The translations under genes were made by a program, and so were the position numbers. Positions 1 through 64,000 of a stretch of 64,000 bases of DNA are shown here, in pieces. Position 1 is the stretch's first letter; each line of letters starts with the position of its first letter. The stretch lies in contig JBMFRC010000009.1 in NCBI GenBank assembly GCA_049968235.1, forward strand, positions 64,001-128,000, written 5' to 3'. Source of the DNA: Candidatus Hydrogenedens sp. (lineage in GTDB: Bacteria; Hydrogenedentota; Hydrogenedentia; Hydrogenedentales; Hydrogenedentaceae). The notes below the pieces were generated by a model. That model was not told where the DNA came from. It ran no database searches and saw only the letters and a list, made by a program, of their open reading frames with translations.

Positions 1-154
1 CAACAATTCCCTGTACGCCATGTTTTGCACCGAAAATATGAGTAATCTGTGTATATTTTCTCGCTTCGGTGATTACACCAACTAAACTTTGATTAATAAC
101 CGCAGTGGGACCACCACCTTGGGCTACAAGTAAGTTACCCTTTAATGTTGACAT
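1..154 (-). CDS. pfk: 6-phosphofructokinase (ATP- or PPi-dependent), N-terminal fragment running off the window
   Basis: The reverse strand from 154 translates to MSTLKGNLLVAQGGGPTAVINQSLVGVITEA.., the PFK N-terminal GGGP.AVIN motif. The listed plus ORF 105..287 is probably spurious. Confidence 0.6.
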   Translation of the reverse strand, partial: MSTLKGNLLVAQGGGPTAVINQSLVGVITEARKYTQITHIFGAKHGVQGIV

Positions 155-300
155 GGAACTTCTCCTATTACTATGTTTTGCTTTAATTATTTTCGTTGGC
201 TACAGAATAGGTTTATATTATGCCATGATTGGGACTAAAAATACAAAGAGACCAACGAGACGGTATCTCTTTATATGGTTGGAATAAATTATTTCAAGTC

Positions 301-1539
301 TTATGAAAGAACTTTATTTTCCTTTTGAAATTCATTTTCTAATTGTTCCAATGCATGAATACCAATTTCAAGGGCGTTTTTCTGCCGTTCGGTAATCACC
401 CCTAATTGCTCTTGTGACAACAGATGTAGAATATTTTTTAAGGTTGTTATATAAGTATAAATTTGGGCTGTATGTTGAAGTGATAAATCAGATTGTAGGT
501 CTTTTAATAACGATATTTTTTTATTAATTTCTTCCTCCCGTTTATGAAGTAATCGTGAAATTTCTTCTAATCTTTTATGCTCCCGTTTATCTATCATAAT
601 TCCGAAGAAATATTTTCTCTGATTTTGATAAAAAACCTGAATAATGAAATCAACCGGTATTTCCTCCCCTGTAGAAGAAAGAGCAATAGCATTGATAACA
701 ACATTACTTCTTGACCTCAAGGCTAAAAGGTATTCTCCTATTACCGTATCATCGAAAAATAAACTTCGAATACGCTGTCCTATAAGTTCTGAGGAATCCA
801 TCTGGAAAAACTGAGATGTATATGCATTGGTGTCTGTTATGATTTCCCTCTCATCAAATACTAAAATGGGACTCTGAATGCTATCTAAAATAGATTTTAT
901 TATTCCCTGAGTATATAAAAGTTCCTGTTGTACATAATAGGATTCTCTCCGTATCTGTTGAATGTAATTCAATAAGAAATAGCAAAAAATACCCGATAAT
1001 AAAATCATAAAATTCTTCCAAAATAGGTAATATGTAGCGAATTCAAGCCTTTCCCAGAACCATATTCCCATAATGGTAAAATCTAATACAATAACACATA
1101 TAAGAGTTACAAGTAATGGGTGAGGTCTTTTCTGAGCATATATTAAGTTTCCAAAGGTAAGCAGTGGATAGAAAAGTATCAATGGGCTATACTCTTTTTC
1201 TGTTACCACGACAGATGCTGTAATTGTAAGTAGGTGGAAGAAAAAATTCAGAGGATTGGAAAATAAATAATATTGTTTGAGATAGAAAATAATATGTGTA
1301 AAAAGGATATGCAAAATAATACATAGTAAAAAGATAGGAACAAAATATTGCTGTGAAAATGATTCTAATACATAACCTGTAATGACGATAATTAAGATTA
1401 AATATCTAAGGAACAGAGATAGACTTTCAATGGAGGTAATAATTTTTATATTAGGTTCATTAGACATTTCTTCTGGAACAGTTTCTGTTGTCCAGAAACT
1501 AAACATATTTTTTATATTTTTTATCGGTTTTTGAAGCAT
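301..1539 (-). CDS. Membrane sensor protein with about 8 N-terminal TM helices, a PAS-like domain and a C-terminal coiled coil; no kinase or other output domain is visible
   Basis: A hydrophobic N-terminal half, a PAS-like segment (ILVFDEREIITDTNAYTSQFFQMDSSELIGQRI) and a coiled-coil C-terminus. Confidence 0.5.
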   Translation of the reverse strand: MLQKPIKNIKNMFSFWTTETVPEEMSNEPNIKIITSIESLSLFLRYLILIIVITGYVLESFSQQYFVPIFLLCIILHILFTHIIFYLKQYYLFSNPLNFFFHLLTITASVVVTEKEYSPLILFYPLLTFGNLIYAQKRPHPLLVTLICVIVLDFTIMGIWFWERLEFATYYLFWKNFMILLSGIFCYFLLNYIQQIRRESYYVQQELLYTQGIIKSILDSIQSPILVFDEREIITDTNAYTSQFFQMDSSELIGQRIRSLFFDDTVIGEYLLALRSRSNVVINAIALSSTGEEIPVDFIIQVFYQNQRKYFFGIMIDKREHKRLEEISRLLHKREEEINKKISLLKDLQSDLSLQHTAQIYTYITTLKNILHLLSQEQLGVITERQKNALEIGIHALEQLENEFQKENKVLS

Positions 1540-1714
1540 TATCCATTAACAAGTGATATATATTTGTTTTAGGTGTTTATTATATACATTTTCATGAAAA
1601 ATATCATATCCTCCAGATGTTTGTAATTCAAAGAATATTTTTATACAAAGGTATTTATGTATAATAGCCATAGATGTATTTATTCATCACAATTAACGAT
1701 ATAGGAGACTTATT

Positions 1715-3151
1715 ATGCCTAAAATCGCAATGATAGGAGCAGGAAGTATTGTTTTTTGCAAAACTTTATTTATGGACCTCGTTTCTGTACCTGCTTTTCA
1801 AGATGCAGAATTTTGGTTCATGAGTCCTACCCGAAAGAAATTAGAACGGATGAAATCCTTTGCTGACCGTGTGGTAAAAGATAACGGATTAAAGGTGAAA
1901 AACTATATTACTCAGGACCGTAGAGAGGCACTAAATCAGGCAGATTATGTAATTGCAATGCTTCAGATAGGAGGTGTGAATGCATTTAAATATGATTATG
2001 AAATCCCATTAAAGTATGGTGTTGACCAATGTATCGGCGATACAATGGGTCCGGGTGGAATTTTTAGGGCATTGCGAACAATCCCGGTGATGATGGATCT
2101 CGCTCGTGATATGCAGGAACTTTGTCCGCAAGCATATCTATTAAATTATGTAAATCCTATGGCAATGGTATGCTGGGCTTTAGGGAAAATTCCAGGACTA
2201 AAGTTTGTAGGTCTCTGTCATGGTATTCAAACAACGCTTGATTTGATTTCAGGTTATGTAGAGGTTCCCAAAAATGAAATTGATTATCTAGTAGCAGGTA
2301 TTAATCACATGGCTTGGTTCCTGCGTATTGAACATAAAGGGAAGGATTTATATCCTCTATTTAAACTCCGTTGTGAACAACCAGAATATTATGTAAATGA
2401 GAAGGTTCGCATTGAGGTTATGCGTCATTTTGGTTATTTTATGACAGAGAGTACAGGACATTTATCGGAATATATACCGTGGTTTCGTAGCCATGAAAGG
2501 ACATTAAAAACATATTGTGATGAACCTTCCTTTGGCGGAGAGTCCGGTGCATATTACAAATGGTGCAGACTAATAGCCGACCGACTAGAAAATGAAGATT
2601 TGTTAGTAAATGAACCGACAAGAATCACTCATCGAAGTGTTGAATATTGCTCCTATATATTAGAAGCATTGCAAACAGGGAAAACTTTCAAGTTTCAAGG
2701 AAATGTACGGAATGACCACTACATTACCAATTTACCAGATGGCTGTTGTGTCGAAATCCCTGTTTTTGCAGATAAAATAGGACTTCATCCAACACATATA
2801 GGTGCATTACCTCCTCAATGTGCAGGATTAAATTTAACAAATGTGAATGTCCAAGGTTTAACAGTAGAATCTGCAATTCAAGGAGACCCGGAACTGGTTG
2901 TTTCTGCCTGTGCTTTGGACCCCCTAACTTCTGCGTGCTTGTCTTTGAAAGAAATTCGTGATTTGGTGGCGGAAATGTTAGAAGCAGAGCAATCATGGCT
3001 TCCCCAATTTGCAGGGAAATCTCTGAAACCAACTCCGATAATATCCATTCCTAAAGATGTGCAGAGGGCAAAAGTGCCTTTGGACCCGGCTCTGGCTGTA
3101 GTTCATCGTTTTGGTGAATTAGCAGACAAGGCAAGTAAAACTACATCATAA
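1715..3151 (+). CDS. Glycoside hydrolase family 4 (NAD/Mn-dependent alpha-galactosidase/alpha-glucosidase, MelA/AglA-like)
   Basis: N-terminal KIAMIGAGS.VF Rossmann motif and the GLCHG catalytic-region motif typical of GH4; 478 aa. Confidence 0.8.
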   Translation: MPKIAMIGAGSIVFCKTLFMDLVSVPAFQDAEFWFMSPTRKKLERMKSFADRVVKDNGLKVKNYITQDRREALNQADYVIAMLQIGGVNAFKYDYEIPLKYGVDQCIGDTMGPGGIFRALRTIPVMMDLARDMQELCPQAYLLNYVNPMAMVCWALGKIPGLKFVGLCHGIQTTLDLISGYVEVPKNEIDYLVAGINHMAWFLRIEHKGKDLYPLFKLRCEQPEYYVNEKVRIEVMRHFGYFMTESTGHLSEYIPWFRSHERTLKTYCDEPSFGGESGAYYKWCRLIADRLENEDLLVNEPTRITHRSVEYCSYILEALQTGKTFKFQGNVRNDHYITNLPDGCCVEIPVFADKIGLHPTHIGALPPQCAGLNLTNVNVQGLTVESAIQGDPELVVSACALDPLTSACLSLKEIRDLVAEMLEAEQSWLPQFAGKSLKPTPIISIPKDVQRAKVPLDPALAVVHRFGELADKASKTTS

Positions 3152-3165
3152 GAAACAAAACAGGA

Positions 3166-4476
3166 GTGATACATATGTCTAATAACCGAAACAATGAGGG
3201 ATTTAATAGAAGGAAATTCCTACAAAAAATATCAGGGCTTGCTTTATTAGGAAGTTCTACATATTTTTCAAAGGCATTTGCGGGAAATGTCGGCTTATCA
3301 GATGTAATACATATTGCTGTTATTGGAAATGGAGGTATGGGTACAAGACATATTGAAGCCCTGTCGGTAAACCCTAATTGCCACATAGTAGCCCTGTGTG
3401 ATGTTGCAAAAAGTCGATACTATACCGCTATTGAAACAGTAGAAAAATTAACTGGCAAAAAACCAGAAGGTTTTCAGGATTTTCGTTATCTGTTAGATAG
3501 AGATGATATTGATGCGGTATTTGTCGCAACGCCCGACCACTGGCATGCATTACTAACCATTATGTTTTGCCGTGCTGGAAAGGATGTGTATGTAGAAAAG
3601 CCCGTTTGCACTACAGTCCAGGAAGGGCGTGCAATGGTAGATACATCTCGAAGGTATGGACGCATTGTTCAGGCAGGAACACAACAGCGTTCTATGCCTG
3701 TTTTTCAACGTGCAATGCATATAATTCATTCCGGTGGAATAGGAACAATAACTTCAGCCCGTGCATGGGTTGGTGTAAATGAATGGATTCCCGGGGAAAA
3801 GATAGAACCTATTCCACGGGGATTGGATTGGGATTTATGGTTAGGTCCTGCTCCGTATGTCCCATTTTCCAGAGAACGATTTGGTGGTTTTATGGGCTTT
3901 TTTGATTACGCGAGAGGAGGACAATTAACCAATTGGGGAATACATCTATTAGATATTGTTCACTGGGGGATTCAGCAATCTGCACCTTTAACTATTCAAT
4001 CCGGTGGCGGTAGTTACCGTGTAGGTGCCGGTGCGGATAATTACGAAACGATAGAGTCTGTGATGGAATTTCCCGGGTGCCTTGTAACATGGGAACAAAG
4101 ACATGCCAATGTACATGGAAATAAAGGCTATGGAATTGCTTTTTATGGAACACAGGGTGCCTTGTTTGTAGATAGAAATTCTTTTGTTATCCGATATAAT
4201 GATGGCTCTCGTCCTCCTGAATTTATTGGAGAACCTGAACGTAGTTGGGCGAATACAGACCATCACAATAATTTCTTTGATTGTGTCCGTACTCGCTGTA
4301 AGCCCCATGCGGATATAGAGCAGGGTTTTCGTTCTACTACAACCGTGCTTCTTGCAGGCATATCTTTGCGATGCGGTAGAAAATTGGTATGGAATGCTGA
4401 GGAAGAAAAATTTATAAATGATGATGATGCGAATCGTTATCTTGCCCGAACCTATCGACCTCCATGGCATTTGTAA
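3166..4476 (+). CDS. Gfo/Idh/MocA-family NAD(P)-dependent oxidoreductase with a twin-arginine (Tat) signal
   Basis: RRKFLQKISGLALLGSS Tat motif, VIGNGGMGTRH Rossmann motif, family-typical length. Confidence 0.8.
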   Translation: MIHMSNNRNNEGFNRRKFLQKISGLALLGSSTYFSKAFAGNVGLSDVIHIAVIGNGGMGTRHIEALSVNPNCHIVALCDVAKSRYYTAIETVEKLTGKKPEGFQDFRYLLDRDDIDAVFVATPDHWHALLTIMFCRAGKDVYVEKPVCTTVQEGRAMVDTSRRYGRIVQAGTQQRSMPVFQRAMHIIHSGGIGTITSARAWVGVNEWIPGEKIEPIPRGLDWDLWLGPAPYVPFSRERFGGFMGFFDYARGGQLTNWGIHLLDIVHWGIQQSAPLTIQSGGGSYRVGAGADNYETIESVMEFPGCLVTWEQRHANVHGNKGYGIAFYGTQGALFVDRNSFVIRYNDGSRPPEFIGEPERSWANTDHHNNFFDCVRTRCKPHADIEQGFRSTTTVLLAGISLRCGRKLVWNAEEEKFINDDDANRYLARTYRPPWHL

Positions 4477-4491
4477 ATATGTAAGAAAGGA

Positions 4492-6609
4492 ATGGTAATC
4501 ATGATAACTCCCTTATTAACAGCATTTTTTGTTATTTCTGTAATTCATGCACCTGCAGATTTTGACAGGACATTATCCATTGAACAACTGGTAGGAAAAT
4601 TAAATTCAGATAGTCCGCAGGAACATGCAATAGCAAGACAATTATTGCCCTTGAAATCTCCTATGGAAGTTTTACCTAAAATTGTCCCTGCCTTAGGTTC
4701 TGATAATCCCGATATAAGTGGTACCGCAAAAAATATTTTGTTTGATATAACTAATCGTATGGCCAAAGCGGAACAAGCAGAAAAGATGCAATACATTAAT
4801 ATATTGTTAAATTATTTTGCGGATACTTCATTAAAAGATTTATCCCGAGAATATATTTTAAAATCACTATCTCTTATTATGGATGAAGAAACCCCTACTG
4901 AAATTCTCCAAAAATTTCTATTGGAACCTTTGTGGACGGAAAAGGTGCGAACCGCACTTGTTGAAAATGGAACACTGCTATCAGCAAAAATTTTATGCAA
5001 TAGTTTGAACATTCTTTCAGACGAAGGGAAAACCGCTATCCTTCTGGGGTTATATCAGATGGATAAAATTCCATGTATAGAAGAGGTAGTTTCACTTTTA
5101 GATAGTCCCATGATGTCTATAAAGGTTGCTTCCGCACGAGTAATTGCAAATACAGGATTACTGCTTTATGCACCTAAATTATTTGATGTATGCAAATCCA
5201 CTCCGGAAACAGAACCTTTATATCAGGAATTGTGGGACGCTTATATTCGTTTAGCAGAAAAATCCGCTTTGAATGGGGGAAACTGGGATTACACAATTTT
5301 TATGTATCGAAATGTTATTGAAAATTGCAAAATACCGGCAATTATAGAATCGGCTATTACAGGACTTGGGCGATATGGAGACGAAACCATTATACCTGAT
5401 TTAGAAACGATTCTCTTAAATTCGGATAAAGAAATGTTTCATCTGTCTGCATTTCACGCAATAAAAATGTTGAATATACCATCTACTGTCCAACCCGTAT
5501 TAGAGTTATGCTCTAAACTTACAAAAGAAAAACAATTATATTTGTTACCTTCCCTGGTTCAAATAAATGATGAAAGAGGGAAGACAATAGTTCAAAATTT
5601 GTTAGAAGAGTCAGGGAGCAATGGTAAGAGGATGTTATTAAATGCATTTTACGAAAATCCATCTTTGCTATATATTAATTATGTTCCAACAATAATGGGA
5701 AATCTTGAGGAGTCCGAAAAACAAAAATTGGTGGAATGTCTCTGGCGGGTTGTAGCCTCTTATCACGAAGTAGAGGATTCCGAAAAACAATTTATGGGAA
5801 AGGCGTATTTGTATCTATTTAAATTATGCCCTCCAGAAGAACGAGAAATAGTTATGGATAGGATAAAAAAGTTTCCTACCCCTGAAACTGTAGATGTATT
5901 ACTTCCTGAATTGGGCAAAGAAGACCCCAAAAACTTACCTTTCCCCTTACTTTTTGAATTATATAACACACTAACCGATGATAATAAAGAAAAGCGAAAC
6001 CAGATATATGAAATATTGAGAGAACAGTTGGCGACCGTCCCTTTGGAAAAAATTATCAGTAGCATAAGTAATTCAAAAAATCTACCTCAGTTTTGTTCCT
6101 TAGCCGGTTTTGTTAGTAAATGGAACTTACTGGGACCATTTCCATGGAATACACAGGAACCATTTGTTGAAAATTATGGCTTTCCTCAAACGATTTCAAT
6201 AGATACTCCCTATAAATATAAAGACAAAGGGTATGACTGGAAAAAAGATGTTTCAGTAGAAGGTTGGGGATATGTAGGATTGATGGGTTTATGTTCACAA
6301 TCTTCGATGGACTGTGAGAATATATGTGCCTTTGCATACACAAAAATTGATGTTTCTGAAGATACTTCTGCCTTTGCCTGTATAGGTTCTGATGACGGTT
6401 TCCGTCTATGGATAAATCAGGAAGAGATTGTAAATAAGCATGTGGACCGTGGTATGAAAGTAGATGAAGACAAAGCAGAGATTCATTTCAAGAAAGGAGA
6501 AAACACTATCTTGCTCCAAATAACCCAAATAAAAGGAGGATGGAATTTCTGTTTCAGGTTAACGGATGCTTCAGGAAAACCACTTATATTTAATATAAAA
6601 CCTTTTTAG
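4492..6609 (+). CDS. Secreted HEAT/ARM-repeat protein with a C-terminal PA14/galactose-binding-like beta-sandwich domain
   Basis: Signal peptide, long alpha-helical repeat region, and a C-terminal about 170 aa with GSDDGFRLWIN...GWNFCFRLTD, which looks like a beta-sandwich lectin-like domain. Ends with a TAG stop. Confidence 0.45.
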   Translation: MVIMITPLLTAFFVISVIHAPADFDRTLSIEQLVGKLNSDSPQEHAIARQLLPLKSPMEVLPKIVPALGSDNPDISGTAKNILFDITNRMAKAEQAEKMQYINILLNYFADTSLKDLSREYILKSLSLIMDEETPTEILQKFLLEPLWTEKVRTALVENGTLLSAKILCNSLNILSDEGKTAILLGLYQMDKIPCIEEVVSLLDSPMMSIKVASARVIANTGLLLYAPKLFDVCKSTPETEPLYQELWDAYIRLAEKSALNGGNWDYTIFMYRNVIENCKIPAIIESAITGLGRYGDETIIPDLETILLNSDKEMFHLSAFHAIKMLNIPSTVQPVLELCSKLTKEKQLYLLPSLVQINDERGKTIVQNLLEESGSNGKRMLLNAFYENPSLLYINYVPTIMGNLEESEKQKLVECLWRVVASYHEVEDSEKQFMGKAYLYLFKLCPPEEREIVMDRIKKFPTPETVDVLLPELGKEDPKNLPFPLLFELYNTLTDDNKEKRNQIYEILREQLATVPLEKIISSISNSKNLPQFCSLAGFVSKWNLLGPFPWNTQEPFVENYGFPQTISIDTPYKYKDKGYDWKKDVSVEGWGYVGLMGLCSQSSMDCENICAFAYTKIDVSEDTSAFACIGSDDGFRLWINQEEIVNKHVDRGMKVDEDKAEIHFKKGENTILLQITQIKGGWNFCFRLTDASGKPLIFNIKPF

Positions 6610-6619
6610 GAGAAAAGAA

Positions 6620-7780
6620 ATGTTATATATAGCCCTATTCATTATGTCCAGTACGACTGTACTTGGTATGGATGCTGAAAATTATTTGTTCTTCCAACGA
6701 GAACGAATCGGGGAAGGAATCTATGAGTCTGCATCTATTTTTGATGTAAATAACAATGGCATTCTGGATATTTACTCGGGAGAATTCTGGTATGAAGGTC
6801 CCGATTTCAAAAAGGCACATCGCGTATGCGTTTTACAGCCAGTAGACGATTATTATGACGACTTTTCCAATTATCCGATGGATGTAAACGGTGATGGCTA
6901 TATGGATGTTATTACAGGTGGATGGTGGGGGAAAACTTTACGATGGCGTGAAAATCCTCAAGGAAAAGATAAATTATGGACCACGCATGATATAGCAGAA
7001 GTAGGTAATATAGAGCGAGCTATTTTTTGCGATTTGGATAAGGATGGTATTGCAGAAATTATTCCTGTTACAAAGCCTGTATATATATTTAAATTAAAAA
7101 TTTCAGATGATGGGAAACCTGCGGGTGAATTTATTAAGTATGAAATAAAAACAGATGGAGCGGGAGGACATGGTGCAGGTTACGGAGATGTAGATGGTGA
7201 TGGTAATATAGACCTGTTGTACGCAGGAGGTTGGTTACAATCGCCATCGAATCCATTTGATATATCTTCATGGCAGTGGCACCCGGAGTGGAATTTCGGT
7301 TCTGCCAGTGTTCCTATTTTGACCTGTGATATTAATAAAGATGGAAAGAACGATATTTTGGTAGGTTCTGCACATGATTATGGTCTCTTCTGGTATGAAC
7401 AAAAGTGTTCTTCTAATGGGAAAAGGATATGGGGAAAGCATGTTATTGATGAACATCGTTCTCAATATCATGATATTCAACTACATGATATTGATAATGA
7501 TGGTGAATTGGAATTAGTTACCGGGAAACGTTATCGTGCTCATGCCTTCCATGACCCCGGTTCCAAAGACCCCTTAGGTGTATATTACTTCAAGATAATA
7601 AATGGAGAATTTCGTCGTTATACCGTTGATTATGGACCTGCAGGAAAAGCAAGTGGTGTTGGTATTTATTTCTGGATTGACGATGTTGACAAAAATGGGT
7701 GGAAAGACATCCTTGCCCCCGGTAAAGAAGGCGTTTTCTTATTCCGTAATTTCGGACCGATAAAATCTGTTAAAAAATAA
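6620..7780 (+). CDS. FG-GAP/VCBS repeat (integrin-alpha-like beta-propeller) protein, secreted
   Basis: Repeated D.N.DG..D Ca-binding FG-GAP motifs (DVNGDGYMDVITGG, DLDKDGIAEII, DVDGDGNIDLL, DINKDGKNDILVG, DIDNDGELELVTG). Confidence 0.65.
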   Translation: MLYIALFIMSSTTVLGMDAENYLFFQRERIGEGIYESASIFDVNNNGILDIYSGEFWYEGPDFKKAHRVCVLQPVDDYYDDFSNYPMDVNGDGYMDVITGGWWGKTLRWRENPQGKDKLWTTHDIAEVGNIERAIFCDLDKDGIAEIIPVTKPVYIFKLKISDDGKPAGEFIKYEIKTDGAGGHGAGYGDVDGDGNIDLLYAGGWLQSPSNPFDISSWQWHPEWNFGSASVPILTCDINKDGKNDILVGSAHDYGLFWYEQKCSSNGKRIWGKHVIDEHRSQYHDIQLHDIDNDGELELVTGKRYRAHAFHDPGSKDPLGVYYFKIINGEFRRYTVDYGPAGKASGVGIYFWIDDVDKNGWKDILAPGKEGVFLFRNFGPIKSVKK

Positions 7781-7787
7781 TCACAGA

Positions 7788-8195
7788 ATGCGTAAACTCA
7801 CGGAATCATTTTATAGACATAAAAGATTTGTAAAATTTATACTGGCGGTGATTGTTGCAATTCATTTAGGTCTGCTGGAATCTGCATGGACTACTCCAAC
7901 AGCACCGGGAGCCGTAAAAGCAGAATTGGGAAATTTTGCTATTGCAGTAATTATGGTGATTGTTTGTTTTCCATGGGTATGGTGGGCTTTCGGATTAAGT
8001 ATGCTGGAAGAATTTATTCAAGTGTGGATTGGCAATGAGGGCAGATGGGTTCCCAATTGGGATTGGCTATTTCATCATTGGTCAGCAGGCTATTTCGGTG
8101 TGAACCTCTATCCCGTCTTAACATTTCCTCTGGCGTCAATTCTTATAGAACGCGGTTATTGGATATTTATCAGATATTCAAAACATAAAGAATAA
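7788..8195 (+). CDS. Small integral membrane protein, hypothetical
   Basis: 135 aa with about 3 TM segments; no recognisable motif. Confidence 0.35.
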   Translation: MRKLTESFYRHKRFVKFILAVIVAIHLGLLESAWTTPTAPGAVKAELGNFAIAVIMVIVCFPWVWWAFGLSMLEEFIQVWIGNEGRWVPNWDWLFHHWSAGYFGVNLYPVLTFPLASILIERGYWIFIRYSKHKE

Positions 8196-8365
8196 CTAGG
8201 ATAAGTTACAAAAATGTTTGTTTCACAATTTCTTTGACTACTACAATGTAGATAATTAAACGCAAAAAATTATTTTCTATATCATATTAGATGTTGGCAT
8301 AAATTTTGTTCATAACTTTTCAGGTGTGAAGAAAATTAAATAACAAATAAAAAAGGAATGTATAA

Positions 8366-9931
8366 ATGATAAAAAAAATCCTTCTTACACTTTTTATAAT
8401 TTCTTTTTTAAGTGTTTTGTCCTATGGAGAATTGGTTTCTGTTGAAATTGGAGGAAAACTTGAGATTTATGGTTTGTATTACCATGGTTTTATTGAACCG
8501 TCTGACCGGGATAGGATTCCGTCATGGGCTTTATCAGGTAGGACCATAGGACCTGATGGAACATACTCCGCTTATAGGACAGGAAGCGATTCCACTGGAA
8601 GTTCGTATGTTGAACAGAGGACCCGTCTCCATACTCGTGCAATGATGACCGATAATGTTTCCGCTTTTATTGAATTAGATTCAATTGATTCATGGGGAGA
8701 AGATTTTCGTTCTCAAGACTATTTAACAGGAAGAGACAATAGAGGTAATACCATTGATGATATTGAATTATTTCAAGCATATATACAATGTAAAGATATA
8801 GGAACTGAGGGTTTGACACTTACTATAGGAAGGCAAGCCATTGACTTAGGTTCAGGTTGGCTGGTAGGTTCAGACCCGGGACCTAATCCATTTACAGGGC
8901 TAAGTTTTGACGCAATCAGATTACAATATGAACAGGAATCGTATATACTGGATGTTTTTTATGCAAAACTTCTTGAAAGTATGAATTCATTTAATCATAA
9001 CGATGTCGATTTTGCGGGTATGTATTTTACCTGGAAGGAAATTATTGAAGGTAGTAGTATTGACCTTTATTATTTTCTGCTAAGGGATAATCGAAAGAAT
9101 GAAGTGACCTATGGAGACATTTTCCTGGAAACATTTGAGCGAATTTTGGACAGAGATAATCCATCCACCACTTATATTAATACAATAGGCGTGCGATTTT
9201 TTGGTGAATACAACAGCTTTGATTATGAAGTAGAATTTGCATATCAATGGGGAGAAAGTTCTGCTTTTGGTAATTTGTATGTTCCGGTTGATGGAATTTA
9301 TGGCGATAGTGGTGCGGATTGGGCATTACCTGCGGGTCATTTCGAAGTAGGATATACTATAGACGAGAAAAAATGGACACCCCGAGTTTATATAGGAGGA
9401 TGTTATTATGGAGCAGAAGATAATCGTTCTTTCTCATTTGTAGATTGGTTAACGGGAATAGGTGTCGGAGAAGCCAGTCCTTCATTTAATCGCTTATTTA
9501 CAGCAACCCGTGAAGATAATTTCATTGATTTATCCGGTATGACAAACTTCTGGCAATTGTATTCTGGGATATCTGTTGCACCTATCGAAAAAGTAGAAGT
9601 CGGGTTTGAAGTCGCTTATTTGCAAACAGTATCTGCTTTTGATAGACCTTATTCTTTTACAATTGGCAATGCAGAGTTTTATCCACTGAGTCCATTCTCA
9701 TTTTTAACAAGAACGAATAGTAAAGATATCGGCTGGCAAACACTCCTCAGTCTAACATATCAATATAGTGAAAACCTAAGTTTTGAAACCGGCTGGTCTC
9801 ATTTCTTCATTGGCGATGGACTAGTAAAAGGAACCTTTCTGGATAATTACGCTACCTCCTTTGTTTCTACTGTTAATGATGACGATGCCGATTTCTTTTA
9901 TTTATCAACAACAATCGAGTTTAATACTTAA
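8366..9931 (+). CDS. Putative outer-membrane beta-barrel protein (porin/alginate-export-like)
   Basis: Signal peptide, alternating amphipathic beta-strand pattern, many aromatic girdle residues; 521 aa. Confidence 0.4.
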   Translation: MIKKILLTLFIISFLSVLSYGELVSVEIGGKLEIYGLYYHGFIEPSDRDRIPSWALSGRTIGPDGTYSAYRTGSDSTGSSYVEQRTRLHTRAMMTDNVSAFIELDSIDSWGEDFRSQDYLTGRDNRGNTIDDIELFQAYIQCKDIGTEGLTLTIGRQAIDLGSGWLVGSDPGPNPFTGLSFDAIRLQYEQESYILDVFYAKLLESMNSFNHNDVDFAGMYFTWKEIIEGSSIDLYYFLLRDNRKNEVTYGDIFLETFERILDRDNPSTTYINTIGVRFFGEYNSFDYEVEFAYQWGESSAFGNLYVPVDGIYGDSGADWALPAGHFEVGYTIDEKKWTPRVYIGGCYYGAEDNRSFSFVDWLTGIGVGEASPSFNRLFTATREDNFIDLSGMTNFWQLYSGISVAPIEKVEVGFEVAYLQTVSAFDRPYSFTIGNAEFYPLSPFSFLTRTNSKDIGWQTLLSLTYQYSENLSFETGWSHFFIGDGLVKGTFLDNYATSFVSTVNDDDADFFYLSTTIEFNT

Positions 9932-10530
9932 AACTTATCCTTAATAACAAATTCTTCATAGGGAAGTTGACCGGCACGAGGCCAGGCAGGTTTTATTGCT
10001 TTACCTACTGCGATCATCATAGCAATAACATGGTCAGGTGGAAGATTAATTAATTTACCCACAGCATCAAAGTCAAAACCTACCATCGGACAGGAGTCAT
10101 ATCCCATTGCTTTTGCGGAAAGCATTAATGTTTGCCCCGCTATTCCACAGGAACGCATTGCCTCATCTCTTTGAACAAGTTCTCGCCCACGATAATATTG
10201 GTCTATGGCTGGGATAACAAATTTTTGTATATCTTCAGGTGCATTTCTCCAGTATCGTTCAGGTTGCTTTTCCCATGATTTCACATCTGCACACAGCACA
10301 ACAAGCAGTGAAGCATCGGTTACCTGGGATTGATTCCATGCAACCTCGCGAATCTTCTTTCGTAATTCAGGGTTCTGCACCAATACAAAACGCCAATTCT
10401 GGATATTGAAGGAAGTCGGAGACAAAAGCACCAAAGACATCAACTTTTTTATCTCTTCTTCTGTCATTTTGTGATTTGGGTCAAAATGTTTTACTGCCCT
10501 TCGTTGTTCAATGGCTTCAAAAACATTCAT
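9928..10530 (-). CDS. NAD(P)H nitroreductase family protein
   Basis: MNVFEAIEQRRAVKHF... nitroreductase fold signature; 200 aa. Confidence 0.8.
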   Translation of the reverse strand: MNVFEAIEQRRAVKHFDPNHKMTEEEIKKLMSLVLLSPTSFNIQNWRFVLVQNPELRKKIREVAWNQSQVTDASLLVVLCADVKSWEKQPERYWRNAPEDIQKFVIPAIDQYYRGRELVQRDEAMRSCGIAGQTLMLSAKAMGYDSCPMVGFDFDAVGKLINLPPDHVIAMMIAVGKAIKPAWPRAGQLPYEEFVIKDKF

Positions 10531-10619
10531 TATTTATATTCCTTTTTATACAGTTATAATTTTTGCATTGTTATGGTCTGGATTTATAACAAAATAAAAA
10601 ATGTTTTTATTCAAAAAGG

Positions 10620-12308
10620 TCATTTCACAGTATTTTGAAAATAATCACAACATTTTTTGATTTTCTTTGTCATTAATGTTGAACGCTCATATCCGCCTCG
10701 ATAAATATTTAATGTCTGTTTTGCCAATTCCAGTGGATTACTTCCTTCCAGATTATCTCGTTCAAATTTCGTAACAAGGGTAATAGGTTTTAAATATGAA
10801 TTTAATTCCCCATAGATTCGTATTTGTTCGTCAATTTCGGATAATAATTTAACCTGTTCACGTGCTTTTATAATCTTGCTATCCGCTATAGTATTTTTTA
10901 ATTGTTCTGTAATATGAATTCCCTGTTTATATTTTCCCGCCAATTCCTCAAAAGAATTTCGAAATTCCTTGTTCCATACCGCAAGAGTTTTTGCATCGGG
11001 AGTATTATAAAATTGGAAAAATTTGTGAAGATTATCCGATTCTGTTTGTTTATGGGGATTCACATTAAGATGTTCCAGCCACATTAACCGATAGGCAAAG
11101 CGTAGAAAATCTTTCTCATCAATTTCTCGACGAATAACGGGATAAAATTGCAGACAACCATCGGGAGCAAATTCCGAGATATGAACATTTACATTATCCA
11201 TATCGGGTGTAAGTTCATGCTGAATTAATTGTTTCTTCTTACGCGTGGAGAAAAGCCAATCAATTGCTTTGAGGACCTGCTCAGGTTGTATCTTATCTAA
11301 AGGATGAACATCGGAAGACTTTGAAGAAATATCCATCTTAAAAGAACGTTCTCTCATTTCGATAGCACAATTTCCTACGCCATAGGGACCTGTTTCGCGA
11401 AAATGCACATAGCCAACAGACACAAGCATTACAGGACATTTTACTGCCGATGCAAGATGCATAGTGCCTGTATCATTGGTTACTAATAAATGGGAGCGTT
11501 TTAATAATCCTGCCAACTGTGGAATGGTCGTTTTACCAAAAAGCGGAATTGCCAGACCGGGAACTTCCTTTTGAAATCTTTGACCCAATTCCGCTTCTGA
11601 TGGAATACCTACAAGAAATATCCGTGCCCTGCACTTTTCATGTAACTTTTTCCCTAATTGTGCAAAATATTCCGCAGGCCAACGTTTATTCGTTTCACTG
11701 GCACCCAGTTGCATACATACAACAAAATCTTCGGGTGTAATATGATACTCCGCAAAGAGATGGTCTGTAAATTCCATTGCATTAGAATTCACCTCAAAGG
11801 TGAGTTCTTTTACAGGTTCGGGTATCGGTTCATAGAGTTTGAATATATCGCATAAGTTCAAATCATTATAATCCCGAGAAAGAACGCTGGTAAAGAAGTA
11901 AACCGTCCACGGTCCCCGTAATGTGAATTGCCAATCTTCGGATAAATGTGCCCCGATAACTTTAGGAATTTGTGCCAATTTTAATAACAAAGCGGAAGAT
12001 GTGCTGTGAGTTATGTTATAAGCAATATCAAAGTTCCGTTGTCGTAAATCAAGAATTAACTTTTCTACCTCTTTGTATGCATTTAAATATCGGTCTGAAT
12101 CTCTCGCAATCATATCGGAGAAAATGGGGTCTTCTTGATAAATAATATAATCATTTACATCCGTATTGGCTTTAATAACCTCTTCACTCATTGCCCGTAT
12201 CATAACAGTAATATGGGCATCTGGATATTTAATACGAATCTGACGGAATAGGGGGGTGGTCTGAATTGTATCGCCAATCCTTGCAGTTTGCAAAACAAGT
12301 ATTTTCAC
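10620..12308 (-). CDS. Glycosyltransferase family 9 (heptosyltransferase-like) with a C-terminal extension of about 220 aa
   Basis: MKILVLQTARIGDTIQTTPLFRQIR..HITVM is the classic GT9 N-terminus; the C-terminal domain is of unknown function. Confidence 0.75.
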   Translation of the reverse strand: MKILVLQTARIGDTIQTTPLFRQIRIKYPDAHITVMIRAMSEEVIKANTDVNDYIIYQEDPIFSDMIARDSDRYLNAYKEVEKLILDLRQRNFDIAYNITHSTSSALLLKLAQIPKVIGAHLSEDWQFTLRGPWTVYFFTSVLSRDYNDLNLCDIFKLYEPIPEPVKELTFEVNSNAMEFTDHLFAEYHITPEDFVVCMQLGASETNKRWPAEYFAQLGKKLHEKCRARIFLVGIPSEAELGQRFQKEVPGLAIPLFGKTTIPQLAGLLKRSHLLVTNDTGTMHLASAVKCPVMLVSVGYVHFRETGPYGVGNCAIEMRERSFKMDISSKSSDVHPLDKIQPEQVLKAIDWLFSTRKKKQLIQHELTPDMDNVNVHISEFAPDGCLQFYPVIRREIDEKDFLRFAYRLMWLEHLNVNPHKQTESDNLHKFFQFYNTPDAKTLAVWNKEFRNSFEELAGKYKQGIHITEQLKNTIADSKIIKAREQVKLLSEIDEQIRIYGELNSYLKPITLVTKFERDNLEGSNPLELAKQTLNIYRGGYERSTLMTKKIKKCCDYFQNTVK

Positions 12309-12310
12309 AG

Positions 12311-14095
12311 TTATTTCTCCCGTAGCAGATTTTCACCAAAAATACGAACTTCATTCAAATACCAGAATACCTGAACAGGTAATGGAACATTATCATCCAG
12401 AATAGGCAAATGTTTATTAATTTCCTCCTGTAAAAAGGGTATGTCCTGAGGTAGTTTTGCAAGCCATTGTCCCAGAGGGCTATCTTTTCCATATCGTTCG
12501 ATGATTTCTCCTACAGTTCTCTGTATACGCATTCCCTTCCTCATGATTTTTCCACCATAATATTCTTTAATATAATCCAACATTTGATTGGCACGGTGCT
12601 CATAAGTATGCTCTTTTAAAGCCCGTTTTTGTGCATTTTGGGCTATCTGCTTTCTTTCTTCTTCATGTTGCAAAAAATAGTCTATTTTATTCCGAAGTGT
12701 TTTTAAGTCTGTATAGGTAGGGATTTCATTTTGAGTATCAAATAAATTTTCTAATCCCTTACAGGGGTCGCAAAGTTGAAATCCACCTGCTGATGCAATT
12801 TCAAATACGCGGGGATTGATAGCATCAGCCTCCGGGTCAACTCCTTCATGAATGACACTGGAATGAAGGTTTAGGTTAATCTTTGACCCAGCCACAATTT
12901 TCATATATTCTTCTGTATTAAACCCTTTATTCCCTTCTACCACATGAGGGAGCAATTCTAATTCATTCCAGTTTACTCCCCATATTTTTAAGTTGTAATC
13001 AGTTAGTCCTTTTAACATCTTAATACGATTATAATATCCTGCCCCTGCAAAGGATAAATCACACCTGTATTTTTTCTCTTCGTCTGGACTTAAAGAGACA
13101 GGTGCATGAAGTTCCGGATCACATGCGGTAAATATAGGGAAATGGCAATTACAACCAATAGCATCCAATTTGTTATCAAACTCTCCGGGTTGAATATGAA
13201 AAAATAAATTATAAAAAGGTGCTATTTCTTTCCAGTAACTAAGGTGCCGCCAGTTCTCCACAAACCAGAATGCAGTTACAATTCCTCGTTCATTCAATCT
13301 TGAAACAAATAAGTTTGTAACGGGAGCCTGCGCCATAACAATACAAATCTCCGGCTGAAATTCTAATACTTGAGCCAGGCACCATTCAGAAAGAAACTTT
13401 GTATAGAAATCTTCAAGCGAATGAGCAATTCGGGTTGTTTTCAGAGTTTTGCCGATAGCATTAAAGACATTCCACGCTATTTCAGTATCTACAAGAAGTG
13501 TTTGATGACCCAATTTCCGAAAAGCCTGATTTAAATATCGAGTAATAGGAAGAGAACCTCCATACATAGGACCTACAATGGCAATGTTGAAGTGTTGTCG
13601 GTTGAAGCATTCCCGGGATATTCGTTTAATTAACATTTCGCAAAATTCAGGATAAATCCGACTTACAACAGGATGGAAAAAAGGTTGAGGTATTTTATCA
13701 AGATAATCATTGAAGAAAGAATCATTAAAAAGGCAATCTAATGTATCAGGAATGGCAAGTAATAGGTCATCAGGTAATAGATTATTTTGAATGGCTGTAA
13801 ATGCTACGTCTTTATCGGGTTCAATGACAATAATTTTATATTCTTTCTGAATGAGTTCCTGGATATGATAACCCAATCCCAGCCCAACAACAACTACAGG
13901 CCGCTTTTTATCCAGAGAAGAACCTTCTACTAATTTTTTGGCTTCCTCTATGGGATTGTATTGGCTGTGATAAAGAAGTCCTGTTATACGAATTGTTTTT
14001 ATACCTTTGCGTTTTTCGACCAATTCAACGCGTTCACTCCTATAATTTTCAGGAATTTCTTTTCTCCATTCTGCAATAGATTTAAACATCTTCAT
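12311..14095 (-). CDS. Maf-like (DUF115/MptE-like) protein fused to a CgeB-type glycosyltransferase domain
   Basis: The N-terminal region resembles motility-accessory-factor/DUF115 proteins; the C-terminal region resembles CgeB/Glyco_trans_1_2 (…KEHTYEHRANQMLDYI). Confidence 0.55.
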   Translation of the reverse strand: MKMFKSIAEWRKEIPENYRSERVELVEKRKGIKTIRITGLLYHSQYNPIEEAKKLVEGSSLDKKRPVVVVGLGLGYHIQELIQKEYKIIVIEPDKDVAFTAIQNNLLPDDLLLAIPDTLDCLFNDSFFNDYLDKIPQPFFHPVVSRIYPEFCEMLIKRISRECFNRQHFNIAIVGPMYGGSLPITRYLNQAFRKLGHQTLLVDTEIAWNVFNAIGKTLKTTRIAHSLEDFYTKFLSEWCLAQVLEFQPEICIVMAQAPVTNLFVSRLNERGIVTAFWFVENWRHLSYWKEIAPFYNLFFHIQPGEFDNKLDAIGCNCHFPIFTACDPELHAPVSLSPDEEKKYRCDLSFAGAGYYNRIKMLKGLTDYNLKIWGVNWNELELLPHVVEGNKGFNTEEYMKIVAGSKINLNLHSSVIHEGVDPEADAINPRVFEIASAGGFQLCDPCKGLENLFDTQNEIPTYTDLKTLRNKIDYFLQHEEERKQIAQNAQKRALKEHTYEHRANQMLDYIKEYYGGKIMRKGMRIQRTVGEIIERYGKDSPLGQWLAKLPQDIPFLQEEINKHLPILDDNVPLPVQVFWYLNEVRIFGENLLREK

Positions 14096-14120
14096 AAGAT
14101 ATGCCTCTTACTTCAATCTT

Positions 14121-17100
14121 TCATAATGATTCCAATCGTTTTAATTCCTTTCCCAGTACATTATCACTCCCAAATAACGCTATATGCTCCTTTATCATAT
14201 TTACTGCTTCCTTTACCCTGTGATGTTGAGATAGGAAAGTCGAATACTTCAGGATAAGTGAAACATCTCCGGGGTAGAAATCTATAAACGCTTTAATTGT
14301 TTGTTCCGCAGATTCGATATAGCCTAATTGTTCGCATACATAAATATATAGGTCAAGAATCCCCGGATAATCATAACTGTTCGAAAAGGCATAATTTAAG
14401 TGTTTATAAGATTCGTGCATATTCCCTGATTGTAAATATCCCTGTCCCATGGCAAGGTGCAGACGAATATTCTCAGGTTCTTCTTGGAATACTTTTCCCA
14501 ATAATTCTAACGCTGTTTGCGTTTGATTCATTGCTAATAATAGCAGTCCATAATCTATATGTAATTCATTATTTTTTTCAATTTCTAATGCTTTCAGATA
14601 ACATTCTTGTGCTTTTACAAGGTTACCCGTGTGAGCATACGCTTTCCCTTCAATACTGTATCGTTTCCATAGAGGCAAGTCGCTTTCTGTTTTTGCAAGT
14701 TCAAATAACAGGTCCGTTCTCCCTGCTTCCAATAATTTGCGAACCTGTTCATTGATTTCATTTATATCCGAAGGGAGTTTTTGTGCAATAACGATATATT
14801 GGAAGGTGCGGAACACCTCATATTCTTCGTCGCTGATTTTATCAATACAAATTTTACCCATGTGTAAATTCCCATTTTCATCACGGGGTATTATGTCCTC
14901 AGATGCTATGGAAAGAGGTCCAATAGCATTAATCAGGAGACCTGTTTTACGAATAAATTCTTGTAAAGTATCTCTCGTGTAAAATTTCAAATGAGTTATA
15001 TCCTGAATTCCGGAATCACGATAGTCCCACCTCCCAAGAGATAAACCAAAAATAACACCCCAATATTGGACATTAGGAATGCTGATGATAACATAACCAT
15101 ACGGTTTTAGATAACGAATTAAATTTCGCAATGCTTTCTCGGGGTGTTCTGTATGTTCTAATACATCACAACAGGTAATTACATCAAAATAATCATTTTC
15201 AAATGGGAAATCATCCTTCTCAATATTTCCAATAAAAACTTTATCTAAAACCTTTTTGGCAATTTCAGCAATGTCAGGTACAATTTCTATTCCTACCACT
15301 TCCTCCACACCCAATTCACGTTTCATTGCTAATCCAAAATTCCCTGTAGCACAGCCAATATCGAGAACCTTTTTTGTCCCATCGGGAATATATTTTAAGA
15401 CCTCTCTTCTCTCAGAAGAGTAATAGTTTATAGGTTTAATTTCCAATCGTTTCGCTTTTGTTGTATCAATCTTGAAAATTTCCTCTACCTTCTTAATAAT
15501 CTGTTGGCACCTATGGTAATAAGTATGACTCTCTAATACCTTTTGTTGTCCCTGCCTTGCGATTTGCTCTCGTTCCTCTTTATGCTCCAGATAATACCGA
15601 ATTTTTTCAATTAAGTCCTTTTCATTTTCATAAATAACAAGATCTTTACCATCCTCAAACAATTCCAGAATACTATCTGCAGGGTCTGTAACTAGTAAAG
15701 CACCTCCTGCCATACCTTCAAATACTCTCATGTTTAAATCGTAATTAATTGCAGAATTCACAACAATTTTACTTCTTGAATACACTTCCCCCATTTCAAG
15801 AGGCCATTTTTTACCAATATAATGATTTGGAAATATTTCGGCTACTTTCATTAATAACCTTCTTCTTTTATCTCCTTCATCAGGCGATAAACTACCTACA
15901 TAAGAAACATCTATGTCACGAGACAATTCTTTTTGGGGATATAGTTCAGGACAACATGCAAGAGGTAGCCAGAAGACATAACGGACACCCTGCTCCTTAA
16001 AAAGTTTGACATGACTTTGTTGAGCCAGAAACACAATGTCAAAATGCTTTGCTATTTCCAACCGTGTTTGAAAGTCCAGGTGGGTATCAATAAGATACGC
16101 CACACGAGGAATATTGAGCATGTCTATCATAGGGTCAACTGTTTTAAGACCGGAATCAACATAGATATAAAAATCTGATGGATATCCTGATGGAATACCT
16201 GCTAAAAGATTCTCTATGCGTTTATCGCCAAAGGAGGTAGGAATCCTTTGCGGAGGATATGGTGGAGGATTTTGAAATCCCCACTTATATAACAAATCTT
16301 CAGGACATCGAAAACCCGATGTTATAACATCATGGTCTTTTTCAAAGGCAAATTCAAAATATCGGGCTGTTGTGTGGGGTGAAGTTATATAATCTAATAT
16401 AATGCGATAGTGCTTTTTCGCTGTTGATGGTTTTGTTATCTGAATAGAAGTGGTTTCTTTTCCACTTTGTTTCAATATTATCTTCTGCCAATTATCAACA
16501 AATTGAGATATAGGAAATTTCTTTTGAACAGTTTCTCTACCTCGTGTTCCTATTTCCCTGGCTAAGTCCGGATTTCCTAAGAGGAGTTCCAGATATTTGC
16601 GTAGCTGTGCTGGGTCAAAAGAAGTAAAGCCATCTACTCCATTTGTAATAGGAGAAGAACGATTGTTTAGAGCAACCACTGGCATACCACAAGCCATTGC
16701 CTCTAATGTAGAAAGATTATATCCATCTTCAAATTCCTGACGGGTGATATGTAATAGACAGCGGTTCAAACGATATGCAGACAGCAATTCTTCAAAGTTT
16801 ATAGATGGCTTTGAATTTTCAACCCCCGGATTTTCTCCCACAATAATATTGGGTAATCCCTTGCAGAGAGCCTCCTGTAATGGGAAATCAAACATCCAGT
16901 TCCGCACCTGCATATAATTGCCTACTCGCAAAATTACTTCTTTACTCCCCGCATAGCCTCCATATTCTTCTATATCAATTCCGGGTAGAACCACATACCC
17001 CGGATAACCATAATCATCTCTTTTAGAAGGGGAAATAAATACGAAAGTGAATCGTTCAGATAGGATATTTATGACCTTCTCAAAATTATTAACAACAAAA

Positions 17101-17426
17101 ACATCGTTCTTTGGGAGTGTTGTTTTCAGATAGGTTTTTCTGTTATGACATACAAGAATTTTAGGGCAATTTGCTTCGCGAATATCCCAGGCATTTGTTT
17201 CATTATGTGCAATAACAATATCATAATAGCCTTTAAAAACTCGTTCCCGCCACTCATTTTCAGGGACTTCATGTAAATTTTCAGGTATAGGTCGAAATTC
17301 CGTTTTCCACTTTCGAGCAAGCAGTCCCTCGCTATATAACCCCAAATCCATCTCAAACCCTGTTTTTGCCATCAAACACATGTAAGGCTCATGAAAATTA
17401 AAGGTTAAGATTTTAAGTTGTCCCAT
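14121..17426 (-). CDS. 1101-aa multidomain protein: GT-B glycosyltransferase, CgeB-like glycosyltransferase, class I SAM methyltransferase and C-terminal TPR repeats
   Basis: GT4-like EAMACGMPVV motif; CgeB-like segment (VGSLSPDEGDKRRRLL..., ESHTYYHRCQQII); methyltransferase motif I VLDIGCATG; TPR-like helices at the C-terminus. Confidence 0.7.
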   Translation of the reverse strand: MGQLKILTFNFHEPYMCLMAKTGFEMDLGLYSEGLLARKWKTEFRPIPENLHEVPENEWRERVFKGYYDIVIAHNETNAWDIREANCPKILVCHNRKTYLKTTLPKNDVFVVNNFEKVINILSERFTFVFISPSKRDDYGYPGYVVLPGIDIEEYGGYAGSKEVILRVGNYMQVRNWMFDFPLQEALCKGLPNIIVGENPGVENSKPSINFEELLSAYRLNRCLLHITRQEFEDGYNLSTLEAMACGMPVVALNNRSSPITNGVDGFTSFDPAQLRKYLELLLGNPDLAREIGTRGRETVQKKFPISQFVDNWQKIILKQSGKETTSIQITKPSTAKKHYRIILDYITSPHTTARYFEFAFEKDHDVITSGFRCPEDLLYKWGFQNPPPYPPQRIPTSFGDKRIENLLAGIPSGYPSDFYIYVDSGLKTVDPMIDMLNIPRVAYLIDTHLDFQTRLEIAKHFDIVFLAQQSHVKLFKEQGVRYVFWLPLACCPELYPQKELSRDIDVSYVGSLSPDEGDKRRRLLMKVAEIFPNHYIGKKWPLEMGEVYSRSKIVVNSAINYDLNMRVFEGMAGGALLVTDPADSILELFEDGKDLVIYENEKDLIEKIRYYLEHKEEREQIARQGQQKVLESHTYYHRCQQIIKKVEEIFKIDTTKAKRLEIKPINYYSSERREVLKYIPDGTKKVLDIGCATGNFGLAMKRELGVEEVVGIEIVPDIAEIAKKVLDKVFIGNIEKDDFPFENDYFDVITCCDVLEHTEHPEKALRNLIRYLKPYGYVIISIPNVQYWGVIFGLSLGRWDYRDSGIQDITHLKFYTRDTLQEFIRKTGLLINAIGPLSIASEDIIPRDENGNLHMGKICIDKISDEEYEVFRTFQYIVIAQKLPSDINEINEQVRKLLEAGRTDLLFELAKTESDLPLWKRYSIEGKAYAHTGNLVKAQECYLKALEIEKNNELHIDYGLLLLAMNQTQTALELLGKVFQEEPENIRLHLAMGQGYLQSGNMHESYKHLNYAFSNSYDYPGILDLYIYVCEQLGYIESAEQTIKAFIDFYPGDVSLILKYSTFLSQHHRVKEAVNMIKEHIALFGSDNVLGKELKRLESL

Positions 17427-17465
17427 GTTTCCTTTCTATTCTTTTATCTATGAAAATTAAACATT

Positions 17466-18101
17466 TTAGGTTGTTTTAATAATATATTGGATTGCCAATT
17501 GTTTTAACTGACCCACGATTTCAGGTTCTTTTTCTGCAAGAGGAGCTAATTCATATTCCAGCAAGTCCCCAAGACCAATACAATCGTTATTTTCGAGAGA
17601 TTTATATGCTTCCTCAAGAACATGATTCAATTCGTCATGATGTTCTTTTATCTTCCTTATAATAGGATTCTCTTCCGTTACATGGGAACTCAATATATTG
17701 ATTATAAGTGCCTCTCTTTTTTTAATTTCACTCCATATCTCCGAAAGTTTCTGAAAAGGGTCAAATCCTTCATCCGGATTTTCACTCTGAAATACCCGAG
17801 CAATTTCACAACATAAATCACTTAATTCCGGTGAATATAATTCCAAATCCGCAATACCTTCCTCCACCAATTGGTAAATTGGATAGGTATTAATTTCTAA
17901 TGTCCGTATATTAGAGATATTCATTTCTTGAATAGATTCTAATGACCTACCGGGATATACTTCTTGCTCATTAACTCTTAACTTTACCATTGCCAGTTGT
18001 TGACTATTAAGAAAATTCATAATCTCGTTCAGAGCCGATTGAAGTGTATCCGGCGAATTGGAAAATTGAAATCCTTTTACTCCATCAATGAGCACTTCCA
18101 T
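17466..18101 (-). CDS. Hypothetical acidic protein translationally coupled to csrA (its start overlaps the csrA 3' end)
   Basis: An ATG at 18101 gives [10 protein letters not shown]...; 17 nt overlap with csrA; no recognisable domain. Confidence 0.4.
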
Positions 18102-18336
18102 CACGGGGGTCTCCTTTGTTGGGTTGGAAAACGGGAATATCCTTCGGGGGTTCTACCCGTGCTGCCTCTTCATTTTCCGCTTTGATTGATAGATATACCT
18201 CTTTCCGATGAACAGGAATAGAACGCGGTGCTTCTATCCCTATTTTGACCTGATTTTCCCGTAATTCAAGCACTTTGATTTCGATATTATCGCCAATCAT
18301 TATGCTTTCATCTTCCTTACGCGTAAGCACAAGCAT
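18085..18336 (-). CDS. csrA: Carbon storage regulator CsrA (RNA-binding)
   Basis: [48 protein letters not shown] matches the CsrA consensus. A GGAGG RBS sits inside the fliW 3' end, with one nt between the fliW stop and the csrA ATG. The listed ORF's N-terminal extension was rejected. Confidence 0.85.
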
Positions 18337-18337
18337 A

Positions 18338-18796
18338 TTAGACCTCCTGTCTATTAGTTGGTTGTTCATTTTGGGGTTGCGCAAGGAACCATTGAACAGG
18401 GTAATCCGTTCTGTCCAATACCATTTGCTTTGCTAACCTTGTTTTTGTATTTATTACAATGGGGGCTCTTAAATTTGTCCGGATTTTGGTCGGGTCTTCC
18501 GGAACCACAAGTAATGTATATATGGAAATCTCCTGAGGAGAATCGGCTTGTAATTCATGTAAATCCTGGGGAGTAAAAGAAACCTGATAATCTGGCAAAA
18601 CCTGCAAAGGTTCTAACAAAAGAAAAGCCAATGCACCATCTTCTATAGACTGAAGCCACCAAAGAGGGCTATCTTTAGGTCCTGGCAATAACATAAACTT
18701 CTGACAATTCTGAAATCCTAAAATAGGTTTTACAAATAGAAGAATTTGATTCTCATCAATTTCTATCTCACCGAATCGTGTTGTTTGTAGTTTCAT
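18338..18796 (-). CDS. fliW: Flagellar assembly factor FliW (CsrA antagonist)
   Basis: [23 protein letters not shown] matches the FliW N-terminal consensus. The start was taken at the internal ATG at 18796; the upstream extension of the listed ORF is AT-rich and hydrophobic and is likely not coding. Confidence 0.8.
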
Positions 18797-19076
18797 ATAA
18801 TTCTGTTCATTCCTTTTTGTTTTCAGTATGCAATATTTTATTTTACAATAACAACTCATTATTATAAAAATGTGTAATATCAAATAAACATTTGTAAAAT
18901 ATATCGATATATAATATAATTTACACTTAAATGTTAACATCAAGGAAGTAGTGTGTTTGGAGAAGAAAACCAGATATTGATAAAGGAGATGTTAAGATGC
19001 GACATACTGAAAAAGTAAATGATTAAAAAGAATATAATGCGTTTAAAGAACTTATAAAAGAAAACTTATCAAGGCA

Positions 19077-19367
19077 GTGGATGATGAGGATTATGAACGG
19101 TTGAAGTTCATATTCTCTATGTTAGAAATGCTTTTCCAGATAAAGGAAAGACTTAATATTTCAGAGAAAGAGAGCAATGAGTTTGATGAACAAGAATTAG
19201 AAGTGATAGAGACGGAAACAGGCAAAGATGTTAAAAAGAACAGAAAGAAAAGAAGTAAACCCTCAGAGGATAAAAAGGATGAAATTCAAGAAACGAAAGA
19301 AGATATGGGTAAAGAAAATATAATTGAAGAAGAGGAAGATGTAATTAAAAAAGAAGCGGTAACATAG
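19077..19367 (+). CDS. Small acidic/lysine-rich low-complexity protein; possibly the N-terminal part of the downstream gene, separated from it by an in-frame TAG
   Basis: GTG start; K/E-rich; the same reading frame continues through TAG(19365-67) into the Mrr_N-like ORF. Confidence 0.3.
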   Translation: MDDEDYERLKFIFSMLEMLFQIKERLNISEKESNEFDEQELEVIETETGKDVKKNRKKRSKPSEDKKDEIQETKEDMGKENIIEEEEDVIKKEAVT

Positions 19368-19460
19368 GAAGAGGAGAAATCATCAAAGAAAAAGCAATCT
19401 CCACCAGAGAAATTAGCTCGCGGTTTAAAAACACCTGAAAGAGCCTATGTCCTACCGGTA

Positions 19461-19868
19461 GTGGATTCCTTAATGGAATTTGGGGGAACTGCTCCTCGAA
19501 AAGAAGTTGTCACAAGGGTATTTGAAAAAATGAAACATATCTTAAAAGATTATGATTTAGAACCCATGTCATACAATAAATATGTCCCTCGCTGGAAAGA
19601 TACTTTACATTGGGTAAGATTACACTTACTTGAAAGGGGAATCCTTGAGAAAGGAACTGAAAAAGGTATTTGGACTTTAACAGAATATGGTAAAGCCTAT
19701 TACGCTATGCACAAAGATAGAACAGAAGAAAAGAAAGAGGTTGATATTCCTCCATACTCCGAAAAAAGTGAAGAAATGACTAGTGAAGGAACTTTTTCTG
19801 CTCCCGAAAAGCAGGAAGAAAATATAGAACATAACATTAGTGAACCAAGAGATATCTTAAATCAGTAG
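19461..19868 (+). CDS. Winged-helix protein with an Mrr_N-like (restriction-system N-terminal) domain
   Basis: …RWKDTLHWVRLHLLERGILEKGTEKGIWTLTEYGKAY resembles Mrr_N winged-helix domains. Domain-like sequence (AYVLPVVDSLMEFGG) begins upstream of the listed Met. Confidence 0.5.
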   Translation: MDSLMEFGGTAPRKEVVTRVFEKMKHILKDYDLEPMSYNKYVPRWKDTLHWVRLHLLERGILEKGTEKGIWTLTEYGKAYYAMHKDRTEEKKEVDIPPYSEKSEEMTSEGTFSAPEKQEENIEHNISEPRDILNQ

Positions 19869-19960
19869 ATAGAAATTATAGAATAAAAAATAAATCCCGA
19901 TAATTTTACCTCTTTCCCAGAAATACAATCCTTTATTGACATGAAAGTATATCCATAAAA

Positions 19961-19990
19961 AAGCCTCTCGTAAAAAGAGAGGCTTTTTTA
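19961..19990. terminator. Bidirectional rho-independent terminator hairpin
   Basis: aaaagcctctc-gtaaaaa-gagaggctttttta: a GC-rich stem with a T-run on both strands, lying between the convergent Mrr_N-like gene and tRNA-Leu. Confidence 0.7.
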
Positions 19991-20077
19991 TGGTGCCCGG
20001 GAGGAGAATTGAACTCCTACCCCATTTCTGGGACCAGATCCTTAGTCTGGCGCGTCTGCCATTTCCGCCACCCGGGC
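19991..20077 (-). tRNA. tRNA-Leu, type II (long variable arm); the anticodon loop CUAAGGA reads as anticodon AAG
   Basis: Manual fold of the reverse complement: acceptor GCCCGGG/CCCGGGC, D-arm GGCGGAAATGGCAGACGCG, anticodon stem CCAGA/TCTGG, 14-nt variable arm, T-arm AGGAG-TTCAATT-CTCCT, discriminator A, encoded CCA. Confidence 0.8.
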
Positions 20078-20185
20078 GCATATATTTGAAAAGTGTTTAA
20101 ATTCTATAACAAACAGCAGAAAAATTTAAAGTTAAGGTTCCTTTTAATGTCAGACCTATCGTACTCGTTAGTTTCGTCAGATTTA

Positions 20186-20440
20186 TCAAAGCATAGGTTC
20201 ATGTCTCCCTTTACCAGGACCATTCGGATGACGAAGACAGAAATTCGTAGTCATGCCGGCAATAGAACCGAACTTCTTCCCACAATATTTGCAAATATAT
20301 GTCTCTTTCTCCTCTCCCTCATAAGGTACATGTCTCCCCTTACCGGGACCATTCGGATATCTTATGCATGCGGAAGATGTTAAAGACTGGACACTGGTTG
20401 CTTGTTTCCCACAATATTTACAACGATAAATAGTAGTCAT
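20186..20440 (-). CDS. Small tandemly duplicated C2HC-type zinc-finger protein (two 40-aa repeats: Y.CKYCGK...C.R.PNGPGKGRH.P)
   Basis: 84 aa with an internal duplication that is also visible as a DNA direct repeat. It is co-oriented with tRNA-Leu and the upstream nucleotidyltransferase. The opposite-strand ORF 20093..20383 was judged spurious. Confidence 0.45.
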   Translation of the reverse strand: MTTIYRCKYCGKQATSVQSLTSSACIRYPNGPGKGRHVPYEGEEKETYICKYCGKKFGSIAGMTTNFCLRHPNGPGKGRHEPML

Positions 20441-20458
20441 AATTATCTTCCCTGTTAA

Positions 20459-21187
20459 TTAGAGTTTAATACCATGTTCTTTAGCAACGAGAATATTAGA
20501 ACGGAGCAGTGCTTCGAAACTACCACAATCTGCCCACCAACCTTCTAAAACTTCATAAGTCATTGTTCCCCGTCGAATATACTCATTATTTACATCTGTT
20601 ATTTCCAATTCACCACGTGCACTGGGTTTCAATGTCTTACAAATGTTAAACACATCCGCATCATACATATATATTCCGATGACTGCATAATGGGTCGGTG
20701 GAACTTTAGGTTTTTCTATAATCTCTTTCACTTTTCCATTCTCTACTATAGCAACCCCAAATTCCTGGGGATTGGGGACTTCTTTTAAAAAAATCTTTGC
20801 ACCGCAATCTTGTTTTTCAAAATCATCTACTGCATTCTTGATACTACCCTGCGTAAAGTTATCACCAAGGATAACTACCACTTTATCTCCACCAACAAAT
20901 GGTTCTGCAAGTTTAAGAGCATGAGCAATTCCCCCCTCTGTTTTCTGATAAGTATAATGAAGTTGATGTAATCCAAAATCTTCACCATTCCCTAATAACC
21001 GAAGAAAATCTCCCGCATTATTCCCACCTGTAACTATCATAATATCTTTAATACCCGCATCTACAAGTGTTTGTATAGGATAAAAAATCATAGGTTTGTT
21101 ATATACAGGCAATAAGTGCTTATTAGTTACGCGAGTTAATGGTAATAATCTTGTTCCTAAACCTCCAGCCAGGACAACACCTTTCAT
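20459..21187 (-). CDS. Sugar-1-phosphate nucleotidyltransferase (short RmlA/GlmU-N-like)
   Basis: MKGVVLAGGLGTRLLPLT..KHLLPV is the nucleotidyltransferase signature. Confidence 0.75.
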   Translation of the reverse strand: MKGVVLAGGLGTRLLPLTRVTNKHLLPVYNKPMIFYPIQTLVDAGIKDIMIVTGGNNAGDFLRLLGNGEDFGLHQLHYTYQKTEGGIAHALKLAEPFVGGDKVVVILGDNFTQGSIKNAVDDFEKQDCGAKIFLKEVPNPQEFGVAIVENGKVKEIIEKPKVPPTHYAVIGIYMYDADVFNICKTLKPSARGELEITDVNNEYIRRGTMTYEVLEGWWADCGSFEALLRSNILVAKEHGIKL

Positions 21188-21322
21188 TTAATTTCTCCTT
21201 ATATCTAATTTACAAATTGCATTGTATTTGTCTTATCATTATACAATCTTTTATCTGTATTTAAAACTAATGGTATTATTTATCTCAATTTGATAAAAAA
21301 AGAATCAATAGGAGAATAGAAA

Positions 21323-22045
21323 ATGAAGATGCTAAAAATTATCTTAACTTCTGTAATAATTCTTTTTATACTGACTACTTTTCTTACTTGCACTACAAAT
21401 GGCAGAGAAGAAATTCAAAAGCGAATACCTGTTGGTAAATGTACACCTCCACCCCGTGGTGATGGTTGGATAAATTTATTCTCAGCAGAAAACCAATCTA
21501 AATGGGAAAATGTAACATCCGACAACAAAAAAACAGGATTTGAATTTATGCCTGACAATATATTACATATTTTTGGTTCTAAATCAGGAGGTTATATTGC
21601 ATATATGGGTGAAGAAATAACCGATTTTGAGTTACATATTGAATTTCAATTAACACCAAAAGCGAACAGCGGTGTTTTTTTCCGTTCCGACCTAAAGGAC
21701 CCTGTTCAGAAAGGATTTGAAATACAGGTTTTGGAGGATTATGGACAATCTCCTAACAAACAAGGTTCCGGTTCTTTATACGATGTAGCCACCCCTATGT
21801 TTAATATGTGCTTACCTCCCGGTGAATGGAATTCTTATGATATTACTTGCAAGGGGAGTCATCTCATCGTAATAATGAATGGTTGGAAAGTTATTGATGT
21901 TGATATTTCTCTTATGACAATGCCAATCGGAAAATTTGATACACCCTTAGCGCAACTACCTCAAAAGGGATATTTACAACTTCAGGACCATGGCGGTGAA
22001 GTATGGTATCGAAACGCTTATTATAAAAATATTGCAGGTAATTAA
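21323..22045 (+). CDS. DUF1080 (3-keto-disaccharide hydrolase family) secreted protein
   Basis: Signal peptide; GWINLF..W, GFEIQVLEDYG, GEWNSYDI...G, GYLQLQDHGGEVWYRN are characteristic DUF1080 blocks. Confidence 0.75.
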   Translation: MKMLKIILTSVIILFILTTFLTCTTNGREEIQKRIPVGKCTPPPRGDGWINLFSAENQSKWENVTSDNKKTGFEFMPDNILHIFGSKSGGYIAYMGEEITDFELHIEFQLTPKANSGVFFRSDLKDPVQKGFEIQVLEDYGQSPNKQGSGSLYDVATPMFNMCLPPGEWNSYDITCKGSHLIVIMNGWKVIDVDISLMTMPIGKFDTPLAQLPQKGYLQLQDHGGEVWYRNAYYKNIAGN

Positions 22046-22059
22046 TACAGGAATTCGAG

Positions 22060-23295
22060 ATGTACTCTGGACAACAAAAATACTGGCTAACTCTATTTTT
22101 AATTCCGGGTATTGGTTCTACTACTTTTATTAAATTAATTGCCCGTTTTAGTTCCCCTTCTGAAGTCCTTACTGCATCTGAAAAAGCCCTATCCGAAGTA
22201 GTCGGGAAAACTTTAGCCCATAGAATAGCCCACTATCGGGAAGTTGTTGATGTGGATACCGAATTAAAATTAATAGAAAGTCATAATGTAAAAATTATTA
22301 CTTTAGATGACCCGGAATACCCCGTTTCATTAGCAGAAATTTATGAACCCCCTCTCGTTCTATATTGTAAGGGAAATCTACTCAGAAGAGACCAATATTC
22401 TATTTCCATTGTTGGGACGCGGAAATACAGCCCGTATGGGAGTAAAGCAACGCGATTTTTTGCGCAGGGATTGGTAAACGCAGGTTTTACTATTGTAAGC
22501 GGTCTTGCTTCCGGTATTGATACCATTGCCCATCAGACTGCGCTGGATAATGGGGGTAGAACCGTTGCCTTTTTAGGTTGTGGAATTGATGTGATATATC
22601 CTAAAGAAAACGCGGATTTATATGAGAGGATACAAAATCAAGGAGTAATAATATCTACTTTCCCTATGCGGACAAAACCCTTAGGAAATAATTTTCCAAT
22701 ACGCAATCGCTTTATTAGTGGATTTTCACTTGGAACAATCGTTACAGAAGCAACACAGAATAGTGGAGCATTGATTACCGCACAACATGCAGTTGAGCAA
22801 GGAAAAACCGTTTTCGCTGTTCCCGGTCCTATCGGTTCGTTAAATAGTCAGGGACCGCATGGATTAATTCGACAGGGAGCAAAACTGGCAGAAAAAATAT
22901 CTGATATTCTTGAAGAAATTCCTCAATATGCCCGTGAAAACATTACTGATGACCTCCCGAATATGGATAAAAAAATAACTCAGCCTGCTCATGAAACTGG
23001 AACAGAAAAAATCCAGTTCCCCTTGTCTATGGCAATAAAGCCTTCTGTGGAAACAACCCCTCCAGAACACGAGAGAGCAGAAAAGGTTCCACAACAAACC
23101 CATTTTAGCGAGGTTAGTTCACAAAGTCCACTAGAAGAGAAAATCCTATCTATTTTAAGTCCAGAGGGCTCGTATGTAGATGAGGTTGCCATCTCCTGTC
23201 AGATACCAATTTCCCAGGCACTTTCGACGCTGACCTTGATGGAAATGAAAGGTTGGGTTAAACAATTTTCTGGAAAAAGATTCGCGAAAGCATAA
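22060..23295 (+). CDS. dprA: DNA-processing protein DprA/Smf with a C-terminal extension
   Basis: VGTRKYSPYG...IVSGLASGIDTIAHQ...FLGCGIDVIYPKEN is the DprA Rossmann core. Confidence 0.8.
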   Translation: MYSGQQKYWLTLFLIPGIGSTTFIKLIARFSSPSEVLTASEKALSEVVGKTLAHRIAHYREVVDVDTELKLIESHNVKIITLDDPEYPVSLAEIYEPPLVLYCKGNLLRRDQYSISIVGTRKYSPYGSKATRFFAQGLVNAGFTIVSGLASGIDTIAHQTALDNGGRTVAFLGCGIDVIYPKENADLYERIQNQGVIISTFPMRTKPLGNNFPIRNRFISGFSLGTIVTEATQNSGALITAQHAVEQGKTVFAVPGPIGSLNSQGPHGLIRQGAKLAEKISDILEEIPQYARENITDDLPNMDKKITQPAHETGTEKIQFPLSMAIKPSVETTPPEHERAEKVPQQTHFSEVSSQSPLEEKILSILSPEGSYVDEVAISCQIPISQALSTLTLMEMKGWVKQFSGKRFAKA

Positions 23296-23308
23296 AAACG
23301 GAGTTGCT

Positions 23309-24043
23309 ATGATAAAAACAGAAAATTTGACCAAAAAATTCGGCGAAAAAACTGCTGTTAATAAACTCAATATTGAAGTTCCCCGCGGAACTTTTTTTTG
23401 TTTTTTAGGACCCAACGGAGCAGGTAAAACGACAACAATTAAAATGTTGACAGGTCTAATGCGTCCCACTGGTGGCAGAGCGTTTATAGCAGGAATTGAT
23501 ATTCAGCAGGACCCCGTAAAAGCTAAAAAATATATCGGATTTGTTCCCGACCATCCCTTCCTTTATGATAAATTAACAGGAAGAGAATTTCTAAAGTTTA
23601 TTGCAGGCTTGTATCAAATTTCAGAAAAAGAATTTAAAGAACGAACAGAAGAATTGGTCGGCTTATTTGGTTTAAATTCTGTCATAGACCAACTTATTGA
23701 AGATTACAGCCATGGCATGCGACAAAAATTGTCATTTACCGCTTGCTTTTTACATAAACCCGAAATCGTTATCGTAGATGAACCCTGGGTAGGTCTTGAC
23801 CCTAAAAATATAAGATTTGTAAAGGACTATCTCAAAGAAAAAACACGCAGAGAAGGAGTAACGGTCTTTATGTCTACACATACATTAAGTATTGCAGAAG
23901 AAATAGCAGATGTTATTGGCATTATCCATCAAGGAAAGTTATGTGCTTTTGGCTCTGTAAATGACATAAAGTCCCTTTCCAATACACCCGGGAATCTGGA
24001 AGATGTATTTTTAGAGTTAACCAGGGAAATGGATGAAGTATAA
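23309..24043 (+). CDS. ABC transporter ATP-binding protein (ABC-2 type)
   Basis: Walker A GPNGAGKTTT, LSGGMRQK-like signature HGMRQKLSF, Walker B VIVDEP. Confidence 0.8.
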   Translation: MIKTENLTKKFGEKTAVNKLNIEVPRGTFFCFLGPNGAGKTTTIKMLTGLMRPTGGRAFIAGIDIQQDPVKAKKYIGFVPDHPFLYDKLTGREFLKFIAGLYQISEKEFKERTEELVGLFGLNSVIDQLIEDYSHGMRQKLSFTACFLHKPEIVIVDEPWVGLDPKNIRFVKDYLKEKTRREGVTVFMSTHTLSIAEEIADVIGIIHQGKLCAFGSVNDIKSLSNTPGNLEDVFLELTREMDEV

Positions 24044-25742
24044 TAATATGAATCAAATTTCCGCTATCTTAGAAGCAAAACGGAATATCCTGAAACATCA
24101 AATATTAAGCATTCGAAAAGAATCAAAACTAAAAGTTACGGTAATCACATTCTCCGCTATTGCTATCTGGTTAGGAATTTTCTTCGGACTCTATGAAGGT
24201 TTTAACTGGCTATTAACATTCGGTTCACGAGCAGGGATAGAAGTAAACTTTGGTGAATTGCTCATGGCTCGGATGTTTATGATACTTATGAGTGCCGTTT
24301 TCCTGTTCCTTATATTTTCAAATATTCTCATAGCATTTTTTACTTTATATAAAGCCAAAGAAATTCATTTTCTTGTTCAAACGCCTATTCCTTTTCAACG
24401 TTTATTCCTTGTTCGTTTTGTTGAATGTATTGCGTTTAGTTCGTGGTCCGTTGCCTTCTTGGGTGTTCCTCTTATCCTCGCTTATGGATTGAGTCTGAGA
24501 ACCTCTATCTTTTTCTATGTTGCATCCATCATATTTTTTATACCATTTATTATCATACCGGCAAGTTGGGGTAATATTATCACTCAATTTTTAGTGCTTA
24601 TTTCCCCGAAAATAAAATTAAGAACGATGATTTTATTCGGTATTCTCGCAGTCATATTTCTATTCTGGTATCTAACCACGATGTTAAAAGGAACACGAAT
24701 TAATGAAGATACCATTCTACCTATATTTCTAAGTGCTACTTCCCGTGTTCAGTCTCCCATATTTCCACCTTATTGGTTTTCCGAAGGAGTGCTTAAATCC
24801 AAAGACGGATTATTTTCTGAAGTATTATTCTGGTTTTTGCTCCTTATGTCCAATGCATTATTTTTTACCTTTTTATCTTCGCTCATTGCTCAATGGATAT
24901 TTTATCCCGGTTTCTCAGGATTACAAGGTAGTGGACAAAGGAGAGTAAAACTTCCCAACAAAGGGATTTTAGGTCGGCTTGAATCTTTCTTAAATTTTAT
25001 TCCTTACCCTTACAAACCTTTAGTTGTAAAAGATATCCGAATGTTCTGGAGAGATGCCACTCAGTGGTCCCAGTTTATTATATTTTTCGGGATTATGGCG
25101 ATTTATATTGCAAACCTGCGTAATACTACAAAATACTTTGAGCAGGAAATGTGGCGTAGTTTTGTCGCCTGTATGAACATAGCATCATTAAGCCTTATCC
25201 TCGCTACCTTAACCAGCCGTTTCATTTTCCCGCTGATTAGTTTAGAGGGACATCGTTTCTGGATTATCGGTCTGGCTCCAATCACACTTCGACAGATACT
25301 CTGGCAAAAGTTTTGGCTCAGTGTAATGACTTCGGCACCCTTCACAGTGACCCTCGCTATTTTATCCGGATATATGCTTCAACTTGCTCCCCTCTATTAT
25401 GCTATGACGATTTTTAGTATTCTCCTAATGAATTTTGGGCTTTCAGGTCTTGCAGTGGGATTAGGTGCTCTCTACCCTAGTTTTGAGGAAGATAACCCCG
25501 CAAGGATTGTATCCGGATTGGGTGGGACATTGAACTTATTGTTAAGTATATTCTATATAGCTATAGTAGTTACAGCCCAAACAATAATTCTTCAATGGCG
25601 GGTGCTTGAACAGTTCACAAGCCCCGGTTATTTCTGGTTCGCATTGGTATTTGTAATAATTTTAATAGTAACATTAACAGGGATAACCATTGCTCTTCCT
25701 ATGTCTTTAGGATTAAAAAATTTGAAATCACTGGAGTACTGA
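24033..25742 (+). CDS. Large polytopic membrane protein, putative ABC-2 exporter permease partner
   Basis: 569 aa with more than 12 predicted TM helices; its start overlaps the stop of the ATPase gene. Confidence 0.55.
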   Translation: MKYNNMNQISAILEAKRNILKHQILSIRKESKLKVTVITFSAIAIWLGIFFGLYEGFNWLLTFGSRAGIEVNFGELLMARMFMILMSAVFLFLIFSNILIAFFTLYKAKEIHFLVQTPIPFQRLFLVRFVECIAFSSWSVAFLGVPLILAYGLSLRTSIFFYVASIIFFIPFIIIPASWGNIITQFLVLISPKIKLRTMILFGILAVIFLFWYLTTMLKGTRINEDTILPIFLSATSRVQSPIFPPYWFSEGVLKSKDGLFSEVLFWFLLLMSNALFFTFLSSLIAQWIFYPGFSGLQGSGQRRVKLPNKGILGRLESFLNFIPYPYKPLVVKDIRMFWRDATQWSQFIIFFGIMAIYIANLRNTTKYFEQEMWRSFVACMNIASLSLILATLTSRFIFPLISLEGHRFWIIGLAPITLRQILWQKFWLSVMTSAPFTVTLAILSGYMLQLAPLYYAMTIFSILLMNFGLSGLAVGLGALYPSFEEDNPARIVSGLGGTLNLLLSIFYIAIVVTAQTIILQWRVLEQFTSPGYFWFALVFVIILIVTLTGITIALPMSLGLKNLKSLEY

Positions 25743-25745
25743 GAA

Positions 25746-26144
25746 ATGAAAACATTCACAATTGCTACTTCAAAGCAAACTCAATTTATACCTTTAGATT
25801 CATATATTCAACAATTTGTTCATGAAACCGGTGTAAAAAATGGAATTGTTTGTGTTTATATCCCACATACCACGGCGGGAATTACTATCAATGAAAATGC
25901 AGACCCGGATGTATTACACGATATCGAACAAATACTGGATAAACTTGTTCCCTGGTATGGAAATTACAGACATGTAGAAGGCAATTCCTCCGCTCATGTA
26001 AAAGCATCTATTATGGGGTCATCTGTCCAGATAATTGTTCAGAATGAGAAATTAGTCTTAGGAACATGGCAATCTATCTTCTTTTGTGAATTTGATGGTC
26101 CTCGAACACGAAAATTTTTTGTCGAAATAATACCTGCCCCATAA
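25746..26144 (+). CDS. YjbQ/UPF0047 family protein (secondary thiamine-phosphate synthase-like)
   Basis: GIVCVYIPHTTAGITINENADPDV...SAHVKASIMGSS is diagnostic of the YjbQ family. Confidence 0.8.
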   Translation: MKTFTIATSKQTQFIPLDSYIQQFVHETGVKNGIVCVYIPHTTAGITINENADPDVLHDIEQILDKLVPWYGNYRHVEGNSSAHVKASIMGSSVQIIVQNEKLVLGTWQSIFFCEFDGPRTRKFFVEIIPAP

Positions 26145-26154
26145 GTCTTATTTT

Positions 26155-26364
26155 TTAAGAAAGATTTTTGGAGATTATTTGCTGATAGCAATCCTCACAT
26201 ATTGTATGTGTAAGAGAAGGAATCTGTGTCTGTGTTAGCAACCCATATTTATTAATAACTTGTTCTAATTCTTCCCACTCTGCATCCATTCTGATTCTTT
26301 TACACCATGAACACATTGAAATAAATTCAAAAGACCGCACCGCTTTGGGGTCATGGATATTCAT
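26155..26364 (-). CDS. Small Cys-containing (C-x2-C ... C-x2-C) hypothetical protein
   Basis: 69 aa with a possible zinc ribbon (CSWCKR...CEDCYQ). Confidence 0.3.
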   Translation of the reverse strand: MNIHDPKAVRSFEFISMCSWCKRIRMDAEWEELEQVINKYGLLTQTQIPSLTHTICEDCYQQIISKNLS

Positions 26365-26420
26365 ATAATTTTGTGGGACAATTTTTTTGCTTCAGAAATA
26401 AACTTTACAATATTACCATT

Positions 26421-26702
26421 TTAGGGTTTTATTGTCATTTTTAAAAACCTTTTGCATGTAGGGGCATCACAACGAAAGTCAATAGGAATTACATTACCTT
26501 TTCGAGCCTGGTTAATAATATCTAAATATATCTGTTTTACAGTCATATTTTGAATAAAATCAAATAAATTTTTGCCCAAAATCTTCTTGGATATAATTTC
26601 CTCCCCAAAATTATTTAAAGCGAAACGGTCCCATTCTTCATTGACAAAAATAATGTTTTTTTCTGTATCAATTTTATATTCAATTGGGTTCATGTTAGTC
26701 AT
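26421..26702 (-). CDS. Small hypothetical protein, PAS-like fragment
   Basis: Start re-assigned to MTNMNPIEYK because the listed 177-aa ORF's N-terminus overlaps two tRNA genes on the opposite strand. Confidence 0.3.
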   Translation of the reverse strand: MTNMNPIEYKIDTEKNIIFVNEEWDRFALNNFGEEIISKKILGKNLFDFIQNMTVKQIYLDIINQARKGNVIPIDFRCDAPTCKRFLKMTIKP

Positions 26703-26807
26703 CCTTTTATGGGTGTATAATACCCGGTTTATATAAATATTCTCTATATTTGAATTATGCCACCTTTTCTTTGTAAAATTAAACCACCATGATAATGGTG
26801 GCGGCAT

Positions 26808-26882
26808 GGCGGCATGGCCAAGTGGTAAGGCAGAAGCCTGCAAAGCTTCCATTCCCCGGTTCGAATCCGGGTGCCGCCTCCA
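26808..26882 (+). tRNA. tRNA-Cys (anticodon GCA), CCA encoded
   Basis: GGCGGCATGGCCAAGTGGTAAGGCAGAAGCCTGCAAAGCTTC...GGTTCGAATCCGGGTGCCGCCTCCA; anticodon loop CUGCAAA. Confidence 0.85.
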
Positions 26883-26895
26883 TCTATTTCGTCGT

Positions 26896-26979
26896 GGGCG
26901 AGTGGTGGAATAGGAATACACGACGGACTTAAAATCCGTTGGCCGTAAGGCCATGCGGGTTCGATTCCCGCCTCGCCCA
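26896..26979 (+). tRNA. tRNA-Leu (anticodon TAA), type II, CCA not encoded
   Basis: GGGCGAGTGGTGGAATAGG...ACGGACTTAAAATCCGT...GCGGGTTCGATTCCCGCCTCGCCCA followed by a T-run; anticodon loop CUUAAAA. Confidence 0.85.
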
Positions 26980-27072
26980 CTTTTTTATTTTTACCTCTCT
27001 TTTTATATAATCTTTGACAGAGGGTTTTCCCAGCCTAACATATAAAAATTAAGTCCAAAAGGATATACCGAA

Positions 27073-28470
27073 ATGGCAGTATGTTTTTTTAATACTATGA
27101 ACCGAAAATTAGAACCGTTTATCCCCTTAGAACCACCTAAAGTAAAACTTTATACATGTGGACCGACCGTTTATAATTTCGCTCATATTGGGAATTTTCG
27201 TGCGTACATCTTTGAGGATTTACTAAAACGTTATCTCAAATTTCGCGGCTATAATGTATTTCATGTTATGAATATTACGGATGTAGAAGATAAATTAATA
27301 CGCACATGTCGCGAAACAGGAAAGTCCCTCAAAGAGATTACGGATTTTTACATTGAAGCCTTTTTTAAAGACCTTGATACCCTTCAAATTGAAAGGGCAG
27401 ATATTTATCCGCGTGCTACGGAACATATACCGGAAATGGTAGCGATTATTAAAAAATTAAAAGAAAAGGGACATACCTACGAACATGAAGGAAGTATTTA
27501 TTTCCGTCTGAGTACTTTTCCAGAATACGGAAAATTAAGTCATATGAACATCGAAGAGTTAAAAGTCGGTGCTAGTGGCAGGGTAGATAGCGATGAATAT
27601 ACTATGGAAGATGCCCGTGATTTTGCACTCTGGAAAGCATGGGATGAAGAGGATGGCAATGTATTTTGGGAAACGGAACTTGGAAAAGGCAGGCCCGGCT
27701 GGCATATCGAGTGTTCTGCCATGAGTATGAAATATCTCGGAGAAAGTTTTGATATTCATTGTGGGGGTATAGATAATATGTTCCCCCATCACGAAAACGA
27801 AATAGCACAATCCGAATGTGCAACCGGGCAACCTTTTGTCAAATATTGGCTCCATTGTGCCCATCTGGTTGTTGATGGTAAAAAAATGTCAAAATCATTA
27901 GGGAACTTTTATACGCTACGAGACCTCCTGGAACGCGGTCTGGAACCTCTTGCTATTCGATGGGTACTCCTCGCTACACATTATCGCCAACCCAATAACT
28001 TTACCTTTGAAACGGTGGAATCTGCTTCCAGCAGTATTCGGCGAATACGCGATTTCCGTTTGCGTCTCAAAGAAATTAAGGGAAGTGGGGACGAACTAAT
28101 GGAAGAATGTTCCCAATGTGAGAAATTATTTATAGATGCACTGGATGATGACTTAAATATTTCATCTGCTCTTGGTGTTTTGTTCGATTTTATAAGAGAT
28201 GTTAATAAAAAAATAGATAACGGCGAAGTGGGGGAGAAGGGGGCTCATAACGCTATCAATCTTCTTAACAAGTTAAACCAGATAACAGGACTATTCAACC
28301 CAGATATGGAAGATGAAATTCCAGCTGAAGTATTGGAAAAAGTTATGCAGAGGCAACAAGCACGGAGAGAAAAAAACTTCACTCTGGCTGATACAATCCG
28401 CAATCAATTACTTGAACAGGGTTGGGTTATTGAAGATACACCTCAAGGTCCACGCGTAAAACGAAAATAA
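27073..28470 (+). CDS. cysS: Cysteine--tRNA ligase
   Basis: LYTCGPTVYNFAHIGN (HIGH region) and KMSKSLGN; the true start may be the internal Met at 27097. Confidence 0.9.
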   Translation: MAVCFFNTMNRKLEPFIPLEPPKVKLYTCGPTVYNFAHIGNFRAYIFEDLLKRYLKFRGYNVFHVMNITDVEDKLIRTCRETGKSLKEITDFYIEAFFKDLDTLQIERADIYPRATEHIPEMVAIIKKLKEKGHTYEHEGSIYFRLSTFPEYGKLSHMNIEELKVGASGRVDSDEYTMEDARDFALWKAWDEEDGNVFWETELGKGRPGWHIECSAMSMKYLGESFDIHCGGIDNMFPHHENEIAQSECATGQPFVKYWLHCAHLVVDGKKMSKSLGNFYTLRDLLERGLEPLAIRWVLLATHYRQPNNFTFETVESASSSIRRIRDFRLRLKEIKGSGDELMEECSQCEKLFIDALDDDLNISSALGVLFDFIRDVNKKIDNGEVGEKGAHNAINLLNKLNQITGLFNPDMEDEIPAEVLEKVMQRQQARREKNFTLADTIRNQLLEQGWVIEDTPQGPRVKRK

Positions 28471-28555
28471 ATACAAGACAGGTTCATATACCTCTTAAAG
28501 ATGGAACTTTGTTCATAGTAACAGTGTTTAATTTTATAAAAGGTAAATAAAAAGA

Positions 28556-29134
28556 ATGCGTTCCTTAGAGGATTGGGAATTGGTTGCATTAGCAAAACAA
28601 GGAAATCGTGAAGCGTTCCACAACCTTGTAGAACGATACAAATCCCCCATTTACACCCTTTGCCTCTATTTAACAAGAAATGTCCAGAATGCAGAAGACC
28701 TTGTGCAAGAAACATTTATCCGTCTATATAAAAATTTGAACCATATAGAACCTAAGGCTCAATTTAAAACATTTATCCTGGGGATTGCGAGAAATCTTGC
28801 TCTGAACCAGATTCGGAACGAAAAAAGAAAGAATAATTTTTTAGCACGGCTATTTAATAAAATAAATTCCAATTATGAGGAACAAGTAAATTATAAATCT
28901 GAAATGTGGCCTCCCGATGAAAAACAAGAATTTACCGCTGTTGTTCAGCAATGTATGTTAGAATTATCTACTGAACATCGAGAGATATTAATATTAAGAG
29001 AAACCCAGGGACTTGACTATGAAAGTATTGCTAAAATTCTGGGTTGCCGGGTAGGAACGGTTCGCAGTCGTTTAGCAAGAGCAAGAGCACAACTCCGAAA
29101 GATAATACTTGAGAAAGGGATAACAATACAATGA
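28556..29134 (+). CDS. ECF (sigma-70 family, sigma-24 type) RNA polymerase sigma factor
   Basis: Region 2 (…FHNLVERYKSPIYTLCLYLTRN..EDLVQETFIRLY) and region 4 (YESIAKILGCRVGTVRSRLARAR). Confidence 0.8.
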   Translation: MRSLEDWELVALAKQGNREAFHNLVERYKSPIYTLCLYLTRNVQNAEDLVQETFIRLYKNLNHIEPKAQFKTFILGIARNLALNQIRNEKRKNNFLARLFNKINSNYEEQVNYKSEMWPPDEKQEFTAVVQQCMLELSTEHREILILRETQGLDYESIAKILGCRVGTVRSRLARARAQLRKIILEKGITIQ

Positions 29135-29727
29135 CACATTTAACAGATGAACAAATTTCAGAATTACTGGATGGTTTCCGTGTCCTCAATCAGAAACAAC
29201 AAGAACATCTACAATCCTGTCCTGAATGTATGAAAAAATTAAAAGAATGGCGAAGCATTTCCCAATGTGTTCAAAATCTACCCCTTCCACAAGTATCTGA
29301 TGAATTTACATCTCGAATTAACTATAAAATAAATTCTATCCGGGAAGATACACCTAAAAGAGTTTTTCCATCAATCCAATGGAAATATACATTCCTTATC
29401 TCTTCTATTATGGCTATCCTACTTATTGTTTTTGGGAGTTTAATTATTAATTATAATAATTATGAAAATACAAACATATTAAATCATGGTAATGTTCAAC
29501 CTGCTTCTGCCGTAGGTCCGATTGCTAGTAATAATGGTACATCCACGAATAACCTTGCTATAACAGAAGAAATTCCTGGTGAAGAAAATATATTAAATAG
29601 CATTAGCGAACAATACATCAATTCAGAACCTTTTGATGAAGAATTACATAACATTACTATCTCAGAGTTGCTTTTGTCCCTCGCAGAAGAGACAGAAGAG
29701 TATAATATTTCAGATGTATCTCTTTAA
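29131..29727 (+). CDS. Anti-sigma factor (zinc-finger N-terminus, single TM)
   Basis: Overlaps the sigma-factor stop; H..C..C motif (HLQSCPECMKK); TM helix near residue 90. Confidence 0.6.
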   Translation: MTHLTDEQISELLDGFRVLNQKQQEHLQSCPECMKKLKEWRSISQCVQNLPLPQVSDEFTSRINYKINSIREDTPKRVFPSIQWKYTFLISSIMAILLIVFGSLIINYNNYENTNILNHGNVQPASAVGPIASNNGTSTNNLAITEEIPGEENILNSISEQYINSEPFDEELHNITISELLLSLAEETEEYNISDVSL

Positions 29728-29745
29728 TGCGAACAAATATACATA

Positions 29746-30471
29746 TTGGAGAATGATTTTATGAAAAAATGTATAACAATAATCCTTTTTCTGATTGTGC
29801 TTTTATCCTATTCCAATATAGCAACAGCACAACCTCCTGACACAATGCGTCCTGATTTAGTAAACCCACCTCATCCGGAGGGCTTTCAGCAAGGTATACC
29901 TGCCCCACCTGGGGATAGGAATCCTCCACCACTACCAGGTCCTGGTATATATCCTGAACCCATAGGACCGCCTCCAGAAGGAGATTTACCTGCTCGGGAA
30001 ATACTGGAACAAGTGCTTTTAGCAAAAGTAGCGAAGCAACTAAATCTCAATGATGAACAAACAGTTATACTCGTTCGGAGATTTTACGAGCAGAAAGAAG
30101 TCTTATCCGAAAAAATTCAGCAACGAAACAATTTAGCAAATGAATTACATAAACTAATCCGTGATAAAACGAAAGGGAATCCTAAAGAGTTAGAAGAAAA
30201 ATTCTCCCGTCTCCTAAAAATGGATATGGAATTAGCAGAGTTAAGACAGAAATGGATTGATAATATTTCTATGGAATTACCTTTAGAGTCCAAAATCCAG
30301 TTATATCTACTTATTTCCGATTTCGAGAACGAAGTACGTAAATTTCTCCGTAAAGCCTACGATTGGAAACAAAATAGATTTCCAGATAATAGAGGTGGTT
30401 TAATGCCTCCGGAACAACGTCGCAGTAGGTCTCAAAAACCCAACAATAATCCCGATACAGAAAGTCAATAA
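29746..30471 (+). CDS. Periplasmic Pro-rich protein with LTXXQ-like motifs (Spy/CpxP-like)
   Basis: Signal peptide, Pro-rich linker, helical region with LNLNDEQ / LSEKIQQ repeats resembling Spy/CpxP-family LTXXQ motifs. Confidence 0.4.
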   Translation: MENDFMKKCITIILFLIVLLSYSNIATAQPPDTMRPDLVNPPHPEGFQQGIPAPPGDRNPPPLPGPGIYPEPIGPPPEGDLPAREILEQVLLAKVAKQLNLNDEQTVILVRRFYEQKEVLSEKIQQRNNLANELHKLIRDKTKGNPKELEEKFSRLLKMDMELAELRQKWIDNISMELPLESKIQLYLLISDFENEVRKFLRKAYDWKQNRFPDNRGGLMPPEQRRSRSQKPNNNPDTESQ

Positions 30472-30793
30472 CTATACACAGTTTTTTTACGATTAAAAGG
30501 TAGCATAATTTTAATGGTCTGAATTACAGAACTTAAGATTTACCTTCTAATTTATTCTTTAGTGTCGTAAACACAATCAACCTATAAACACTGGAAACTA
30601 AAAGAACGGCTACTGTAATTCTTGTATCCAGAAGAAAAAAGTTTCCTACATTCATTTCTTTATTAAAATATTTTTTATATCCGAATTAATTATATAGACA
30701 ATGATATACAGGGATATACAGGATAAAATCGGACCCGAAGTGGCATAAATAGTTTTTCTGGATTTCACTGAATATTAAGAAATTAGTAAATCT

Positions 30794-32263
30794 TTATCTA
30801 CTATGTCGAAGGTCATCAAGACTGGAATCTTTGATAGCATTGTGATTACGAGGCGGAATATTGTAATCAAGAGGAGTCGGTGTCGGATAGTTGTTATCAA
30901 AACATGCAGTACAAAAATGTCGTTTGTCACCAAAAGTTGCTTCGAGAATAGCAGGAATTGTTAGATACGCAAGAGAATCCACACCCAGGTACTTCCGAAT
31001 CTTTTCCACATCTACTTGATTATCTTGCTTCGACATCTTATAAGCAACTAATCGTTCACGATTCGGCGTATCAATCCCGTAATAACAGGAATTTATAATT
31101 GGGGGAGATGCAACCCGGTAATGGATTTCTTTTACCTTGCACCGTCGAAGCATTTTTATAATCTTACGGGAGGTTGTCCCACGAACGATACTATCATCTA
31201 CCAGTACAATCCTTTTTCCTTTTACCGTATCCTTTGACGGATTTAGTTTTATCTTAACGCCAAAATCACGCATCTTTTGGTCGGGTTCGATAAATGTCCT
31301 ACCCACATAGTGATTGCGAATAAATCCCATATCAAAAGGCAAGCCTGATTCATGAGCATATCCTAATGCTGCTGGATTGGATGAATCAGGAACAGCCATC
31401 ACAAAATCTGCTTCAATAGGTGCTATCCTTGCAAGGGCTCTACCTAACTCTTTCCGGACCAAATCAACACTTTTGCCGAAGATTACACTATCCGGTCGTG
31501 CCACATATATATATTCAAATATACATTGTTTCGGAATAACTTTGCGGAAAGGGAAAAAACTTGTTATTTGGTTATTGGCTATATGAACTACTTCCCCGGG
31601 TTCAACTTCACGAATCCATTTGGCTTCTACTAAATCCAGTGCACAGGTTTCACTGGCAAAAACATAAGACCTCCCCTTTTTCCCTATCCATAAAGGACGA
31701 AAACCGTAAGGGTCACGAACAGCAATTAATTCATTATGATTCATTACAAGGACACAAAATGCCCCTTTTACCTGTTTCAAAGCATCAATTACCGATTCAA
31801 CAAAGGTCTTCTTACCAGAACGGGCAATTAAATGAATAATTACCTCTGTATCTGAAGAAGATTGGAAAATGGCTCCTTTTTGTTCCAGTTCATACCGTAA
31901 ATATGCAGCATTTACCAGATTCCCGTTATGACAAACAGCAAGGGAGCCGTTTACATAATTTACTAAAAAAGGTTGAACATTTCGTAAATTACTGGAACCA
32001 AAAGTAGAATATCGCACATGTCCAATACCAATATGTCCCTGAACACGTGCAAGTTTATGAGCAGGGAATACATCATTTACCAGCCCTACACCTCGATGAG
32101 CTGTTAATGTTGCTCCATCGGAACATACAATTCCCGCCCCTTCCTGTCCACGATGTTGTAGGGCATACAACCCTAAATATATCCAATTTGGGGCAGATTT
32201 ATGATTATATATACCAAAGATACCACATTCTTCATGAAATTTATCTAATGTAAAGTTAAACAT
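30794..32263 (-). CDS. purF: Amidophosphoribosyltransferase
   Basis: N-terminal nucleophile MCGIFG equivalent (ECGIFGIY), a PRPP-binding motif and a C-terminal 4Fe-4S Cys cluster. Confidence 0.9.
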   Translation of the reverse strand: MFNFTLDKFHEECGIFGIYNHKSAPNWIYLGLYALQHRGQEGAGIVCSDGATLTAHRGVGLVNDVFPAHKLARVQGHIGIGHVRYSTFGSSNLRNVQPFLVNYVNGSLAVCHNGNLVNAAYLRYELEQKGAIFQSSSDTEVIIHLIARSGKKTFVESVIDALKQVKGAFCVLVMNHNELIAVRDPYGFRPLWIGKKGRSYVFASETCALDLVEAKWIREVEPGEVVHIANNQITSFFPFRKVIPKQCIFEYIYVARPDSVIFGKSVDLVRKELGRALARIAPIEADFVMAVPDSSNPAALGYAHESGLPFDMGFIRNHYVGRTFIEPDQKMRDFGVKIKLNPSKDTVKGKRIVLVDDSIVRGTTSRKIIKMLRRCKVKEIHYRVASPPIINSCYYGIDTPNRERLVAYKMSKQDNQVDVEKIRKYLGVDSLAYLTIPAILEATFGDKRHFCTACFDNNYPTPTPLDYNIPPRNHNAIKDSSLDDLRHSR

Positions 32264-32320
32264 ATTCCTTATAGTACTTCCTAACCAATTTTAGATTTTG
32301 ATATTCAAAATTCTACAAAT

Positions 32321-33208
32321 TTATGGAAGATTTCTTCCTGTTAACCGTGTAAATGCTTCAAGATATTTTTCTCGTGTTTTCGCTACAATATCCGGTGGTA
32401 ATGGTGGCGGAGGAGAATTTTTATCCCAGTTTACCGATTCTAAGTAATCACGAATAAACTGTTTATCAAAACTGGGCTGACTTTTTCCGGGTTCATACTG
32501 GTCTGCAGGCCAGAACCGTGATGAGTCCGGTGTCAATATCTCATCTGCCAGCACTAATTCACCATCCAGTAAACCAAATTCAAACTTGGTATCACATAAA
32601 ATAATTCCCTTTGTTATAGCATATTCATTGGCTCGTTTGTATATTTCGATAGCGATATTTCCTGCTTTCTGATTCAGTTCTTCCCCGATAATTTTTCCTG
32701 CCTCTTCCGACGATATATTTATATCATGTCCCACTTCTGCTTTTGTACTAGGAGTATAAATAGGTTCAGGTAATTTACTTCCTTCCACGAGACCCGATGG
32801 TAGTGAAATACCACAAACAGTTCCCTTTTCCTTATACTCTTTCAGTCCACTTCCGGCTAAATATCCACGGACAATAAATTCAACTGGCAACATTTTACAT
32901 TTACGCACATACATAGATCGGTCTTTGAACATCTCAGGATGATTACGAAATTCCACAGGGAAATCTTCCAATTGTGCCGATATCAAATGGTTGGGGATGA
33001 TATCTTTCATCATTTCAAACCAGAACAGGGACAACTGAGTTAATATTTTACCCTTATCGGGTATAGGTGTCGGATTTACCCAGTCAAATGCGGAGATTCT
33101 GTCTGTCGCGACTAAAAGAAGTTTATCTCCTAAATCATAAATATCTCTTACTTTTCCTCTACGGGTGGGTTCTTTCCCGTTTAAATTTGTCTCCGATAAT
33201 GAGTTCAT
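32321..33208 (-). CDS. purC: Phosphoribosylaminoimidazole-succinocarboxamide synthase (SAICAR synthetase)
   Basis: RGKVRDIYDLGDKLLLVATDRISAFD is the SAICAR synthetase signature. Confidence 0.9.
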   Translation of the reverse strand: MNSLSETNLNGKEPTRRGKVRDIYDLGDKLLLVATDRISAFDWVNPTPIPDKGKILTQLSLFWFEMMKDIIPNHLISAQLEDFPVEFRNHPEMFKDRSMYVRKCKMLPVEFIVRGYLAGSGLKEYKEKGTVCGISLPSGLVEGSKLPEPIYTPSTKAEVGHDINISSEEAGKIIGEELNQKAGNIAIEIYKRANEYAITKGIILCDTKFEFGLLDGELVLADEILTPDSSRFWPADQYEPGKSQPSFDKQFIRDYLESVNWDKNSPPPPLPPDIVAKTREKYLEAFTRLTGRNLP

Positions 33209-33237
33209 AAATTTTTTCCTTTTTTGATTTTAATTTT

Positions 33238-34530
33238 TTATTTATTGAAAAAATTTTTTAAATAAGGTTTATTTATTTCCAGAAGTTCATTTAATAATTC
33301 CCTGCATTTTTTTGCATCCGGCATTAAGGGATGACTTAATAAGGCTTGAAAAGCAAGTTCACGGTCTCCCTTTACTGCAGAATGGACAGTTAAAGTTTCG
33401 TAAGCCTTAATAATCTGCATCAAACCCCGAATCGAATGCTCCGGGTGCGATTGAGGAATAGAATGAGCACCATCTTTATCTATAATGGCAGGAATTTCAA
33501 CAGATACATCATCATCAAAAGTGGGAATGGCTCCATTATTTCTGCAACATACAATTTGCCGCGATTTTTTGTCATTTTCTATAGCATCGATTACCATTAG
33601 TGCCGCAGTTGAATAGTGAGCACCACCTCTCTTACTCAATTCTTCCGGTTTCTCTTTCAATTCAGGATTGGAATATTTATCAAACAATTTTTTCTCAATC
33701 TCCAACACTTCTTCTCCCCGTGTCTTTTCTTTTTTCTTTAACTGATTCAAAACAGATTCTGTCGAATAGTAGTATTGAAGGTAGTAATTACAAAACATAT
33801 TCAAACTTTTCATTGCTTCCAACATATTATTACGGGTTGTTTCGTCCTCCCACTCTTCTTCTGCATGCTCCCAGAATTTCTGTAATACTTCTTGAGTAAT
33901 ATCAACTCCCTGTTTTTTAAATTTACGGACCCATGATAAATGGTTCAATCCAACATAATCCAACTCAATTTCTTCCGGCTCTCCTCCTATATACTTTACT
34001 ATCTCCATTATCATACCTATAGGCACATTGCATAGACCAATTGTCCGAATTTTGCTATATTTAATTACTGCTTCCGTATTAATCCCTGCTGGATTTGTAA
34101 AATTAATGAGGAAAGCATTCGGACATAATTGTTCCATTTTTTGAGCTATCTCTAAAATTACAGGAATAGTTCGTAAGGCGCAGGCAAATCCACCAATTCC
34201 TGTTGTCTCCTGTCCTATAATTCCATATTTCAGCCCCAATTTTTCATCATTTATCCGAGCCTGCATCTGACCAACCCGTATTTGCGTTAATACATAGCGT
34301 GCATCTTTTACTGCATCAGCAATATGTGTCGTCTTATATATCTTACAGGACGAACTATAACGCTGTGCCAATCTCTCCGAAAAAGAATGATTAATCTCCA
34401 ATCTCTGTTCGTTTGTGTCCATCAACCAAATTTCATCAAATAAAAATTTGCCTTCTCTTGCAAATATTCCATCAATTAATTCCGGGGTATATGAACTACC
34501 ACCACCAATTACTGCAAATTTCATATCCAA
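33238..34530 (-). CDS. Glycoside hydrolase family 4 (6-phospho-beta-glucosidase CelF/LicH-like)
   Basis: MKFAVIGGGSSYTPELI Rossmann motif and the GLCNVP GH4 motif. Confidence 0.8.
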   Translation of the reverse strand: MDMKFAVIGGGSSYTPELIDGIFAREGKFLFDEIWLMDTNEQRLEINHSFSERLAQRYSSSCKIYKTTHIADAVKDARYVLTQIRVGQMQARINDEKLGLKYGIIGQETTGIGGFACALRTIPVILEIAQKMEQLCPNAFLINFTNPAGINTEAVIKYSKIRTIGLCNVPIGMIMEIVKYIGGEPEEIELDYVGLNHLSWVRKFKKQGVDITQEVLQKFWEHAEEEWEDETTRNNMLEAMKSLNMFCNYYLQYYYSTESVLNQLKKKEKTRGEEVLEIEKKLFDKYSNPELKEKPEELSKRGGAHYSTAALMVIDAIENDKKSRQIVCCRNNGAIPTFDDDVSVEIPAIIDKDGAHSIPQSHPEHSIRGLMQIIKAYETLTVHSAVKGDRELAFQALLSHPLMPDAKKCRELLNELLEINKPYLKNFFNK

Positions 34531-34672
34531 TACCTTTACTTCTTAATAATTAAAAATATTAATGCCCGATTATAACTATTGAGTAAATTTTAGAATATAA
34601 TATCGAATATGATGAGTTGGTTTAAAATATGACGCTCATAAAACAAATTGTATTATAAAAAGATAAAATTAG

Positions 34673-35611
34673 ATGACAGAACAGGAATTTATTTTCAATC
34701 TACAATGGGACACATCCGATATTATCAGTATCCTTTTATTAAGTTTCCTGTTTTTTTGGGGTGTGTTCCTGTTATATCAAAAATGGATAAAAAACTACGA
34801 TTATCCTCTCTGGCTAGACCTGCTATCCCTTATTATCATGTTTCTCGTCCTTGCGATTGAACTACTTCAATTCAAAGACTGGCTTCAAAATTACCCTCTC
34901 CTTTATGTCCTTTCAGCATTGGGACTGTTTATCACTGCATCTGCTCTCTACTCTCAGAGTTTTATTTCACTACTTACATTAATATTCTTAAGCATTATCC
35001 ACCCCGGAGAAGAATCCTCACCTGATGTCCCTCGTTTTGGACCTGCAGAAATATTAGAACGACAAAACGATTGGAAAGGTGCGTTAAATGAATATTTCGT
35101 CCTTGCCCGGATTTATCCCCACCATCCATCTGTTCATCTGCGGATTGCAAATGCCTATATAAAAATGAAACAACCTGAGGAAGCATTACACTGGCTAAAA
35201 AAATCATTACAATACCTTAAAAAAGAAGAGGATACCTATCTAATTATAGCCCGATATTGTGATATTGCACACGATATAGGCGATATACCATCGGCAAAAG
35301 AGATGATAGACTATTTTTTGAATCAATATCCAGAATCCACGCATTCGCAGTCAATTTTAGAAAGAAAAAAACGAATGAAGGTAGATAGTCCAAAAGAAAA
35401 ATCAATATTACTGGTCTCAATGGAAGATGTTCTACTGAATAGTAATGATATACAAGAAGATGAAAATGAGAAAAAAGGAAAGAAATTAATTTTAGAAAAA
35501 ATTAATGAAGACCCCATTACAGGTAACTCTGCAGAACCAGAACAGTTGAACAACAATGACGAAAATAAAGAGGATAAAAAATCAACAATATCCCGCCTGG
35601 AACCCATGTAA
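34673..35611 (+). CDS. Membrane protein (3-4 TM) with a C-terminal TPR-like domain and an acidic tail
   Basis: Hydrophobic N-terminus and TPR-like helices (ARIYPHHPSVHLRIANAYIKMKQPEEALHWLKKS). Confidence 0.45.
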   Translation: MTEQEFIFNLQWDTSDIISILLLSFLFFWGVFLLYQKWIKNYDYPLWLDLLSLIIMFLVLAIELLQFKDWLQNYPLLYVLSALGLFITASALYSQSFISLLTLIFLSIIHPGEESSPDVPRFGPAEILERQNDWKGALNEYFVLARIYPHHPSVHLRIANAYIKMKQPEEALHWLKKSLQYLKKEEDTYLIIARYCDIAHDIGDIPSAKEMIDYFLNQYPESTHSQSILERKKRMKVDSPKEKSILLVSMEDVLLNSNDIQEDENEKKGKKLILEKINEDPITGNSAEPEQLNNNDENKEDKKSTISRLEPM

Positions 35612-35625
35612 TATTTTATTGTATT

Positions 35626-36090
35626 CTAATTATCATTCCCCGTCATTGTTGATATATCTTTTTCGGGGACAGTTGCTATTGTGAGACCGGAATACCCTAA
35701 TTGTAAAGCAAGGTCAAATACCTTAACCGTGATACGGAAAGGAACCTCTGCATCAGATTCTAAAATAAGTGTGGCAGAAGGATTCTTCTCCTTTATTTCT
35801 TTAAGCCTTTTTTCTAACTCTTCTATTGTTATATGTGTGGGACTTCCACTTTCTTTTTCTGCAATAAAAATATTCCCTTTGCTATCAATAATAACCCTAT
35901 ATATATTTATATCTTTTATTTCATCCGTTGTTTTACTCTCCGGCAGTTGCAACGAAAGCCCTAAATGAGGATTAAATGTCGTTGTAATAACTAAAAAAAT
36001 AAGCAATAGAAACATCACATCAATTAGTGATGTAATATTTAAGAAAGGGAAGTCATTTTTGACAGGTTTTCCAAAAGGACCTTCACGCAT
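35626..36090 (-). CDS. exbD: Biopolymer transport protein ExbD/TolR
   Basis: N-terminal LNITSLIDVMFLLLIFLVIT TM anchor typical of ExbD/TolR; 154 aa; TAG stop. No exbB/tonB lies adjacent. Confidence 0.7.
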   Translation of the reverse strand: MREGPFGKPVKNDFPFLNITSLIDVMFLLLIFLVITTTFNPHLGLSLQLPESKTTDEIKDINIYRVIIDSKGNIFIAEKESGSPTHITIEELEKRLKEIKEKNPSATLILESDAEVPFRITVKVFDLALQLGYSGLTIATVPEKDISTMTGNDN

Positions 36091-36266
36091 AAAAAATTAT
36101 CTCGCACTTCAAGAATTCCCAATATAACACCGTTTTATAGATAGAATCAAAAATTTAGTAAAGAATACAGATTAAAATTAAAAAATTTGGCAAAAATTTA
36201 ATTTTTCTGGTAAACTTATAACGAAAGAGTGATGGAGGTAAGAAGTTTGACGTGAACGAGGTGTAA

Positions 36267-37217
36267 ATGAAGAACATTAGAGTTTGTGTCGCAGACGATA
36301 ATAAGGATGAAGTCCTTATATTATGCGAAAGTCTAAAATTACATAACTATGAAGCAATCCCTGCTTTTTGTGGAATGGAAGTGATTGATTTATGTAAGAG
36401 CAAGAATGTAGATTTGTTGTTATTAGACATAGGACTTCCCGATATAGATGGTATTGAAGTATGCAGAAGATTAAAAGCAGACTCTGATACCCATGATATT
36501 CCTGTAATTTTTGTAACAGCCAGAGGTTCCTCGCAAGATGTTGCTTTAGGGCATGATTTAGGTGCGGTTGATTATATCGCAAAACCTTATAATCTACCCA
36601 TGGTCCTCGTTGTAGTGGAAATGGCTTTACGAACCCTGCATACCTCCGCTTATGTGGATAGCCCGGTCGAGTTCTGGGATGACCCTATCTATACAGACCC
36701 GTTAACAGGGCTGAGAAATTATCGTTATTTAATGGAACGATTGGAAGAGGAAATTGTCCGAACAGACCGACACAAAACACCTCTCAGTTGTATCGTTATG
36801 GATTTTGCCGACTACAATATTGACGAAGAAGAAACTACAGAACGAACAGAATTGATAGAAAGCGAATCATTCCTGCAAGATGTTGCCTTAGCATTAAAAC
36901 AAAATTCCCGTAGTTGCGATATTTTGACAAGGTTCGAAGCATCAAAATTTGTCATTGTGCTCCCCAATCAAAATCTTGAAAGAGCAATAAAATACGTACA
37001 AAAAATATCACGAGAAGTTGAAAAAAACTTTTTAGAAGATGAAAAAACAGTTTCTTTACAATCAAAATTTGGGATTGTAAGTTGTAAAGATAAATGTATC
37101 CCCTCCGGAGAAGAACTTTTAGGTATTGCTATGAAAAATCTATTAAGAGCTTTTACCCGCCCCGGAATTAACATCGTAGGAAAAGACCTCACAGAGAAAA
37201 AAGAAGTTTTTCTCTAA
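36267..37217 (+). CDS. Response regulator: receiver domain plus a degenerate GGDEF domain
   Basis: REC (phospho-acceptor Asp in LLLLDIGLPDIDG); a GGDEF-fold C-terminal region (DPLTGL.N.R) in which the GG(D/E)EF motif is replaced by RFEASKF, so it is predicted to be catalytically inactive. Confidence 0.65.
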   Translation: MKNIRVCVADDNKDEVLILCESLKLHNYEAIPAFCGMEVIDLCKSKNVDLLLLDIGLPDIDGIEVCRRLKADSDTHDIPVIFVTARGSSQDVALGHDLGAVDYIAKPYNLPMVLVVVEMALRTLHTSAYVDSPVEFWDDPIYTDPLTGLRNYRYLMERLEEEIVRTDRHKTPLSCIVMDFADYNIDEEETTERTELIESESFLQDVALALKQNSRSCDILTRFEASKFVIVLPNQNLERAIKYVQKISREVEKNFLEDEKTVSLQSKFGIVSCKDKCIPSGEELLGIAMKNLLRAFTRPGINIVGKDLTEKKEVFL

Positions 37218-37380
37218 TTCTCACCCCAAATTATTTTGTTAGTTATCAAACAGTTCGTTATCTTACATTTGGTAATTCTGTAACTCATTGATATAATTCT
37301 ACTTAATGATTTAATAAAATAAAACCTATTAAAACCAATAAAAGTCTAATAAGCGAAGTAAAAACTTTTTAAGTCAAACA

Positions 37381-38238
37381 TTGAGGTGGATTTTTATGTT
37401 AAGAAAAAAATATTTCATTTCCATTCTTATCGTTGTTATTTTACTTAGTTTTATCCTCCCTTTATCTGCATTTGCAAAGACTCCAAGGATTTTAATGGTA
37501 GGTGATAGTTGGGCATGGTTTATGTATTTGAACCGTTCCCTGCGCGATGCTCTGGAAGATATGGGATTAGGTGAGTATGAAGAAATCGGTATTTTTACTA
37601 CTGTGCCCGGGAGTAAAGCCTACCAATGGGTAAATTCAAAATGGTTAGAACAAGTAAAAAAAGAATTAGATAATTATCCTACAATTGACATTATTCATTT
37701 AAGTATTGGTGGTAATGATTTTCTAAATAACTGGAGGATTGATATGCCACCTGAAGCCAAAGAAGCATTATTCCAACAGGTTGTCCGTGATACAGAAACG
37801 GTCATTCGTGCTTTACTGGATATGAAACCCAATCTTCATGTGGCTCTTATTGAATATGATTTTATCAATAAAGGTAAAGGAAAAGCCCGTTGTCAGGAAT
37901 TAAATATGGCAGGAGTGGAATTATCTCGCAGGCGAATGGAAATGTGTAAAAATATAGATAGATGCAGATATATTCAAACATATGGATTAATGCAATATAA
38001 ATTTGGAGTAGCAAATGATATTCCCCCCCAAACAGTACCTCTTCCAGGACAATATCCTGATTACAAACCTTTTCCCGGTGGAAATCCTGATTATTGTAAT
38101 GATGCAAAAGCCATGATGGATAATGTTCATCTAAGTAGTGAGGGATATTATCATTTGGCAAGATATTGCATCGAAGTAATTTATAAAGAATGGCTTACGA
38201 ATACAAATACTCAGTTGACTATTAGCAAAAAACAATAA
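37381..38238 (+). CDS. Secreted SGNH/GDSL-family hydrolase
   Basis: Signal peptide; block I ILMVGDSW (GDS), and a catalytic D..H near the C-terminus (DNVHLS). Confidence 0.6.
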   Translation: MRWIFMLRKKYFISILIVVILLSFILPLSAFAKTPRILMVGDSWAWFMYLNRSLRDALEDMGLGEYEEIGIFTTVPGSKAYQWVNSKWLEQVKKELDNYPTIDIIHLSIGGNDFLNNWRIDMPPEAKEALFQQVVRDTETVIRALLDMKPNLHVALIEYDFINKGKGKARCQELNMAGVELSRRRMEMCKNIDRCRYIQTYGLMQYKFGVANDIPPQTVPLPGQYPDYKPFPGGNPDYCNDAKAMMDNVHLSSEGYYHLARYCIEVIYKEWLTNTNTQLTISKKQ

Positions 38239-38250
38239 CAAAAAGTGCAA

Positions 38251-39018
38251 TTATTTTGAGAAAGGTCCTGGATTGTAATTATCCTCTCCGTTTACATCCA
38301 GATGATAACTTCCGCCCGGAAAATTAAAAAATTGGATTATGCGGAGTAATTCATTTAATCGTATTTTCCAGTCTTGAGGATTATAATCAGACTTATGAGA
38401 TGAACAATTTTTATTTCCTTCAAAAGGAGCATACCCATCTTCTGTTCCCGATTCACAATGATACTCCCGTGCATTGTACAATTGAACTACACGGAGAACT
38501 TCTGAAAGGCTGATACTCCAATCTTTGTTCGTATCGGCACTATGATAGTCATTATTATTCTTTACGGTTATTTTCCCTGCATTGACGGATACATTCTGAG
38601 TGAGTGCTTTATTATCTGCTCCTTCTGCACTTACTCCTGTTATCTGAATTTCTAAATTATCGGCTAATCGGGTTGTGCTTTGTGCGACTAAATTTCCTAA
38701 CAAGCCATTGGGAATAGGTTGTGTACCTCCATAAATAATAATGTTTATCTGAGAACCTGTTACCGAATACATTAATTTTTTCTCTGCACCTAAAGTTGAA
38801 GAGGGTTCTACTTCCAGCGGGAAAATATTGGATATATTGCAATTCCATTGTATTATCAATGTGCTTATATTTGAATTATTGCCATTCCAATTCAAAGATA
38901 ACTGGAATACTCCAGGAGTGGCTGTCTCAACATCAGAGATGGTTAAAACTCCATCTGCAAAAATACTGAAAGATATAATTACACATGTTGAGAAAATAAA
39001 AATAAAATTCCGCACCAT
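38251..39018 (-). CDS. Secreted hypothetical protein with two C-terminal dockerin-like repeats
   Basis: Signal peptide; repeats DTNKDWSISLSEVLRVVQLYN / NPQDWKIRLNELLRIIQFFN. Confidence 0.35.
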   Translation of the reverse strand: MVRNFIFIFSTCVIISFSIFADGVLTISDVETATPGVFQLSLNWNGNNSNISTLIIQWNCNISNIFPLEVEPSSTLGAEKKLMYSVTGSQINIIIYGGTQPIPNGLLGNLVAQSTTRLADNLEIQITGVSAEGADNKALTQNVSVNAGKITVKNNNDYHSADTNKDWSISLSEVLRVVQLYNAREYHCESGTEDGYAPFEGNKNCSSHKSDYNPQDWKIRLNELLRIIQFFNFPGGSYHLDVNGEDNYNPGPFSK

Positions 39019-39107
39019 AACATTTTCCTTTACCTATATTTTTTTTATAAGATAATAATACCTTAAAATTTCTTAATAAAATCAAATAAATAACTCAAAA
39101 TTTAATA

Positions 39108-39872
39108 ATGCGTGAACGACTGGATGTCCTTTTACAAAAACGAATGAATCTAACACGAGCACAGGCTCAATCTCTTATTCGTTCAGGAAAAGTATTTGAT
39201 AAAAACGGTACATGCCTTGATAAACCCGGAACAAAACTTCCCGAAAATATTGAGTTAAAAGTGATACAGGATAATCGTTTTGTAAGTCGTGGAGGAATTA
39301 AATTAGAACATGCATTAAATCATTTCAGGATAGATGTTCAGTCGGTCATCGCTATAGATATAGGTGCTTCTACAGGAGGATTTACGGATTGCTTATTACA
39401 ATACGGTGCAAAAAAAGTCTATGCTATTGATGTGGGATACGGTCAACTGGCATGGGCAATAAGAAATAATTCTCGTGTCATTGTCATGGAACGATGCAAT
39501 ATTCGATACTTAGACCCTGCTCAATTATCGGAAAAACCCAATTTTTTTACTGTAGACTGTTCCTTTATCTCTCTAAAATTAATTTTACCTAAAATAGTAG
39601 AACTTGTAGATAATCAATCCTGTGGGGTAATATTAATCAAACCTCAGTTTGAAGCAGGACGCGAACATGTAGAAAAAGGCGGAGTTGTTAAAGATAATAT
39701 GATTATTAAAAAAACGATTCATGAAGTATTAAACGAAGCAGAAAAACTTGGATTTGAAATTCAGGGAGTAGTTCCGTCTCCTATTAAAGGTCCTGCTGGT
39801 AATCAGGAATATCTGGCATATCTGACTTTAACAAAAAAGACAGAAGCACAGGATGGAAGTAATTCATGTTAG
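39108..39872 (+). CDS. tlyA: TlyA-family rRNA 2'-O-methyltransferase (hemolysin A-like)
   Basis: S4 domain at the N-terminus (RLDVLLQKR..LTRAQAQSLIRSGKV) plus an FtsJ-like MTase (IDIGASTGGFTD); TAG stop overlapping the recN start. Confidence 0.8.
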   Translation: MRERLDVLLQKRMNLTRAQAQSLIRSGKVFDKNGTCLDKPGTKLPENIELKVIQDNRFVSRGGIKLEHALNHFRIDVQSVIAIDIGASTGGFTDCLLQYGAKKVYAIDVGYGQLAWAIRNNSRVIVMERCNIRYLDPAQLSEKPNFFTVDCSFISLKLILPKIVELVDNQSCGVILIKPQFEAGREHVEKGGVVKDNMIIKKTIHEVLNEAEKLGFEIQGVVPSPIKGPAGNQEYLAYLTLTKKTEAQDGSNSC

Positions 39873-41554
39873 AAACCTTGTATATCAAAGATTTTGCACT
39901 TATTGATGAACTCGAAATTACTTTTTCATCAGGATTGAATATCCTGTCAGGGGAAACGGGTGCGGGCAAATCTATTATTGTTGAATCCCTACAAATGGCG
40001 TTAGGGGAGAGGGCATCCACAGAATTTATCAGAACAGGTGCCGAAAAAGCACGAGTAGATGCCGTATTTCATATCTCTAATGTGTCCCAATCTATACAAC
40101 AGATACTGAATGAATATGAAATTGAATTAGATGATGACAGAATTATCCTTTCCCGTCTTATATCTTCCGATGGGAGAAGCAAAGCATGGGTTTCGGGAAG
40201 ACCTGTGCCTGTCAGTGTCCTCTTAAATCTGGGCAATCAACTTGTAGATTTTCATGGACAACACGAACATCAATCTGTATTAAAATCCTCATGTCAGTTG
40301 GAATTATTAGATACCTTTGCAGATGCTATTACTCTTTGTGAAGATGTGCGGAAGAAGTTTCATGCTATTAAGGAGATAGAGGAAGAAATAACATCCCTTG
40401 AGGAGATGGTTCAACGACAGAACCGCGAGTTAGATTTATTAAAACATGAATTAAACGAGATTGAACAGGTAGCCCCATCTATTGGGGAGGATGAAAGCCT
40501 ACGAAATCAACTATCTTATGCTATGAATCTTGATAATATCAGGAAGAATGCAAAAGAAATCTCCGAATTACTTTCCGGTTCAGAATTTAGTGTGATTGTT
40601 TTTTTACATCGTATACAATCTATGTTGGGTGAACTACAAAAACATGATACAACCTTTGAACCATTTTTTAATCGCCTTGAAGAAATTCAATGCGAACTGC
40701 AAGAACTATCCCGAGAATGTGAACGATGCTGTAGTCTGGTAGAAATTAGTGAAGAAGAAATTGAACGGTTAAATCAAAGACTTAACCAGATAAACCGATT
40801 GAAACATAAATACGGGAATACAATTGAGGAAGTATTGGAATATGCACAAAAAGCACGTTCCGTCCTGGATAAGGTTGTAAACAGTGAACAGCAGTTAGAA
40901 GAATTAAATAAACAAAAAAATAAACTCTACAAAGAAATCATGCAATCCGCAGAAGAATTATCCGAACGAAGGCAGAAAGCAGGAGAAACACTTTCCTCAC
41001 AGGTAACACAATCACTTAAAGATTTAGCAATGAAAGATGCTACTTTCCATGTAGCAATAGAAAGATGTCCATTATATTCAAACGGTATAGATAAAGTTGA
41101 TTTTTTACTAACTTCCAATATTGGCGAAATCGAAAAACCCTTACGACAAATTGCCTCCGGTGGTGAAATGTCTCGAATTATGCTCGCATTAAAAACAGAA
41201 CTGGCTCGTGCTGACCAGATTCCTACCTTAATATTTGATGAAATTGATGCAGGCGTAGGCGGTATGGTCGCACGAAAAGTAGCCGAAAAGTTGGCAGAAT
41301 TAGCCCGGCATCATCAGGTTCTTGTTATAACGCATATCCCACAGATTGCCATTTTCGGGGTTTCCCATTTCCAGATATGGAAAGAAAATGTAGATAACCG
41401 AACTGTAGTCCGTATTAAACATCTAAAAGGGGAAGAAAGAATTAAAGAAATTGCCCGCATGCTCGACGGCTCTGTTTCTGAAATTAGTTTGAAACATGCC
41501 AATGAATTATTAAAAGAAGTAAAACAGCAGAAAGGAGTAAAAACGAATGGATAA
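39866..41554 (+). CDS. recN: DNA repair protein RecN
   Basis: [38 protein letters not shown] (Walker A) and a C-terminal SMC signature [12 protein letters not shown]. Confidence 0.9.
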   Translation: [562 protein letters not shown]

Positions 41555-42125
41555 ACCCAAAATTAAAATCGGTGTTATGGGCTCTGCTGGTGGAGAAATT
41601 TTACCAGAAGTAGCACAAAAATGCAGAATTTTAGGAGAAACAATTGCAGAATTGGGCTGTGTAATATTAACAGGAGGCTGTCCTGGTTTACCTCACGAAG
41701 CAGTCAAAGGATGTAAGTCCAGAGGCGGTTTAACAGTCGGAGTTTCTCCCGCATTAAGCGAGTATGAACATGTCCATGTCTACGGAAGTCCTCTCGACCA
41801 TATTGACATTATGATATACACAGGCTCGGGCCTGATGGGTCGTGAAGTAATAGGTGTACGCAGTTGCGATATTATCATTATAGTAGGAGGTCGTTCCGGC
41901 ACATTAGGCGAATTTTCCATTGCTTACGATGAAGGAAGACCTATCGGTGTCCTGATGGGTACAGGAGGTATTGCGGACCATGTCGATGATATTCTCCCTG
42001 TTATCGAGAAAAAAACAGGTTCAAATATTGTTTTTGACAGGGACCCAAAACGGCTTGTTGAGCGTTGTGTAGAATGGTTTAAAGCACATCCACCGGTTAT
42101 AAGAAACAGGGAGTCCGCCTCATGA
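41547..42125 (+). CDS. TIGR00725/LOG-like Rossmann-fold nucleotide-binding protein
   Basis: GVMGSAGGE...LTGGCPGLPHE...GGRSGTLGEF pattern of the LOG/SLOG-type fold; overlaps the recN stop and the next gene's start. Confidence 0.55.
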   Translation: MDKPKIKIGVMGSAGGEILPEVAQKCRILGETIAELGCVILTGGCPGLPHEAVKGCKSRGGLTVGVSPALSEYEHVHVYGSPLDHIDIMIYTGSGLMGREVIGVRSCDIIIIVGGRSGTLGEFSIAYDEGRPIGVLMGTGGIADHVDDILPVIEKKTGSNIVFDRDPKRLVERCVEWFKAHPPVIRNRESAS

Positions 42126-43501
42126 AAATTACATCCTATGGTGCTGCACAAGAAGTAACAGGAAGTAAACACCTCTTAGAAATAAATGGCAATAAAATTT
42201 TACTGGATTGTGGACTTTTTCAGGGAAGACGAACCGAAGCTGACCAAAAAAACCGTCAGAATTCTCTCGACATACAGAAGATTAATAGCATCATACTTAG
42301 CCATGCACACATAGACCATAGCGGTCTATTACCATTGTTCGGTAAAAAAGGATATAGAGGACCCATCTACGCAACACCTGCTACACGAGATTTATGTTCC
42401 ATTATGTTAATGGATAGTGCCCATATTCAACAGAAAGATGCCCAATGGCTGTCCAAAAAGCACCTGACCTTTATACCACCTCTTTACACTTCAGATGATG
42501 TCCATGAAATTATGAAACGTTTTATATCTATTCCTTATGAAATGCGGATACAGGTCGGAAATGATGTCTTCCTGACATTCCACGACGCAGGACATGTATT
42601 AGGTTCCGCAATGGTCGAATTAGAATATCGAGAAACGTCGAAGTGGAAACGGTTCATCTTTTCAGGAGATATTGGTCGAAAAAATATGCCCATACTTGCA
42701 GACCCATGGGAACCCCCTCTTTGTGATACCCTGATTATGGAATCCACCTATGGTGACCGTGACCATGGTAATGTAGAACAGATGGATGCTAAATTAGAAG
42801 AGATAATAAAAGAGGCAGTTGCACAGGATGGCAAAATTATTGTCCCCAGTTTCGCATTAGAACGAACACAAGAATTTATTTACGCTCTACACCGATTGGA
42901 AACACAAAACCGAATTCCCGATATTCCTGTGTATGTAGATAGTCCTCTCACTGTGGACATTACAGAAGTATTTCGATTGCATATGGAATCCTTTGACGAG
43001 GAATTTAAAAAACAACTACGCGAAGCAGGCAATCCCTTTGACCTGAAACGAATCCGATATGTTCGTTCCCAGACCGAGTCTATGGAATTAAATAGTTTAA
43101 AAGGTCCTGCTATTATTATCTCTGCATCCGGAATGTGTGAATATGGTAGAATTTTGCACCATCTCCGAAACAATATCTCAGACCCACGCAATACCATTCT
43201 TATCATTGGTTTCCAGGCTGAATATACATTGGGTCGCAAGATTGTTGAAAAACAAAAACAGGTAAAAATTTTAGGTGTTATGTTGGAGTTAAAAGCACGC
43301 GTTCGAGTTATGAACGAATTTAGTGCACACGCAGGTAGGGCTGAACTCATTGATTTTGGTGCCAGATACGCAAATACAGATACAAAAGTTTTTCTGGTAC
43401 ATGGCGAAACAAAAGCAATGCAGGCTCTATACTCAGCACTTGAAGAAAAAGGAGTTAAAAATCTATCCATTCTTAAATTCTGCGAAACCGTAGAAATCTA
43501 A
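42122..43501 (+). CDS. MBL-fold beta-CASP ribonuclease-like metallo-hydrolase
   Basis: HAHIDHSG metallo-beta-lactamase motif, beta-CASP-length C-terminal region (459 aa). Confidence 0.7.
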   Translation: MKITSYGAAQEVTGSKHLLEINGNKILLDCGLFQGRRTEADQKNRQNSLDIQKINSIILSHAHIDHSGLLPLFGKKGYRGPIYATPATRDLCSIMLMDSAHIQQKDAQWLSKKHLTFIPPLYTSDDVHEIMKRFISIPYEMRIQVGNDVFLTFHDAGHVLGSAMVELEYRETSKWKRFIFSGDIGRKNMPILADPWEPPLCDTLIMESTYGDRDHGNVEQMDAKLEEIIKEAVAQDGKIIVPSFALERTQEFIYALHRLETQNRIPDIPVYVDSPLTVDITEVFRLHMESFDEEFKKQLREAGNPFDLKRIRYVRSQTESMELNSLKGPAIIISASGMCEYGRILHHLRNNISDPRNTILIIGFQAEYTLGRKIVEKQKQVKILGVMLELKARVRVMNEFSAHAGRAELIDFGARYANTDTKVFLVHGETKAMQALYSALEEKGVKNLSILKFCETVEI

Positions 43502-43647
43502 AGTATCACCAAATGTTCAATTACTTTATAATCATATTTTATCCTAATGTAGGGCGGAATATTTTTCGCATTTTAAATGTAGTGTTATTTATAATTATAA
43601 TTATGTGTATAAATTTATATAGAATAATCTAATATAAGGGTTTTGTT

Positions 43648-44079
43648 ATGAAAAAAATCTTTTTATTAATGGTATTGGTTCTCGGTCTTGTGTCTCTTTC
43701 CGGTTGTAATCCAGACACTCGTTTGAATGGTGTTTGGGAAGGTTCACAGTGGGAAAATGGTAAAGAGATGGAAAATAGTCAAATTACAATTGAATTTAAA
43801 AGTGGTTCTTTGAAAATTTCGCAGAATGTAGGTGCTATTAGTTTCAATTATCAGGGCTCGTATGCAACATATATCGAAAAGTTCCCTAATCAAATATTTT
43901 TTACAATTAATATAGACAATAATATAGCTATTATACGCAAAGGTATTTATCGTTTTAATCTTCCCATGTTTGGTAAAACACTCTATCTATCTGTAACACA
44001 ATCCGATGAAGAGAACTATCCTCCCAAAGAGAGATTAAATCCCGATGTAGGACCTGTGTATGTACTGAAAAAGAAGTAA
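43648..44079 (+). CDS. Lipoprotein, hypothetical
   Basis: Signal peptide with a lipobox LSGC; 143 aa. Confidence 0.45.
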   Translation: MKKIFLLMVLVLGLVSLSGCNPDTRLNGVWEGSQWENGKEMENSQITIEFKSGSLKISQNVGAISFNYQGSYATYIEKFPNQIFFTINIDNNIAIIRKGIYRFNLPMFGKTLYLSVTQSDEENYPPKERLNPDVGPVYVLKKK

Positions 44080-44089
44080 GGAACTCATC

Positions 44090-45241
44090 TTAAAAAGAAG
44101 CCAGGGGATTAATAGGCTTTTTATGTGTTTTATGTTCAATAAAACAACATCCGGGACAGGTTGCCCAAAGATGATTTTTACATGCCTGTCGGAATTGACG
44201 CATAACCGGATTATTCCATAATTCTTTTAAGGATGCGTTTTTGATATTTCCAATTTTACATATCCAGCAAGGATATACATCGCCTGTTCGTCCAATGAAT
44301 AAAGTATTCCATGCATTTCTACATTCAAAATCATTTAAATCAATTCCTATTGTATAGTAGTCAATAATCGAAGAAATAGGCATTCGAGGAAGACGCAGTT
44401 GTATCCCTAATTTTGTCGCTTCTGTAATCGTTTCTGTTAACGATATTGTCAATTTATCTCTATCAATTTTGGGATACTGAATATGTTCCGCTTTATATAC
44501 CGAAGGGTCTACATCCCCCAAACCGGGAAGGTCAAGAGATCTACTTTCTGTTACTAAATTCAGGACATCTGCCCCTAATTCCTTTATCAAAGCAGGCATT
44601 TGAGGTAAAATCTCCACATTATCCTGCTGAATAACGGTTGTTATATGTATCAATGGACACTGTTTTTTCGCCTTCTCACGATATTCTCGTAAAAATTTAA
44701 TCCCTGTGATAGTTCGTTCAAAAGCCCCTTTCATCTTACGGATATTATCATGTTTTTCTCCGGGTGCTTCAATAGATGTCCCTGCAAAATTAAGTCCTTT
44801 CCCTCCCAACCTTCTGGGTGCTAATTCTACCAGTTCTTCTGCTCTTTCCTCCGTAATCATTGTCCCATTTGAAATAAAATGTGTTCTTGCTCTTCTACTT
44901 GCATAGGAGAACAATTCCATAAAATCCTTGCGTACAAAAGGTTCTCCACCGGTAAATGTAATCAAACTCCATGAATGTATTTGTGAAATTACATTTTTCC
45001 ATTCTTCTGTAGTTAACTCTCCTTCCATTTGCTGTTTAATAGGGACATTTTCCAGCCAATCAATATATTGGCACATTTTACAACGAAGGTTGCAACGACG
45101 GGTAAGTTCGATATAGTAATGCCATGCAGGAAATGAATAACCGCTTTTAAAATAATTATATGGAATAGAACTATAAAAGCGTTGAAGTATATCGTAAAGT
45201 GAGGCAATACCCCAGCGTAATACTGAATTTTTACATTCCAT
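44090..45241 (-). CDS. Radical SAM protein with a C-terminal SPASM/twitch Cys-rich domain
   Basis: CNLRCKMCQY (C-x3-C-x2-C) plus C-terminal Cys clusters (CWICK...CKNHLWATCPGCCF). Confidence 0.75.
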   Translation of the reverse strand: MECKNSVLRWGIASLYDILQRFYSSIPYNYFKSGYSFPAWHYYIELTRRCNLRCKMCQYIDWLENVPIKQQMEGELTTEEWKNVISQIHSWSLITFTGGEPFVRKDFMELFSYASRRARTHFISNGTMITEERAEELVELAPRRLGGKGLNFAGTSIEAPGEKHDNIRKMKGAFERTITGIKFLREYREKAKKQCPLIHITTVIQQDNVEILPQMPALIKELGADVLNLVTESRSLDLPGLGDVDPSVYKAEHIQYPKIDRDKLTISLTETITEATKLGIQLRLPRMPISSIIDYYTIGIDLNDFECRNAWNTLFIGRTGDVYPCWICKIGNIKNASLKELWNNPVMRQFRQACKNHLWATCPGCCFIEHKTHKKPINPLASF

Positions 45242-45317
45242 AGTATTTCTCTTTTTTTTCTATTGTAACAAAGTATCCACAGACATTATTTCAATTGTCT
45301 ATTGTAAACAAATAGAA

Positions 45318-46103
45318 TTACTCAAATGAAAATATTTTCTTTGCATTTTGGTTTGTGGAATGAATTATATCCGTTATACGAACCTTTTTTATCTCTGCTA
45401 TTTTTTCTGCTGTATAAAGTAAAAATTCTGGAACACATCTTTTCCCTCGAACAGGTTGTGGTGCAAGATATGGAGCATCTGTTTCGATAAGTAAAAATTC
45501 CAGGGGTACCCGTTCCACACAATTTTGTAATTCAATGGCTTTGGGGTATGTTATGTTTCCTGCAAAAGATATATAACAATTTAGTTGCAGAAATGGTTCC
45601 ACCATATCCATATCACCTCCGTAACAATGCAGAATTATAGAAGGGACATTTTTATAATAATCGCATAGAATTTCGTAAGTATCCTTTTCTGCATTTCTGC
45701 TGTGTATTACTATCGGAAGGTTATGCTGATGTGCAAATTCAATTTGCTGAACGAATGCTTTTTTTTGAATATCCTTTGGTACTTTACAATGATAATAATC
45801 CAGTCCTATTTCACCAATAGCACGAATATACCCAGTATGTAAAAATGAACTTAGTGTTTCTAAATTCCCTTCAATAACTTTTTCTGAATAATACGGATGA
45901 TAACCTACTGCATATCTTATTTTAGGGTGTTTTATTAAAGATAATGAAGAAATATTAAAAGGTTCCTCAATAATAATAACTAAACCCTCTAACATTTCAA
46001 GAGAAGCAGTAATTATCTTCTCTCTGTCCTCATTAAATTTTTCATCAAATAGATGACAATGACTATCTATGGGTTTTATTTGTATGTTATTCTGAACTGG
46101 CAT
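45318..46103 (-). CDS. tatD: TatD-family metal-dependent DNase/hydrolase
   Basis: IDSHCHL N-terminal motif; 261 aa. Confidence 0.8.
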   Translation of the reverse strand: MPVQNNIQIKPIDSHCHLFDEKFNEDREKIITASLEMLEGLVIIIEEPFNISSLSLIKHPKIRYAVGYHPYYSEKVIEGNLETLSSFLHTGYIRAIGEIGLDYYHCKVPKDIQKKAFVQQIEFAHQHNLPIVIHSRNAEKDTYEILCDYYKNVPSIILHCYGGDMDMVEPFLQLNCYISFAGNITYPKAIELQNCVERVPLEFLLIETDAPYLAPQPVRGKRCVPEFLLYTAEKIAEIKKVRITDIIHSTNQNAKKIFSFE

Positions 46104-46121
46104 GGATAGTAAAAATATCTG

Positions 46122-46883
46122 TTAGGAATCTTTATTGGTGGGGTCAAGGGGTTCATCTTCAAGTTCTTTTAACAACTTTATTTCTTCCTGGTCTAATTCT
46201 TCATCAATATCTGCCTCATCATCCCTGAAATATTTCAAAGGAGGATACATTTCATTTTCGTAGGATAAGCAACAGAGAAGGCGACCACATTGCCCACTAA
46301 TTTTTGTTGGATTTAAGGATAGATTCTGCCTCTTTGCCATTCGCATAGAAATAGGTATAAATTGTTCAAGCCACTGAGCACAACAAAGTTTTAATCCACA
46401 ATTACCAATTCCCCCGACCAATTTGGCTTGGTCGCGAATTTGTATATGTCTCAATTCAATTCGTGTGCGAAATTCCTGCGCAAGGTCTTTGACTAATTCA
46501 CGAAAGTCAACCCGTCGGTCTGCTGTAAAATAAAAAGTAAGGCGATGTTTATCAAAAGTATATTCCGCATCAGCCAGACGCATAGGCAAATTGTGCTTGT
46601 TAACATACTTCTGACAGGTTACCAATGCTTTTTTTTCTTCTTGCACGATTTCTTTTAATGTTTTATGGTCATTATTATGCGCCCGACGAATCACCTTAAA
46701 AGCACTATGACGTTCTATTTCCACAGAACACGGTTCCGGAGGAAGAACACAGATGCCCCATTCCTGCCCACGGTCAGTTTGCACAATACAGGGGTCATCT
46801 CTTTTAATAATAATCTGTTCACTGCAAAGTACCTGTAATACTCGTCTCGGTTTTCTCATGCGTATTCTGGCTATATTTTGCAT
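46122..46883 (-). CDS. ricT: PSP1 C-terminal domain protein (RicT/YaaT-like)
   Basis: Conserved position after holB-tmk as in Bacillus yaaT; Cys-containing PSP1 domain. Confidence 0.7.
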   Translation of the reverse strand: MQNIARIRMRKPRRVLQVLCSEQIIIKRDDPCIVQTDRGQEWGICVLPPEPCSVEIERHSAFKVIRRAHNNDHKTLKEIVQEEKKALVTCQKYVNKHNLPMRLADAEYTFDKHRLTFYFTADRRVDFRELVKDLAQEFRTRIELRHIQIRDQAKLVGGIGNCGLKLCCAQWLEQFIPISMRMAKRQNLSLNPTKISGQCGRLLCCLSYENEMYPPLKYFRDDEADIDEELDQEEIKLLKELEDEPLDPTNKDS

Positions 46884-46897
46884 ATATAACTACCTCT

Positions 46898-48028
46898 TCA
46901 AATTTTCGGTGATAAAGCAAAAAACAAATCTCGAACAACTTTTTCACGGCTTATGTTCCGTAACAAATAAGAACGAACTTTTCCCACAAAGTTTAGTCCT
47001 GCCTCTGCGTGCTGTTGATTCCATGACTTAAATTCTGAAATCATTTCAGGAAAATATAGCATATCAGAATTCTGAGTGTTAATATAAACCAGCACGTCAC
47101 GCAAAAAACAAGTTATCAAATACAAACAAGATTCAAACTCATTAGCAACCTGTGCCTCTATTTCCGCATTTATTAATTGCTGTAGTGCATTTTGTTCGGC
47201 AGGGGTTAACTCTTTCTTATCTATATTTTCCGTTTTACTTGCCTCCTTTTCAATTTTCTTCCGTATCCCTGTAAGAAACTGTTCAAATTCTACGGTAAGT
47301 AGTAAAGGGTCCCTACCTTGTGCTAACTGCCGGAACAATTCCATTATTAAAGTCCGTTTATCGGAATCCAATATTTCTATGCTTTTAGATATCTGCCCTT
47401 GAGATAACATAGCAACAAGATAAGCAGTTTTTTCCGGAATTTCCTTGATTTGGTTTATAATTTTTGTGACGGTTTCCAGTCTCAGCCTTTGAAAACGAAT
47501 GGGCTGGCACCGGGAGCGAATGGTTGGAAGTATTAACCCCGGATTCGAACTGAGTAGAATAAAAGTTGTTTCAGAAACAGGTTCTTCAAGTGTCTTTAAA
47601 AAGTGATTTTGAGCCGGTATCCCTATTCTCTCCGCATCTTCAAAAATAATAAATCGTCGACTACTCTCATAGGCTCTATACAGGGCTATCTTATTAACCT
47701 CTTCTATTGTATCTACACTAATAAGTCTTGTTTTCCCCATTGGTCGGATTATCATTACATCCGGATGAATGTCTCTTTCAATACGAGAACAAATAGAACA
47801 GTCTCCACACCCTTTTACTTCTGTATTTTGACATAAAACTGATTGAGCAAACGCCTTTGCAGTAACTTTCTTCCCAACTCCATCAGGTCCCCAGAAGAGA
47901 TATGCATGAGAAATGCGATTGTTTTGGATAGAATTAGTTAAGATACGAATAGCAGTATTCTGGTCTTTTATTTTTTGAAAAACCGGAGGTATGCGTTTCT
48001 CAATATGATTACTTATTATTTCTGGCAT
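46898..48028 (-). CDS. holB: DNA polymerase III delta-prime subunit
   Basis: HAYLFWGPDGVGK Walker A of the AAA+ clamp-loader subunit, followed by the zinc module CGDCSIC. Confidence 0.85.
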   Translation of the reverse strand: MPEIISNHIEKRIPPVFQKIKDQNTAIRILTNSIQNNRISHAYLFWGPDGVGKKVTAKAFAQSVLCQNTEVKGCGDCSICSRIERDIHPDVMIIRPMGKTRLISVDTIEEVNKIALYRAYESSRRFIIFEDAERIGIPAQNHFLKTLEEPVSETTFILLSSNPGLILPTIRSRCQPIRFQRLRLETVTKIINQIKEIPEKTAYLVAMLSQGQISKSIEILDSDKRTLIMELFRQLAQGRDPLLLTVEFEQFLTGIRKKIEKEASKTENIDKKELTPAEQNALQQLINAEIEAQVANEFESCLYLITCFLRDVLVYINTQNSDMLYFPEMISEFKSWNQQHAEAGLNFVGKVRSYLLRNISREKVVRDLFFALSPKI

Positions 48029-48648
48029 AGTTCCCTTAAATCGTTTTGTATGATTAAAGCAATTGCATCTTCAGATTGCATCGCATCAATTATCATAACC
48101 CTCTGAGGATTCTCCTGTGCAATCCGAAGAAAACAATCACGGATTCTTTGGTGAAATTCCATATTTTCTGTTTCTAAACGGTCTAAGGTATTTCCGCGTT
48201 TACTTATCCGTTGTATTCCTACCTCAACAGGTAAATCAAATAAATAAGTTCTTGTAGGATAAATTCCTAATGTAGCAATCTTATGTATTTGATGTATAAG
48301 TTCAAAATCTAAACCTCGTCCTCCACCTTGATACGCCGTCGTTGAGTCAATATACCTATCGCATATTACAGTAATTCCTTGTTCTAAAGCAGGCAGAATA
48401 ACCTCTCGCAGATGTTGAGTTCTATCCGCAGAAAATAATAACAGTTCCGCAATGGGATGCAATGGAATAGGATTATCATTTTTTTCGAGAAGAATTCGCC
48501 GAATATATTCACCTGCTTGTGTAGCCCCCGGTTCGTAAGTTCGCAAAACAGGATACCTTAATGATTTAAGATATTCTTCTGCTCTCTTTGCTTGCGTTGT
48601 TTTACCACAACCTTCAATACCTTCAAATGTAATGAAATGTGCCATCAT
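48016..48648 (-). CDS. tmk: Thymidylate kinase
   Basis: ITFEGIEGCGKTTQ P-loop, DRY motif (CDRYIDS). Confidence 0.9.
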   Translation of the reverse strand: MMAHFITFEGIEGCGKTTQAKRAEEYLKSLRYPVLRTYEPGATQAGEYIRRILLEKNDNPIPLHPIAELLLFSADRTQHLREVILPALEQGITVICDRYIDSTTAYQGGGRGLDFELIHQIHKIATLGIYPTRTYLFDLPVEVGIQRISKRGNTLDRLETENMEFHQRIRDCFLRIAQENPQRVMIIDAMQSEDAIALIIQNDLRELCQK

Positions 48649-49520
48649 TTGTTAAATAACCGTTGTCGTGAGTCGTTCCCTTGTTTAAAGAAATCCATTA
48701 TCCGGTCAACCTCATTGTTTTGGAGAGATAACTTGAACTCTTCTAATTTTTTTTGAATCCCTTCAATGCCTGAAAGGATATTTTTTTGATTAGTTAAAAT
48801 TATATCTTTCCATATTTCGGGTCGGCTCTCTGCAATCCGTGTAGTATCTCGAAAACCACCACCGATAAAATGATTAGGAGATTTCGTTTCCTCCGTAACT
48901 TGAGCCAATGCAGATGCTATAACATGCGGAAGATGACTTGTATATGCCATAAAAAAGTCATGTTCCTCCATATCCACTTCGATAACCTTTGTCCCCAAAG
49001 TATTCCAAAAATCCCATACGGTTTTTTTTACTTCTGTTCGGGCATTGGTCCCCTTTTCTAAAAGACAAATCGTATTATCATAGAAATCTGCTCTTGCATA
49101 CTCCGGTCCATATTTTTCTGAGCCCGCAAGGGGATGACTACCTATAAATGGACTATTCTTATGCCAGATGGATTGTGCACACTTACATATATCTACTTTT
49201 GTGCTACATACATCTGTTATTATAGCCTTTTCAGAAGAAATATATTGGCCAATGGACTGGAGAATCTTTATGGCTGATTGGACAGGGGTACAAAGGATGA
49301 TAAAATCTGCATTACTAATAGAAGGAAATAATTCTGTAGAGAAATTATCAATAGCCCCTTTTTGTAATGCTTTTTCTAAAGTAGAAATATTCCGCCCTAT
49401 ACCCATTACTTCATCAGCTAATTTTTTATTACGGATTGCCATCCCTAACGAGGCACCCAAAAGTCCTACTCCAATAATGGCAACTTTCCCGAAATGTAAC
49501 TCCACTATTTGTTTCTCCAA
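48645..49520 (-). CDS. tyrA: Prephenate/arogenate dehydrogenase
   Basis: VAIIGVGLLGASLG Rossmann motif; TyrA length and architecture. Confidence 0.8.
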   Translation of the reverse strand: MEKQIVELHFGKVAIIGVGLLGASLGMAIRNKKLADEVMGIGRNISTLEKALQKGAIDNFSTELFPSISNADFIILCTPVQSAIKILQSIGQYISSEKAIITDVCSTKVDICKCAQSIWHKNSPFIGSHPLAGSEKYGPEYARADFYDNTICLLEKGTNARTEVKKTVWDFWNTLGTKVIEVDMEEHDFFMAYTSHLPHVIASALAQVTEETKSPNHFIGGGFRDTTRIAESRPEIWKDIILTNQKNILSGIEGIQKKLEEFKLSLQNNEVDRIMDFFKQGNDSRQRLFNK

Positions 49521-49523
49521 TTA

Positions 49524-50249
49524 TTAGGAACCAAGTATCTGTTTCGCTTCTTTTATCGAAAACTTCTTTAAGTATAACGCTCTGCCAACAATAATCTCAT
49601 CTACGCCGAAGGGCTGTAATAATTTTGCTTTCTGTATATCTTCCAGAGAGGATACACCTCCCGACATGGTAACGGGAATATGAACGGACTGGGCTATTTG
49701 TTGTGTAACTATAAAATTGGGGCCTTTCATCATACCATCCGAAAGAATATCTGTATATATTATACGAATAGCACCATACTCTTGTGCCTTTTGTGCAATT
49801 TCTATTGCAGAGAGGTTCGTTTCTTCTATCCAACCTTCAAGAGCGATTTTCCCATTTTTGGCATCAATGGCTACAACTATTTTGTCTTTCCATTTTAAAG
49901 TGGCTATTTGTAATAAATCGGGATTTTTAACCATCCCTGTCCCAATAATTACCCGTGAAGCACCTGCAGAAATAATTTTCTCTATTGTATCTACCGTCCG
50001 TATCCCCCCACCTACCTCATATGGAATCCCATTTTCCCCTAATTTTTCAAGAAAAGGTAAAATTTCACATCTCCCCGATTTAGCTCCATCTAAATCAACA
50101 ATGTGAAGTATCCCTTCTTGAAGTTCGTTCCACCAGATTTTTGCTTGTTCGAGAGGGTCATCAGAAAAAACAGTTTCCTTCCCATAATCCCCTTGAACCA
50201 GATTGACACACTTTCCCCCTCGTATATCAACTGCAGGCACGATACGCAT
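49524..50249 (-). CDS. hisA: ProFAR isomerase HisA (or bifunctional PriA-type)
   Basis: MRIVPAVDIRGGKCVNLVQGDY...; (beta/alpha)8 His-pathway isomerase signature. Confidence 0.8.
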   Translation of the reverse strand: MRIVPAVDIRGGKCVNLVQGDYGKETVFSDDPLEQAKIWWNELQEGILHIVDLDGAKSGRCEILPFLEKLGENGIPYEVGGGIRTVDTIEKIISAGASRVIIGTGMVKNPDLLQIATLKWKDKIVVAIDAKNGKIALEGWIEETNLSAIEIAQKAQEYGAIRIIYTDILSDGMMKGPNFIVTQQIAQSVHIPVTMSGGVSSLEDIQKAKLLQPFGVDEIIVGRALYLKKFSIKEAKQILGS

Positions 50250-50266
50250 TTAATATTTGCCTGTTT

Positions 50267-50692
50267 TTAGGATGAAGTATCTACTTCAGAAATATCAACT
50301 GGTTCAGAATCTTTTTCATCTTGAGGAATGGATTCGCCTGCAATCGCAGATTTTGCAATCTCAACCAATTTGGCGAAGGCTTCCTCATCTTTTACCGCAA
50401 GGTCTGCCAGCATTTTACGGTCTGCATTCATTCCCGCCTTATGTAGACCAAATACAAGACGGTTATAACTCATACCATAATTGCGTGCCGCCGCATTAAT
50501 TCGGGCTATCCACAAAGCACGAATTTCTCTTTTCTTGGATTTGCGGTCACGATAGGCATATTGTCCGGCATGGTCAACCGCTTGTTTGGCTGTTTTGAAA
50601 AGGCGATGATGGCTTCCACGATATCCTTCGGCTTGTTTTAATACTTTGCGTCTGCGGTCACGGGAAGCAGGATTGTTTGTTGCTCGTGGCAT
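50267..50692 (-). CDS. rplT: 50S ribosomal protein L20
   Basis: MPRATNNPASRDRRRKVLKQAEGYRG...RALWIARINAA. Confidence 0.9.
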   Translation of the reverse strand: MPRATNNPASRDRRRKVLKQAEGYRGSHHRLFKTAKQAVDHAGQYAYRDRKSKKREIRALWIARINAAARNYGMSYNRLVFGLHKAGMNADRKMLADLAVKDEEAFAKLVEIAKSAIAGESIPQDEKDSEPVDISEVDTSS

Positions 50693-50794
50693 TGCTCTTT
50701 CTCCTATTTTGTAAAATGTTATGTTTATGTTCCGGAGGCATCTTCCGGATACATGAACACGAATTTATTAATTAAAACAAAAAAAATCCCTCTT

Positions 50795-50992
50795 TTATGC
50801 GTAAGGAAGCATCACTTTTACATTTTTTGCTTCTACAGATGAGACCAGTGTAGTCTTTCTCAGGTGTCTCTTCTTCTTTGCTGATTTGGTCGTTTTTAAA
50901 TGCCTATTATAGGCTTTCTTTCTCAAAACCTTCCCGTTTTTAGTAACCTTAAATCTTTTTGATGCACTCTTATTCGTTTTTAATTTTGTCAT
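50795..50992 (-). CDS. rpmI: 50S ribosomal protein L35
   Basis: MTKLKTNKSASKRFKVTKNGKVLRKKAYNRHL. Confidence 0.9.
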   Translation of the reverse strand: MTKLKTNKSASKRFKVTKNGKVLRKKAYNRHLKTTKSAKKKRHLRKTTLVSSVEAKNVKVMLPYA

Positions 50993-51071
50993 GGATTAAC
51001 TCCTTTTTATTTAAACGTATTACAATTAATACATTTCTGGATAAAGAAGTTCCTTTTAGATTTGTCGTCGT

Positions 51072-51608
51072 TTAATTTGATTTGCCCGGACTGAGAGTAA
51101 TAGTTAACGACCTATCCTCAGGACGACAATGTTCGAGCGAGTATGTTTCTGAGCAAAGGTCCTTTGTAGATTCAATAATATTCTTTAGAACTTCGTAGGC
51201 AAATTCGGGGTGTTCATATTCACGACCTCGAAATACCACTGAGACCTTCACCTTATTTCCTTCTTCAAGGAACTCTCGTATATGTTTTAGTTTATATTCG
51301 AAATCATGTTTATCAATTTTCGGTCTTAGTTTTATTTCCTTCAGCACAATTACATGCTGTTTCCTTTTTGCTTCGCGGGCTCTTCTTTTCTGTTCATAAC
51401 GGTATTTACCATAATCCATTATTCTACATACTGGCGGGGTAGCATTGGGTGCTACTTCTACGAGGTCCAGTTCACGCATTTCGGCTTCCCTCAGAGCATC
51501 TCTTTTGCTCATGATACCTAACTGAACCCCTTTATCATCAATTACTCTTACCTGCGGAGCCCTGATTTCTTCATTCACCCGCACCGTGTCTTCAGACGGC
51601 TTTGCTAT
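51072..51608 (-). CDS. infC: Translation initiation factor IF-3, start re-assigned to AUA
   Basis: IF-3 consensus throughout (PVCRIMDYGKY...). An AAGGAG RBS lies 7 nt upstream of an in-frame ATA at 51608; the listed GTG start lies 8 codons inside. Rare AUU/AUA starts are the established autoregulatory feature of infC. Confidence 0.85.
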   Translation of the reverse strand: MAKPSEDTVRVNEEIRAPQVRVIDDKGVQLGIMSKRDALREAEMRELDLVEVAPNATPPVCRIMDYGKYRYEQKRRAREAKRKQHVIVLKEIKLRPKIDKHDFEYKLKHIREFLEEGNKVKVSVVFRGREYEHPEFAYEVLKNIIESTKDLCSETYSLEHCRPEDRSLTITLSPGKSN

Positions 51609-51786
51609 CGTTGTTCTCCTTAATTTATAGTTTTATTTGCCTCAACTTTTGATAAAATTATACTTTAACAGTATACATTTTATCAAATTGAAATTGATAC
51701 TTTGTAATAAGACCGACCAGTCAGACCTGTAACTTGTTTATCCCGGCTGACTTGTCCAACACAAAAACAAAGAAAAGGAGGCCATT

Positions 51787-52887
51787 ATGAAAATATGTGT
51801 TTTAGGTGGATGTGGGGATATGGCAAAAGTCGCCCTCGAATTACTTGCAAAAGAAACAGATGCTACTTCCGTTACCATTGCTGACATCAACATAGAAAAA
51901 GCGAAGCAAATTGCGGAGAATCTCGGAAGCAAGTTCTCCGCAAAATTTGTTAATGCAAAAGACAAATCCTCTATTATAGATGCAGTGAAAGAACATGATG
52001 CCACATTGGGATTTATTGGTCCTTTTTACCTATTTGAAAAAGATATTATTCAAGCATGTCTCGATGCTAAAGTTCCCTATGTTAGTATTTGCGACGATTA
52101 TGATGCGTATCTTTCTGCAATAACCCTGGATAACATTGCAAAAGAGAAAGGCATTACAGTTATTGCCGGATTAGGAAATTCCCCGGGAATAACCAATCTT
52201 TTAGCGAAAAAAGGCTATCTTTCTATGGACAAACCTGAACGCATTGAAATCAACTGGGCGGGCGGTTCTGATGAAGATATTGGACCAGCAAATGTAAAGC
52301 ATGTATTGCATATCTTCAGTGGATATACACTACAATGGCGAGATGGAAAAGAAGTAAGAATTAAAACGGGCACAGAACGGAAAGTAGTGGACTTCCCTGA
52401 ACCTATGGGAAAATTACCGGTCTATATCACGGGACATGCAGAGTCTGTTTCTGTTCCACGCAATTTACCCGGCTTAAAATATGTTTCACTTCACGGAGGA
52501 ATTCACCCACCTTATATTGCCCGATTAGCCACATTTTTAGGTAAACTCGGATTAACAAATACTCCTCAAAAACGAGAAAAACTCACAAAAATTTTACTGC
52601 CTCTTGTTAATATGGGTATTTTCTCTAAAGGCGGTATTGACCAGTCTGTATTTCGCATCGATGTTTACGGTGAAAAAGAGGGAAAAACTGCACACCATTA
52701 TTATTCAGGAGTAGGGCATATCGCTGATATAACAAGCATCCCTGCCGTTGAAGGAGCCCTTATGATAGCCAGAGGAGAACTAAATAAACCCGGCGTTCAT
52801 TCCGCTGAATCAGCTATTGATGATGTAGATGATTTCTTAAATCGTCTTCAGAATCGTGGCGTAAAACTCTTCTATCACGAAGAATAA
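51787..52887 (+). CDS. Saccharopine dehydrogenase-like NAD(P)-binding oxidoreductase
   Basis: MKICVLGGCGDMAKV Rossmann N-terminus; family-typical 366 aa. Confidence 0.65.
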   Translation: MKICVLGGCGDMAKVALELLAKETDATSVTIADINIEKAKQIAENLGSKFSAKFVNAKDKSSIIDAVKEHDATLGFIGPFYLFEKDIIQACLDAKVPYVSICDDYDAYLSAITLDNIAKEKGITVIAGLGNSPGITNLLAKKGYLSMDKPERIEINWAGGSDEDIGPANVKHVLHIFSGYTLQWRDGKEVRIKTGTERKVVDFPEPMGKLPVYITGHAESVSVPRNLPGLKYVSLHGGIHPPYIARLATFLGKLGLTNTPQKREKLTKILLPLVNMGIFSKGGIDQSVFRIDVYGEKEGKTAHHYYSGVGHIADITSIPAVEGALMIARGELNKPGVHSAESAIDDVDDFLNRLQNRGVKLFYHEE

Positions 52888-52964
52888 CATTAAAATTTAT
52901 CTATTCAATGGGTCAAACATATCCAACCTGTCCAACCCATCGAATGTGCTTTATCCGATATTCT

Positions 52965-53648
52965 CTACCTTTCCAATTTTTTATGGGAGAACCACCAATC
53001 GAAACATTCATAACCACCTTCTTTTGCTTTAGATAAACGTTCTTTGGCACTATGGGTATCCGTTGGTGGTGGTATAATCACGCGGTCCTTAATCAATTCA
53101 TTGTTAGGCCAATTTTCAGGCATGGCAACCTTATACTTGTCCGCAATTTGTAACGCCTCTACAATTCGGACAACTTCGTCAATATTTCTACCTACCTCTT
53201 GCGGATAATAAATAATCAACCGTATCCTGGCTTTGTCATCCACAACAAATACTGCACGAACTGTATTCGTACCTTTTCCCGGATGGACCAATCCAAGAGT
53301 ATTAGCAATGGCTCCATTATCTGCAATAATAGGAAATTGAATATCAATTCCTAACTTCTCCCGTATCCATTCTTCCCACTTTATATGTGAGAACACCTGG
53401 TCCATACTTAGACCTATCAATTCGCAATTTAACGTCTTAAACTTATCATACCGTTTTTGAAATGCAACAAACTCTGTGGTGCATACAGGCGTAAAATCCG
53501 CTGGGTGGCTGAACAGAACAAACCACTTTCCTGCAAATGCCTTTGGCAATTCCATTTTCCCATGTGTTGTCATTACATTCATCGCAGGGAACTCATCTCC
53601 TAATAATGGAATCCCTTGTTTTGTCCCTTCAGAACTATTCATAGACAC
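52965..53648 (-). CDS. Peroxiredoxin (1-Cys Prx/Prx6 type)
   Basis: [12 protein letters not shown] peroxidatic-Cys motif. Confidence 0.85.
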
Positions 53649-53698
53649 TCTCCTTTCCTGAAAATAAAGTTAAATGTTACATAACACAATGAAAAATT

Positions 53699-54467
53699 AT
53701 ATGAGACCTCTGAATAAGTCATTCGAGTTAGCTAGTATGTATAAAGATATTATATACGAGAGGGGGTGAAAAAAAAATGAAACGAGATAAGAGAGAAAAG
53801 TGCTATAAATATAGCAGAAGTATTTTGGGTTAAATAACAAAGCAAGGGAAAAATAAAAATGAAGGAAAATCAACGTAGTATGGTAAAAAAGATAGAGCAA
53901 ACAAGTTTTATAGATTACGAGATGTTCCATCAGAAACCGCCTCGTCGTAGATGTTCTTTGAGGCAGATGCAAGAAGTAATACTATGGAAGGAACTTGGGT
54001 AGAGGGCGTATAGGGAGGAGTATATAAGGTGAACAGGGGAGAACGAAGACTTACGTCCTTACTATTTTATGCATTATTGAGCAGTGCGTGATAATGTCTA
54101 TGTGCTTTTGTGGCTATTACATCCAAATCTTTACCTTTTCTTTTCTCAGTATTTTCTTTGGTTGATTATATTTTTTCCCCACTACCAAAGAACACGGAGG
54201 TGCATGGAGGATACGGTGGGGTACAGTGAGACATAGGGAGAGGAGTATATCATTTCTTCTGAATGACTAAATATATTTGAAATGGATGTATGATTAGAGG
54301 TATGCATAGATACAAAAAGATAGAAAACGGACAGAAAAAACAAAATAAATTGATAAAAGTAGAAATACAGACTTTTGTATTTTAATTTCTCATCGGGATT
54401 TTATCTCGTAAAAATATATATAATTTATACCATTACCTCTTACACCACTTTTTCAGAGGTCTCATAT
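53699..54467. other. 769-bp non-coding element bounded by perfect 16-bp terminal inverted repeats (ATATGAGACCTCTGAA / TTCAGAGGTCTCATAT): candidate MITE or large structured ncRNA
   Basis: Left inverted repeat at 53699-53714, right at 54452-54467. No ORF of 60 aa or more on the plus strand. Internal direct repeat TAGGGAG(A)GGAGTATAT at 54011-26 and 54234-50. Confidence 0.5.
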
Positions 54468-55415
54468 CTTTTTTTGGTCCCTCAATGTATTCCGTTCCCA
54501 GAATACTCCATCCACATAGCCTTGAATTGTTCTATCAGAGTTGGCTAATTCTAATCGTTTTTCTGCTAAACAGCAATAAGTTTCGTCGATTTCTACCCCG
54601 CAATATTGCCTTCCTAATTTTTTAGCCACAACACATGTAGTCCCTACACCCGAAAACGGGTCAAATATAAAATCACCTTCTTTTGAACTGGCAAGGATAA
54701 TTTTCGCTACGAGTTTCTCCGGTTTTTGTGTTGGATGGTCTGTATTCTCAGGCATAGACCAGAACGGCACAGTTATATCTGTCCATAAATTAGAAGGATA
54801 TGTAAGCCGATAATTGCCATCGGTTTCTACTTTCCAATCTTTAGGGTTACCTGTTTCATCACGATAAGGTGCAATTACTTTCCGTTTCAGCATTACCGCT
54901 TTGCTATTAAAATAAAATTTATTTGAGACCGTTCCAAACCATATATCTTCCGAACAATTTTTCCAGTTATTCTTCGCACCTCTACCTTTTTCCCGTTCCC
55001 ATGTAATTCGATTTCGCACCTTAAAATATTTTGACATAACTCGATAAATAGCGGAGGAAGATTTCCAATCTCCACAGATATAAATAGAACCTGTCTGCTT
55101 TAATATCTTTCTCAACGGTTTTAACCAGGAATCCATCCATATTTCATACTCTTCCGAAGACATTTCACGAAATTTATTCGAATTAAAGTCTTTATGCAAA
55201 TTATAAGGGGGGTCTATAAATAACAAATCAACAAATGATTCAGGTAAAAAGTCAATAACTTCAAACAAATCTTGATGAAGAATTTTGTTGGTTATCTTCT
55301 CAACCGATACAGGATGGTTAATTCGTAAAATCTGTTTCGTATAAATCGATACTTCTTGTTTTGAGAGGGTTGTTGTCCTATTCCGTCCTGCTTTAAGATG
55401 TTTATCTACTGACAT
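54462..55415 (-). CDS. Orphan beta-class N6-adenine/N4-cytosine DNA methyltransferase
   Basis: DPPY (motif IV) near the N-terminus precedes FDPFSGVGTT (motif I), which is the beta-class order. No adjacent restriction endonuclease; lies 53 bp downstream of the ssrA 3' end. Confidence 0.8.
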   Translation of the reverse strand: MSVDKHLKAGRNRTTTLSKQEVSIYTKQILRINHPVSVEKITNKILHQDLFEVIDFLPESFVDLLFIDPPYNLHKDFNSNKFREMSSEEYEIWMDSWLKPLRKILKQTGSIYICGDWKSSSAIYRVMSKYFKVRNRITWEREKGRGAKNNWKNCSEDIWFGTVSNKFYFNSKAVMLKRKVIAPYRDETGNPKDWKVETDGNYRLTYPSNLWTDITVPFWSMPENTDHPTQKPEKLVAKIILASSKEGDFIFDPFSGVGTTCVVAKKLGRQYCGVEIDETYCCLAEKRLELANSDRTIQGYVDGVFWERNTLRDQKKI

Positions 55416-55468
55416 ACCTACTTTTTTGTAGTCGTATTATATACGAGCAAATCCTTTTTAATAAATAA

Positions 55469-55827
55469 TGGTGGAGGCGGCGGGAATCGAACCCGCGTCC
55501 GAAGATGTTTCAGTGCGGACCTACTACATGCTTAGCCCATCCTTTATAGATTCGCCATTGCGGAGCGCCTCAGGGCGGGCTCACCACAACCGCTATGCGG
55601 GATAGTTACTGCCTTTCAGGCACCGCAAATCCCAAAAGGACAGACCTGCTGGTTGACGCCCCAGTCCGTTAGCAGGCAATCACGGGTGGGACGCGCTGCG
55701 CGTATTAGGCAGCGAGGGCCAATTCTTGATTGGCAGTTGTTTGCGACCGGCTTTTAACGAGGCCAACCGGTCAACCTCGGCATGCATTCCACACCTCAAC
55801 CATCCCCGTCGAAACCTTTTCGCCCCC
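55469..55827 (-). ncRNA. ssrA: tmRNA (ssrA), one-piece; encoded tag ANQELALAA followed by UAA
   Basis: 5' GGGGGCGAAAAGGUUUCGACGGGG..GCAUGCCGAGG..UUGGCCUCGUUAAAAGCCGGUCGCAAAC.., tag ORF GCC AAU CAA GAA UUG GCC CUC GCU GCC UAA, 3' tRNA-like end GGGUUCGAUUCCCGCCGCCUCCACCA. Confidence 0.9.
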
Positions 55828-55970
55828 AGCAACATCCTATTATTCAATTGTTGTATTATATTATACGATATTTGATATCTAAAAATTTACAATAAAGATA
55901 AATTTTTTCAATAATATATTATTCTATTACTTATGTTGTCCCTATCTTTCTGGCTAAGATAAAATTAGAC

Positions 55971-57631
55971 ATGTCGAGAGGAAGTGAAGTAATGAAAAAT
56001 TTCTTCTCAAAAAAATCCTGCAAATCAATCTACTACCCTTTTGGATTCATTTTTTCTATCGTGCTAATTAATACGATTGCAAATAGTGAAGGAAATCAAC
56101 CAACATCTTTATCTACAACAATAGACCCCATTACTCGTTATATTCACATTTCATATACAGTCCCTGCAGGTACACCCGGAGAAAAACAATCTTATGCTCA
56201 TGATCTCCTATGGACAGACAACACATAGTCCTGAAACAAACCCATTACTACACAGGTTATACCGAAAGTAGAATTGATTATATTAAGTTAGTCCCCTTAT
56301 CCACAGAACAGGTACAAATGTTAGAAAGCCAATTTGGAACACCCGACAAAATCGTTGCAGGCTATTTTGAACCTTACTCATGGGCATTCTTCGAGGATAT
56401 ACAGGAAAGCCTGCAACATCGAGAACCTATTTCCACATATAAGGAAGCACGAGTTAATATCGTAGACATCCAGGTGGGTCGCTTCGGCATGAAAGTCGTT
56501 TATGAATCACGCTTAACCGACCAATTTCTTTACAACACTATCGGCGACCCTATCGGCGGTGTTATCCCCCATACAAGTAATGTCGGAAAAATGCAACAAA
56601 TGACCAACACATTACAAACCGAACTCCAATATGCCCACGAATTAGGCTTAACCGCACACGCCAACTTCGGAGCGACCTACTGCTATCCCGACACACCATT
56701 ACAAAGTGATTTTTCAAAACAACACCCCGATTGGATGACGGACGGATTATTGAGATATGACATACCCGAAGTTCGTCAATATATCTTATCCTTACTAAAA
56801 GAGACGCTTGAAATTGGTGCAGATGGCATCTCCATAGATTTTTGTAGGTATCCCGGTGGTATTGACAAACCTGAAACTTGCAATCAATTCCTGCGAGAAC
56901 TCAAAGCACTACGCGAAGAATTTGCAAAAAAACGTGATAAATCCATACCCTTATTACTCCGTTTCCCGGCGGAAGGTGTAAGTCTCTGGAAAAATTTCGA
57001 CTACAACACATGGATTCATGAAGGATTAGTTGATTACCTCTGCCCAAGCAACATCTAGGGCAGACATATGCACTTCGACATCACCCCATACAGCAACGCC
57101 GTTCGTGGCTCAACATGCAAACTACTCCCCGTCATTGATGGATTAAGTTGGGGACTCGAAATACCCGCCCTATTCCTATGGCGTATCCATCAACTCTACC
57201 AGGCAGGCACCGACGGCATTTATGTATACCAATCCGACGCACGCATCTGCACCAATAAACGACCAGAAGACAGACGCTGTATACGACTCATTTCCAGTAG
57301 CGAAGCAGTTCATAACTGGTGGCAACGATACAACAAACAAAATCAACAATTTAGCAAACGCATCTGGATACAACCCTCCGAAGACGGAGACCTCGAATAC
57401 CATAACTGGGAACGCTGTCGAATCTGGGTAGAAGGAATTACCCCTAACGAGGTCCAAATCCTCCTCGATGGACAACTCACCAATACTTATACTCAACCTC
57501 CCTAAATACTTGGCGGAGAAGATTACACCTACGATAACCTTATCACCCCCGGCACACACACCCTCACCATCCACGCCAAAACACAAGACACCACTCTATC
57601 CCAAACTTTCACCATCTCCGGCACAAAATAA
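55971..57631 (+). pseudogene. Disrupted glycoside-hydrolase-like family 10 (GHL10/DUF187) gene: one frameshift (about 56204-56228) and in-frame stops TAG (57056-58) and TAA (57503-05)
   Basis: Four consecutive ORF pieces that together read as one secreted protein (signal peptide ... GADGISIDFCRYPGG ... beta-sandwich C-terminus). Confidence 0.6.
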
Positions 57632-57704
57632 TAAGAACATTTATATTTCCGAACATCTTTCTCCCTTTTAAGAGATGAAACATTTTTTGTTCCTAAATTT
57701 TGTT

Positions 57705-57968
57705 TTATAAGGATAGAATTACACTATTAGAATCTACCCCATATTTATTGAAATATTGGTTTATATCCTTATAATGTTTTATTCGGTGAGGGTCCAAATA
57801 ATACAATTCCCAATGGCTAAGACTATTTATTATATAGTCCATGATTCTTTCATATTCTCTTTCATTCCGAATCACGTGTTCGTAATAATTCCTTTGCCAT
57901 GACTTCCTGTTTTCGTTTTCCAATCCAAAATTCTTATCCCCACATATATAGCCATTTGTTGTCATCAT
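57705..57968 (-). pseudogene. C-terminal fragment of an IS200/IS605-type Y1 (HuH) transposase (RAYT-like)
   Basis: SWQRNYYEHVIRNEREYERIMDYI matches the Y1-transposase C-terminal block (WQ.RFYDHVIRDE....YI.NNP). The HuH/Tyr N-terminal part is absent: only 99 bp remain before the next gene. Confidence 0.55.
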
Positions 57969-58067
57969 CTTAAATCACTGTAATACTTTTGACAGTAATA
58001 CCTACGATGATACTTGTATTGGCAAATCCATGTGTTCACTTTAAATATTAATAACATCTACAGAATT

Positions 58068-59387
58068 TCAAAACTCGAATTTCAGTACCCAGGCGTGTTG
58101 GCATGGGATTTGGGCAGGGGAGACGCAAGGTGTAGTTATAACTATTTGCCCGTATTGGTCTTCCGCATTTACCGGAATGTCTGTGCCGAGTAAGGTTACT
58201 TTGGGCACGGTCTGGAACTCAGCTGGTTTGGGGATGGTCCATGTCTCGGGGGGCCATTTCAACGCTATGGCATATATTGCATTCCCTTTGCGTGTGAAAC
58301 GGAAATTCTCCATCTTCGGTGCATCTTTCCATACATCCGTTCCGTAGATAGCATCACCGTTAACTTCTAACCATTTGCCCATCTCCAACAACCGTTCCTG
58401 CATTATCTCCGGTATGCGTCCATCTGCGGATGGACCTATGTCCAATAGTAGGTTACCACCCCGTGAGACATTATCTATGAGCAGGTGAAGCAATTCCGCG
58501 GTGCTACGGTAATTTTCCGCCGTCTCATTTCGGTTATAACCAAATGACCGACCCATACCCTGGCACTCTTCAAACAGTCCCTTTTCCATCAACGGACCCT
58601 CGGGGATATGTCCATACTCAGGTGTTGCAAAACCTCCATGTATATTACGACAATCTTTGCCCCAGCGGTCATTTACAACGATATCCTTTGGTGCGGGCGA
58701 TTCATTAAACAGCCAAGCTAAAAACTCCGTGCTCCGCCAGACAGAACTCGGATGGTCCCACTCCCCATCAGACCAGAACACATCCGGTTGATAGCGAATA
58801 ATTAAGTCTTTCATCTGCGGTAACATATGTTCCTCTACATAGCGATGTACATCCTGTTTATACAGCGGGTTGAACCATTCATATAATGAGTAGTAAAACC
58901 CGGCTTTAAGTCCAGCATTCTTTACTGCACTGATAAGGTCGCCTGCGAGGTCTCGATGCGGTCCGATGTCCATTGCGTTCCAATTCCAACTTTGCATACT
59001 GGGCCACATACAAAAGCCATCGTGATGTTTGGATGTCAAAACGACATATTTCGCACCCGACCTTTTAAATATATCTGCCCATTGGTTCGGGTCATATAAT
59101 TCTGCTTTGAACATTGGTGCAAAGTCCTGATATTGGAATTTTTCACCATATTTCTCAACATGGAATTTCCATGTGGCACCCTCTTTATTTTGCATGTGAT
59201 TCCAATACCATTCCGAATAAGTTTCCTTGGGTGCCCATGACGGGACGGAATATACCCCCCAGTGAATAAAAATACCAAATTTGGCATCTTCAAACCATTG
59301 CGGATTAGGTCGCTGGTCCAATGATTCCCATGTGGGCTCATAAGCAGTGGCAATAGCGGTCGCAATAACAAAGGATGTTAATAACAT
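58068..59387 (-). CDS. Alpha-L-fucosidase, GH29
   Basis: FGIFIHWGVYSVPSW and EWYWNHM blocks typical of GH29. Confidence 0.8.
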   Translation of the reverse strand: MLLTSFVIATAIATAYEPTWESLDQRPNPQWFEDAKFGIFIHWGVYSVPSWAPKETYSEWYWNHMQNKEGATWKFHVEKYGEKFQYQDFAPMFKAELYDPNQWADIFKRSGAKYVVLTSKHHDGFCMWPSMQSWNWNAMDIGPHRDLAGDLISAVKNAGLKAGFYYSLYEWFNPLYKQDVHRYVEEHMLPQMKDLIIRYQPDVFWSDGEWDHPSSVWRSTEFLAWLFNESPAPKDIVVNDRWGKDCRNIHGGFATPEYGHIPEGPLMEKGLFEECQGMGRSFGYNRNETAENYRSTAELLHLLIDNVSRGGNLLLDIGPSADGRIPEIMQERLLEMGKWLEVNGDAIYGTDVWKDAPKMENFRFTRKGNAIYAIALKWPPETWTIPKPAEFQTVPKVTLLGTDIPVNAEDQYGQIVITTPCVSPAQIPCQHAWVLKFEF

Positions 59388-59412
59388 AAGATATGCTCCT
59401 ATCGTTTAAAAT

Positions 59413-61779
59413 TTATTTTACTTTTAATTCTGTTATAACAATGCTATATGGTGGAATTTCCATTTCAGGGAAGGCTTTCTTATTGATTTTTTCTTCCTTC
59501 AGCCAGACGCCAGGTTCAGTATCAGGCAGGTTAATGGACATTGGGTCTTTGCCCGTGAGTATCCATGCGGTTTTCGGTGGTGTCACCTCCTTGCCTGCTA
59601 CACCTACATGGATATTAATTGCCCTATCCATGGGGTTTACCACAGAGAGAGTTAATATCCCCTCTTGCCCATCTTTCCAGGCAGAGAAAACATCAATTGG
59701 TACCATAGATACCCCTGCCTGATTGCTATCGGATAGCGGTTTTACCTCGACAGCTACAGGCACAGAACCGAAATGCTGACGGTACAGCATCAGGGTAAGC
59801 CCTGTCGTATCAAAGAAAGCAGTTGTTTTGGTAGTTTTAATGGCAGATATTACATTTACAGTCTGGGCATAATTTGCCATCGTTATTACATCACTATTGC
59901 GGAAAAATTCATGCAGACCAATAGCCACGCCTAAGGCATCTTTCAGGTGGTAAACACAACCTAACTCACCATAGACATGGTCGCCATACCAATAGTTCCA
60001 TTCGTCCATTGCAATGGGCACAAATTTCTCCTTTAAAGCAGGTATCGTTTCCAAATAACCTTTATGATTTTTAACTTTGGCTTTTATTCTCTCGGCTAAC
60101 TGGTAAACATGTTCAAGCACATCCTTTTTTTCTCCACAATAAAAGTGTTCACTTATAAAATCCATATTATTTGCACAATTTTCCAGCATTTTCTGGCTCC
60201 AGATACCCATATTTTCGCCTACACCCACTAACTTAATATTCGGGTCAACTGCTTTCATTGCTTGCGCAAATTCATTATGCCTCTTAACATAGTCATCCAC
60301 AGGGATATGTCCCAATTGCCACTCGCCATACATTTCATTGCCAACGCCCCAGTAGGTAATTTTGTATGGTTCGGGGTTGCCATTATCGGCACGCCATTTG
60401 CCCATAGGAGTATCAACTGAGCCATTAGCATATTCGACCATATCACGTGCTAACTGCACATCGCCCAGACCTGTATTAACCACCGCCAACGGTTCTGTTC
60501 CTATTTCTCTACAGAATTGGATAAATTCGTCTATACCAAAATCATTGGTATCAATACCTCCCCAGGCTGGGTTCTTGCGTGTTGGACGTTTATCCGGGTC
60601 TCCAATGCCGTCTTTCCAGTTATAACCACTGACGAAATTGCCACCAGGCCAGCGATAAATGGGCGAATTAAGTTGTCTAAGCAAGGTTAATGTATCCGCT
60701 CTCATCCCTTTGATATTATCTCCAGGCATAAGTGAGACCGCACCAATGAATAGGTTACCCTGCCCTGTAGCAAGAATAGCAAATTGAGCAGGTTTGCCAT
60801 CTTTATCCACTTTCAATCGGAATGTATATTTCTGATAATCCTGTGAAATATTTTGGATAATAGCGGGTTCGCCCAATAAAGTGTCGCCAGAACGAAGGAC
60901 AATTTTAACTATAACATCCGTATGCGTCGATTTTAGCACAATCCTACCCACATATTCCTTACCTGCAACCACTTCTAATCCATCCTGCACCAGCCCCCGT
61001 TCATGCCTCTGATTTAGCAGTATAACAGGCGAATACCAACTCGTATATGGATGAATCTGATCAATAAAGAGCATCATGTCCGATGGGAACAATTTCCATG
61101 GGGAATCGTTGGTGTTGATGAGGTAGAAGAACTTGCGGTCTTCCAGCGTTTCTGCCCAGATACCACCATAAATACAGCGACCTAAATGTTCGATAAATTG
61201 ACCGTAGATAAATGGATGTATCGGAGTGCCTTTCTTTGAGGGGTCGATAGAAATGTTCATATCACCTATCACCATATCTGATATTTTTTCTAATTTTATA
61301 TCATCAAATATGGCGGAACCTTTCGCCAAACCCCAACCCCCAAAAAGGCAATTCACCATAATTCGTGTTTGTGAACCGACAAAAAAGGTAGATTCAACAT
61401 ATTTCCAATCATTCGTTCCGGATAATGCTTCTGTGCGAGCACCATCAATTCCATGAACATTGAGTAATGCACCCACACCATTTTCTAATTGAATGTTATC
61501 TGTTTTAATCCAGCCGGAGAGTTTGTATTGGGCAAATGGGTCAACATCAATTTCATTGAACCAGGATAAATCACCACCTTCGGTGGAAGAAATCTGGACT
61601 GCATTGCCACTTTTCCCCGGTACGGGATATTGGAATTCACCTTTACCCTGCCAGACCCTTGTCTGCCAGTTATCAGGGGCAGTTGAGCCCTGTTCGAAGG
61701 CTTCTTCAAACATGATTTGAGCAAAAACAAAAGGGGTTAAAAGGATAAACATTACGAATATGACTGAGTTTGGTTTCAT
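59413..61779 (-). CDS. GH51 alpha-L-arabinofuranosidase with an N-terminal CBM/galactose-binding-like domain, secreted
   Basis: YRWPGGNFVSGYNWKDGIG is the GH51 signature; signal peptide; N-terminal beta-sandwich of about 170 aa. Confidence 0.75.
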   Translation of the reverse strand: MKPNSVIFVMFILLTPFVFAQIMFEEAFEQGSTAPDNWQTRVWQGKGEFQYPVPGKSGNAVQISSTEGGDLSWFNEIDVDPFAQYKLSGWIKTDNIQLENGVGALLNVHGIDGARTEALSGTNDWKYVESTFFVGSQTRIMVNCLFGGWGLAKGSAIFDDIKLEKISDMVIGDMNISIDPSKKGTPIHPFIYGQFIEHLGRCIYGGIWAETLEDRKFFYLINTNDSPWKLFPSDMMLFIDQIHPYTSWYSPVILLNQRHERGLVQDGLEVVAGKEYVGRIVLKSTHTDVIVKIVLRSGDTLLGEPAIIQNISQDYQKYTFRLKVDKDGKPAQFAILATGQGNLFIGAVSLMPGDNIKGMRADTLTLLRQLNSPIYRWPGGNFVSGYNWKDGIGDPDKRPTRKNPAWGGIDTNDFGIDEFIQFCREIGTEPLAVVNTGLGDVQLARDMVEYANGSVDTPMGKWRADNGNPEPYKITYWGVGNEMYGEWQLGHIPVDDYVKRHNEFAQAMKAVDPNIKLVGVGENMGIWSQKMLENCANNMDFISEHFYCGEKKDVLEHVYQLAERIKAKVKNHKGYLETIPALKEKFVPIAMDEWNYWYGDHVYGELGCVYHLKDALGVAIGLHEFFRNSDVITMANYAQTVNVISAIKTTKTTAFFDTTGLTLMLYRQHFGSVPVAVEVKPLSDSNQAGVSMVPIDVFSAWKDGQEGILTLSVVNPMDRAINIHVGVAGKEVTPPKTAWILTGKDPMSINLPDTEPGVWLKEEKINKKAFPEMEIPPYSIVITELKVK

Positions 61780-61854
61780 ATTTGTTTCTCCATGTTTGGA
61801 TTTAATAATTGTTATGGCAAAAAAGGAAAGATAAATGCAAATAAAGTTGGGGGA

Positions 61855-61884
61855 GAATCGGACGGGTCGGACGGGTCAGACGGG
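61855..61884. repeat. Tandem 9-bp repeat array A (GAATCGGAC GGGTCGGAC GGGTCAGAC...) immediately 5' of tRNA-Pro
   Basis: Visible 9-mer periodicity NRGTCRGAC. Confidence 0.7.
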
Positions 61885-61936
61885 GTGATGGTGAAATTGC
61901 TATTTTTGAGGTAGAATAGATATAATAGTGTTGTTT

Positions 61937-62014
61937 CGGGGCGTAGCGCAGTCCGGCTAGCGCACTTGGTTTGGGTCCAAGGGGTCGCCGGTTCAAATCC
62001 GGCCGCCCCGACCA
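61937..62014 (+). tRNA. tRNA-Pro (anticodon TGG), CCA encoded
   Basis: CGGGGCGTAGCGCAGTCCGGCTAGCGCACTTGGTTTGGGTCCAAGGGGTCGCCGGTTCAAATCCGGCCGCCCCGACCA; anticodon loop UUUGGGU. Confidence 0.85.
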
Positions 62015-62024
62015 TGAAGTTAAA

Positions 62025-62078
62025 GGGTCAGACAAGTCAGACGGGTCGGACAGGTCAGACAAGTCGGACAAGTCGGAC
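62025..62078. repeat. Tandem 9-bp repeat array B (6 copies of NRGTCRGAC) immediately 3' of tRNA-Pro
   Basis: GGGTCAGAC AAGTCAGAC GGGTCGGAC AGGTCAGAC AAGTCGGAC AAGTCGGAC. Confidence 0.75.
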
Positions 62079-62107
62079 GAAAAAACACAAAATAGAAAGG
62101 AAGGGTT

Positions 62108-62698
62108 ATGTCTGATGGGAGGTTAATTCCTCCACATGGGGGCTATCGGAGATTGCGGAGTTTTCAAGTAGCACAGGAGATATATGACGCGACGGTATTG
62201 TTTTGTTAGCGGTTTATTGATAAGAAGTCAAGAACATATGACCAGATGATTCAGGCGAGCAGGAGTGGGGTTCAAAATATTGCAGAAGGGAGTGTGGCGT
62301 CTGCGACATCAAAGAAGATGGAGATTAAGTTGACAGGTGTGGCAAAGGCAAGTTTGGAGGAGTTGTTGCGGGATTATGAGGATTATTTGAGACAACATGG
62401 TTTGAAACAATGGGGTAAGGATTCGCCGGAGGCAGGAAGGATAAGGGAGATGTATAAGTCGGACAGGTTGGACAAGTTAGACGAGGTGGACCCGTCAGAC
62501 AAGTCGGATATTTATGGGATAAGGACAGCGTCGGCAGAGGTTGCGGGGAATACGGTGATTTGTTTGATTCATCAGGCGACATATTTGTTGAGGAAGCAGT
62601 TAGAACGTTTGGAACGGGAGTTTTTGGAGAAGGGTGGTTTTACGGAGCGGATGTATTGGGAACGAAAACGTTGGCGAGAGAGAGAGAAGAAAGAGTAG
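62108..62698 (+). pseudogene. Four-helix-bundle protein (23S rRNA intervening-sequence protein family) with an in-frame TAG at 62207-09 and an in-frame insertion of 9-bp repeats (array C)
   Basis: N-terminus MSDGRLIPPHGGYRRLRSFQVAQEIYDATVLFC-TAG-...SRSGVQNIAEGSVAS...VAKASLEELL matches the 4HB-family blocks (Q..RA..SI..NIAEG, A.GSL.EL). Residues SDRLDKLDEVDPSDKSD are encoded by degenerate GTCGGAC 9-mers. Confidence 0.6.
62456..62509. repeat. 9-bp repeat array C, inside the 4HB coding sequence and in frame
   Basis: AAGTCGGAC AGGTTGGAC AAGTTAGAC GAGGTGGAC CCGTCAGAC AAGTCGGAT. Confidence 0.65.
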
Positions 62699-62733
62699 AG
62701 TCGGACGGGTCGGACGGGTCGGACAAGTCGGAC
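62698..62733. repeat. 9-bp repeat array D at the 3' end of the 4HB gene
   Basis: GAGTCGGAC GGGTCGGAC GGGTCGGAC AAGTCGGAC. Confidence 0.75.
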
Positions 62734-62870
62734 ATTTAAAACAGATAAAAATGAAAAAAAATAAACGAATCAAATTGAAGGCTATACCTCCCGTTAATTT
62801 GCCAGGATAATCCTTCCTATTTTACTATTTGAGTATTCTAATTTTATGAAATTAATAGAAAGGGATTGTC

Positions 62871-64000
62871 ATGGAAAGAAACATTTGTCATTTCATTACG
62901 AATCATGAACAAAAAAGTCTTCGGGAACGTATAAGAGAACTTATTACTATCAGCAAAGAACTTAAAATTTTAGTGGGTTTCTTCTATTTTTCCGGGATAA
63001 CAGAGTTGTATGAAAGTTTACAAAAAAATCCTAACATTGTGATTAAAGTGCTTATAGGTATGGATGTCGATAAATTAATTAATAAGTTGATTGAATATGC
63101 CAATCCAGACACCTCATTAACTGATAAAGATAGAATTGACTATTTTTTTAAATCATTAAAAACGGCTCTTACTTCCGAAGATATGGACCGTCCCGAGCCC
63201 TACCGACAGATTTCTTATTTCCTGAAACTCATCCAGGAAAATCGTATTATCATCCGAAAAACAAGAAAACCCAATCATTCAAAACTTTATATCTTCAAAA
63301 TATCAGAAGGGCAGGATTTAATTCGCGATACGCTATTCATCACGGGAAGTAGCAATTTGACACACGCAGGTCTATCGGGACAGGGCGAGTTCAATGTTGA
63401 AATAAGTGATTATGGAACAAAAGAAGCGGAAGCGTTTTTTGACGATTTATGGGATGATGCAGTGAAAATCACAGAAACAGAGGAAACAAAAAAGAAACTA
63501 ATCCAGATTATCAATACGGAAACAATGTTTGCATCGATAAAACCTTTTGAGGCTTATACCCTGGTCCTGAAATCCTACCTTGATGCAAATAGTATGAAAG
63601 AGGTTAGTTTAGAGTCCCTTAAAGAAACTATGGAGAAAAAAGGATATGTGCCTTATAAATATCAGATGGACGCTGTTCAATTAGCTTTATCTATTATCAA
63701 TGCTTATGACGGCGTTATTATTGCCGACGTGGTCGGTTTGGGCAAAACGATTATTGCCTGTGCCGTAGCCCGACTTTTAAGAAAACGCGGAATTGTCATC
63801 TCTCCACCGGGGATTATGGGCGATGAGTTGAGGCAATATGGTTGGCGTAAGTATATCGAAGAATTTGGTCTCTATGACTGGGAGGTTTTTTCCAGCGGGA
63901 AACTTGATACCATATTGAAAACAGTTCGTAGATGTGAAGATATTGAGGTGATTATCATTGATGAAGCACATAAATACCGCAATCAGGATACAGAAAGTTA
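62871..64000 (+). CDS. PLD-family nuclease domain fused to an SNF2-family helicase (partial; continues beyond the window end)
   Basis: Single HKD motif (NHSKLYIFK...DTLFITGSSNLTHAGL) followed by SNF2 motif I (IIADVVGLGKTIIA) and motif II (IIIDEAHKYRN). The ORF is open to the window edge and is absent from the ORF track. Confidence 0.7.
   Translation, partial: MERNICHFITNHEQKSLRERIRELITISKELKILVGFFYFSGITELYESLQKNPNIVIKVLIGMDVDKLINKLIEYANPDTSLTDKDRIDYFFKSLKTALTSEDMDRPEPYRQISYFLKLIQENRIIIRKTRKPNHSKLYIFKISEGQDLIRDTLFITGSSNLTHAGLSGQGEFNVEISDYGTKEAEAFFDDLWDDAVKITETEETKKKLIQIINTETMFASIKPFEAYTLVLKSYLDANSMKEVSLESLKETMEKKGYVPYKYQMDAVQLALSIINAYDGVIIADVVGLGKTIIACAVARLLRKRGIVISPPGIMGDELRQYGWRKYIEEFGLYDWEVFSSGKLDTILKTVRRCEDIEVIIIDEAHKYRNQDTES

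Follow-up and report, generated by a model that had tools for sequence, protein, structure and literature searches.

Six tightly packed genes, all on the minus strand of the 64-kb window (the whole stretch of Candidatus Hydrogenedens DNA that was analysed), lie behind one conserved promoter-like element. The first of them, fliW (18338..18796; ATG at 18796, stop codon at 18340-18338), encodes a FliW flagellar assembly factor of 152 aa; position 18943, given as a boundary in an earlier reading made from the sequence alone (the sequence-only reading), is merely the TTG start of the longest fliW ORF. The csrA gene (18085..18336; stop codon at 18087-18085) encodes a CsrA of 83 aa, the long form; its ATG at 18336 is situated 1 nt past the fliW stop codon and is preceded by aGGAGGtctaat. 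The next ORF (17466..18101) encodes an acidic protein of 211 aa and overlaps the end of csrA by 17 nt, with AAAGGAG ahead of its ATG at 18101 and an in-frame GTG at 18104. The last three genes encode a multidomain enzyme of 1101 aa (14121..17426), a putative glycosyltransferase of 594 aa (12311..14095) and a GT9-type glycosyltransferase of 562 aa (10620..12308). In the order from fliW to the GT9 gene the junctions are 1, −17, 39, 25 and 2 nt. The sequence-only reading was exact in placing fliW and csrA 1 nt apart and the start of the 211-aa ORF 17 nt before the csrA end, and the co-directional order of the four genes after csrA is as it claimed. Its remark that no flagellin gene is in view is correct for the 64-kb window, where no flagellar genes were found beyond the fliW-csrA operon.

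The promoter-like element (18825..18854, minus strand) reads TTGTTA-N16-TGCATACT, and the fliW ATG follows 28 nt downstream. Across the family the consensus reads cTTGC-N17/18-(G)TGCATACT(G). Among ~38 dereplicated loci, which span about 35-65% GC, TGCATACT is present in one copy per locus, invariably upstream of fliW and on the coding strand; the 64-kb window contains four matches (1.5 expected), only one of them upstream of fliW. The geometry suggests that this newly found, strongly conserved motif may be a promoter.

The fliW product matches Pfam PF02623 over residues 21-135 (1.2e-35; 122 bits vs a cut-off of 25) and stays under the NCBIfam equivalog cut-offs (e.g. 141 vs 208 bits); the FliW chain in 5DMB, a FliW-CsrA complex, is its closest solved structure (4.8e-23). 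The FliW-bound CsrA of 5DMB is, likewise, the closest solved structure to the csrA product (Pfam PF02599, 1e-26; NCBIfam NF002469, 93.5 bits vs a cut-off of 73), and the two align through residue 61, the VHRKEVY and AEN segment included. With a C-terminal extension beyond ~61 aa, the 83-aa protein has the characteristics of the long form of CsrA regulated by FliW. The switch has been described for B. subtilis, as the fliW-csrA-hag partner switch (Mukherjee et al. 2011), and for C. jejuni (Dugar et al. 2016; Radomska et al. 2016), as cited in PMC9481697; by this paradigm FliW and CsrA would form a partner switch that couples the translation of flagellin to its export. In 19 of 32 lineages the fliW leader has a GGA ahead of the Shine-Dalgarno region, where shuffles gave 14.4 +/- 2.5; this extra GGA is not convincingly enriched, and control of the operon itself by CsrA is therefore unsupported.

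Pfam searches, backed by NCBIfam, found in the 1101-aa protein the GT-B, CgeB, SAM methyltransferase and TPR architecture that had been read from the sequence: a GT1-type domain (residues 213-283; GT-B of GT1/GT4-like type), DUF3880 (4.1e-5) with a CgeB-like Glyco_trans_1_2 domain (residues 456-644, 6e-44), a SAM methyltransferase (residues 675-830, 4.5e-24) and TPR (residues 910-1008 and beyond). The 594-aa protein has Glyco_trans_1_2 (PF13524, 3e-37) and DUF3880 (1.2e-4); both proteins were classed as CgeB-like, having the GT-B C-terminal half with DUF3880 before it. The label ‘Maf/DUF115-CgeB’ given to the 594-aa protein was right as to CgeB and, probably, a Maf N-terminal domain but not as to the DUF115 catalytic domain, since searches with E up to 0.01 gave no DUF115/MptE-like (PF01973) match; the whole 64-kb window is devoid of a true Maf catalytic domain. 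Over the two proteins, the HMM searches returned the anticipated CgeB and methyltransferase families and, for the 594-aa protein, not DUF115. The Maf N-terminal domain was assigned from a sub-threshold match to Maf_flag10_N (PF20157; 22.6 bits vs a cut-off of 23.5), together with the resemblance of residues 6-103 to the start of true Maf proteins (33-42% identity). A homologue in locus L093 (37% identical over 508 aa) scores above the same cut-off, with 34.4 bits. The 562-aa protein is indeed a GT9 enzyme (PF01075, 1.4e-26) with an extra C-terminal part, whose ~200 residues gave no match. The NCBIfam heptosyltransferase II model TIGR02195 scores 104.4 bits over residues 2-351, under its cut-off of 134.6, so the protein is not an LPS heptosyltransferase equivalog; other heptosyltransferase models score further beneath their cut-offs.

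The 211-aa protein, previously described as of unknown fold, belongs to Pfam DUF8042 (PF26154) according to precomputed matches. The family has about 200 clusters at 50% identity, and the length of 197 relatives of the window protein is nearly always 200-213 aa. Its signature D-x5-D-[LIV]-L-E-Y-E-L-x-P, with columns invariant or nearly invariant, is found in the window protein and sits in the helical bundle part. The ‘acidic’ label holds (pI 4.45). As to the fold, an N-terminal beta-grasp domain and a C-terminal four-helix bundle were predicted, but the structural matches were generic helical bundles only. We detected neither catalytic features nor similarity to flagellin. Distant members also match TP0873_N (PF27299); Treponema pallidum TP0873 is presumably next to fliD (TP0872). 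No mention of DUF8042 or TP0873 was found in the literature searched, and the DUF8042 family has no assigned function.

In enteric fliDST operons fliT follows fliS, and in at least 10 loci the DUF8042 gene is located straight after fliS, in fliT's position. DUF8042 could be seen not as a glycosylation factor but as a diverged FliS/FliT-type export chaperone serving flagellin or FliD, the cap protein, adjoined by glycosylation genes only because both would belong to late filament loci. The four-helix bundle of its C-terminal domain fits such a role, and hhalign puts the signature (DLLEYELxP...W) on the C-terminal LLxPLxEAW helix of FliS with E 0.012; the probability of this alignment, however, is only 3.6%, which is not significant. 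Moreover, none of 48 DUF8042 members has a FliS or FliT Pfam match at E up to 10, FliS and FliT are missing from the top structural matches, filament loci retain their own FliS and locus L093 has a FliT-like gene in addition to DUF8042. We regard this origin as quite unlikely.

To look at conservation we used 84 dereplicated DUF8042 loci, chosen with a peptide pattern and a cut at the best 80, a selection that biases the proportions of DUF8042 classes. The fliW-csrA-DUF8042-GT module is present in 55 of the 84 loci of this selected set; its named carriers are Hydrogenedentota only. In H. terephthalaticus (L003) the same operon encodes proteins 87-94% identical. The order fliW-csrA-DUF8042-GT/MT/TPR-MafN/CgeB-GT9 is kept at 33-42% DUF8042 identity and between unrelated flanks, which argues for selection on the unit. 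The gene of the 1101-aa type comes directly after DUF8042 in module loci, with only the methyltransferase and TPR part present in L009 (452 aa). The fetched flanks of all 55 module loci proved free of flagellin, fliD and fliS; the sequence-only reading had named a flagellin gene right behind the operon in relatives as a case against itself, and none of these loci shows it.

A different picture was observed in 14 of the 84 loci of the selected set, where fliD, fliS or flagellin adjoins DUF8042 together with Maf or nonulosonic-acid genes. Locus L024 has the order FliD-FliS-DUF8042-Maf (PF01973, 6.9e-45) with PseB- and NeuB-like genes downstream; in L018 flagellin is divergent from DUF8042-DegT-NeuB-CMP-synthetase-MotAB-PseB; and L100 has the order FliD-FliS-x-x-GT9-GT9-DUF8042. 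The fliS or fliD gene is beside DUF8042 in L020, L021, L022, L028, L034, L036, L038, L044, L045 and L048. One locus, L093, unites DUF8042 with counterparts of both the 594-aa protein and the GT9 protein beside flagellin: a CgeB-like GT, GT9, MafN/DUF3880/GT1_2, GT9, DUF8042 and the FliT-like gene adjoin FliS, FliD, flagellin and FlaG. The GT9 proteins flanking DUF8042 in L093 and L100 are of similar length, ~560 aa. Transferases of homologous gene sets adjoin filament genes in L018, L024, L093 and L100, but not in the window or the 55 module loci. The proposal that this is a flagellin-glycosylation island whose genes are unusually ordered gains support from loci in which DUF8042 is flanked by fliS and maf or adjoins flagellin (L018, L024, L044, L048 and L100) and from the L093 gene set.

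The same loci bear on the possibility that the switch has DUF8042 as its third component, bound to FliW, to CsrA or to the flagellin mRNA complex, and that the transferases are unrelated envelope enzymes sharing the transcript. In filament-type loci neither fliW nor csrA is near DUF8042, and Maf or GT9 genes come after it; the enzyme set accompanies DUF8042 beside flagellin in L093; and the DUF8042-to-transferase junction, typically 2 nt across loci, is the tightest of the operon. These observations speak against such a role, which would otherwise agree with DUF8042 always adjoining csrA in the 55 loci (coupled, or at a spacing of −17 to +36 nt), with an acidic, non-enzymatic protein made of a beta-grasp and a helical bundle, and with the abundance of GT9, GT4 and CgeB-like families in envelope glycan synthesis. 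On balance it appears unlikely.

Presence of flagella in the host lineage was assessed from a published catalogue of 179 Hydrogenedentota genomes (PMC11406978 supplement, Data Set S1). According to this source, each of the three Hydrogenedens terephthalicus assemblies has fliC, fliG, fliN and fliW, and two of them also have fliS; of the 179 genomes, 113 are recorded with fliC and 106 with fliW, and 28 of 29 fliW genomes, among those listed, are also on the fliC list. Flagellin and the flagellar apparatus are thus shown for the genus, in the three H. terephthalicus assemblies. These data weigh on the second proposal of the sequence-only reading, in which the FliW-CsrA switch is recruited to another glycosylated surface structure (S-layer, pilus or sheath protein) and DUF8042 replaces flagellin as FliW partner or CsrA target. 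DUF8042 does occupy, overlapping csrA, the post-csrA slot held by hag in Bacillus; all 55 module loci lack flagellin in their fetched flanks; and the same source gives flagellar assembly genes in 72% of the 179 genomes, leaving ~28% without, with pilus genes in all (PMC11406978 Text S1). Yet the proposal rested on a missing flagellin, absent from the window but present in the genus along with FliG, FliN and FliW, and it is not supported; fliW tracks fliC among the genomes listed (PMC11406978), DUF8042 is unlike flagellin, and DUF8042 with the same enzyme types is found elsewhere in fliD-fliS-flagellin loci. We consider recruitment highly improbable.

The operon of Candidatus Hydrogenedens is probably a flagellar-filament maturation operon, in which flagellin modification is co-transcribed with the flagellin homeostasis switch; most likely it serves to decorate flagellin, and its unusual gene order is conserved across the phylum. 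The module would be tied to flagellin only through homology and through the synteny seen in other lineages. From that synteny, the three enzymes would glycosylate flagellin in the cytoplasm prior to export; the TPR domain of the 1101-aa protein could hold the substrate, and, given its methyltransferase domain, the glycan may be methylated. DUF8042 would most likely be a flagellin-side adaptor or chaperone working with Maf-N-domain transferases, the weakest step of the scheme. Co-transcription would keep the supply of modification machinery in step with the regulators of flagellin, whose own gene is presumably elsewhere in the genome. Against flagellin modification it may be argued that CgeB-like, GT4-like and GT9 enzymes are also found in spore-coat, exopolysaccharide and LPS pathways, that the window has neither a nonulosonic-acid pathway nor a true Maf catalytic domain, and that flagellin, fliD and fliS are absent from the window as well as from the 55 module-locus flanks. 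What is new, besides the promoter-like motif, is the link of DUF8042 to flagella. A bolder version, which we hold to be possible but doubtful, makes DUF8042 a widely distributed flagellin-specific adaptor handing new flagellin to Maf-N-domain/GT9 transferases and adds, in Hydrogenedentota, gating by CsrA of DUF8042 and transferase translation via Shine-Dalgarno GGA sites. If true, glycosylation capacity would be switched by a FliW-CsrA checkpoint sensing flagellin export, and DUF8042 would be a previously unrecognised flagellar protein.

Several known systems are comparable. As in B. subtilis fliW-csrA-hag, fliW and csrA are adjacent, CsrA is of the long form and the host lineage is flagellated; unlike in B. 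subtilis, where hag follows csrA, the window has there the DUF8042 gene and then three transferases, and the operon has its own conserved promoter-like element. In common with FliS/FliT export chaperones DUF8042 is small, acidic, contains a helical bundle and is encoded after fliD or fliS in filament-type loci; it differs in the added N-terminal beta-grasp domain, and similarity of sequence or profile is not significant. Maf-type flagellin glycosylation islands are known in Campylobacter, Helicobacter (PseE), Aeromonas and Magnetospirillum (Maf); to our knowledge, no DUF8042-type protein has been described in characterised islands of this type. The 594-aa protein probably shares with them the Maf N-terminal domain, and in L024, L044 and L048 DUF8042 directly precedes a true Maf gene accompanied by PseB, NeuB and CMP-synthetase genes; however, the 594-aa protein has a CgeB-like GT-B domain in place of the DUF115/MptE-like one, and the window is without the nonulosonic-acid pathway. 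Caulobacter FlmG and Listeria GmaR are TPR-containing flagellin glycosyltransferases, and the TPR part of FlmG binds flagellin. In its architecture, the 1101-aa protein similarly fuses TPR to a GT-B transferase and is encoded with flagellar regulators, whereas it carries two transferase modules and a methyltransferase, with the TPR at the C terminus.

The six genes of the operon are tightly packed on the minus strand of the window. The fliW gene (152 aa; Pfam FliW, 1.2e-35) starts at ATG 18796 and ends with a stop codon at 18340-18338; csrA (83 aa; Pfam CsrA, 1e-26) is spaced from it by 1 nt, with aGGAGGtctaat before its ATG at 18336, and ends at 18087-18085. The ORF of the 211-aa protein (ATG 18101, in-frame GTG 18104, end at 17466), preceded by AAAGGAG, starts 17 nt inside csrA. 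Genes encoding proteins of 1101 aa (17426-14121), 594 aa (14095-12311) and 562 aa (12308-10620) follow after gaps of 39, 25 and 2 nt, respectively; a nitroreductase gene comes after a further 89 nt, and a nucleotidyl-transferase gene is located 1.7 kb upstream of fliW on the same strand. The gene coordinates and overlaps proposed in the sequence-only reading were confirmed, apart from the locus end at TTG 18943, which is just the start of the longest ORF. FliW and CsrA look canonical; the best solved homologue of each is its counterpart in the Geobacillus FliW-CsrA complex (5DMB).

A Pfam search of the 1101-aa protein identified a GT1-type module, a second transferase module made of DUF3880 and a CgeB-like Glyco_trans_1_2 domain (6e-44), a SAM-dependent methyltransferase domain (4.5e-24) and a series of TPR repeats. 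The 594-aa protein has DUF3880, Glyco_trans_1_2 (3e-37) and a marginal match to the Maf N-terminal domain. The NCBIfam heptosyltransferase II model spans residues 2-351 of the 562-aa protein, which contains a GT9 domain and whose last ~200 residues matched no model. Most domain calls made from the sequence alone were thus borne out by Pfam. The Maf/DUF115 label of the 594-aa protein was not, as the DUF115/MptE-like domain is absent; and the 211-aa protein, described as having no family, is a member of Pfam DUF8042 according to precomputed matches. The large enzyme at locus L009, from one Hydrogenedentota lineage, has only the methyltransferase and TPR parts (452 aa, 10628-11986, versus 14121-17426 in the window); both transferase modules are therefore dispensable or supplied elsewhere.

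A protein on record for a Candidatus Hydrogenedens sp. MAG has the same sequence as the 211-aa protein (pI 4.45); the exact-sequence look-up found the 212-aa GTG form, on a 5-kb contig, and no record of the 211-aa ATG form. An exhaustive profile search produced 197 cluster representatives (50% identity, E ≤ 1e-3), nearly all of 200-213 aa, and alignments revealed a signature, D-x5-D-[LIV]-L-E-Y-E-L-x-P, close to the C-terminus. The helical bundle of DUF8042 had structural matches only to generic or designed bundles, and the protein has no catalytic features. When 48 members were scanned against Pfam with E values up to 10, no recurrent family appeared, the NCBIfam scan gave no match to DUF8042, and the literature search returned no mention of DUF8042/TP0873_N. 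A short form of 144-146 aa lacking the beta-grasp domain also exists (locus L100, 10001-10441; proteins P0165-P0170); at L100 it comes after two GT9 genes of ~560 codons downstream of fliD-fliS and is followed by paired genes for a histidine kinase and a response regulator.

Exact look-ups, together with a single scan of the genome collection and another of the metagenome collection, gave 100 loci; after dereplication, 84 of them had a DUF8042 gene. In 55 of the 84, fliW and/or csrA is directly upstream, and the same transferase genes are downstream wherever the contig continues; in 14, fliS, fliD or flagellin is situated within 8 kb; the remaining 15 are mostly contigs shorter than 4 kb. The closest named genome, Ca. 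Hydrogenedens terephthalaticus, has the same six genes with 87-94% protein identity. Named DUF8042 proteins of the fliW-csrA-DUF8042-transferase type come from Candidatus Hydrogenedentes/Hydrogenedentota MAGs. Three ENA bins with this gene order (L006, L007 and L008) are titled 'uncultured Nitrospirales bacterium', all other named members being Hydrogenedentota; the bins have probably been assigned to the wrong taxon, since the L007 operon is 74-86% identical to that of the window.

Spacing within the unit varies among lineages. The fliW and csrA genes overlap by 20 nt in most lineages with this order versus the 1-nt separation in Hydrogenedens, and csrA and the DUF8042 gene are usually spaced by 11-36 nt, with the 17-nt overlap seen only in the genus Hydrogenedens and one other lineage; CsrA has 83 aa in the lineages with this overlap versus about 73 aa elsewhere. 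The gene after DUF8042 typically follows at 2 nt, and in several lineages DegT aminotransferase genes precede fliW.

The informative loci are those with DUF8042 among filament genes. Locus L024 has the order FliD-FliS-DUF8042-Maf, with PseB- and NeuB-like genes behind; its Maf is of the true MptE-like kind (6.9e-45) and includes the Maf N-domain. At L018, a flagellin gene is divergent from a DUF8042-DegT-...-NeuB-ATP-grasp-CMP-synthetase-MotA-MotB-PseB series; L100 has the order FliD-FliS-x-x-GT9 (554 aa)-GT9 (568 aa)-DUF8042. At L093, genes for a CgeB-like glycosyltransferase, a GT9 protein, a 611-aa MafN/DUF3880/Glyco_trans_1_2 protein (37% identical over 508 residues to the 594-aa protein of the window), a 566-aa GT9 protein, DUF8042 and a FliT-like protein form a block abutting FliS, FliD, flagellin and FlaG. 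Both DUF8042 and unusual enzyme types like those in the window therefore turn up again in classical filament loci. Set beside this recurrence, the proposal that DUF8042 is a third regulatory partner of FliW and CsrA, with the downstream transferases being unrelated envelope enzymes, appears unlikely to us.

Over residues 6-103, the 594-aa protein shares 33-42% identity with the N-termini of the true Maf proteins encoded after DUF8042 at other loci, a resemblance suggesting that the Maf N-terminal domain and DUF8042 form a functional pair. DUF8042 could alternatively be a diverged export chaperone of the FliS/FliT type, and its signature helix does align suggestively with FliS (hhalign E 0.012); however, the hhalign probability was 3.6%, at which FliS homology was rejected, and we regard such an origin as quite unlikely.

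Apart from fliW, no flagellar gene was found in the 64-kb window by Pfam analysis of every sizeable ORF, and tblastn searches of the window with flagellin, FliD, FliS, FlaG and MotAB from related loci found none. The observation that no flagellin is in view thus stands for the window; it does not extend to the genus, as fliC is catalogued in H. terephthalicus. Flagellar assembly genes are present in 72% of 179 Hydrogenedentota genomes (PMC11406978, Text S1 and Data Set S1 sheet 3): fliC in 113, fliW in 106, fliG in 108, fliN in 116, fliS in 94 and fliD in 85. All three assemblies of Hydrogenedens terephthalicus (36.9% GC) are entered under fliC, fliG, fliN and fliW. Of the 106 fliW genomes, 29 were compared with the fliC entries and 28 of them occur there; the exception has fliG, fliM, fliN, fliD and fliS (PMC11406978). 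Hydrogenedentes are also counted among flagellin-bearing phyla in a paper on flagellin diversity. One option left by the sequence-only reading, that the FliW-CsrA switch was recruited to a non-flagellar structure, presumed that there is no flagellum; with flagellar genes catalogued in Hydrogenedens (PMC11406978), this premise fails for the genus and we consider recruitment very improbable.

The best-supported reading is that the operon probably serves flagellin modification and is co-transcribed with the switch for flagellin homeostasis. The gene identities, the tight packing and the conservation of the unit are established, as is the presence of flagellar genes in the genus; in other lineages, DUF8042 and the enzyme types are also shown to be syntenic with flagellar genes. 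Flagellin would be the acceptor, possibly held by the TPR domain; the methyltransferase would modify the glycan, and DUF8042 would act as an adaptor or chaperone for transferases bearing the Maf N-domain.

A promoter-like element with consensus cTTGC-N17/18-(G)TGCATACT(G), also written TTGC-N17/18-GTGCATACT, precedes the fliW start by 25-50 nt, or by 160-166 nt in four lineages; in the window it occupies 18825-18854 (minus strand). It is present in about 38 dereplicated lineages with GC from about 35 to 65%, once per 20-kb locus, and has the same position in loci L003, L004, L007, L009, L015, L023, L026, L030, L033, L039, L040, L042, L056, L064, L073, L074, L092, L095 and others. Read by eye, it has no likeness to the sigma-28 or sigma-54 consensus. 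Such near-invariance is more than an ordinary housekeeping promoter would show, and the element may be an operator or a late-flagellar promoter specific to the lineage. A sigma-28 promoter at TAAA...CGATAT upstream of fliW was rejected because the motif is confined to the window strain and loci L001 and L002, whose sequence here is identical to that of the window. A generic promoter and terminator scan returned 37 promoter-like sites versus 36 in shuffles, as expected by chance.

GGA motifs had been put forward as possible CsrA sites. GGA does occur inside the Shine-Dalgarno sequence at each operon junction, as it might in any ribosome-binding site; enrichment in the fliW leader is marginal, an extra GGA upstream of the Shine-Dalgarno region being present in 19 of 32 lineages versus 14.4 ± 2.5 after shuffling (97 of 2000 shuffles reached 19). 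The GGA evidence for CsrA control of the operon itself is not convincing.

The window has several other features. The stretch from the operon promoter to tRNA-Leu (19077-19868, plus strand; 8100-8620 in L003 and L004, L003 being H. terephthalaticus) contains a 96-aa Lys/Glu-rich ORF without a family, unmatched in L003, and a 135-aa ORF with Mrr_N only. It is far less conserved than the flanking genes (50-70% identity to close relatives for Mrr_N versus about 90% for the flanks) and looks like a small variable islet. The tRNA-Leu(AAG) gene (19991-20077, minus strand) lies beneath a 74-aa ORF (19857-20081), which is therefore spurious. A tmRNA gene (55469-55827, minus strand; tag ANQELALAA) is directly followed by an N6/N4 DNA methylase gene (54462-55415, minus strand); two ORFs without a family are nearby (56210-57505), the GC of the stretch is raised (41-45%), and an element may be integrated at the tmRNA gene. 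A radical SAM/SPASM enzyme gene (44090-45241, minus strand), convergent with a 143-aa ORF without a family (both within 43648-45241), is a possible peptide-modification system. An ECF sigma factor gene precedes two co-directional ORFs (198 and 241 aa) without family matches (28556-30471, plus strand), candidate anti-sigma or accessory proteins. With two GH4 glycosidases, an alpha-L-fucosidase, an arabinofuranosidase-like 788-aa protein and a 3-keto-disaccharide hydrolase (1715-3151, 33238-34530, 58068-61779 and 21323-22045), the organism appears rich in glycan-degrading enzymes.

Both FliW-CsrA and flagellin glycosylation islands are well known. To our knowledge, outside a few pathogens little is understood of how flagellin glycosyltransferases find their substrate or of how glycosylation is timed against translation and export, and we know of no cultured member of this candidate phylum. 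As a conserved, non-enzymatic family whose genes are flanked by fliS and maf in several lineages and lie directly behind csrA in the sampled Hydrogenedentota, DUF8042 is a concrete candidate for the missing adaptor, and the Pfam family gains a functional setting that can be tested. With its fixed order, the fliW-csrA-DUF8042-transferase operon offers a natural example in which a single transcript covers regulators and modifying enzymes, and the near-invariant TGCATACT element could mark a lineage-specific class of late-flagellar promoters; even ordinary co-location would provide useful annotation for the phylum. What is new is the joining of FliW-CsrA and glycosylation genes in one conserved flagellin-free operon, a non-Maf enzyme set (the Maf N-domain on a CgeB-like transferase, long GT9 proteins and a giant protein of GT-GT-MT-TPR type), the link of the uncharacterised DUF8042/TP0873_N family with flagella and the conserved promoter-like motif. 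The fliW-csrA pair here is situated outside flgK-flgL, whereas in Treponema denticola and Bacillus it is embedded there (PMC9481697).

What the first reader, a model, noticed from the sequence alone, without database searches (positions are those of the whole stretch)
53699..54467. 769-bp non-coding element with perfect 16-bp terminal inverted repeats, wedged between the ssrA-linked methyltransferase and the peroxiredoxin gene
The repeat ATATGAGACCTCTGAA (53699-53714) and its exact reverse complement (54452-54467) enclose about 740 bp with no credible ORF. The span is locally purine-rich with GGAGG-type motifs and carries an internal direct repeat, TAGGGAG(A)GGAGTATAT at 54011 and 54234. The right repeat overlaps the stop codon of the DNA methyltransferase gene. 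A perfect 16-bp pair is unlikely to arise by chance at this spacing. It fits either the terminal inverted repeats of a non-autonomous transposon (MITE) or the closing helix of a large structured ncRNA. Large ncRNAs of the GOLLD/ROOL kind are characteristically found next to tRNA/tmRNA genes in prophage-like DNA, and this element lies about 1 kb from ssrA.
Basis: seen in the sequence. Interest (0 to 1): 0.62.

Follow-up and report, generated by a model that had tools for sequence, protein, structure and literature searches.

The report
Transposase-less IS5-type transposon insertion
The 769-bp span is an ordinary non-autonomous mobile element, 761 bp long with IS5/IS1182-type terminal inverted repeats and an ATAT target duplication, that inserted at the stop codon of a DNA methyltransferase gene in one Candidatus Hydrogenedens lineage; it is not a large structured RNA.

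Summary
ATATGAGACCTCTGAA (53699-53714) and its exact reverse complement (54452-54467) enclose DNA with stop codons in all six frames.

Four results identify it:
- Four related Hydrogenedens lineages (MTase 79-86% identical) keep the same methyltransferase-peroxiredoxin gene order with a 65-117 bp spacer. Here the spacer is 813 bp, so about 760 bp were inserted.
- The repeat resolves into a 4-bp duplication (ATAT) plus a 17-bp terminal inverted repeat, GAGACCTCTGAA(A/T)AAGT.
- That repeat is the end sequence of a very widespread element lineage. Inverted pairs usually bound 47-400 bp elements with 5-bp duplications. Full-length copies encode IS5-family (321-325 aa) or IS1182-family (485-490 aa) transposases.
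- Published IS5-family ends are nearly the same (ISNme1: GAGACCTTTGCAAAA).

The interior has no transposase, no Rfam match and no folding signal once the repeats are removed (z about -1). No second copy was found, so "MITE family" in the multicopy sense is unproven. Removing the element and one ATAT restores a 317-aa methyltransferase ending in TAA.

Verdict: a new member of a known kind, of low interest.

The parts
53699..53702 (.). Target-site duplication, copy 1 (ATAT), on the peroxiredoxin side
   Evidence: Direct repeat ATAT abuts both element ends. In the wider family, 24 of 54 inverted pairs have a perfect 4-6 bp duplication, against 1 of 54 in a shifted control.
53703..53719 (+). Terminal inverted repeat, peroxiredoxin-side end: GAGACCTCTGAATAAGT
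   Evidence: 16 of 17 identical to the modal family end GAGACCTCTGAAAAAGT.
53720..54446 (.). Non-coding interior (727 bp), AT-rich and purine-rich on the + strand
   Evidence: Stops in all six frames. No transposase similarity by tblastn or NCBIfam. No Rfam hit. MFE z-scores of -0.9 and -1.0 against dinucleotide shuffles. No similarity to the interiors of L015-L134 or to plasmid and phage collections.
53859..54002 (+). 47-aa ORF, called as a gene in GCA_049971155.1; possibly a relic of a transposase N-terminus (weak)
   Evidence: The gene call is. Its frame aligns to positions 6-52 of an HMM built from 8 transposases of same-end elements (LRQMQEVILWKELG against the LeklkeivdwkeI region of the profile consensus). 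The score is 4.6 bits, the best of 1206 frames including 1200 from shuffled sequence. NCBIfam finds nothing, so this is a hint only.
54447..54463 (-). Terminal inverted repeat, methyltransferase-side end: GAGACCTCTGAAAAAGT read on the - strand
   Evidence: 17 of 17 identical to the modal family end. Its first two bases (GA) supply the last two bases of the methyltransferase stop codon TGA.
54464..54467 (.). Target-site duplication, copy 2 (ATAT). It overlaps the last sense codon (ATA) and the first base of the methyltransferase stop codon.
   Evidence: Deleting 53703-54467 restores ...AAG ATA TAA and a 317-aa protein.
54462..55415 (-). N6/N4 DNA methyltransferase gene (317 aa); its stop codon is rebuilt by the insertion junction
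   Evidence: Pfam PF01555, E = 1.9e-43. Orthologues P0002-P0004, 81-86% identical, are also 317 aa.
52965..53648 (-). 1-Cys peroxiredoxin gene, now 813 bp rather than 65-117 bp downstream of the methyltransferase gene
   Evidence: Pfam AhpC-TSA and 1-cysPrx_C.

Best explanation
The feature is a 761-bp non-autonomous DNA transposon (53703-54463). It carries the 17-bp terminal inverted repeats typical of one widespread IS5/IS1182-type insertion-sequence lineage, GAGACCTCTGAA(A/T)AAGT.

Shown: it sits at an ATAT target that spanned the last codon and stop codon of the methyltransferase gene in the lineage of this Candidatus Hydrogenedens species. The ATAT is duplicated. The methyltransferase and peroxiredoxin genes are now about 760 bp further apart than in relatives.

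Inferred: a DDE transposase supplied in trans, of the IS5 or IS1182 family, bound the two ends and cut and pasted the element. Staggered cleavage and repair produced the short duplication.

The element encodes no transposase. It is either a MITE-like derivative with an unrelated interior or a heavily decayed, internally deleted IS copy. The methyltransferase keeps its length because the junction creates a new TGA stop. Any effect on peroxiredoxin expression is untested.
For: 1. Empty sites. Relatives with the same methyltransferase to peroxiredoxin gene order have spacers of 117 bp (L002-L005), 65 bp (L006-L008), 82 bp (L009-L011, where peroxiredoxin is truncated) and 73 bp (L013), against 813 bp here. 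Alignment places the extra DNA exactly between the ATAT copies.
2. Deleting the element plus one ATAT restores a 317-aa methyltransferase with a TAA stop, the same length as P0002-P0004.
3. The end sequence is not random. The scan for the W variant hit the limit in GTDB genomes, with many copies per genome in Brocadiales, Deltaproteobacteria and others.
4. Among 54 non-redundant inverted pairs (median length 153 bp), 24 have a perfect 4-6 bp flanking duplication, 19 of them exactly 5 bp. The shifted control gives 1 of 54.
5. Longer pairs enclose transposases. L026, L067, L082, L174, L209, L241 and L248 carry 321-325 aa proteins; L026 and L082, the two scanned, match NF033581 (IS5 family) at 204-276 bits against a cutoff of 140. 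L096, L100 and L107 carry 485-490 aa proteins; L100 and L107, the two scanned, match NF033551 (IS1182 family) at 294-304 bits against a cutoff of 270.
6. E. coli IS5A ends, GGAAGGTGCGAA(T/C)AAG, share the inner GAAnAAG(T). The published IS5-family ends of ISNme1 (GAGACCTTTGCAAAA) and the BrickBuilt MITE (GAGACCTTTGCA) match 13 of 15 and 10 of 12 (PMC4596501).
7. The element has no coding capacity and no transposase in it.
8. It is present in three assemblies of this species: the window, L001 and L014.
Against: No second copy of this particular element was found. There is none in the other 63 kb of the window, none among the metagenome loci L015-L134 beyond the shared ends (the genome-scan loci L137-L254 were not compared with the interior), none among GTDB species representatives for a 20-mer at the left end, and none in the plasmid or phage collections. 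Multicopy status is therefore unproven.

No IS5 or IS1182 transposase lies in the window or in the fetched Hydrogenedens loci.

The duplication is 4 bp and palindromic, so it reads equally as part of the inverted repeat, whereas the family mode is 5 bp.

Relatives end the methyltransferase gene in ATATGA rather than the inferred ATATAA, so the reconstructed target needs one extra nucleotide difference.
Confidence: 0.9

Rival explanations
1. The span is a large structured non-coding RNA gene of the GOLLD/ROOL/OLE/HEARO kind, with the inverted repeat as its closing helix.
For: The whole span folds with z = -5.9 on the + strand, though from only 20 shuffles. It is purine-rich with GGAGG-like motifs. 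A tmRNA gene lies about 1 kb away.
Against: No Rfam family matches at gathering threshold or at E <= 10; the only hits are two low-complexity ones with E about 6. Without the terminal repeats the interior folds like shuffled sequence, at z = -0.9 and -1.0, within the range of four control segments. The earlier z-score therefore comes from the repeat stem. The sequence is absent from the orthologous site of relatives, so no conservation or covariation exists to support a structure. The tmRNA-methyltransferase adjacency is core synteny, not an island.
Confidence: 0.02
2. The element is a decayed, internally deleted copy of a once-autonomous IS5-type insertion sequence, not a member of a MITE family with its own unrelated interior.
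For: It appears to be single-copy. At 761 bp it is about 60% of the 1.2-kb full-length IS5-type copies. The + strand has the purine skew typical of a coding strand. The 47-aa ORF frame gives the best score of 1206 frames against a transposase N-terminal profile, in the expected orientation from the nearer end.
Against: That score is only 4.6 bits (i-Evalue about 1). NCBIfam and tblastn find no transposase similarity. There is no trace of the DUF772 or DDE regions. The ends remain 16 and 17 of 17 intact, which would be odd if the interior had decayed beyond recognition.
Confidence: 0.3
3. The inverted repeat is a chance feature of a fast-evolving, expanded intergenic spacer and no mobile element is involved.
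For: Perfect 16-mer inverted pairs at this spacing occur in about 3% of simulated 64-kb windows. Six of the 16 bases (ATATGA) are native methyltransferase sequence that is conserved in relatives.
Against: The repeat matches the modal 17-mer end of a transposon lineage, 17 of 17 at one end and 16 of 17 at the other, in the correct inverted orientation. The boundaries of the extra DNA relative to the empty sites coincide with those ends. A direct ATAT duplication flanks them.
Confidence: 0.02
4. The element has been put to use: its interior or its junction supplies a promoter or regulatory RNA for the peroxiredoxin gene 56 bp downstream.
For: The peroxiredoxin-side junction reads GGTCTCATATAAT, which creates a perfect TATAAT hexamer 50 bp upstream of the peroxiredoxin ATG. 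A sigma-70-like site (10 of 12 matches) at 54100-54073 on the - strand points towards peroxiredoxin. IS5-family elements are reported to drive downstream genes (PMC3281130).
Against: The number of promoter-like sites equals the shuffle expectation, 5 against 4.9. No good -35 hexamer sits at 16-18 bp from the junction TATAAT (read directly from the sequence). Promoter rules in Hydrogenedentota are unknown. There are no expression data.
Confidence: 0.1

Closest known systems
ISNme1 (IS5 family, Neisseria meningitidis) and its proposed MITE derivative ATR
   Same: The end sequence is almost identical: GAGACCTTTGCAAAA against GAGACCTCTGAAAAA here, 13 of 15 (PMC4596501). A non-autonomous AT-rich derivative is thought to be mobilised through shared ends.
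   Different: The host phylum differs. The window element is 761 bp and apparently single-copy. Its interior is unrelated to any interior among the metagenome loci L015-L134. No cognate transposase has been found in this genome.
BrickBuilt and the other IS5-family-end MITEs of Porphyromonas gingivalis
   Same: They have GAGACCTTTGCA...TGCAAAGGTCTC ends shared with resident IS5-family elements, no transposase remnant, variable short duplications, and similarity to other elements confined to the ends (PMC4596501).
   Different: BrickBuilt is present in about 10-20 copies per genome and contains a minisatellite. No further copies and no internal tandem repeat were found here.
E. coli IS5 (IS5A, insH1)
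   Same: The inner half of the end sequence is shared: GGAAGGTGCGAA(T/C)AAG(T) against GAGACCTCTGAA(A/T)AAGT. Full-length relatives of the window's ends carry the same transposase architecture, DUF772 plus DDE_Tnp_1. IS5 makes a 4-bp duplication (my own knowledge of IS5, not tested here).
   Different: The outer 9 bp of the end differ. IS5 is autonomous (1195 bp, 326-aa InsH). The window element has no transposase.
IS1182-family insertion sequences
   Same: Copies 1.7 kb long with the same GAGACCTCTGAAAAAGT ends (L100, and L107 nearby) encode 485-aa transposases that pass the NF033551 cutoff. ISPse1 has 16-bp ends and a 4-bp duplication (PMC3281130 Table 2).
   Different: The window element lacks the gene. 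Which of the two transposase types mobilised it cannot be told from the ends alone.

Membership tests
Non-autonomous IS5/IS1182-type element (MITE-like) | Terminal inverted repeats matching those of autonomous members of the family | tested here: met
   17 of 17 and 16 of 17 to the modal end of elements that carry NF033581 or NF033551 transposases. 13 of 15 to the published ISNme1 end.
Non-autonomous IS5/IS1182-type element (MITE-like) | Short direct target-site duplication abutting the ends | tested here: met
   ATAT at 53699-53702 and 54464-54467. Family pairs show 4-6 bp duplications in 24 of 54, against 1 of 54 in the control. Caveat: ATAT is palindromic, and the family mode is 5 bp.
Non-autonomous IS5/IS1182-type element (MITE-like) | Orthologous empty site in related genomes | tested here: met
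   Spacers of 65-117 bp in L002-L011 and L013 against 813 bp here. The gap boundaries fall at the element ends. The reconstructed site restores a 317-aa methyltransferase.
Non-autonomous IS5/IS1182-type element (MITE-like) | No functional transposase gene; size 50-1000 bp | tested here: met
   761 bp with 8-19 stops per frame. No Pfam, NCBIfam or tblastn transposase signal. The size range is as given in PMC4596501.
Non-autonomous IS5/IS1182-type element (MITE-like) | Multiple copies of the same element in the genome | tested here: inconclusive
   No other copy in the 64-kb window, in L015-L134 or in GTDB representatives for a 20-mer at the left end. The rest of the source genome could not be searched.
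Non-autonomous IS5/IS1182-type element (MITE-like) | A cognate autonomous element with the same ends in the same genome | tested here: inconclusive
   No IS5 or IS1182 transposase in the window or in Hydrogenedens loci L001-L014. The whole genome was not available.
Large structured ncRNAs (GOLLD, ROOL, OLE, HEARO) | Match to the family covariance model | tested here: not met
   No Rfam 15 match at gathering score in the whole window, apart from tmRNA and tRNAs, and none at E <= 10 within 53500-54700 apart from two spurious low-complexity hits.
Large structured ncRNAs (GOLLD, ROOL, OLE, HEARO) | Conserved secondary structure, thermodynamically or by covariation | tested here: not met
   Interior MFE z = -0.9 (+) and -1.0 (-) with 60 dinucleotide shuffles, the same as controls. 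No homologues exist for a covariation test, because the sequence is absent from relatives.
Large structured ncRNAs (GOLLD, ROOL, OLE, HEARO) | Transcription as a discrete RNA | not testable with these tools
   No expression data were available.

The most novel reading that the evidence does not exclude
The 727-bp interior is not junk. On this reading it is a cargo captured between IS5-type ends, such as a regulatory RNA or promoter module, and it now controls the adjacent peroxiredoxin gene. The element would then be a mobile regulatory cassette rather than a dead transposon.
Probability: 0.06. Interest if true: 0.4.

Novelty: new member of a known kind. Interest (0 to 1): 0.12.

Why it matters
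It matters little in itself. It documents a recent, lineage-specific insertion of a transposase-less IS5/IS1182-type element in an uncultured Hydrogenedentota genome. The insertion lies exactly on a stop codon, and the junction rebuilds the stop, so the methyltransferase is unchanged. It also shows that a perfect inverted repeat enclosing non-coding DNA near a tmRNA gene need not be a large ncRNA.

The side observation may be more useful for annotating metagenome-assembled genomes. The same 17-bp end bounds very abundant 47-400 bp hairpin-bearing elements across Planctomycetota, Deltaproteobacteria, Nitrospirae, candidate phyla radiation (CPR) lineages and others.

Tried and rejected
- Rfam at gathering threshold on the whole window, and at E <= 10 on 53500-54700, gave nothing relevant. 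Rfam on 11 loci carrying short family members found only tRNAs.
- Folding the whole span gave z = -5.9. I rejected this as evidence for an RNA after the interior alone gave z about -1. An earlier version of that script timed out.
- The promoter and terminator scan gave counts at shuffle expectation and no terminator.
- Searches for other copies all failed: the window, the fetched loci, GTDB representatives with the 20-mer CTGAATAAGTCATTCGAGTT, and plasmids and phages by distant blastn.
- Searches for a transposase relic were essentially negative. tblastn of 189 neighbouring ORFs against the insert gave a best E of 0.004, not significant after 189 queries. NCBIfam on the three + strand frame translations and the 47-aa ORF found none. 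A custom HMM gave only 4.6 bits.
- L043 first looked like a 970-bp element between inverted motifs. It is in fact ordinary DNA between two outward-facing element ends.
- I fetched E. coli coordinates from memory for IS5 and got IS186. This was corrected.
- A literature search for the exact end sequence found no microbial paper.

Full report
**Observation**

The sequence is as described. ATATGAGACCTCTGAA occupies 53699-53714 and its exact reverse complement occupies 54452-54467. With mismatches allowed, the arms extend to 28 nt at 25 of 28 complementary.

The span lies between two minus-strand genes. One is a 1-Cys peroxiredoxin (52965-53648; AhpC-TSA, 1-cysPrx_C). The other is an N6/N4 DNA methyltransferase (54462-55415; PF01555, E = 1.9e-43). 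A tmRNA gene lies at 55469-55827.

The span has 8-19 stop codons in each of the six frames, and none of its short ORFs matches Pfam. It is AT-rich with a strong purine excess on the + strand.

A perfect 16-mer inverted pair 100-1000 bp apart is expected 0.037 times per 64-kb window in order-2 Markov simulations, with at least one in 9 of 300. That is unusual but not decisive on its own.

I treat it as chance.

**Source and comparative context**

The methyltransferase is 100% identical to a protein annotated "MAG: DNA-methyltransferase [Candidatus Hydrogenedens sp.]". A 4.9-kb contig of GCA_049971155.1 (L001) matches window 50968-55855 except for one extra A in the poly-A run at 53768. A contig of GCA_049969095.1 (L014) starts inside the span, at window 53755, and contains the peroxiredoxin-side repeat. 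The insert is therefore present in three assemblies of this species.

Relatives give the key result. Their methyltransferases are 79-86% identical, and they keep the same methyltransferase to peroxiredoxin to saccharopine-dehydrogenase order. Their methyltransferase-peroxiredoxin spacers are short:
- 117 bp in L002-L005
- 65 bp in L006-L008
- 82 bp in L009-L011, where peroxiredoxin is truncated
- 73 bp in L013

Here the spacer is 813 bp. In L006, L009 and L012 the tmRNA gene also sits just upstream of the methyltransferase gene. This is conserved core synteny and not a prophage-like island.

Alignments place all the extra DNA as one block bounded by the repeats. The span is therefore an insertion of about 760 bp specific to this lineage.

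**Anatomy of the junctions**

Read in the sense of the methyltransferase gene, the left junction is ...AAAAAAGATAT|GAGACCTCTGAAAAAGT... The right junction is ...ACTTATTCAGAGGTCTC|ATATAATTTTTC....

The 16-bp repeat therefore resolves into three parts:
- a 4-bp direct duplication, ATAT, which is palindromic and so also reads as inverted;
- a 12-bp perfect terminal inverted repeat;
- a continuation inward to 17 bp with one mismatch, GAGACCTCTGAA(A/T)AAGT.

The element proper is 53703-54463 (761 bp). The methyltransferase stop codon TGA is made of the last T of the duplication plus the first GA of the element. Removing the element and one ATAT gives ...AAG ATA TAA TTT... and a 317-aa protein. That is the length of orthologues P0002-P0004. 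Relatives end the gene in ATATGA, so the inferred pre-insertion site differs from them by one nucleotide.

**What the ends belong to**

Of 123 matches, 102 had N = A, which is far from random. The flank outside the motif is diverse and often AT-rich. The flank inside falls into many unrelated groups.

In 54 non-redundant cases the motif recurs nearby in inverted orientation. These pairs bound elements of 47-3122 bp, with a median of 153 bp. Twenty-four of the 54 have a perfect 4-6 bp direct repeat abutting GAGACC...GGTCTC, and 19 of those are exactly 5 bp. A shifted control gives 1 of 54. These are real transposition products.

Longer elements with these ends carry transposases:
- L026 and L067 (1198 bp between ends), L082 (1208 bp), and L174, L209, L241 and L248 encode 321-325 aa proteins. 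L026 and L082 were scanned; both have DUF772 plus DDE_Tnp_1 and pass NF033581 "IS5 family transposase" at 204-276 bits against a cutoff of 140. The others were assigned by BLASTP similarity to L026.
- L100 (1737 bp), L107 and L096 encode 485-490 aa proteins. L100 and L107 were scanned and pass NF033551 "IS1182 family transposase" at 294-304 bits against a cutoff of 270; L096 was assigned by BLASTP.

There were several copies per genome in Brocadiales and other Planctomycetota and in Deltaproteobacteria. Hits also occurred in Nitrospirae, Bacteroidales, Clostridia, Ignavibacteriales and candidate phyla radiation (CPR) lineages.

The ends of E. coli IS5A, GGAAGGTGCGAATAAG and GGAAGGTGCGAACAAGT, share the inner GAAnAAG(T). 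The literature lists nearly identical IS5-family ends: ISNme1 GAGACCTTTGCAAAA and the P. gingivalis MITE BrickBuilt GAGACCTTTGCA. It notes that such MITEs share only their ends with resident IS5-family elements and keep no transposase remnant (PMC4596501).

**The interior**

Beyond the ends, the 727-bp interior has no similarity to the interiors of the metagenome loci L015-L134 (the genome-scan loci L137-L254 were not compared), to the rest of the window, or to plasmid and phage collections. A 20-mer spanning the left end and subterminal region has no exact match in GTDB representatives.

There is no transposase relic by tblastn or NCBIfam.

One weak hint exists. The frame of the 47-aa ORF at 53859-54002, called as a gene in L001, aligns with the N-terminal region of a profile built from eight transposases of same-end elements (...LRQMQEVILWKELG against ...LeklkeivdwkeI in the profile consensus). 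The score is 4.6 bits, the best of 1206 frames that include 1200 from shuffled sequence. This is compatible with a decayed IS copy but is not significant alone.

**Is it an RNA?**

Rfam finds nothing. The full span folds with z = -5.9 on the + strand, from 20 shuffles. With the terminal repeats removed, the interior gives z = -0.9 (+) and -1.0 (-) with 60 dinucleotide-preserving shuffles, which is within the range of four control segments. The apparent structure is therefore just the repeat stem. Relatives lack the sequence, so there is nothing on which to test covariation. I find no support for a GOLLD/ROOL-type RNA.

**Mechanism**

Shown: the insertion, its boundaries, the ends, the duplication, the absence of a transposase, and the rebuilt stop codon.

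Inferred from the established behaviour of DDE transposons of the IS5/IS1182 type: a transposase supplied in trans recognised the two ends and integrated the element at a staggered cut in ATAT. Repair of the stagger produced the duplication.

Not shown: which transposase acted, whether the element can still move, and what it does to peroxiredoxin expression. The peroxiredoxin-side junction creates a TATAAT hexamer 50 bp upstream of the ATG. However, promoter-like sites in the region are no more frequent than in shuffles, and no terminator-like site is present.

**Comparison and novelty**

This is a new member of a known kind: a non-autonomous element with IS5-family-type ends, like the Neisseria ATR and the P. 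gingivalis BrickBuilt MITEs. It meets every structural criterion of a MITE that I could test, namely ends, duplication, empty site, size and absence of a transposase. The exception is copy number, which the available sequence cannot settle. It may instead be a solitary decayed IS copy; I give that about 0.3 within the main explanation. Interest is low.

Noticed in passing
L016 5795-5915; L052 2878-3028; L062 1381-1510; L071 641-771; L122 3307-3465 and 3648-3786; L038 (three copies): Very abundant short elements (47-400 bp, median 153) are bounded by GAGACCTCTGAAAAAGT ends and mostly 5-bp duplications. Their interiors are GC-rich hairpins, for example TGTCATTGCGAGGAGCGAAGCGACGAAGCAATCTC. They occur across Planctomycetota (Brocadiales), Deltaproteobacteria, Nitrospirae, candidate phyla radiation (CPR) lineages and others.
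   Followed up: partly
L012 1053-2040 (GCA_900175155.1, a related Hydrogenedens): About 1 kb of non-coding DNA lies between tmRNA and the methyltransferase gene, where other relatives have about 55 bp. It has long inverted CCACAGAGGACACGGAG-type repeats and a 15-nt match to the window's end sequence (TTATTCAGAGGTCTC, 1661-1675), possibly paired with a degenerate left end at 1525. In the same genome peroxiredoxin is replaced by an NTP_transf_2/HEPN gene pair.
   Followed up: partly
L009-L011 (peroxiredoxin at about 2968-3162 in L009) and L009/L012 downstream: In another related lineage peroxiredoxin is truncated to a 64-aa fragment, and a Cas9 gene (about 1066-1075 aa) lies beyond the saccharopine dehydrogenase gene. 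This neighbourhood is rearranged repeatedly among Hydrogenedens genomes.
   Followed up: no
window 54462-55415: The methyltransferase is unusually conserved. The 120 best clusters are 66-86% identical and include proteins from Planctomycetes, Elusimicrobiota and Candidatus Saccharicenans. In Hydrogenedens it sits next to tmRNA with no restriction gene beside it, which suggests a conserved orphan methyltransferase rather than part of a mobile restriction-modification system.
   Followed up: partly
window 53768 (poly-A run 53768-53776); window 53755: The window has 9 A where L001 has 10, a homopolymer length difference inside the element. The contig of a third assembly (L014) begins inside the element at window 53755, just short of this run, so assembly is unstable there.
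   Followed up: no
window 56210-57058 and 57068-57505: Two adjacent + strand ORFs lie beyond the tmRNA gene. The first has only a sub-threshold GHL10 (glycosyl hydrolase-like 10) match at 18.3 bits against a cutoff of 27.9. They may be one gene split by a frameshift or stop.
   Followed up: no

What the first reader, a model, noticed from the sequence alone, without database searches (positions are those of the whole stretch)
53699..58067. Decayed accessory island centred on ssrA: orphan methyltransferase, inverted-repeat element, multiply broken GHL10 gene, Y1-transposase stub
tmRNA genes are classic integration targets. On the 3' side of ssrA there is an orphan beta-class DNA methyltransferase 53 bp away with no cognate nuclease, then the inverted-repeat element. 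On the 5' side there is a secreted GHL10-like gene broken by one frameshift and two in-frame stops, and an 87-aa remnant of an IS200/RAYT-type transposase that lacks its HuH half. No integrase or direct repeat of the ssrA 3' end is visible. This suggests an old, eroded insertion rather than an active element.
Basis: partly seen in the sequence, partly recalled or inferred. Interest (0 to 1): 0.5.

Follow-up and report, generated by a model that had tools for sequence, protein, structure and literature searches.

The report
Small independent lesions around tmRNA gene

Summary
All listed features are at the stated coordinates.

- **tmRNA gene:** ssrA at 55469-55827 (-).
- **Methyltransferase:** a beta-class PF01555 enzyme 53 bp downstream of ssrA.
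- **Inverted repeat:** 28 nt, bracketing about 730 bp of non-coding DNA.
- **Broken gene:** a secreted-protein gene on the + strand.
- **Transposase stub:** 87 aa, the C-terminal part of a Y1 transposase.

The single-island reading is only partly supported.

- **Conserved core.** Five related Hydrogenedens lineages (methyltransferase 79-86% identical) keep methyltransferase-peroxiredoxin-saccharopine dehydrogenase. Four of them also keep ssrA directly upstream. The methyltransferase is therefore a fixed, solitary gene. In 40 of 71 informative loci from other lineages its homologues have a nuclease or candidate-nuclease gene downstream.
- **Inverted-repeat element.** It is a 763-bp insertion found only in this lineage. 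Its ends (TGAGACCTCTGAAWAAGT) are the terminal repeats of a widespread family of miniature transposable elements and of a 1205-bp IS5-family insertion sequence. It has no ORF and no RNA signal.
- **"GHL10" gene.** It is a pseudogene of an unannotated ~746-aa family. Intact orthologues sit beside ssrA in two relatives, and two others lack the gene.

No integrase or repeat of the ssrA 3' end was found. Interest is low.

The parts
55469..55827 (-). ssrA (tmRNA), tag peptide ANQELALAA
   Evidence: ARAGORN. Rfam RF00023, 200.4 bits, full length 1-374. It is 88-95% identical in nucleotides to ssrA in relatives L010, L012 and L132.
54462..55415 (-). Solitary beta-class DNA methyltransferase (317 aa, DPPY ... 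FxGxG), full length and apparently intact
   Evidence: PF01555 E=1.9e-43. PADLOC MTase_II E=2.7e-69. Best solved relative is 8urk (E=2.1e-34), which is the orphan enzyme M.BceJIV. Orthologues 79-86% identical sit in the same gene order in relatives.
53702..54464 (.). 763-bp non-autonomous transposon-like insertion between the methyltransferase and peroxiredoxin. Its first three bases (TGA on the - strand, 54462-54464) now serve as the methyltransferase stop codon.
   Evidence: Relatives have only 65-118 bp between the two genes; the window has 813 bp. No ORF in any frame. No Rfam match even at E<=10. Interior fold z-score about -1 on both strands. No similarity to plasmids or phages.
53702..53719 (+). 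Terminal inverted repeat, peroxiredoxin-proximal arm: TGAGACCTCTGAATAAGT
   Evidence: The same 18-mer terminates MITEs and a 1205-bp IS5-family element in many phyla.
54447..54464 (-). Terminal inverted repeat, methyltransferase-proximal arm: TGAGACCTCTGAAAAAGT, identical to the family consensus
52965..53648 (-). 1-Cys-type peroxiredoxin, the conserved downstream neighbour of the methyltransferase
   Evidence: PF00578, PF10417. Synteny in L002-L008 and L013.
55971..57631 (+). Pseudogene of a ~746-aa secreted protein of unknown function ('GHL10-like'). Lesions: 1-nt deletion near 56184; 603-bp deletion with junction at about 56200-56215; TAG at 57056-57058; TAA at 57503-57505.
   Evidence: Three-frame translation. 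Stop codons. tblastn against the L006 orthologue. Homologues are 700-750 aa and cover 100% of the query across both stops. Junction and ancestral codons CAG and TAC in L132. 1-nt gap.
57705..57968 (-). 87-aa C-terminal fragment of a Y1 (IS200-like / REP-associated) tyrosine transposase; the HUH half is absent
   Evidence: NF047646 E=9.4e-7, profile positions 98-129 of 146, below cut-off. Residues 2-54 align to the C-terminal ends of 150-290-aa proteins, four of seven of which hit PF01797 positions 63-121 of 121, two of them with E below 0.001 for the matched stretch itself and one above the gathering score. Only 99 bp remain before the fucosidase stop codon, whereas about 290 bp would be needed.
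58068..59387 (-). Alpha-L-fucosidase, the conserved flank
   Evidence: PF01120 E=2.3e-128. It is 79-89% identical in nucleotides in L010 and L132.

Best explanation
The region is a plastic neighbourhood of a conserved ssrA locus in a Candidatus Hydrogenedens genome. It records at least four unrelated small events, not one island.

1. **Methyltransferase.** It is a full-length, solitary descendant of a Type II restriction-modification methyltransferase family. It became fixed directly 3' of ssrA before the sampled Hydrogenedens lineages diverged. It presumably methylates adenine at a short specific site with no restriction partner. That role is inferred.
2. **Inverted-repeat element.** It is a 763-bp non-autonomous transposable element. 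It carries the 18-nt terminal repeats of an IS5-family insertion sequence and its MITE family. It inserted recently, only in this lineage, immediately after the last sense codon of the methyltransferase gene, and its first three bases now supply the stop codon. It would have been moved in trans by an IS5-type DDE transposase encoded elsewhere. That step is inferred.
3. **Gene on the 5' side of ssrA.** It is a dead copy of a conserved ~746-aa secreted protein. It was inactivated by a 1-nt deletion, a 603-bp deletion between imperfect short direct repeats, and two nonsense substitutions.
4. **87-aa ORF.** It is the catalytic-tyrosine half of a Y1 transposase whose HUH half has been deleted. It sits in a slot that holds different cargo in different relatives.
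For: **Organism.** The exact methyltransferase sequence is annotated as Candidatus Hydrogenedens sp.. A second assembly contig is 99.98% identical over window 50968-55855.

**Conserved core.**
- Methyltransferase-peroxiredoxin-saccharopine dehydrogenase is kept in L002-L011 and L013. L012 keeps the order with a toxin-antitoxin pair in place of peroxiredoxin.
- tmRNA lies directly upstream of the methyltransferase in L006/L008, L010/L011 and L012. The L013 contig starts inside the ssrA 3' end.

**Restriction-modification origin.**
- In 71 metagenome loci with enough downstream sequence, 11 have a 385-aa Type II restriction enzyme downstream (PADLOC REase_II, E=2.7e-147).
- 29 have a conserved ~220-aa partner with only a weak HincII-like hit.
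- 31 have neither.
- Neither partner leaves any trace in the window.

**Transposon identity.**
- About 40 of the 125 copies have an inverted partner 69-255 nt away, mostly with 3-bp flanking duplications.
- Four loci have the motif 1205 bp apart around a 325-aa IS5-family transposase: NF033581 at 179.6 bits against a cut-off of 140, plus DUF772 and DDE_Tnp_1.
- The empty site is seen in L006, L013 and L002.

**Pseudogene.**

**Stub.**

**Variable slots.** L132 has an AbiJ-TIR gene plus a 320-aa gene where the window has the stub. L010 and L012 have fucosidase adjacent to ssrA.
Against: - No second copy of this particular 763-bp element was found. The 26-nt end pattern gave 0 hits in JGI metagenomes.
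- Its interior matches neither the 1205-bp insertion sequence nor any other MITE. It is about three times longer than the largest typical MITE of the family (69-255 bp).
- The target-site duplication is ambiguous. TA or ATA/ATAT fits, depending on where the end is drawn.
- No IS5-type transposase is encoded in the 64-kb window.
- The link between the MITEs and the 1205-bp element rests only on the shared 18-mer.
- Methyltransferase activity and specificity are untested.
- The pseudogene lesions are seen in one assembly only, because the second contig ends at 55855.
- The history of the ssrA-methyltransferase junction cannot be dated without a species tree.
Confidence: 0.75

Rival explanations
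1. One reading: everything between peroxiredoxin and fucosidase is one old genomic island that integrated at ssrA and has since lost its integrase, its att repeat and most of its genes.
For: - ssrA is a classic integration target (established knowledge).
- Synteny with the closest right-hand relative, L132, breaks exactly at the ssrA 3' end, at window 55467.
- L010 and L012 have fucosidase directly beside ssrA.
- The methyltransferase family derives from restriction-modification modules. In one other phylum it sits in an element with a large serine recombinase next to tRNA-Asn.
- A co-oriented tRNA or tmRNA lies within 200 nt upstream in 5 of about 60 informative homologue loci.
Against: - ssrA-methyltransferase-peroxiredoxin-saccharopine dehydrogenase is conserved across lineages down to 79% methyltransferase identity.
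- The 5'-side items are on the wrong side of ssrA for tmRNA-targeted integration.
- The broken gene has intact orthologues at the same position. It belongs to a family widespread in Hydrogenedentota and Armatimonadota.
- The transposon-like element is young and separate.
- No integrase and no ssrA 3' repeat were found in the window or in the relatives' flanks.

A narrower form remains plausible, at roughly 0.35 on my estimate: only the methyltransferase arrived by an ancient integration at the ssrA 3' end. That form is compatible with the best explanation.
Confidence: 0.12
2. The inverted-repeat segment is an invertible DNA switch that flips a promoter in front of peroxiredoxin through a site-specific recombinase encoded elsewhere.
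For: - 28-nt inverted repeats bracket 727 bp directly upstream of peroxiredoxin.
- The 12-mer CTCGTATATAAT lies 21 nt upstream of the methyltransferase start. It recurs inside the segment facing peroxiredoxin.
Against: - The repeats are the exact terminal repeats of a transposon family.
- Both available assemblies have the same orientation.
- None of the genes identified around the locus is a recombinase.
- The 12-mer recurrence is weak: 6 of 100 shuffles give at least 2 matches.
Confidence: 0.04
3. The 730-bp interior encodes a structured non-coding RNA, or is the remnant of the lost restriction enzyme gene.
For: - The composition is strand-asymmetric: A 269, T 211, G 158, C 89 on the + strand.
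- The whole segment folds with z=-5.9 on the + strand.
- The segment lies where partner nucleases sit in other lineages.
Against: - The fold signal comes from the terminal repeats. The interior alone gives z of about -1 on both strands, no better than coding controls.
- No Rfam match at E<=10.
- tblastn with both partner families finds nothing there.
- Relatives have no room for a gene at this site.
Confidence: 0.04
4. The lesions in the broken gene are sequencing or assembly errors and the gene is intact in the organism.
For: The source is a metagenome-assembled genome, and the only other assembly contig stops before the gene. Single-base indels are a common error type.
Against: There are four independent lesions of three kinds: an indel, a 603-bp deletion between imperfect repeats, and two substitutions that create stops. 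That is unlikely to be error.
Confidence: 0.05

Closest known systems
MITEs derived from IS5-family insertion sequences (non-autonomous elements with terminal inverted repeats and short target duplications)
   Same: The 18-nt terminal repeats are identical or near-identical to those of a multi-copy MITE family, and to those of a 1205-bp element encoding an IS5-family DDE transposase. There is no transposase ORF. The insertion is intergenic. A short A/T direct repeat lies at the flanks.
   Different: At 763 bp it is longer than the family's usual 69-255 bp. The interior is unrelated to both the insertion sequence and the other MITEs. No second copy has been found. The target duplication is not clean. 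The associated transposase is only about 30% identical to annotated IS5-family transposases.
Orphan beta-class adenine methyltransferases such as M.BceJIV (PDB 8URK, recognises GTWWAC), CcrM and YhdJ
   Same: PF01555 fold with beta-class motif order. The best solved match is M.BceJIV at E=2.1e-34, followed by CcrM at 8.5e-26. 8URK is described as an orphan epigenetic regulator in bioRxiv 10.1101/2024.01.20.576384. There is no adjacent nuclease, and the gene is conserved within its clade.
   Different: Scores are below the NCBIfam cut-offs for YhdJ (145.6 against 292) and CcrM (114 against 830), so it is an orthologue of neither. Its specificity and any regulatory role are untested. Many close homologues are still paired with nuclease genes.
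tmRNA-targeted genomic islands and prophages
   Same: A foreign-type gene (a restriction-modification methyltransferase) lies directly 3' of ssrA. Flanks vary among relatives, and synteny breaks at the ssrA 3' end in L132.
   Different: There is no integrase, no duplicated ssrA 3' end and no clear outer boundary. The 3' neighbour is conserved across the clade.
REP-associated tyrosine transposases (RAYT) / IS200-like Y1 transposases
   Same: The 87-aa ORF matches the C-terminal region that carries the catalytic tyrosine helix.
   Different: The N-terminal HUH half is missing and there is no room for it. The score is below the family cut-off. Associated REP-type hairpins were not specifically looked for.

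Membership tests
tmRNA (Rfam RF00023) | Covariance-model score above gathering, tRNA-like ends and a tag reading frame | tested here: met
   200.4 bits against 47, model positions 1-374. ARAGORN gives tag ANQELALAA*.
Beta-class N6A/N4C DNA methyltransferase (PF01555) | Pfam score above gathering, with the catalytic (D/S)PPY motif N-terminal to the FxGxG AdoMet motif | tested here: met
   149.4 bits against 26.7. FIDPPYN lies near residue 66 and DPFSGVGTT near residue 252.
Orphan (solitary) methyltransferase | No cognate restriction endonuclease in the genome | tested here: inconclusive
   No adjacent candidate ORF. tblastn with the two partner families recurrent elsewhere finds nothing in 64 kb. 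The same nuclease-free arrangement holds in five related lineages. The rest of the genome, and unknown nuclease families, could not be searched.
CcrM / YhdJ equivalogs (NCBIfam NF050803, NF008572) | Score above the curated equivalog cut-off | tested here: not met
   114.4 against 830 and 145.6 against 292.
Genomic island integrated at ssrA | Integrase or recombinase gene at one edge | tested here: not met
   The genes from 49.5 to 61.8 kb were identified as hisA-like, L20, L35, IF3, saccharopine dehydrogenase, peroxiredoxin, methyltransferase, the pseudogene, the stub, fucosidase and arabinofuranosidase. From 62 to 64 kb there is only a 150-aa ORF without Pfam hits.
Genomic island integrated at ssrA | Direct repeat of the ssrA 3' end marking the far boundary | tested here: not met
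   The only other match to the last 60 nt in the window is the T-arm of tRNA-Leu at 26955. None was found in the relatives' flanks.
Genomic island integrated at ssrA | Present or absent as a block among close relatives | tested here: not met
   The components vary independently. The methyltransferase is conserved, the 763-bp element is unique, the pseudogene's orthologue is intact in L006 and L132 but absent in L010 and L012, and the stub is unique.
MITE / non-autonomous IS5-type element | Terminal inverted repeats shared with an autonomous insertion sequence | tested here: met
   The same 18-mer bounds a 1205-bp element with an IS5-family transposase in L051, L086, L118 and L125. In those copies the inverted repeat extends about 15 nt further out.
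MITE / non-autonomous IS5-type element | No transposase coding capacity | tested here: met
   All six frames are closed. tblastn with the IS5-type transposase gives no significant hit.
MITE / non-autonomous IS5-type element | Target-site duplication | tested here: inconclusive
   Most family members show 3-bp duplications. Here the flanks read ...GATA|TGAGACC...GGTCTCA|TATAAT, which is compatible with TA, ATA or ATAT depending on the terminal base.
MITE / non-autonomous IS5-type element | Multiple copies of the same element in a genome | tested here: not met
   There is one copy in the window. The 26-nt end pattern gave 0 hits in JGI metagenomes. The rest of the host genome was not available. 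A solo end of the same family lies between ssrA and the methyltransferase in relative L012.
Empty-site test for insertion | Orthologous site without the element in relatives | tested here: met
   The methyltransferase-peroxiredoxin spacer is 65-118 bp in L002, L006, L009 and L013, against 813 bp in the window. Alignment resumes on both sides.
GHL10 (PF02638) | Pfam score above gathering | tested here: not met
   18.3 bits against 27.9, E=0.0014. The L006 orthologue gives no GHL10 hit at E<=1. None of the 120 full-length homologues listed has a precomputed Pfam domain.
Y1 / REP-associated tyrosine transposase | HUH motif and catalytic-tyrosine region in one ~150-aa domain | tested here: not met
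   Only profile positions 98-129 of 146 are matched, at 28.8 bits against a cut-off of 80. Homologues place the stub at their C-terminal ends.
Invertible promoter switch | Both orientations present in a population, and a cognate recombinase | tested here: not met
   The two assemblies share one orientation, and none of the genes identified around the locus is a recombinase. Raw reads were not available.

The most novel reading that the evidence does not exclude
Two modestly novel readings remain open.

(a) The methyltransferase is the domesticated remnant of a Type II restriction-modification module captured at the tmRNA 3' end before this Hydrogenedens clade radiated. It would be retained as an epigenetic regulator. 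Its specificity might resemble GTNNAC, but this rests only on the M.BceJIV match and a weak HincII-like hit in one partner family.

(b) The 763-bp element is a cargo-carrying member of a MITE and IS5 superfamily that spans many phyla. No paper in the full-text library contains the end motif. Its 18-nt ends are invariant from Planctomycetota to Clostridia and candidate phyla.
Probability: 0.3. Interest if true: 0.45.

Novelty: new member of a known kind. Interest (0 to 1): 0.22.

Why it matters
For annotation, the result corrects four calls.

- The methyltransferase is a conserved clade-level gene, not island cargo.
- The "GHL10" gene should be marked as a pseudogene of an unnamed family.
- The 87-aa ORF is a fragment.
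- The 813-bp "intergenic" gap holds a transposon-derived insertion that now supplies a stop codon.

Two by-products have wider use.

- **A searchable end motif.** The 18-nt TGAGACCTCTGAAAAAGT marks a MITE and IS5-type family spread across many bacterial phyla. It breaks assemblies at contig ends.
- **A methyltransferase family with alternative partners.** This highly conserved family (62-75% identity among homologues from several phyla and from metagenomes) is found with either of two downstream partners or alone. That makes it a usable natural series for studying how restriction-modification methyltransferases become solitary.

Tried and rejected
- **Recoding of the in-frame stops.** Rejected. 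They are TAG and TAA, and both are used as normal stops in the window. Orthologues have sense codons there.
- **Known RNA family in the inverted-repeat segment.** Nothing at E<=10. Nothing around 20 other copies of the motif.
- **Structured RNA.** Interior z-scores are about -1. The z=-5.9 is due to the terminal repeat.
- **Similarity of the segment to plasmids or phages.** None.
- **Remnant transposase or restriction enzyme inside the segment.** None.
- **Internal degenerate ends that would indicate two nested MITEs.** None.
- **Other copies in JGI metagenomes.** None with the 26-nt end pattern.
- **Literature search for the end motif.** There was no hit for one strand. For the other strand, the eight papers returned were judged from their titles and abstracts to be unrelated eukaryotic or viral studies.
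- **Repeat of the ssrA 3' end.** None.
- **Universal linkage of the methyltransferase family to tRNA genes.** This was suggested by 3 of 3 early contexts. It fell to 5 of about 60 in a larger sample, which is an enrichment at most.
- **Naming the ~220-aa partner.** Pfam HincII E=0.048 only, no PADLOC hit and no PDB hit, so it stays a candidate nuclease.

Full report
**Source and layout.** The methyltransferase protein is identical to one annotated as Candidatus Hydrogenedens sp.. A 4.9-kb contig of assembly GCA_049971155.1 matches window 50968-55855 at 99.98%. Reading down the - strand, the order is:

- arabinofuranosidase-like gene, 59413-61779
- alpha-L-fucosidase, 58068-59387
- 87-aa ORF, 57705-57968
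- a broken + strand gene, 55971 to about 57631
- ssrA, 55469-55827
- a PF01555 methyltransferase, 54462-55415
- an 813-bp gap
- peroxiredoxin, 52965-53648
- saccharopine dehydrogenase (+ strand), then infC, rpmI, rplT

**Check of the observation.** Each item is present as described.

- The methyltransferase starts 53 bp beyond the ssrA 3' end and has the beta-class motif order.
- The inverted repeat has 28-nt arms, 89% complementary, 727 nt apart. Its 15-nt core is found only at those two sites in the window; with up to 2 mismatches 0.20 matches are expected by chance.
- The + strand gene has stops TAG at 57056 and TAA at 57503 and a 1-nt deletion near 56184.
- The 87-aa ORF matches only the C-terminal third of REP-associated/Y1 transposases.
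- No copy of the ssrA 3' end exists elsewhere in the window, and none of the genes identified from 49.5 to 64 kb is an integrase.

**The methyltransferase is conserved, not cargo.**

- Orthologues 79-86% identical were located on contigs from other samples. In L002-L005, L006-L008, L009-L011 and L013 the order methyltransferase-peroxiredoxin-saccharopine dehydrogenase is kept. L012 keeps methyltransferase and saccharopine dehydrogenase with a nucleotidyltransferase/HEPN pair in place of peroxiredoxin.
- tmRNA lies directly upstream of the methyltransferase in L006/L008, L010/L011 and L012. L013 begins inside the ssrA 3' end.
- The arrangement therefore predates the divergence of these lineages.
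- There are two exceptions. L002-L005 have the methyltransferase without ssrA. L132 has ssrA followed by an RNase H-like gene, with synteny to the window ending exactly at the ssrA 3' end, window 55467. The ssrA 3' junction is therefore a rearrangement point in the clade.

**What kind of methyltransferase.**

- Among the named hits, homologues from Planctomycetota, Elusimicrobiota and a Candidatus Saccharicenans genome are 69-72% identical. Homologues on metagenome contigs range from 62 to 83%.
- The best solved relative is 8urk (E=2.1e-34), the orphan regulator M.BceJIV. CcrM is next. The NCBIfam cut-offs for YhdJ and CcrM are not reached.
- I fetched 80 metagenome loci and clustered the flanking ORFs. 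Of 71 loci with enough downstream sequence, 29 carry a conserved ~220-aa gene, 11 carry a 385-aa gene, and 31 carry neither.
- The 385-aa protein is a Type II restriction enzyme by PADLOC (E=2.7e-147). The 220-aa protein has only a weak HincII-like hit and no PDB relative.
- Neither has any trace in the window.
- The window enzyme is therefore a solitary member of a restriction-modification family.
- Linkage of homologues to tRNA genes looked striking at first but holds for only 5 of about 60 informative loci.

**The inverted-repeat element.**

- Relatives have 65-118 bp between the methyltransferase and peroxiredoxin. The window has 813 bp, and alignments resume on both sides. The segment is therefore an insertion limited to this lineage.
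- It has no ORF, no Rfam match, no unusual folding once the terminal repeat is removed, and no match in plasmids or phages.
By my estimate a pattern this long would give a few tens of chance matches.
- The hits cluster in particular genomes (Brocadiales, Deltaproteobacteria, Planctomycetota and others) and are often about 40 nt from contig ends.
- About 40 of the 125 motif copies have an inverted partner 69-255 nt away, and most such pairs are flanked by 3-bp direct repeats.
- In four loci the motif bounds a 1205-bp element encoding a 325-aa IS5-family transposase. That protein is only about 30% identical to annotated IS5 transposases.
- The window element is therefore best read as a non-autonomous relative of this family.
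- On the methyltransferase strand the junction reads AAG ATA | TGA GAC C. The element's first three bases are the present stop codon. Removing the element with a TA or ATA duplication restores AAG ATA TAA.
- Caveats: the interior is unrelated to other members, no second copy was found, and the duplication is ambiguous.
- A solo end of the same family lies in the ssrA-methyltransferase spacer of relative L012.

**The broken gene.**

- Full-length homologues are 700-750 aa, unannotated and without Pfam domains. The GHL10 hit is below threshold.
- The closest intact orthologue (P0121, 746 aa, 89% identical) lies beside ssrA in L132. Another lies beside ssrA in L006.
- Against these, the window copy has a 1-nt deletion, a 603-bp deletion between imperfect repeats (ATGGTCTCCCATAGGCA and ATGGTGTCCTTTAGACA in L132), CAG to TAG, and TAC to TAA.
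- L010 and L012 lack the gene altogether and have fucosidase next to ssrA.

**The stub.** Residues 2-54 align with the C-terminal ends of 150-290-aa proteins. Four of seven such proteins hit the distal half of PF01797; two have E below 0.001 for the matched stretch itself and one exceeds the gathering score. Only 99 bp separate the stub from the fucosidase stop, so the HUH half is gone. In L132 the same slot holds an AbiJ-TIR gene and a 320-aa gene.

**Verdict.** The single-island interpretation is only partly supported. The evidence fits independent events around a conserved ssrA-methyltransferase-peroxiredoxin core:

- an old fixation of a restriction-modification methyltransferase, possibly through integration at ssrA, though this cannot be shown
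- a recent insertion of an IS5-type non-autonomous element
- pseudogenisation of a conserved gene
- a transposase remnant in a variable slot

All are known kinds of feature, and interest is low.

Noticed in passing
L014-L131 (genome-contig hits); motif also at window 53702-53719 and 54447-54464: The 18-mer TGAGACCTCTGAAAAAGT is conserved exactly across many phyla, including Planctomycetota/Brocadiales, Deltaproteobacteria, Nitrospirae, Thermodesulfobacteria, Clostridia, Bacteroidales, candidate phyla and a Synechococcus genome. It forms the end of 69-255-bp MITEs whose interiors differ. Full-text search found no paper containing it.
   Followed up: partly
L051 863-2067, L086 468-1672, L118 4317-5521, L125 1913-3117: Copies of the 1205-bp IS5-type element have flanks that are inverted repeats of each other but differ between copies (for example AACTCTTTGACA...TGTCAAAGAGTT). 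It looks as if the element inserts into the centre of palindromic targets. Many MITE copies also have TTGTCAA about 12 nt outside the end.
   Followed up: no
L146 1371-2042 and 28 other loci; L147 2837-3994 and 10 other loci: The methyltransferase family has two alternative conserved downstream partners. One is a ~220-aa protein with no family assignment (a YYVIDVKTH motif and a weak HincII hit). The other is a 385-aa PADLOC Type II restriction enzyme.
   Followed up: partly
L009 3367-7863, L010 5105-9601, L011 4030-8526, L012 5237-8531: Several relatives carry cas9, cas1 and cas2 (L012 is cut off just after cas9) between saccharopine dehydrogenase and infC. The window has none there. The same relatives (L009-L011) have peroxiredoxin reduced to a 64-aa fragment.
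   Followed up: no
L012 1053-2040: The ssrA-methyltransferase spacer is about 1 kb in this relative. It is filled with nested inverted repeats of a CCACAGAGGACACGGAGA-type motif plus one solo TGAGACC-type end. The same locus has a nucleotidyltransferase/HEPN pair where peroxiredoxin normally sits.
   Followed up: no
L132 8398-9465 and 12244-14820: In the closest relative for the right half of the locus, ssrA is followed by an RNase H-like gene instead of the methyltransferase. An AbiJ-TIR defence-type gene occupies the slot that holds the transposase stub in the window.
   Followed up: partly
L134 4822-8683; L135 4894-6038; L137 5001-6086; L145, L159, L185: Some methyltransferase homologues lie within 15-165 nt of a tRNA gene. 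One lies in an element with an excisionase-like gene, the 386-aa nuclease and a large serine recombinase abutting tRNA-Asn. This hints that the module travels on tRNA-targeting elements.
   Followed up: partly
window 53749-53760 and 55436-55447 (- strand): The 12-mer CTCGTATATAAT, which contains a perfect TATAAT, occurs 21 nt upstream of the methyltransferase start. It occurs again inside the inserted element about 100 nt upstream of peroxiredoxin, facing it. This is only weakly non-random: 6 of 100 shuffles give at least 2 matches.
   Followed up: partly
window 61800-62800: Immediately after tRNA-Pro (61937-62014) the + strand becomes strongly G-rich, with GC skew up to +0.49. It encodes a 150-aa ORF (62246-62698) without Pfam hits. 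The reverse frames give SDLSDPSD-type repeats.
   Followed up: no
window 55417-55442 and 55836-55861: A 26-nt direct repeat, 73% identical, brackets ssrA. It is probably chance or shared promoter-like AT-rich sequence.
   Followed up: no
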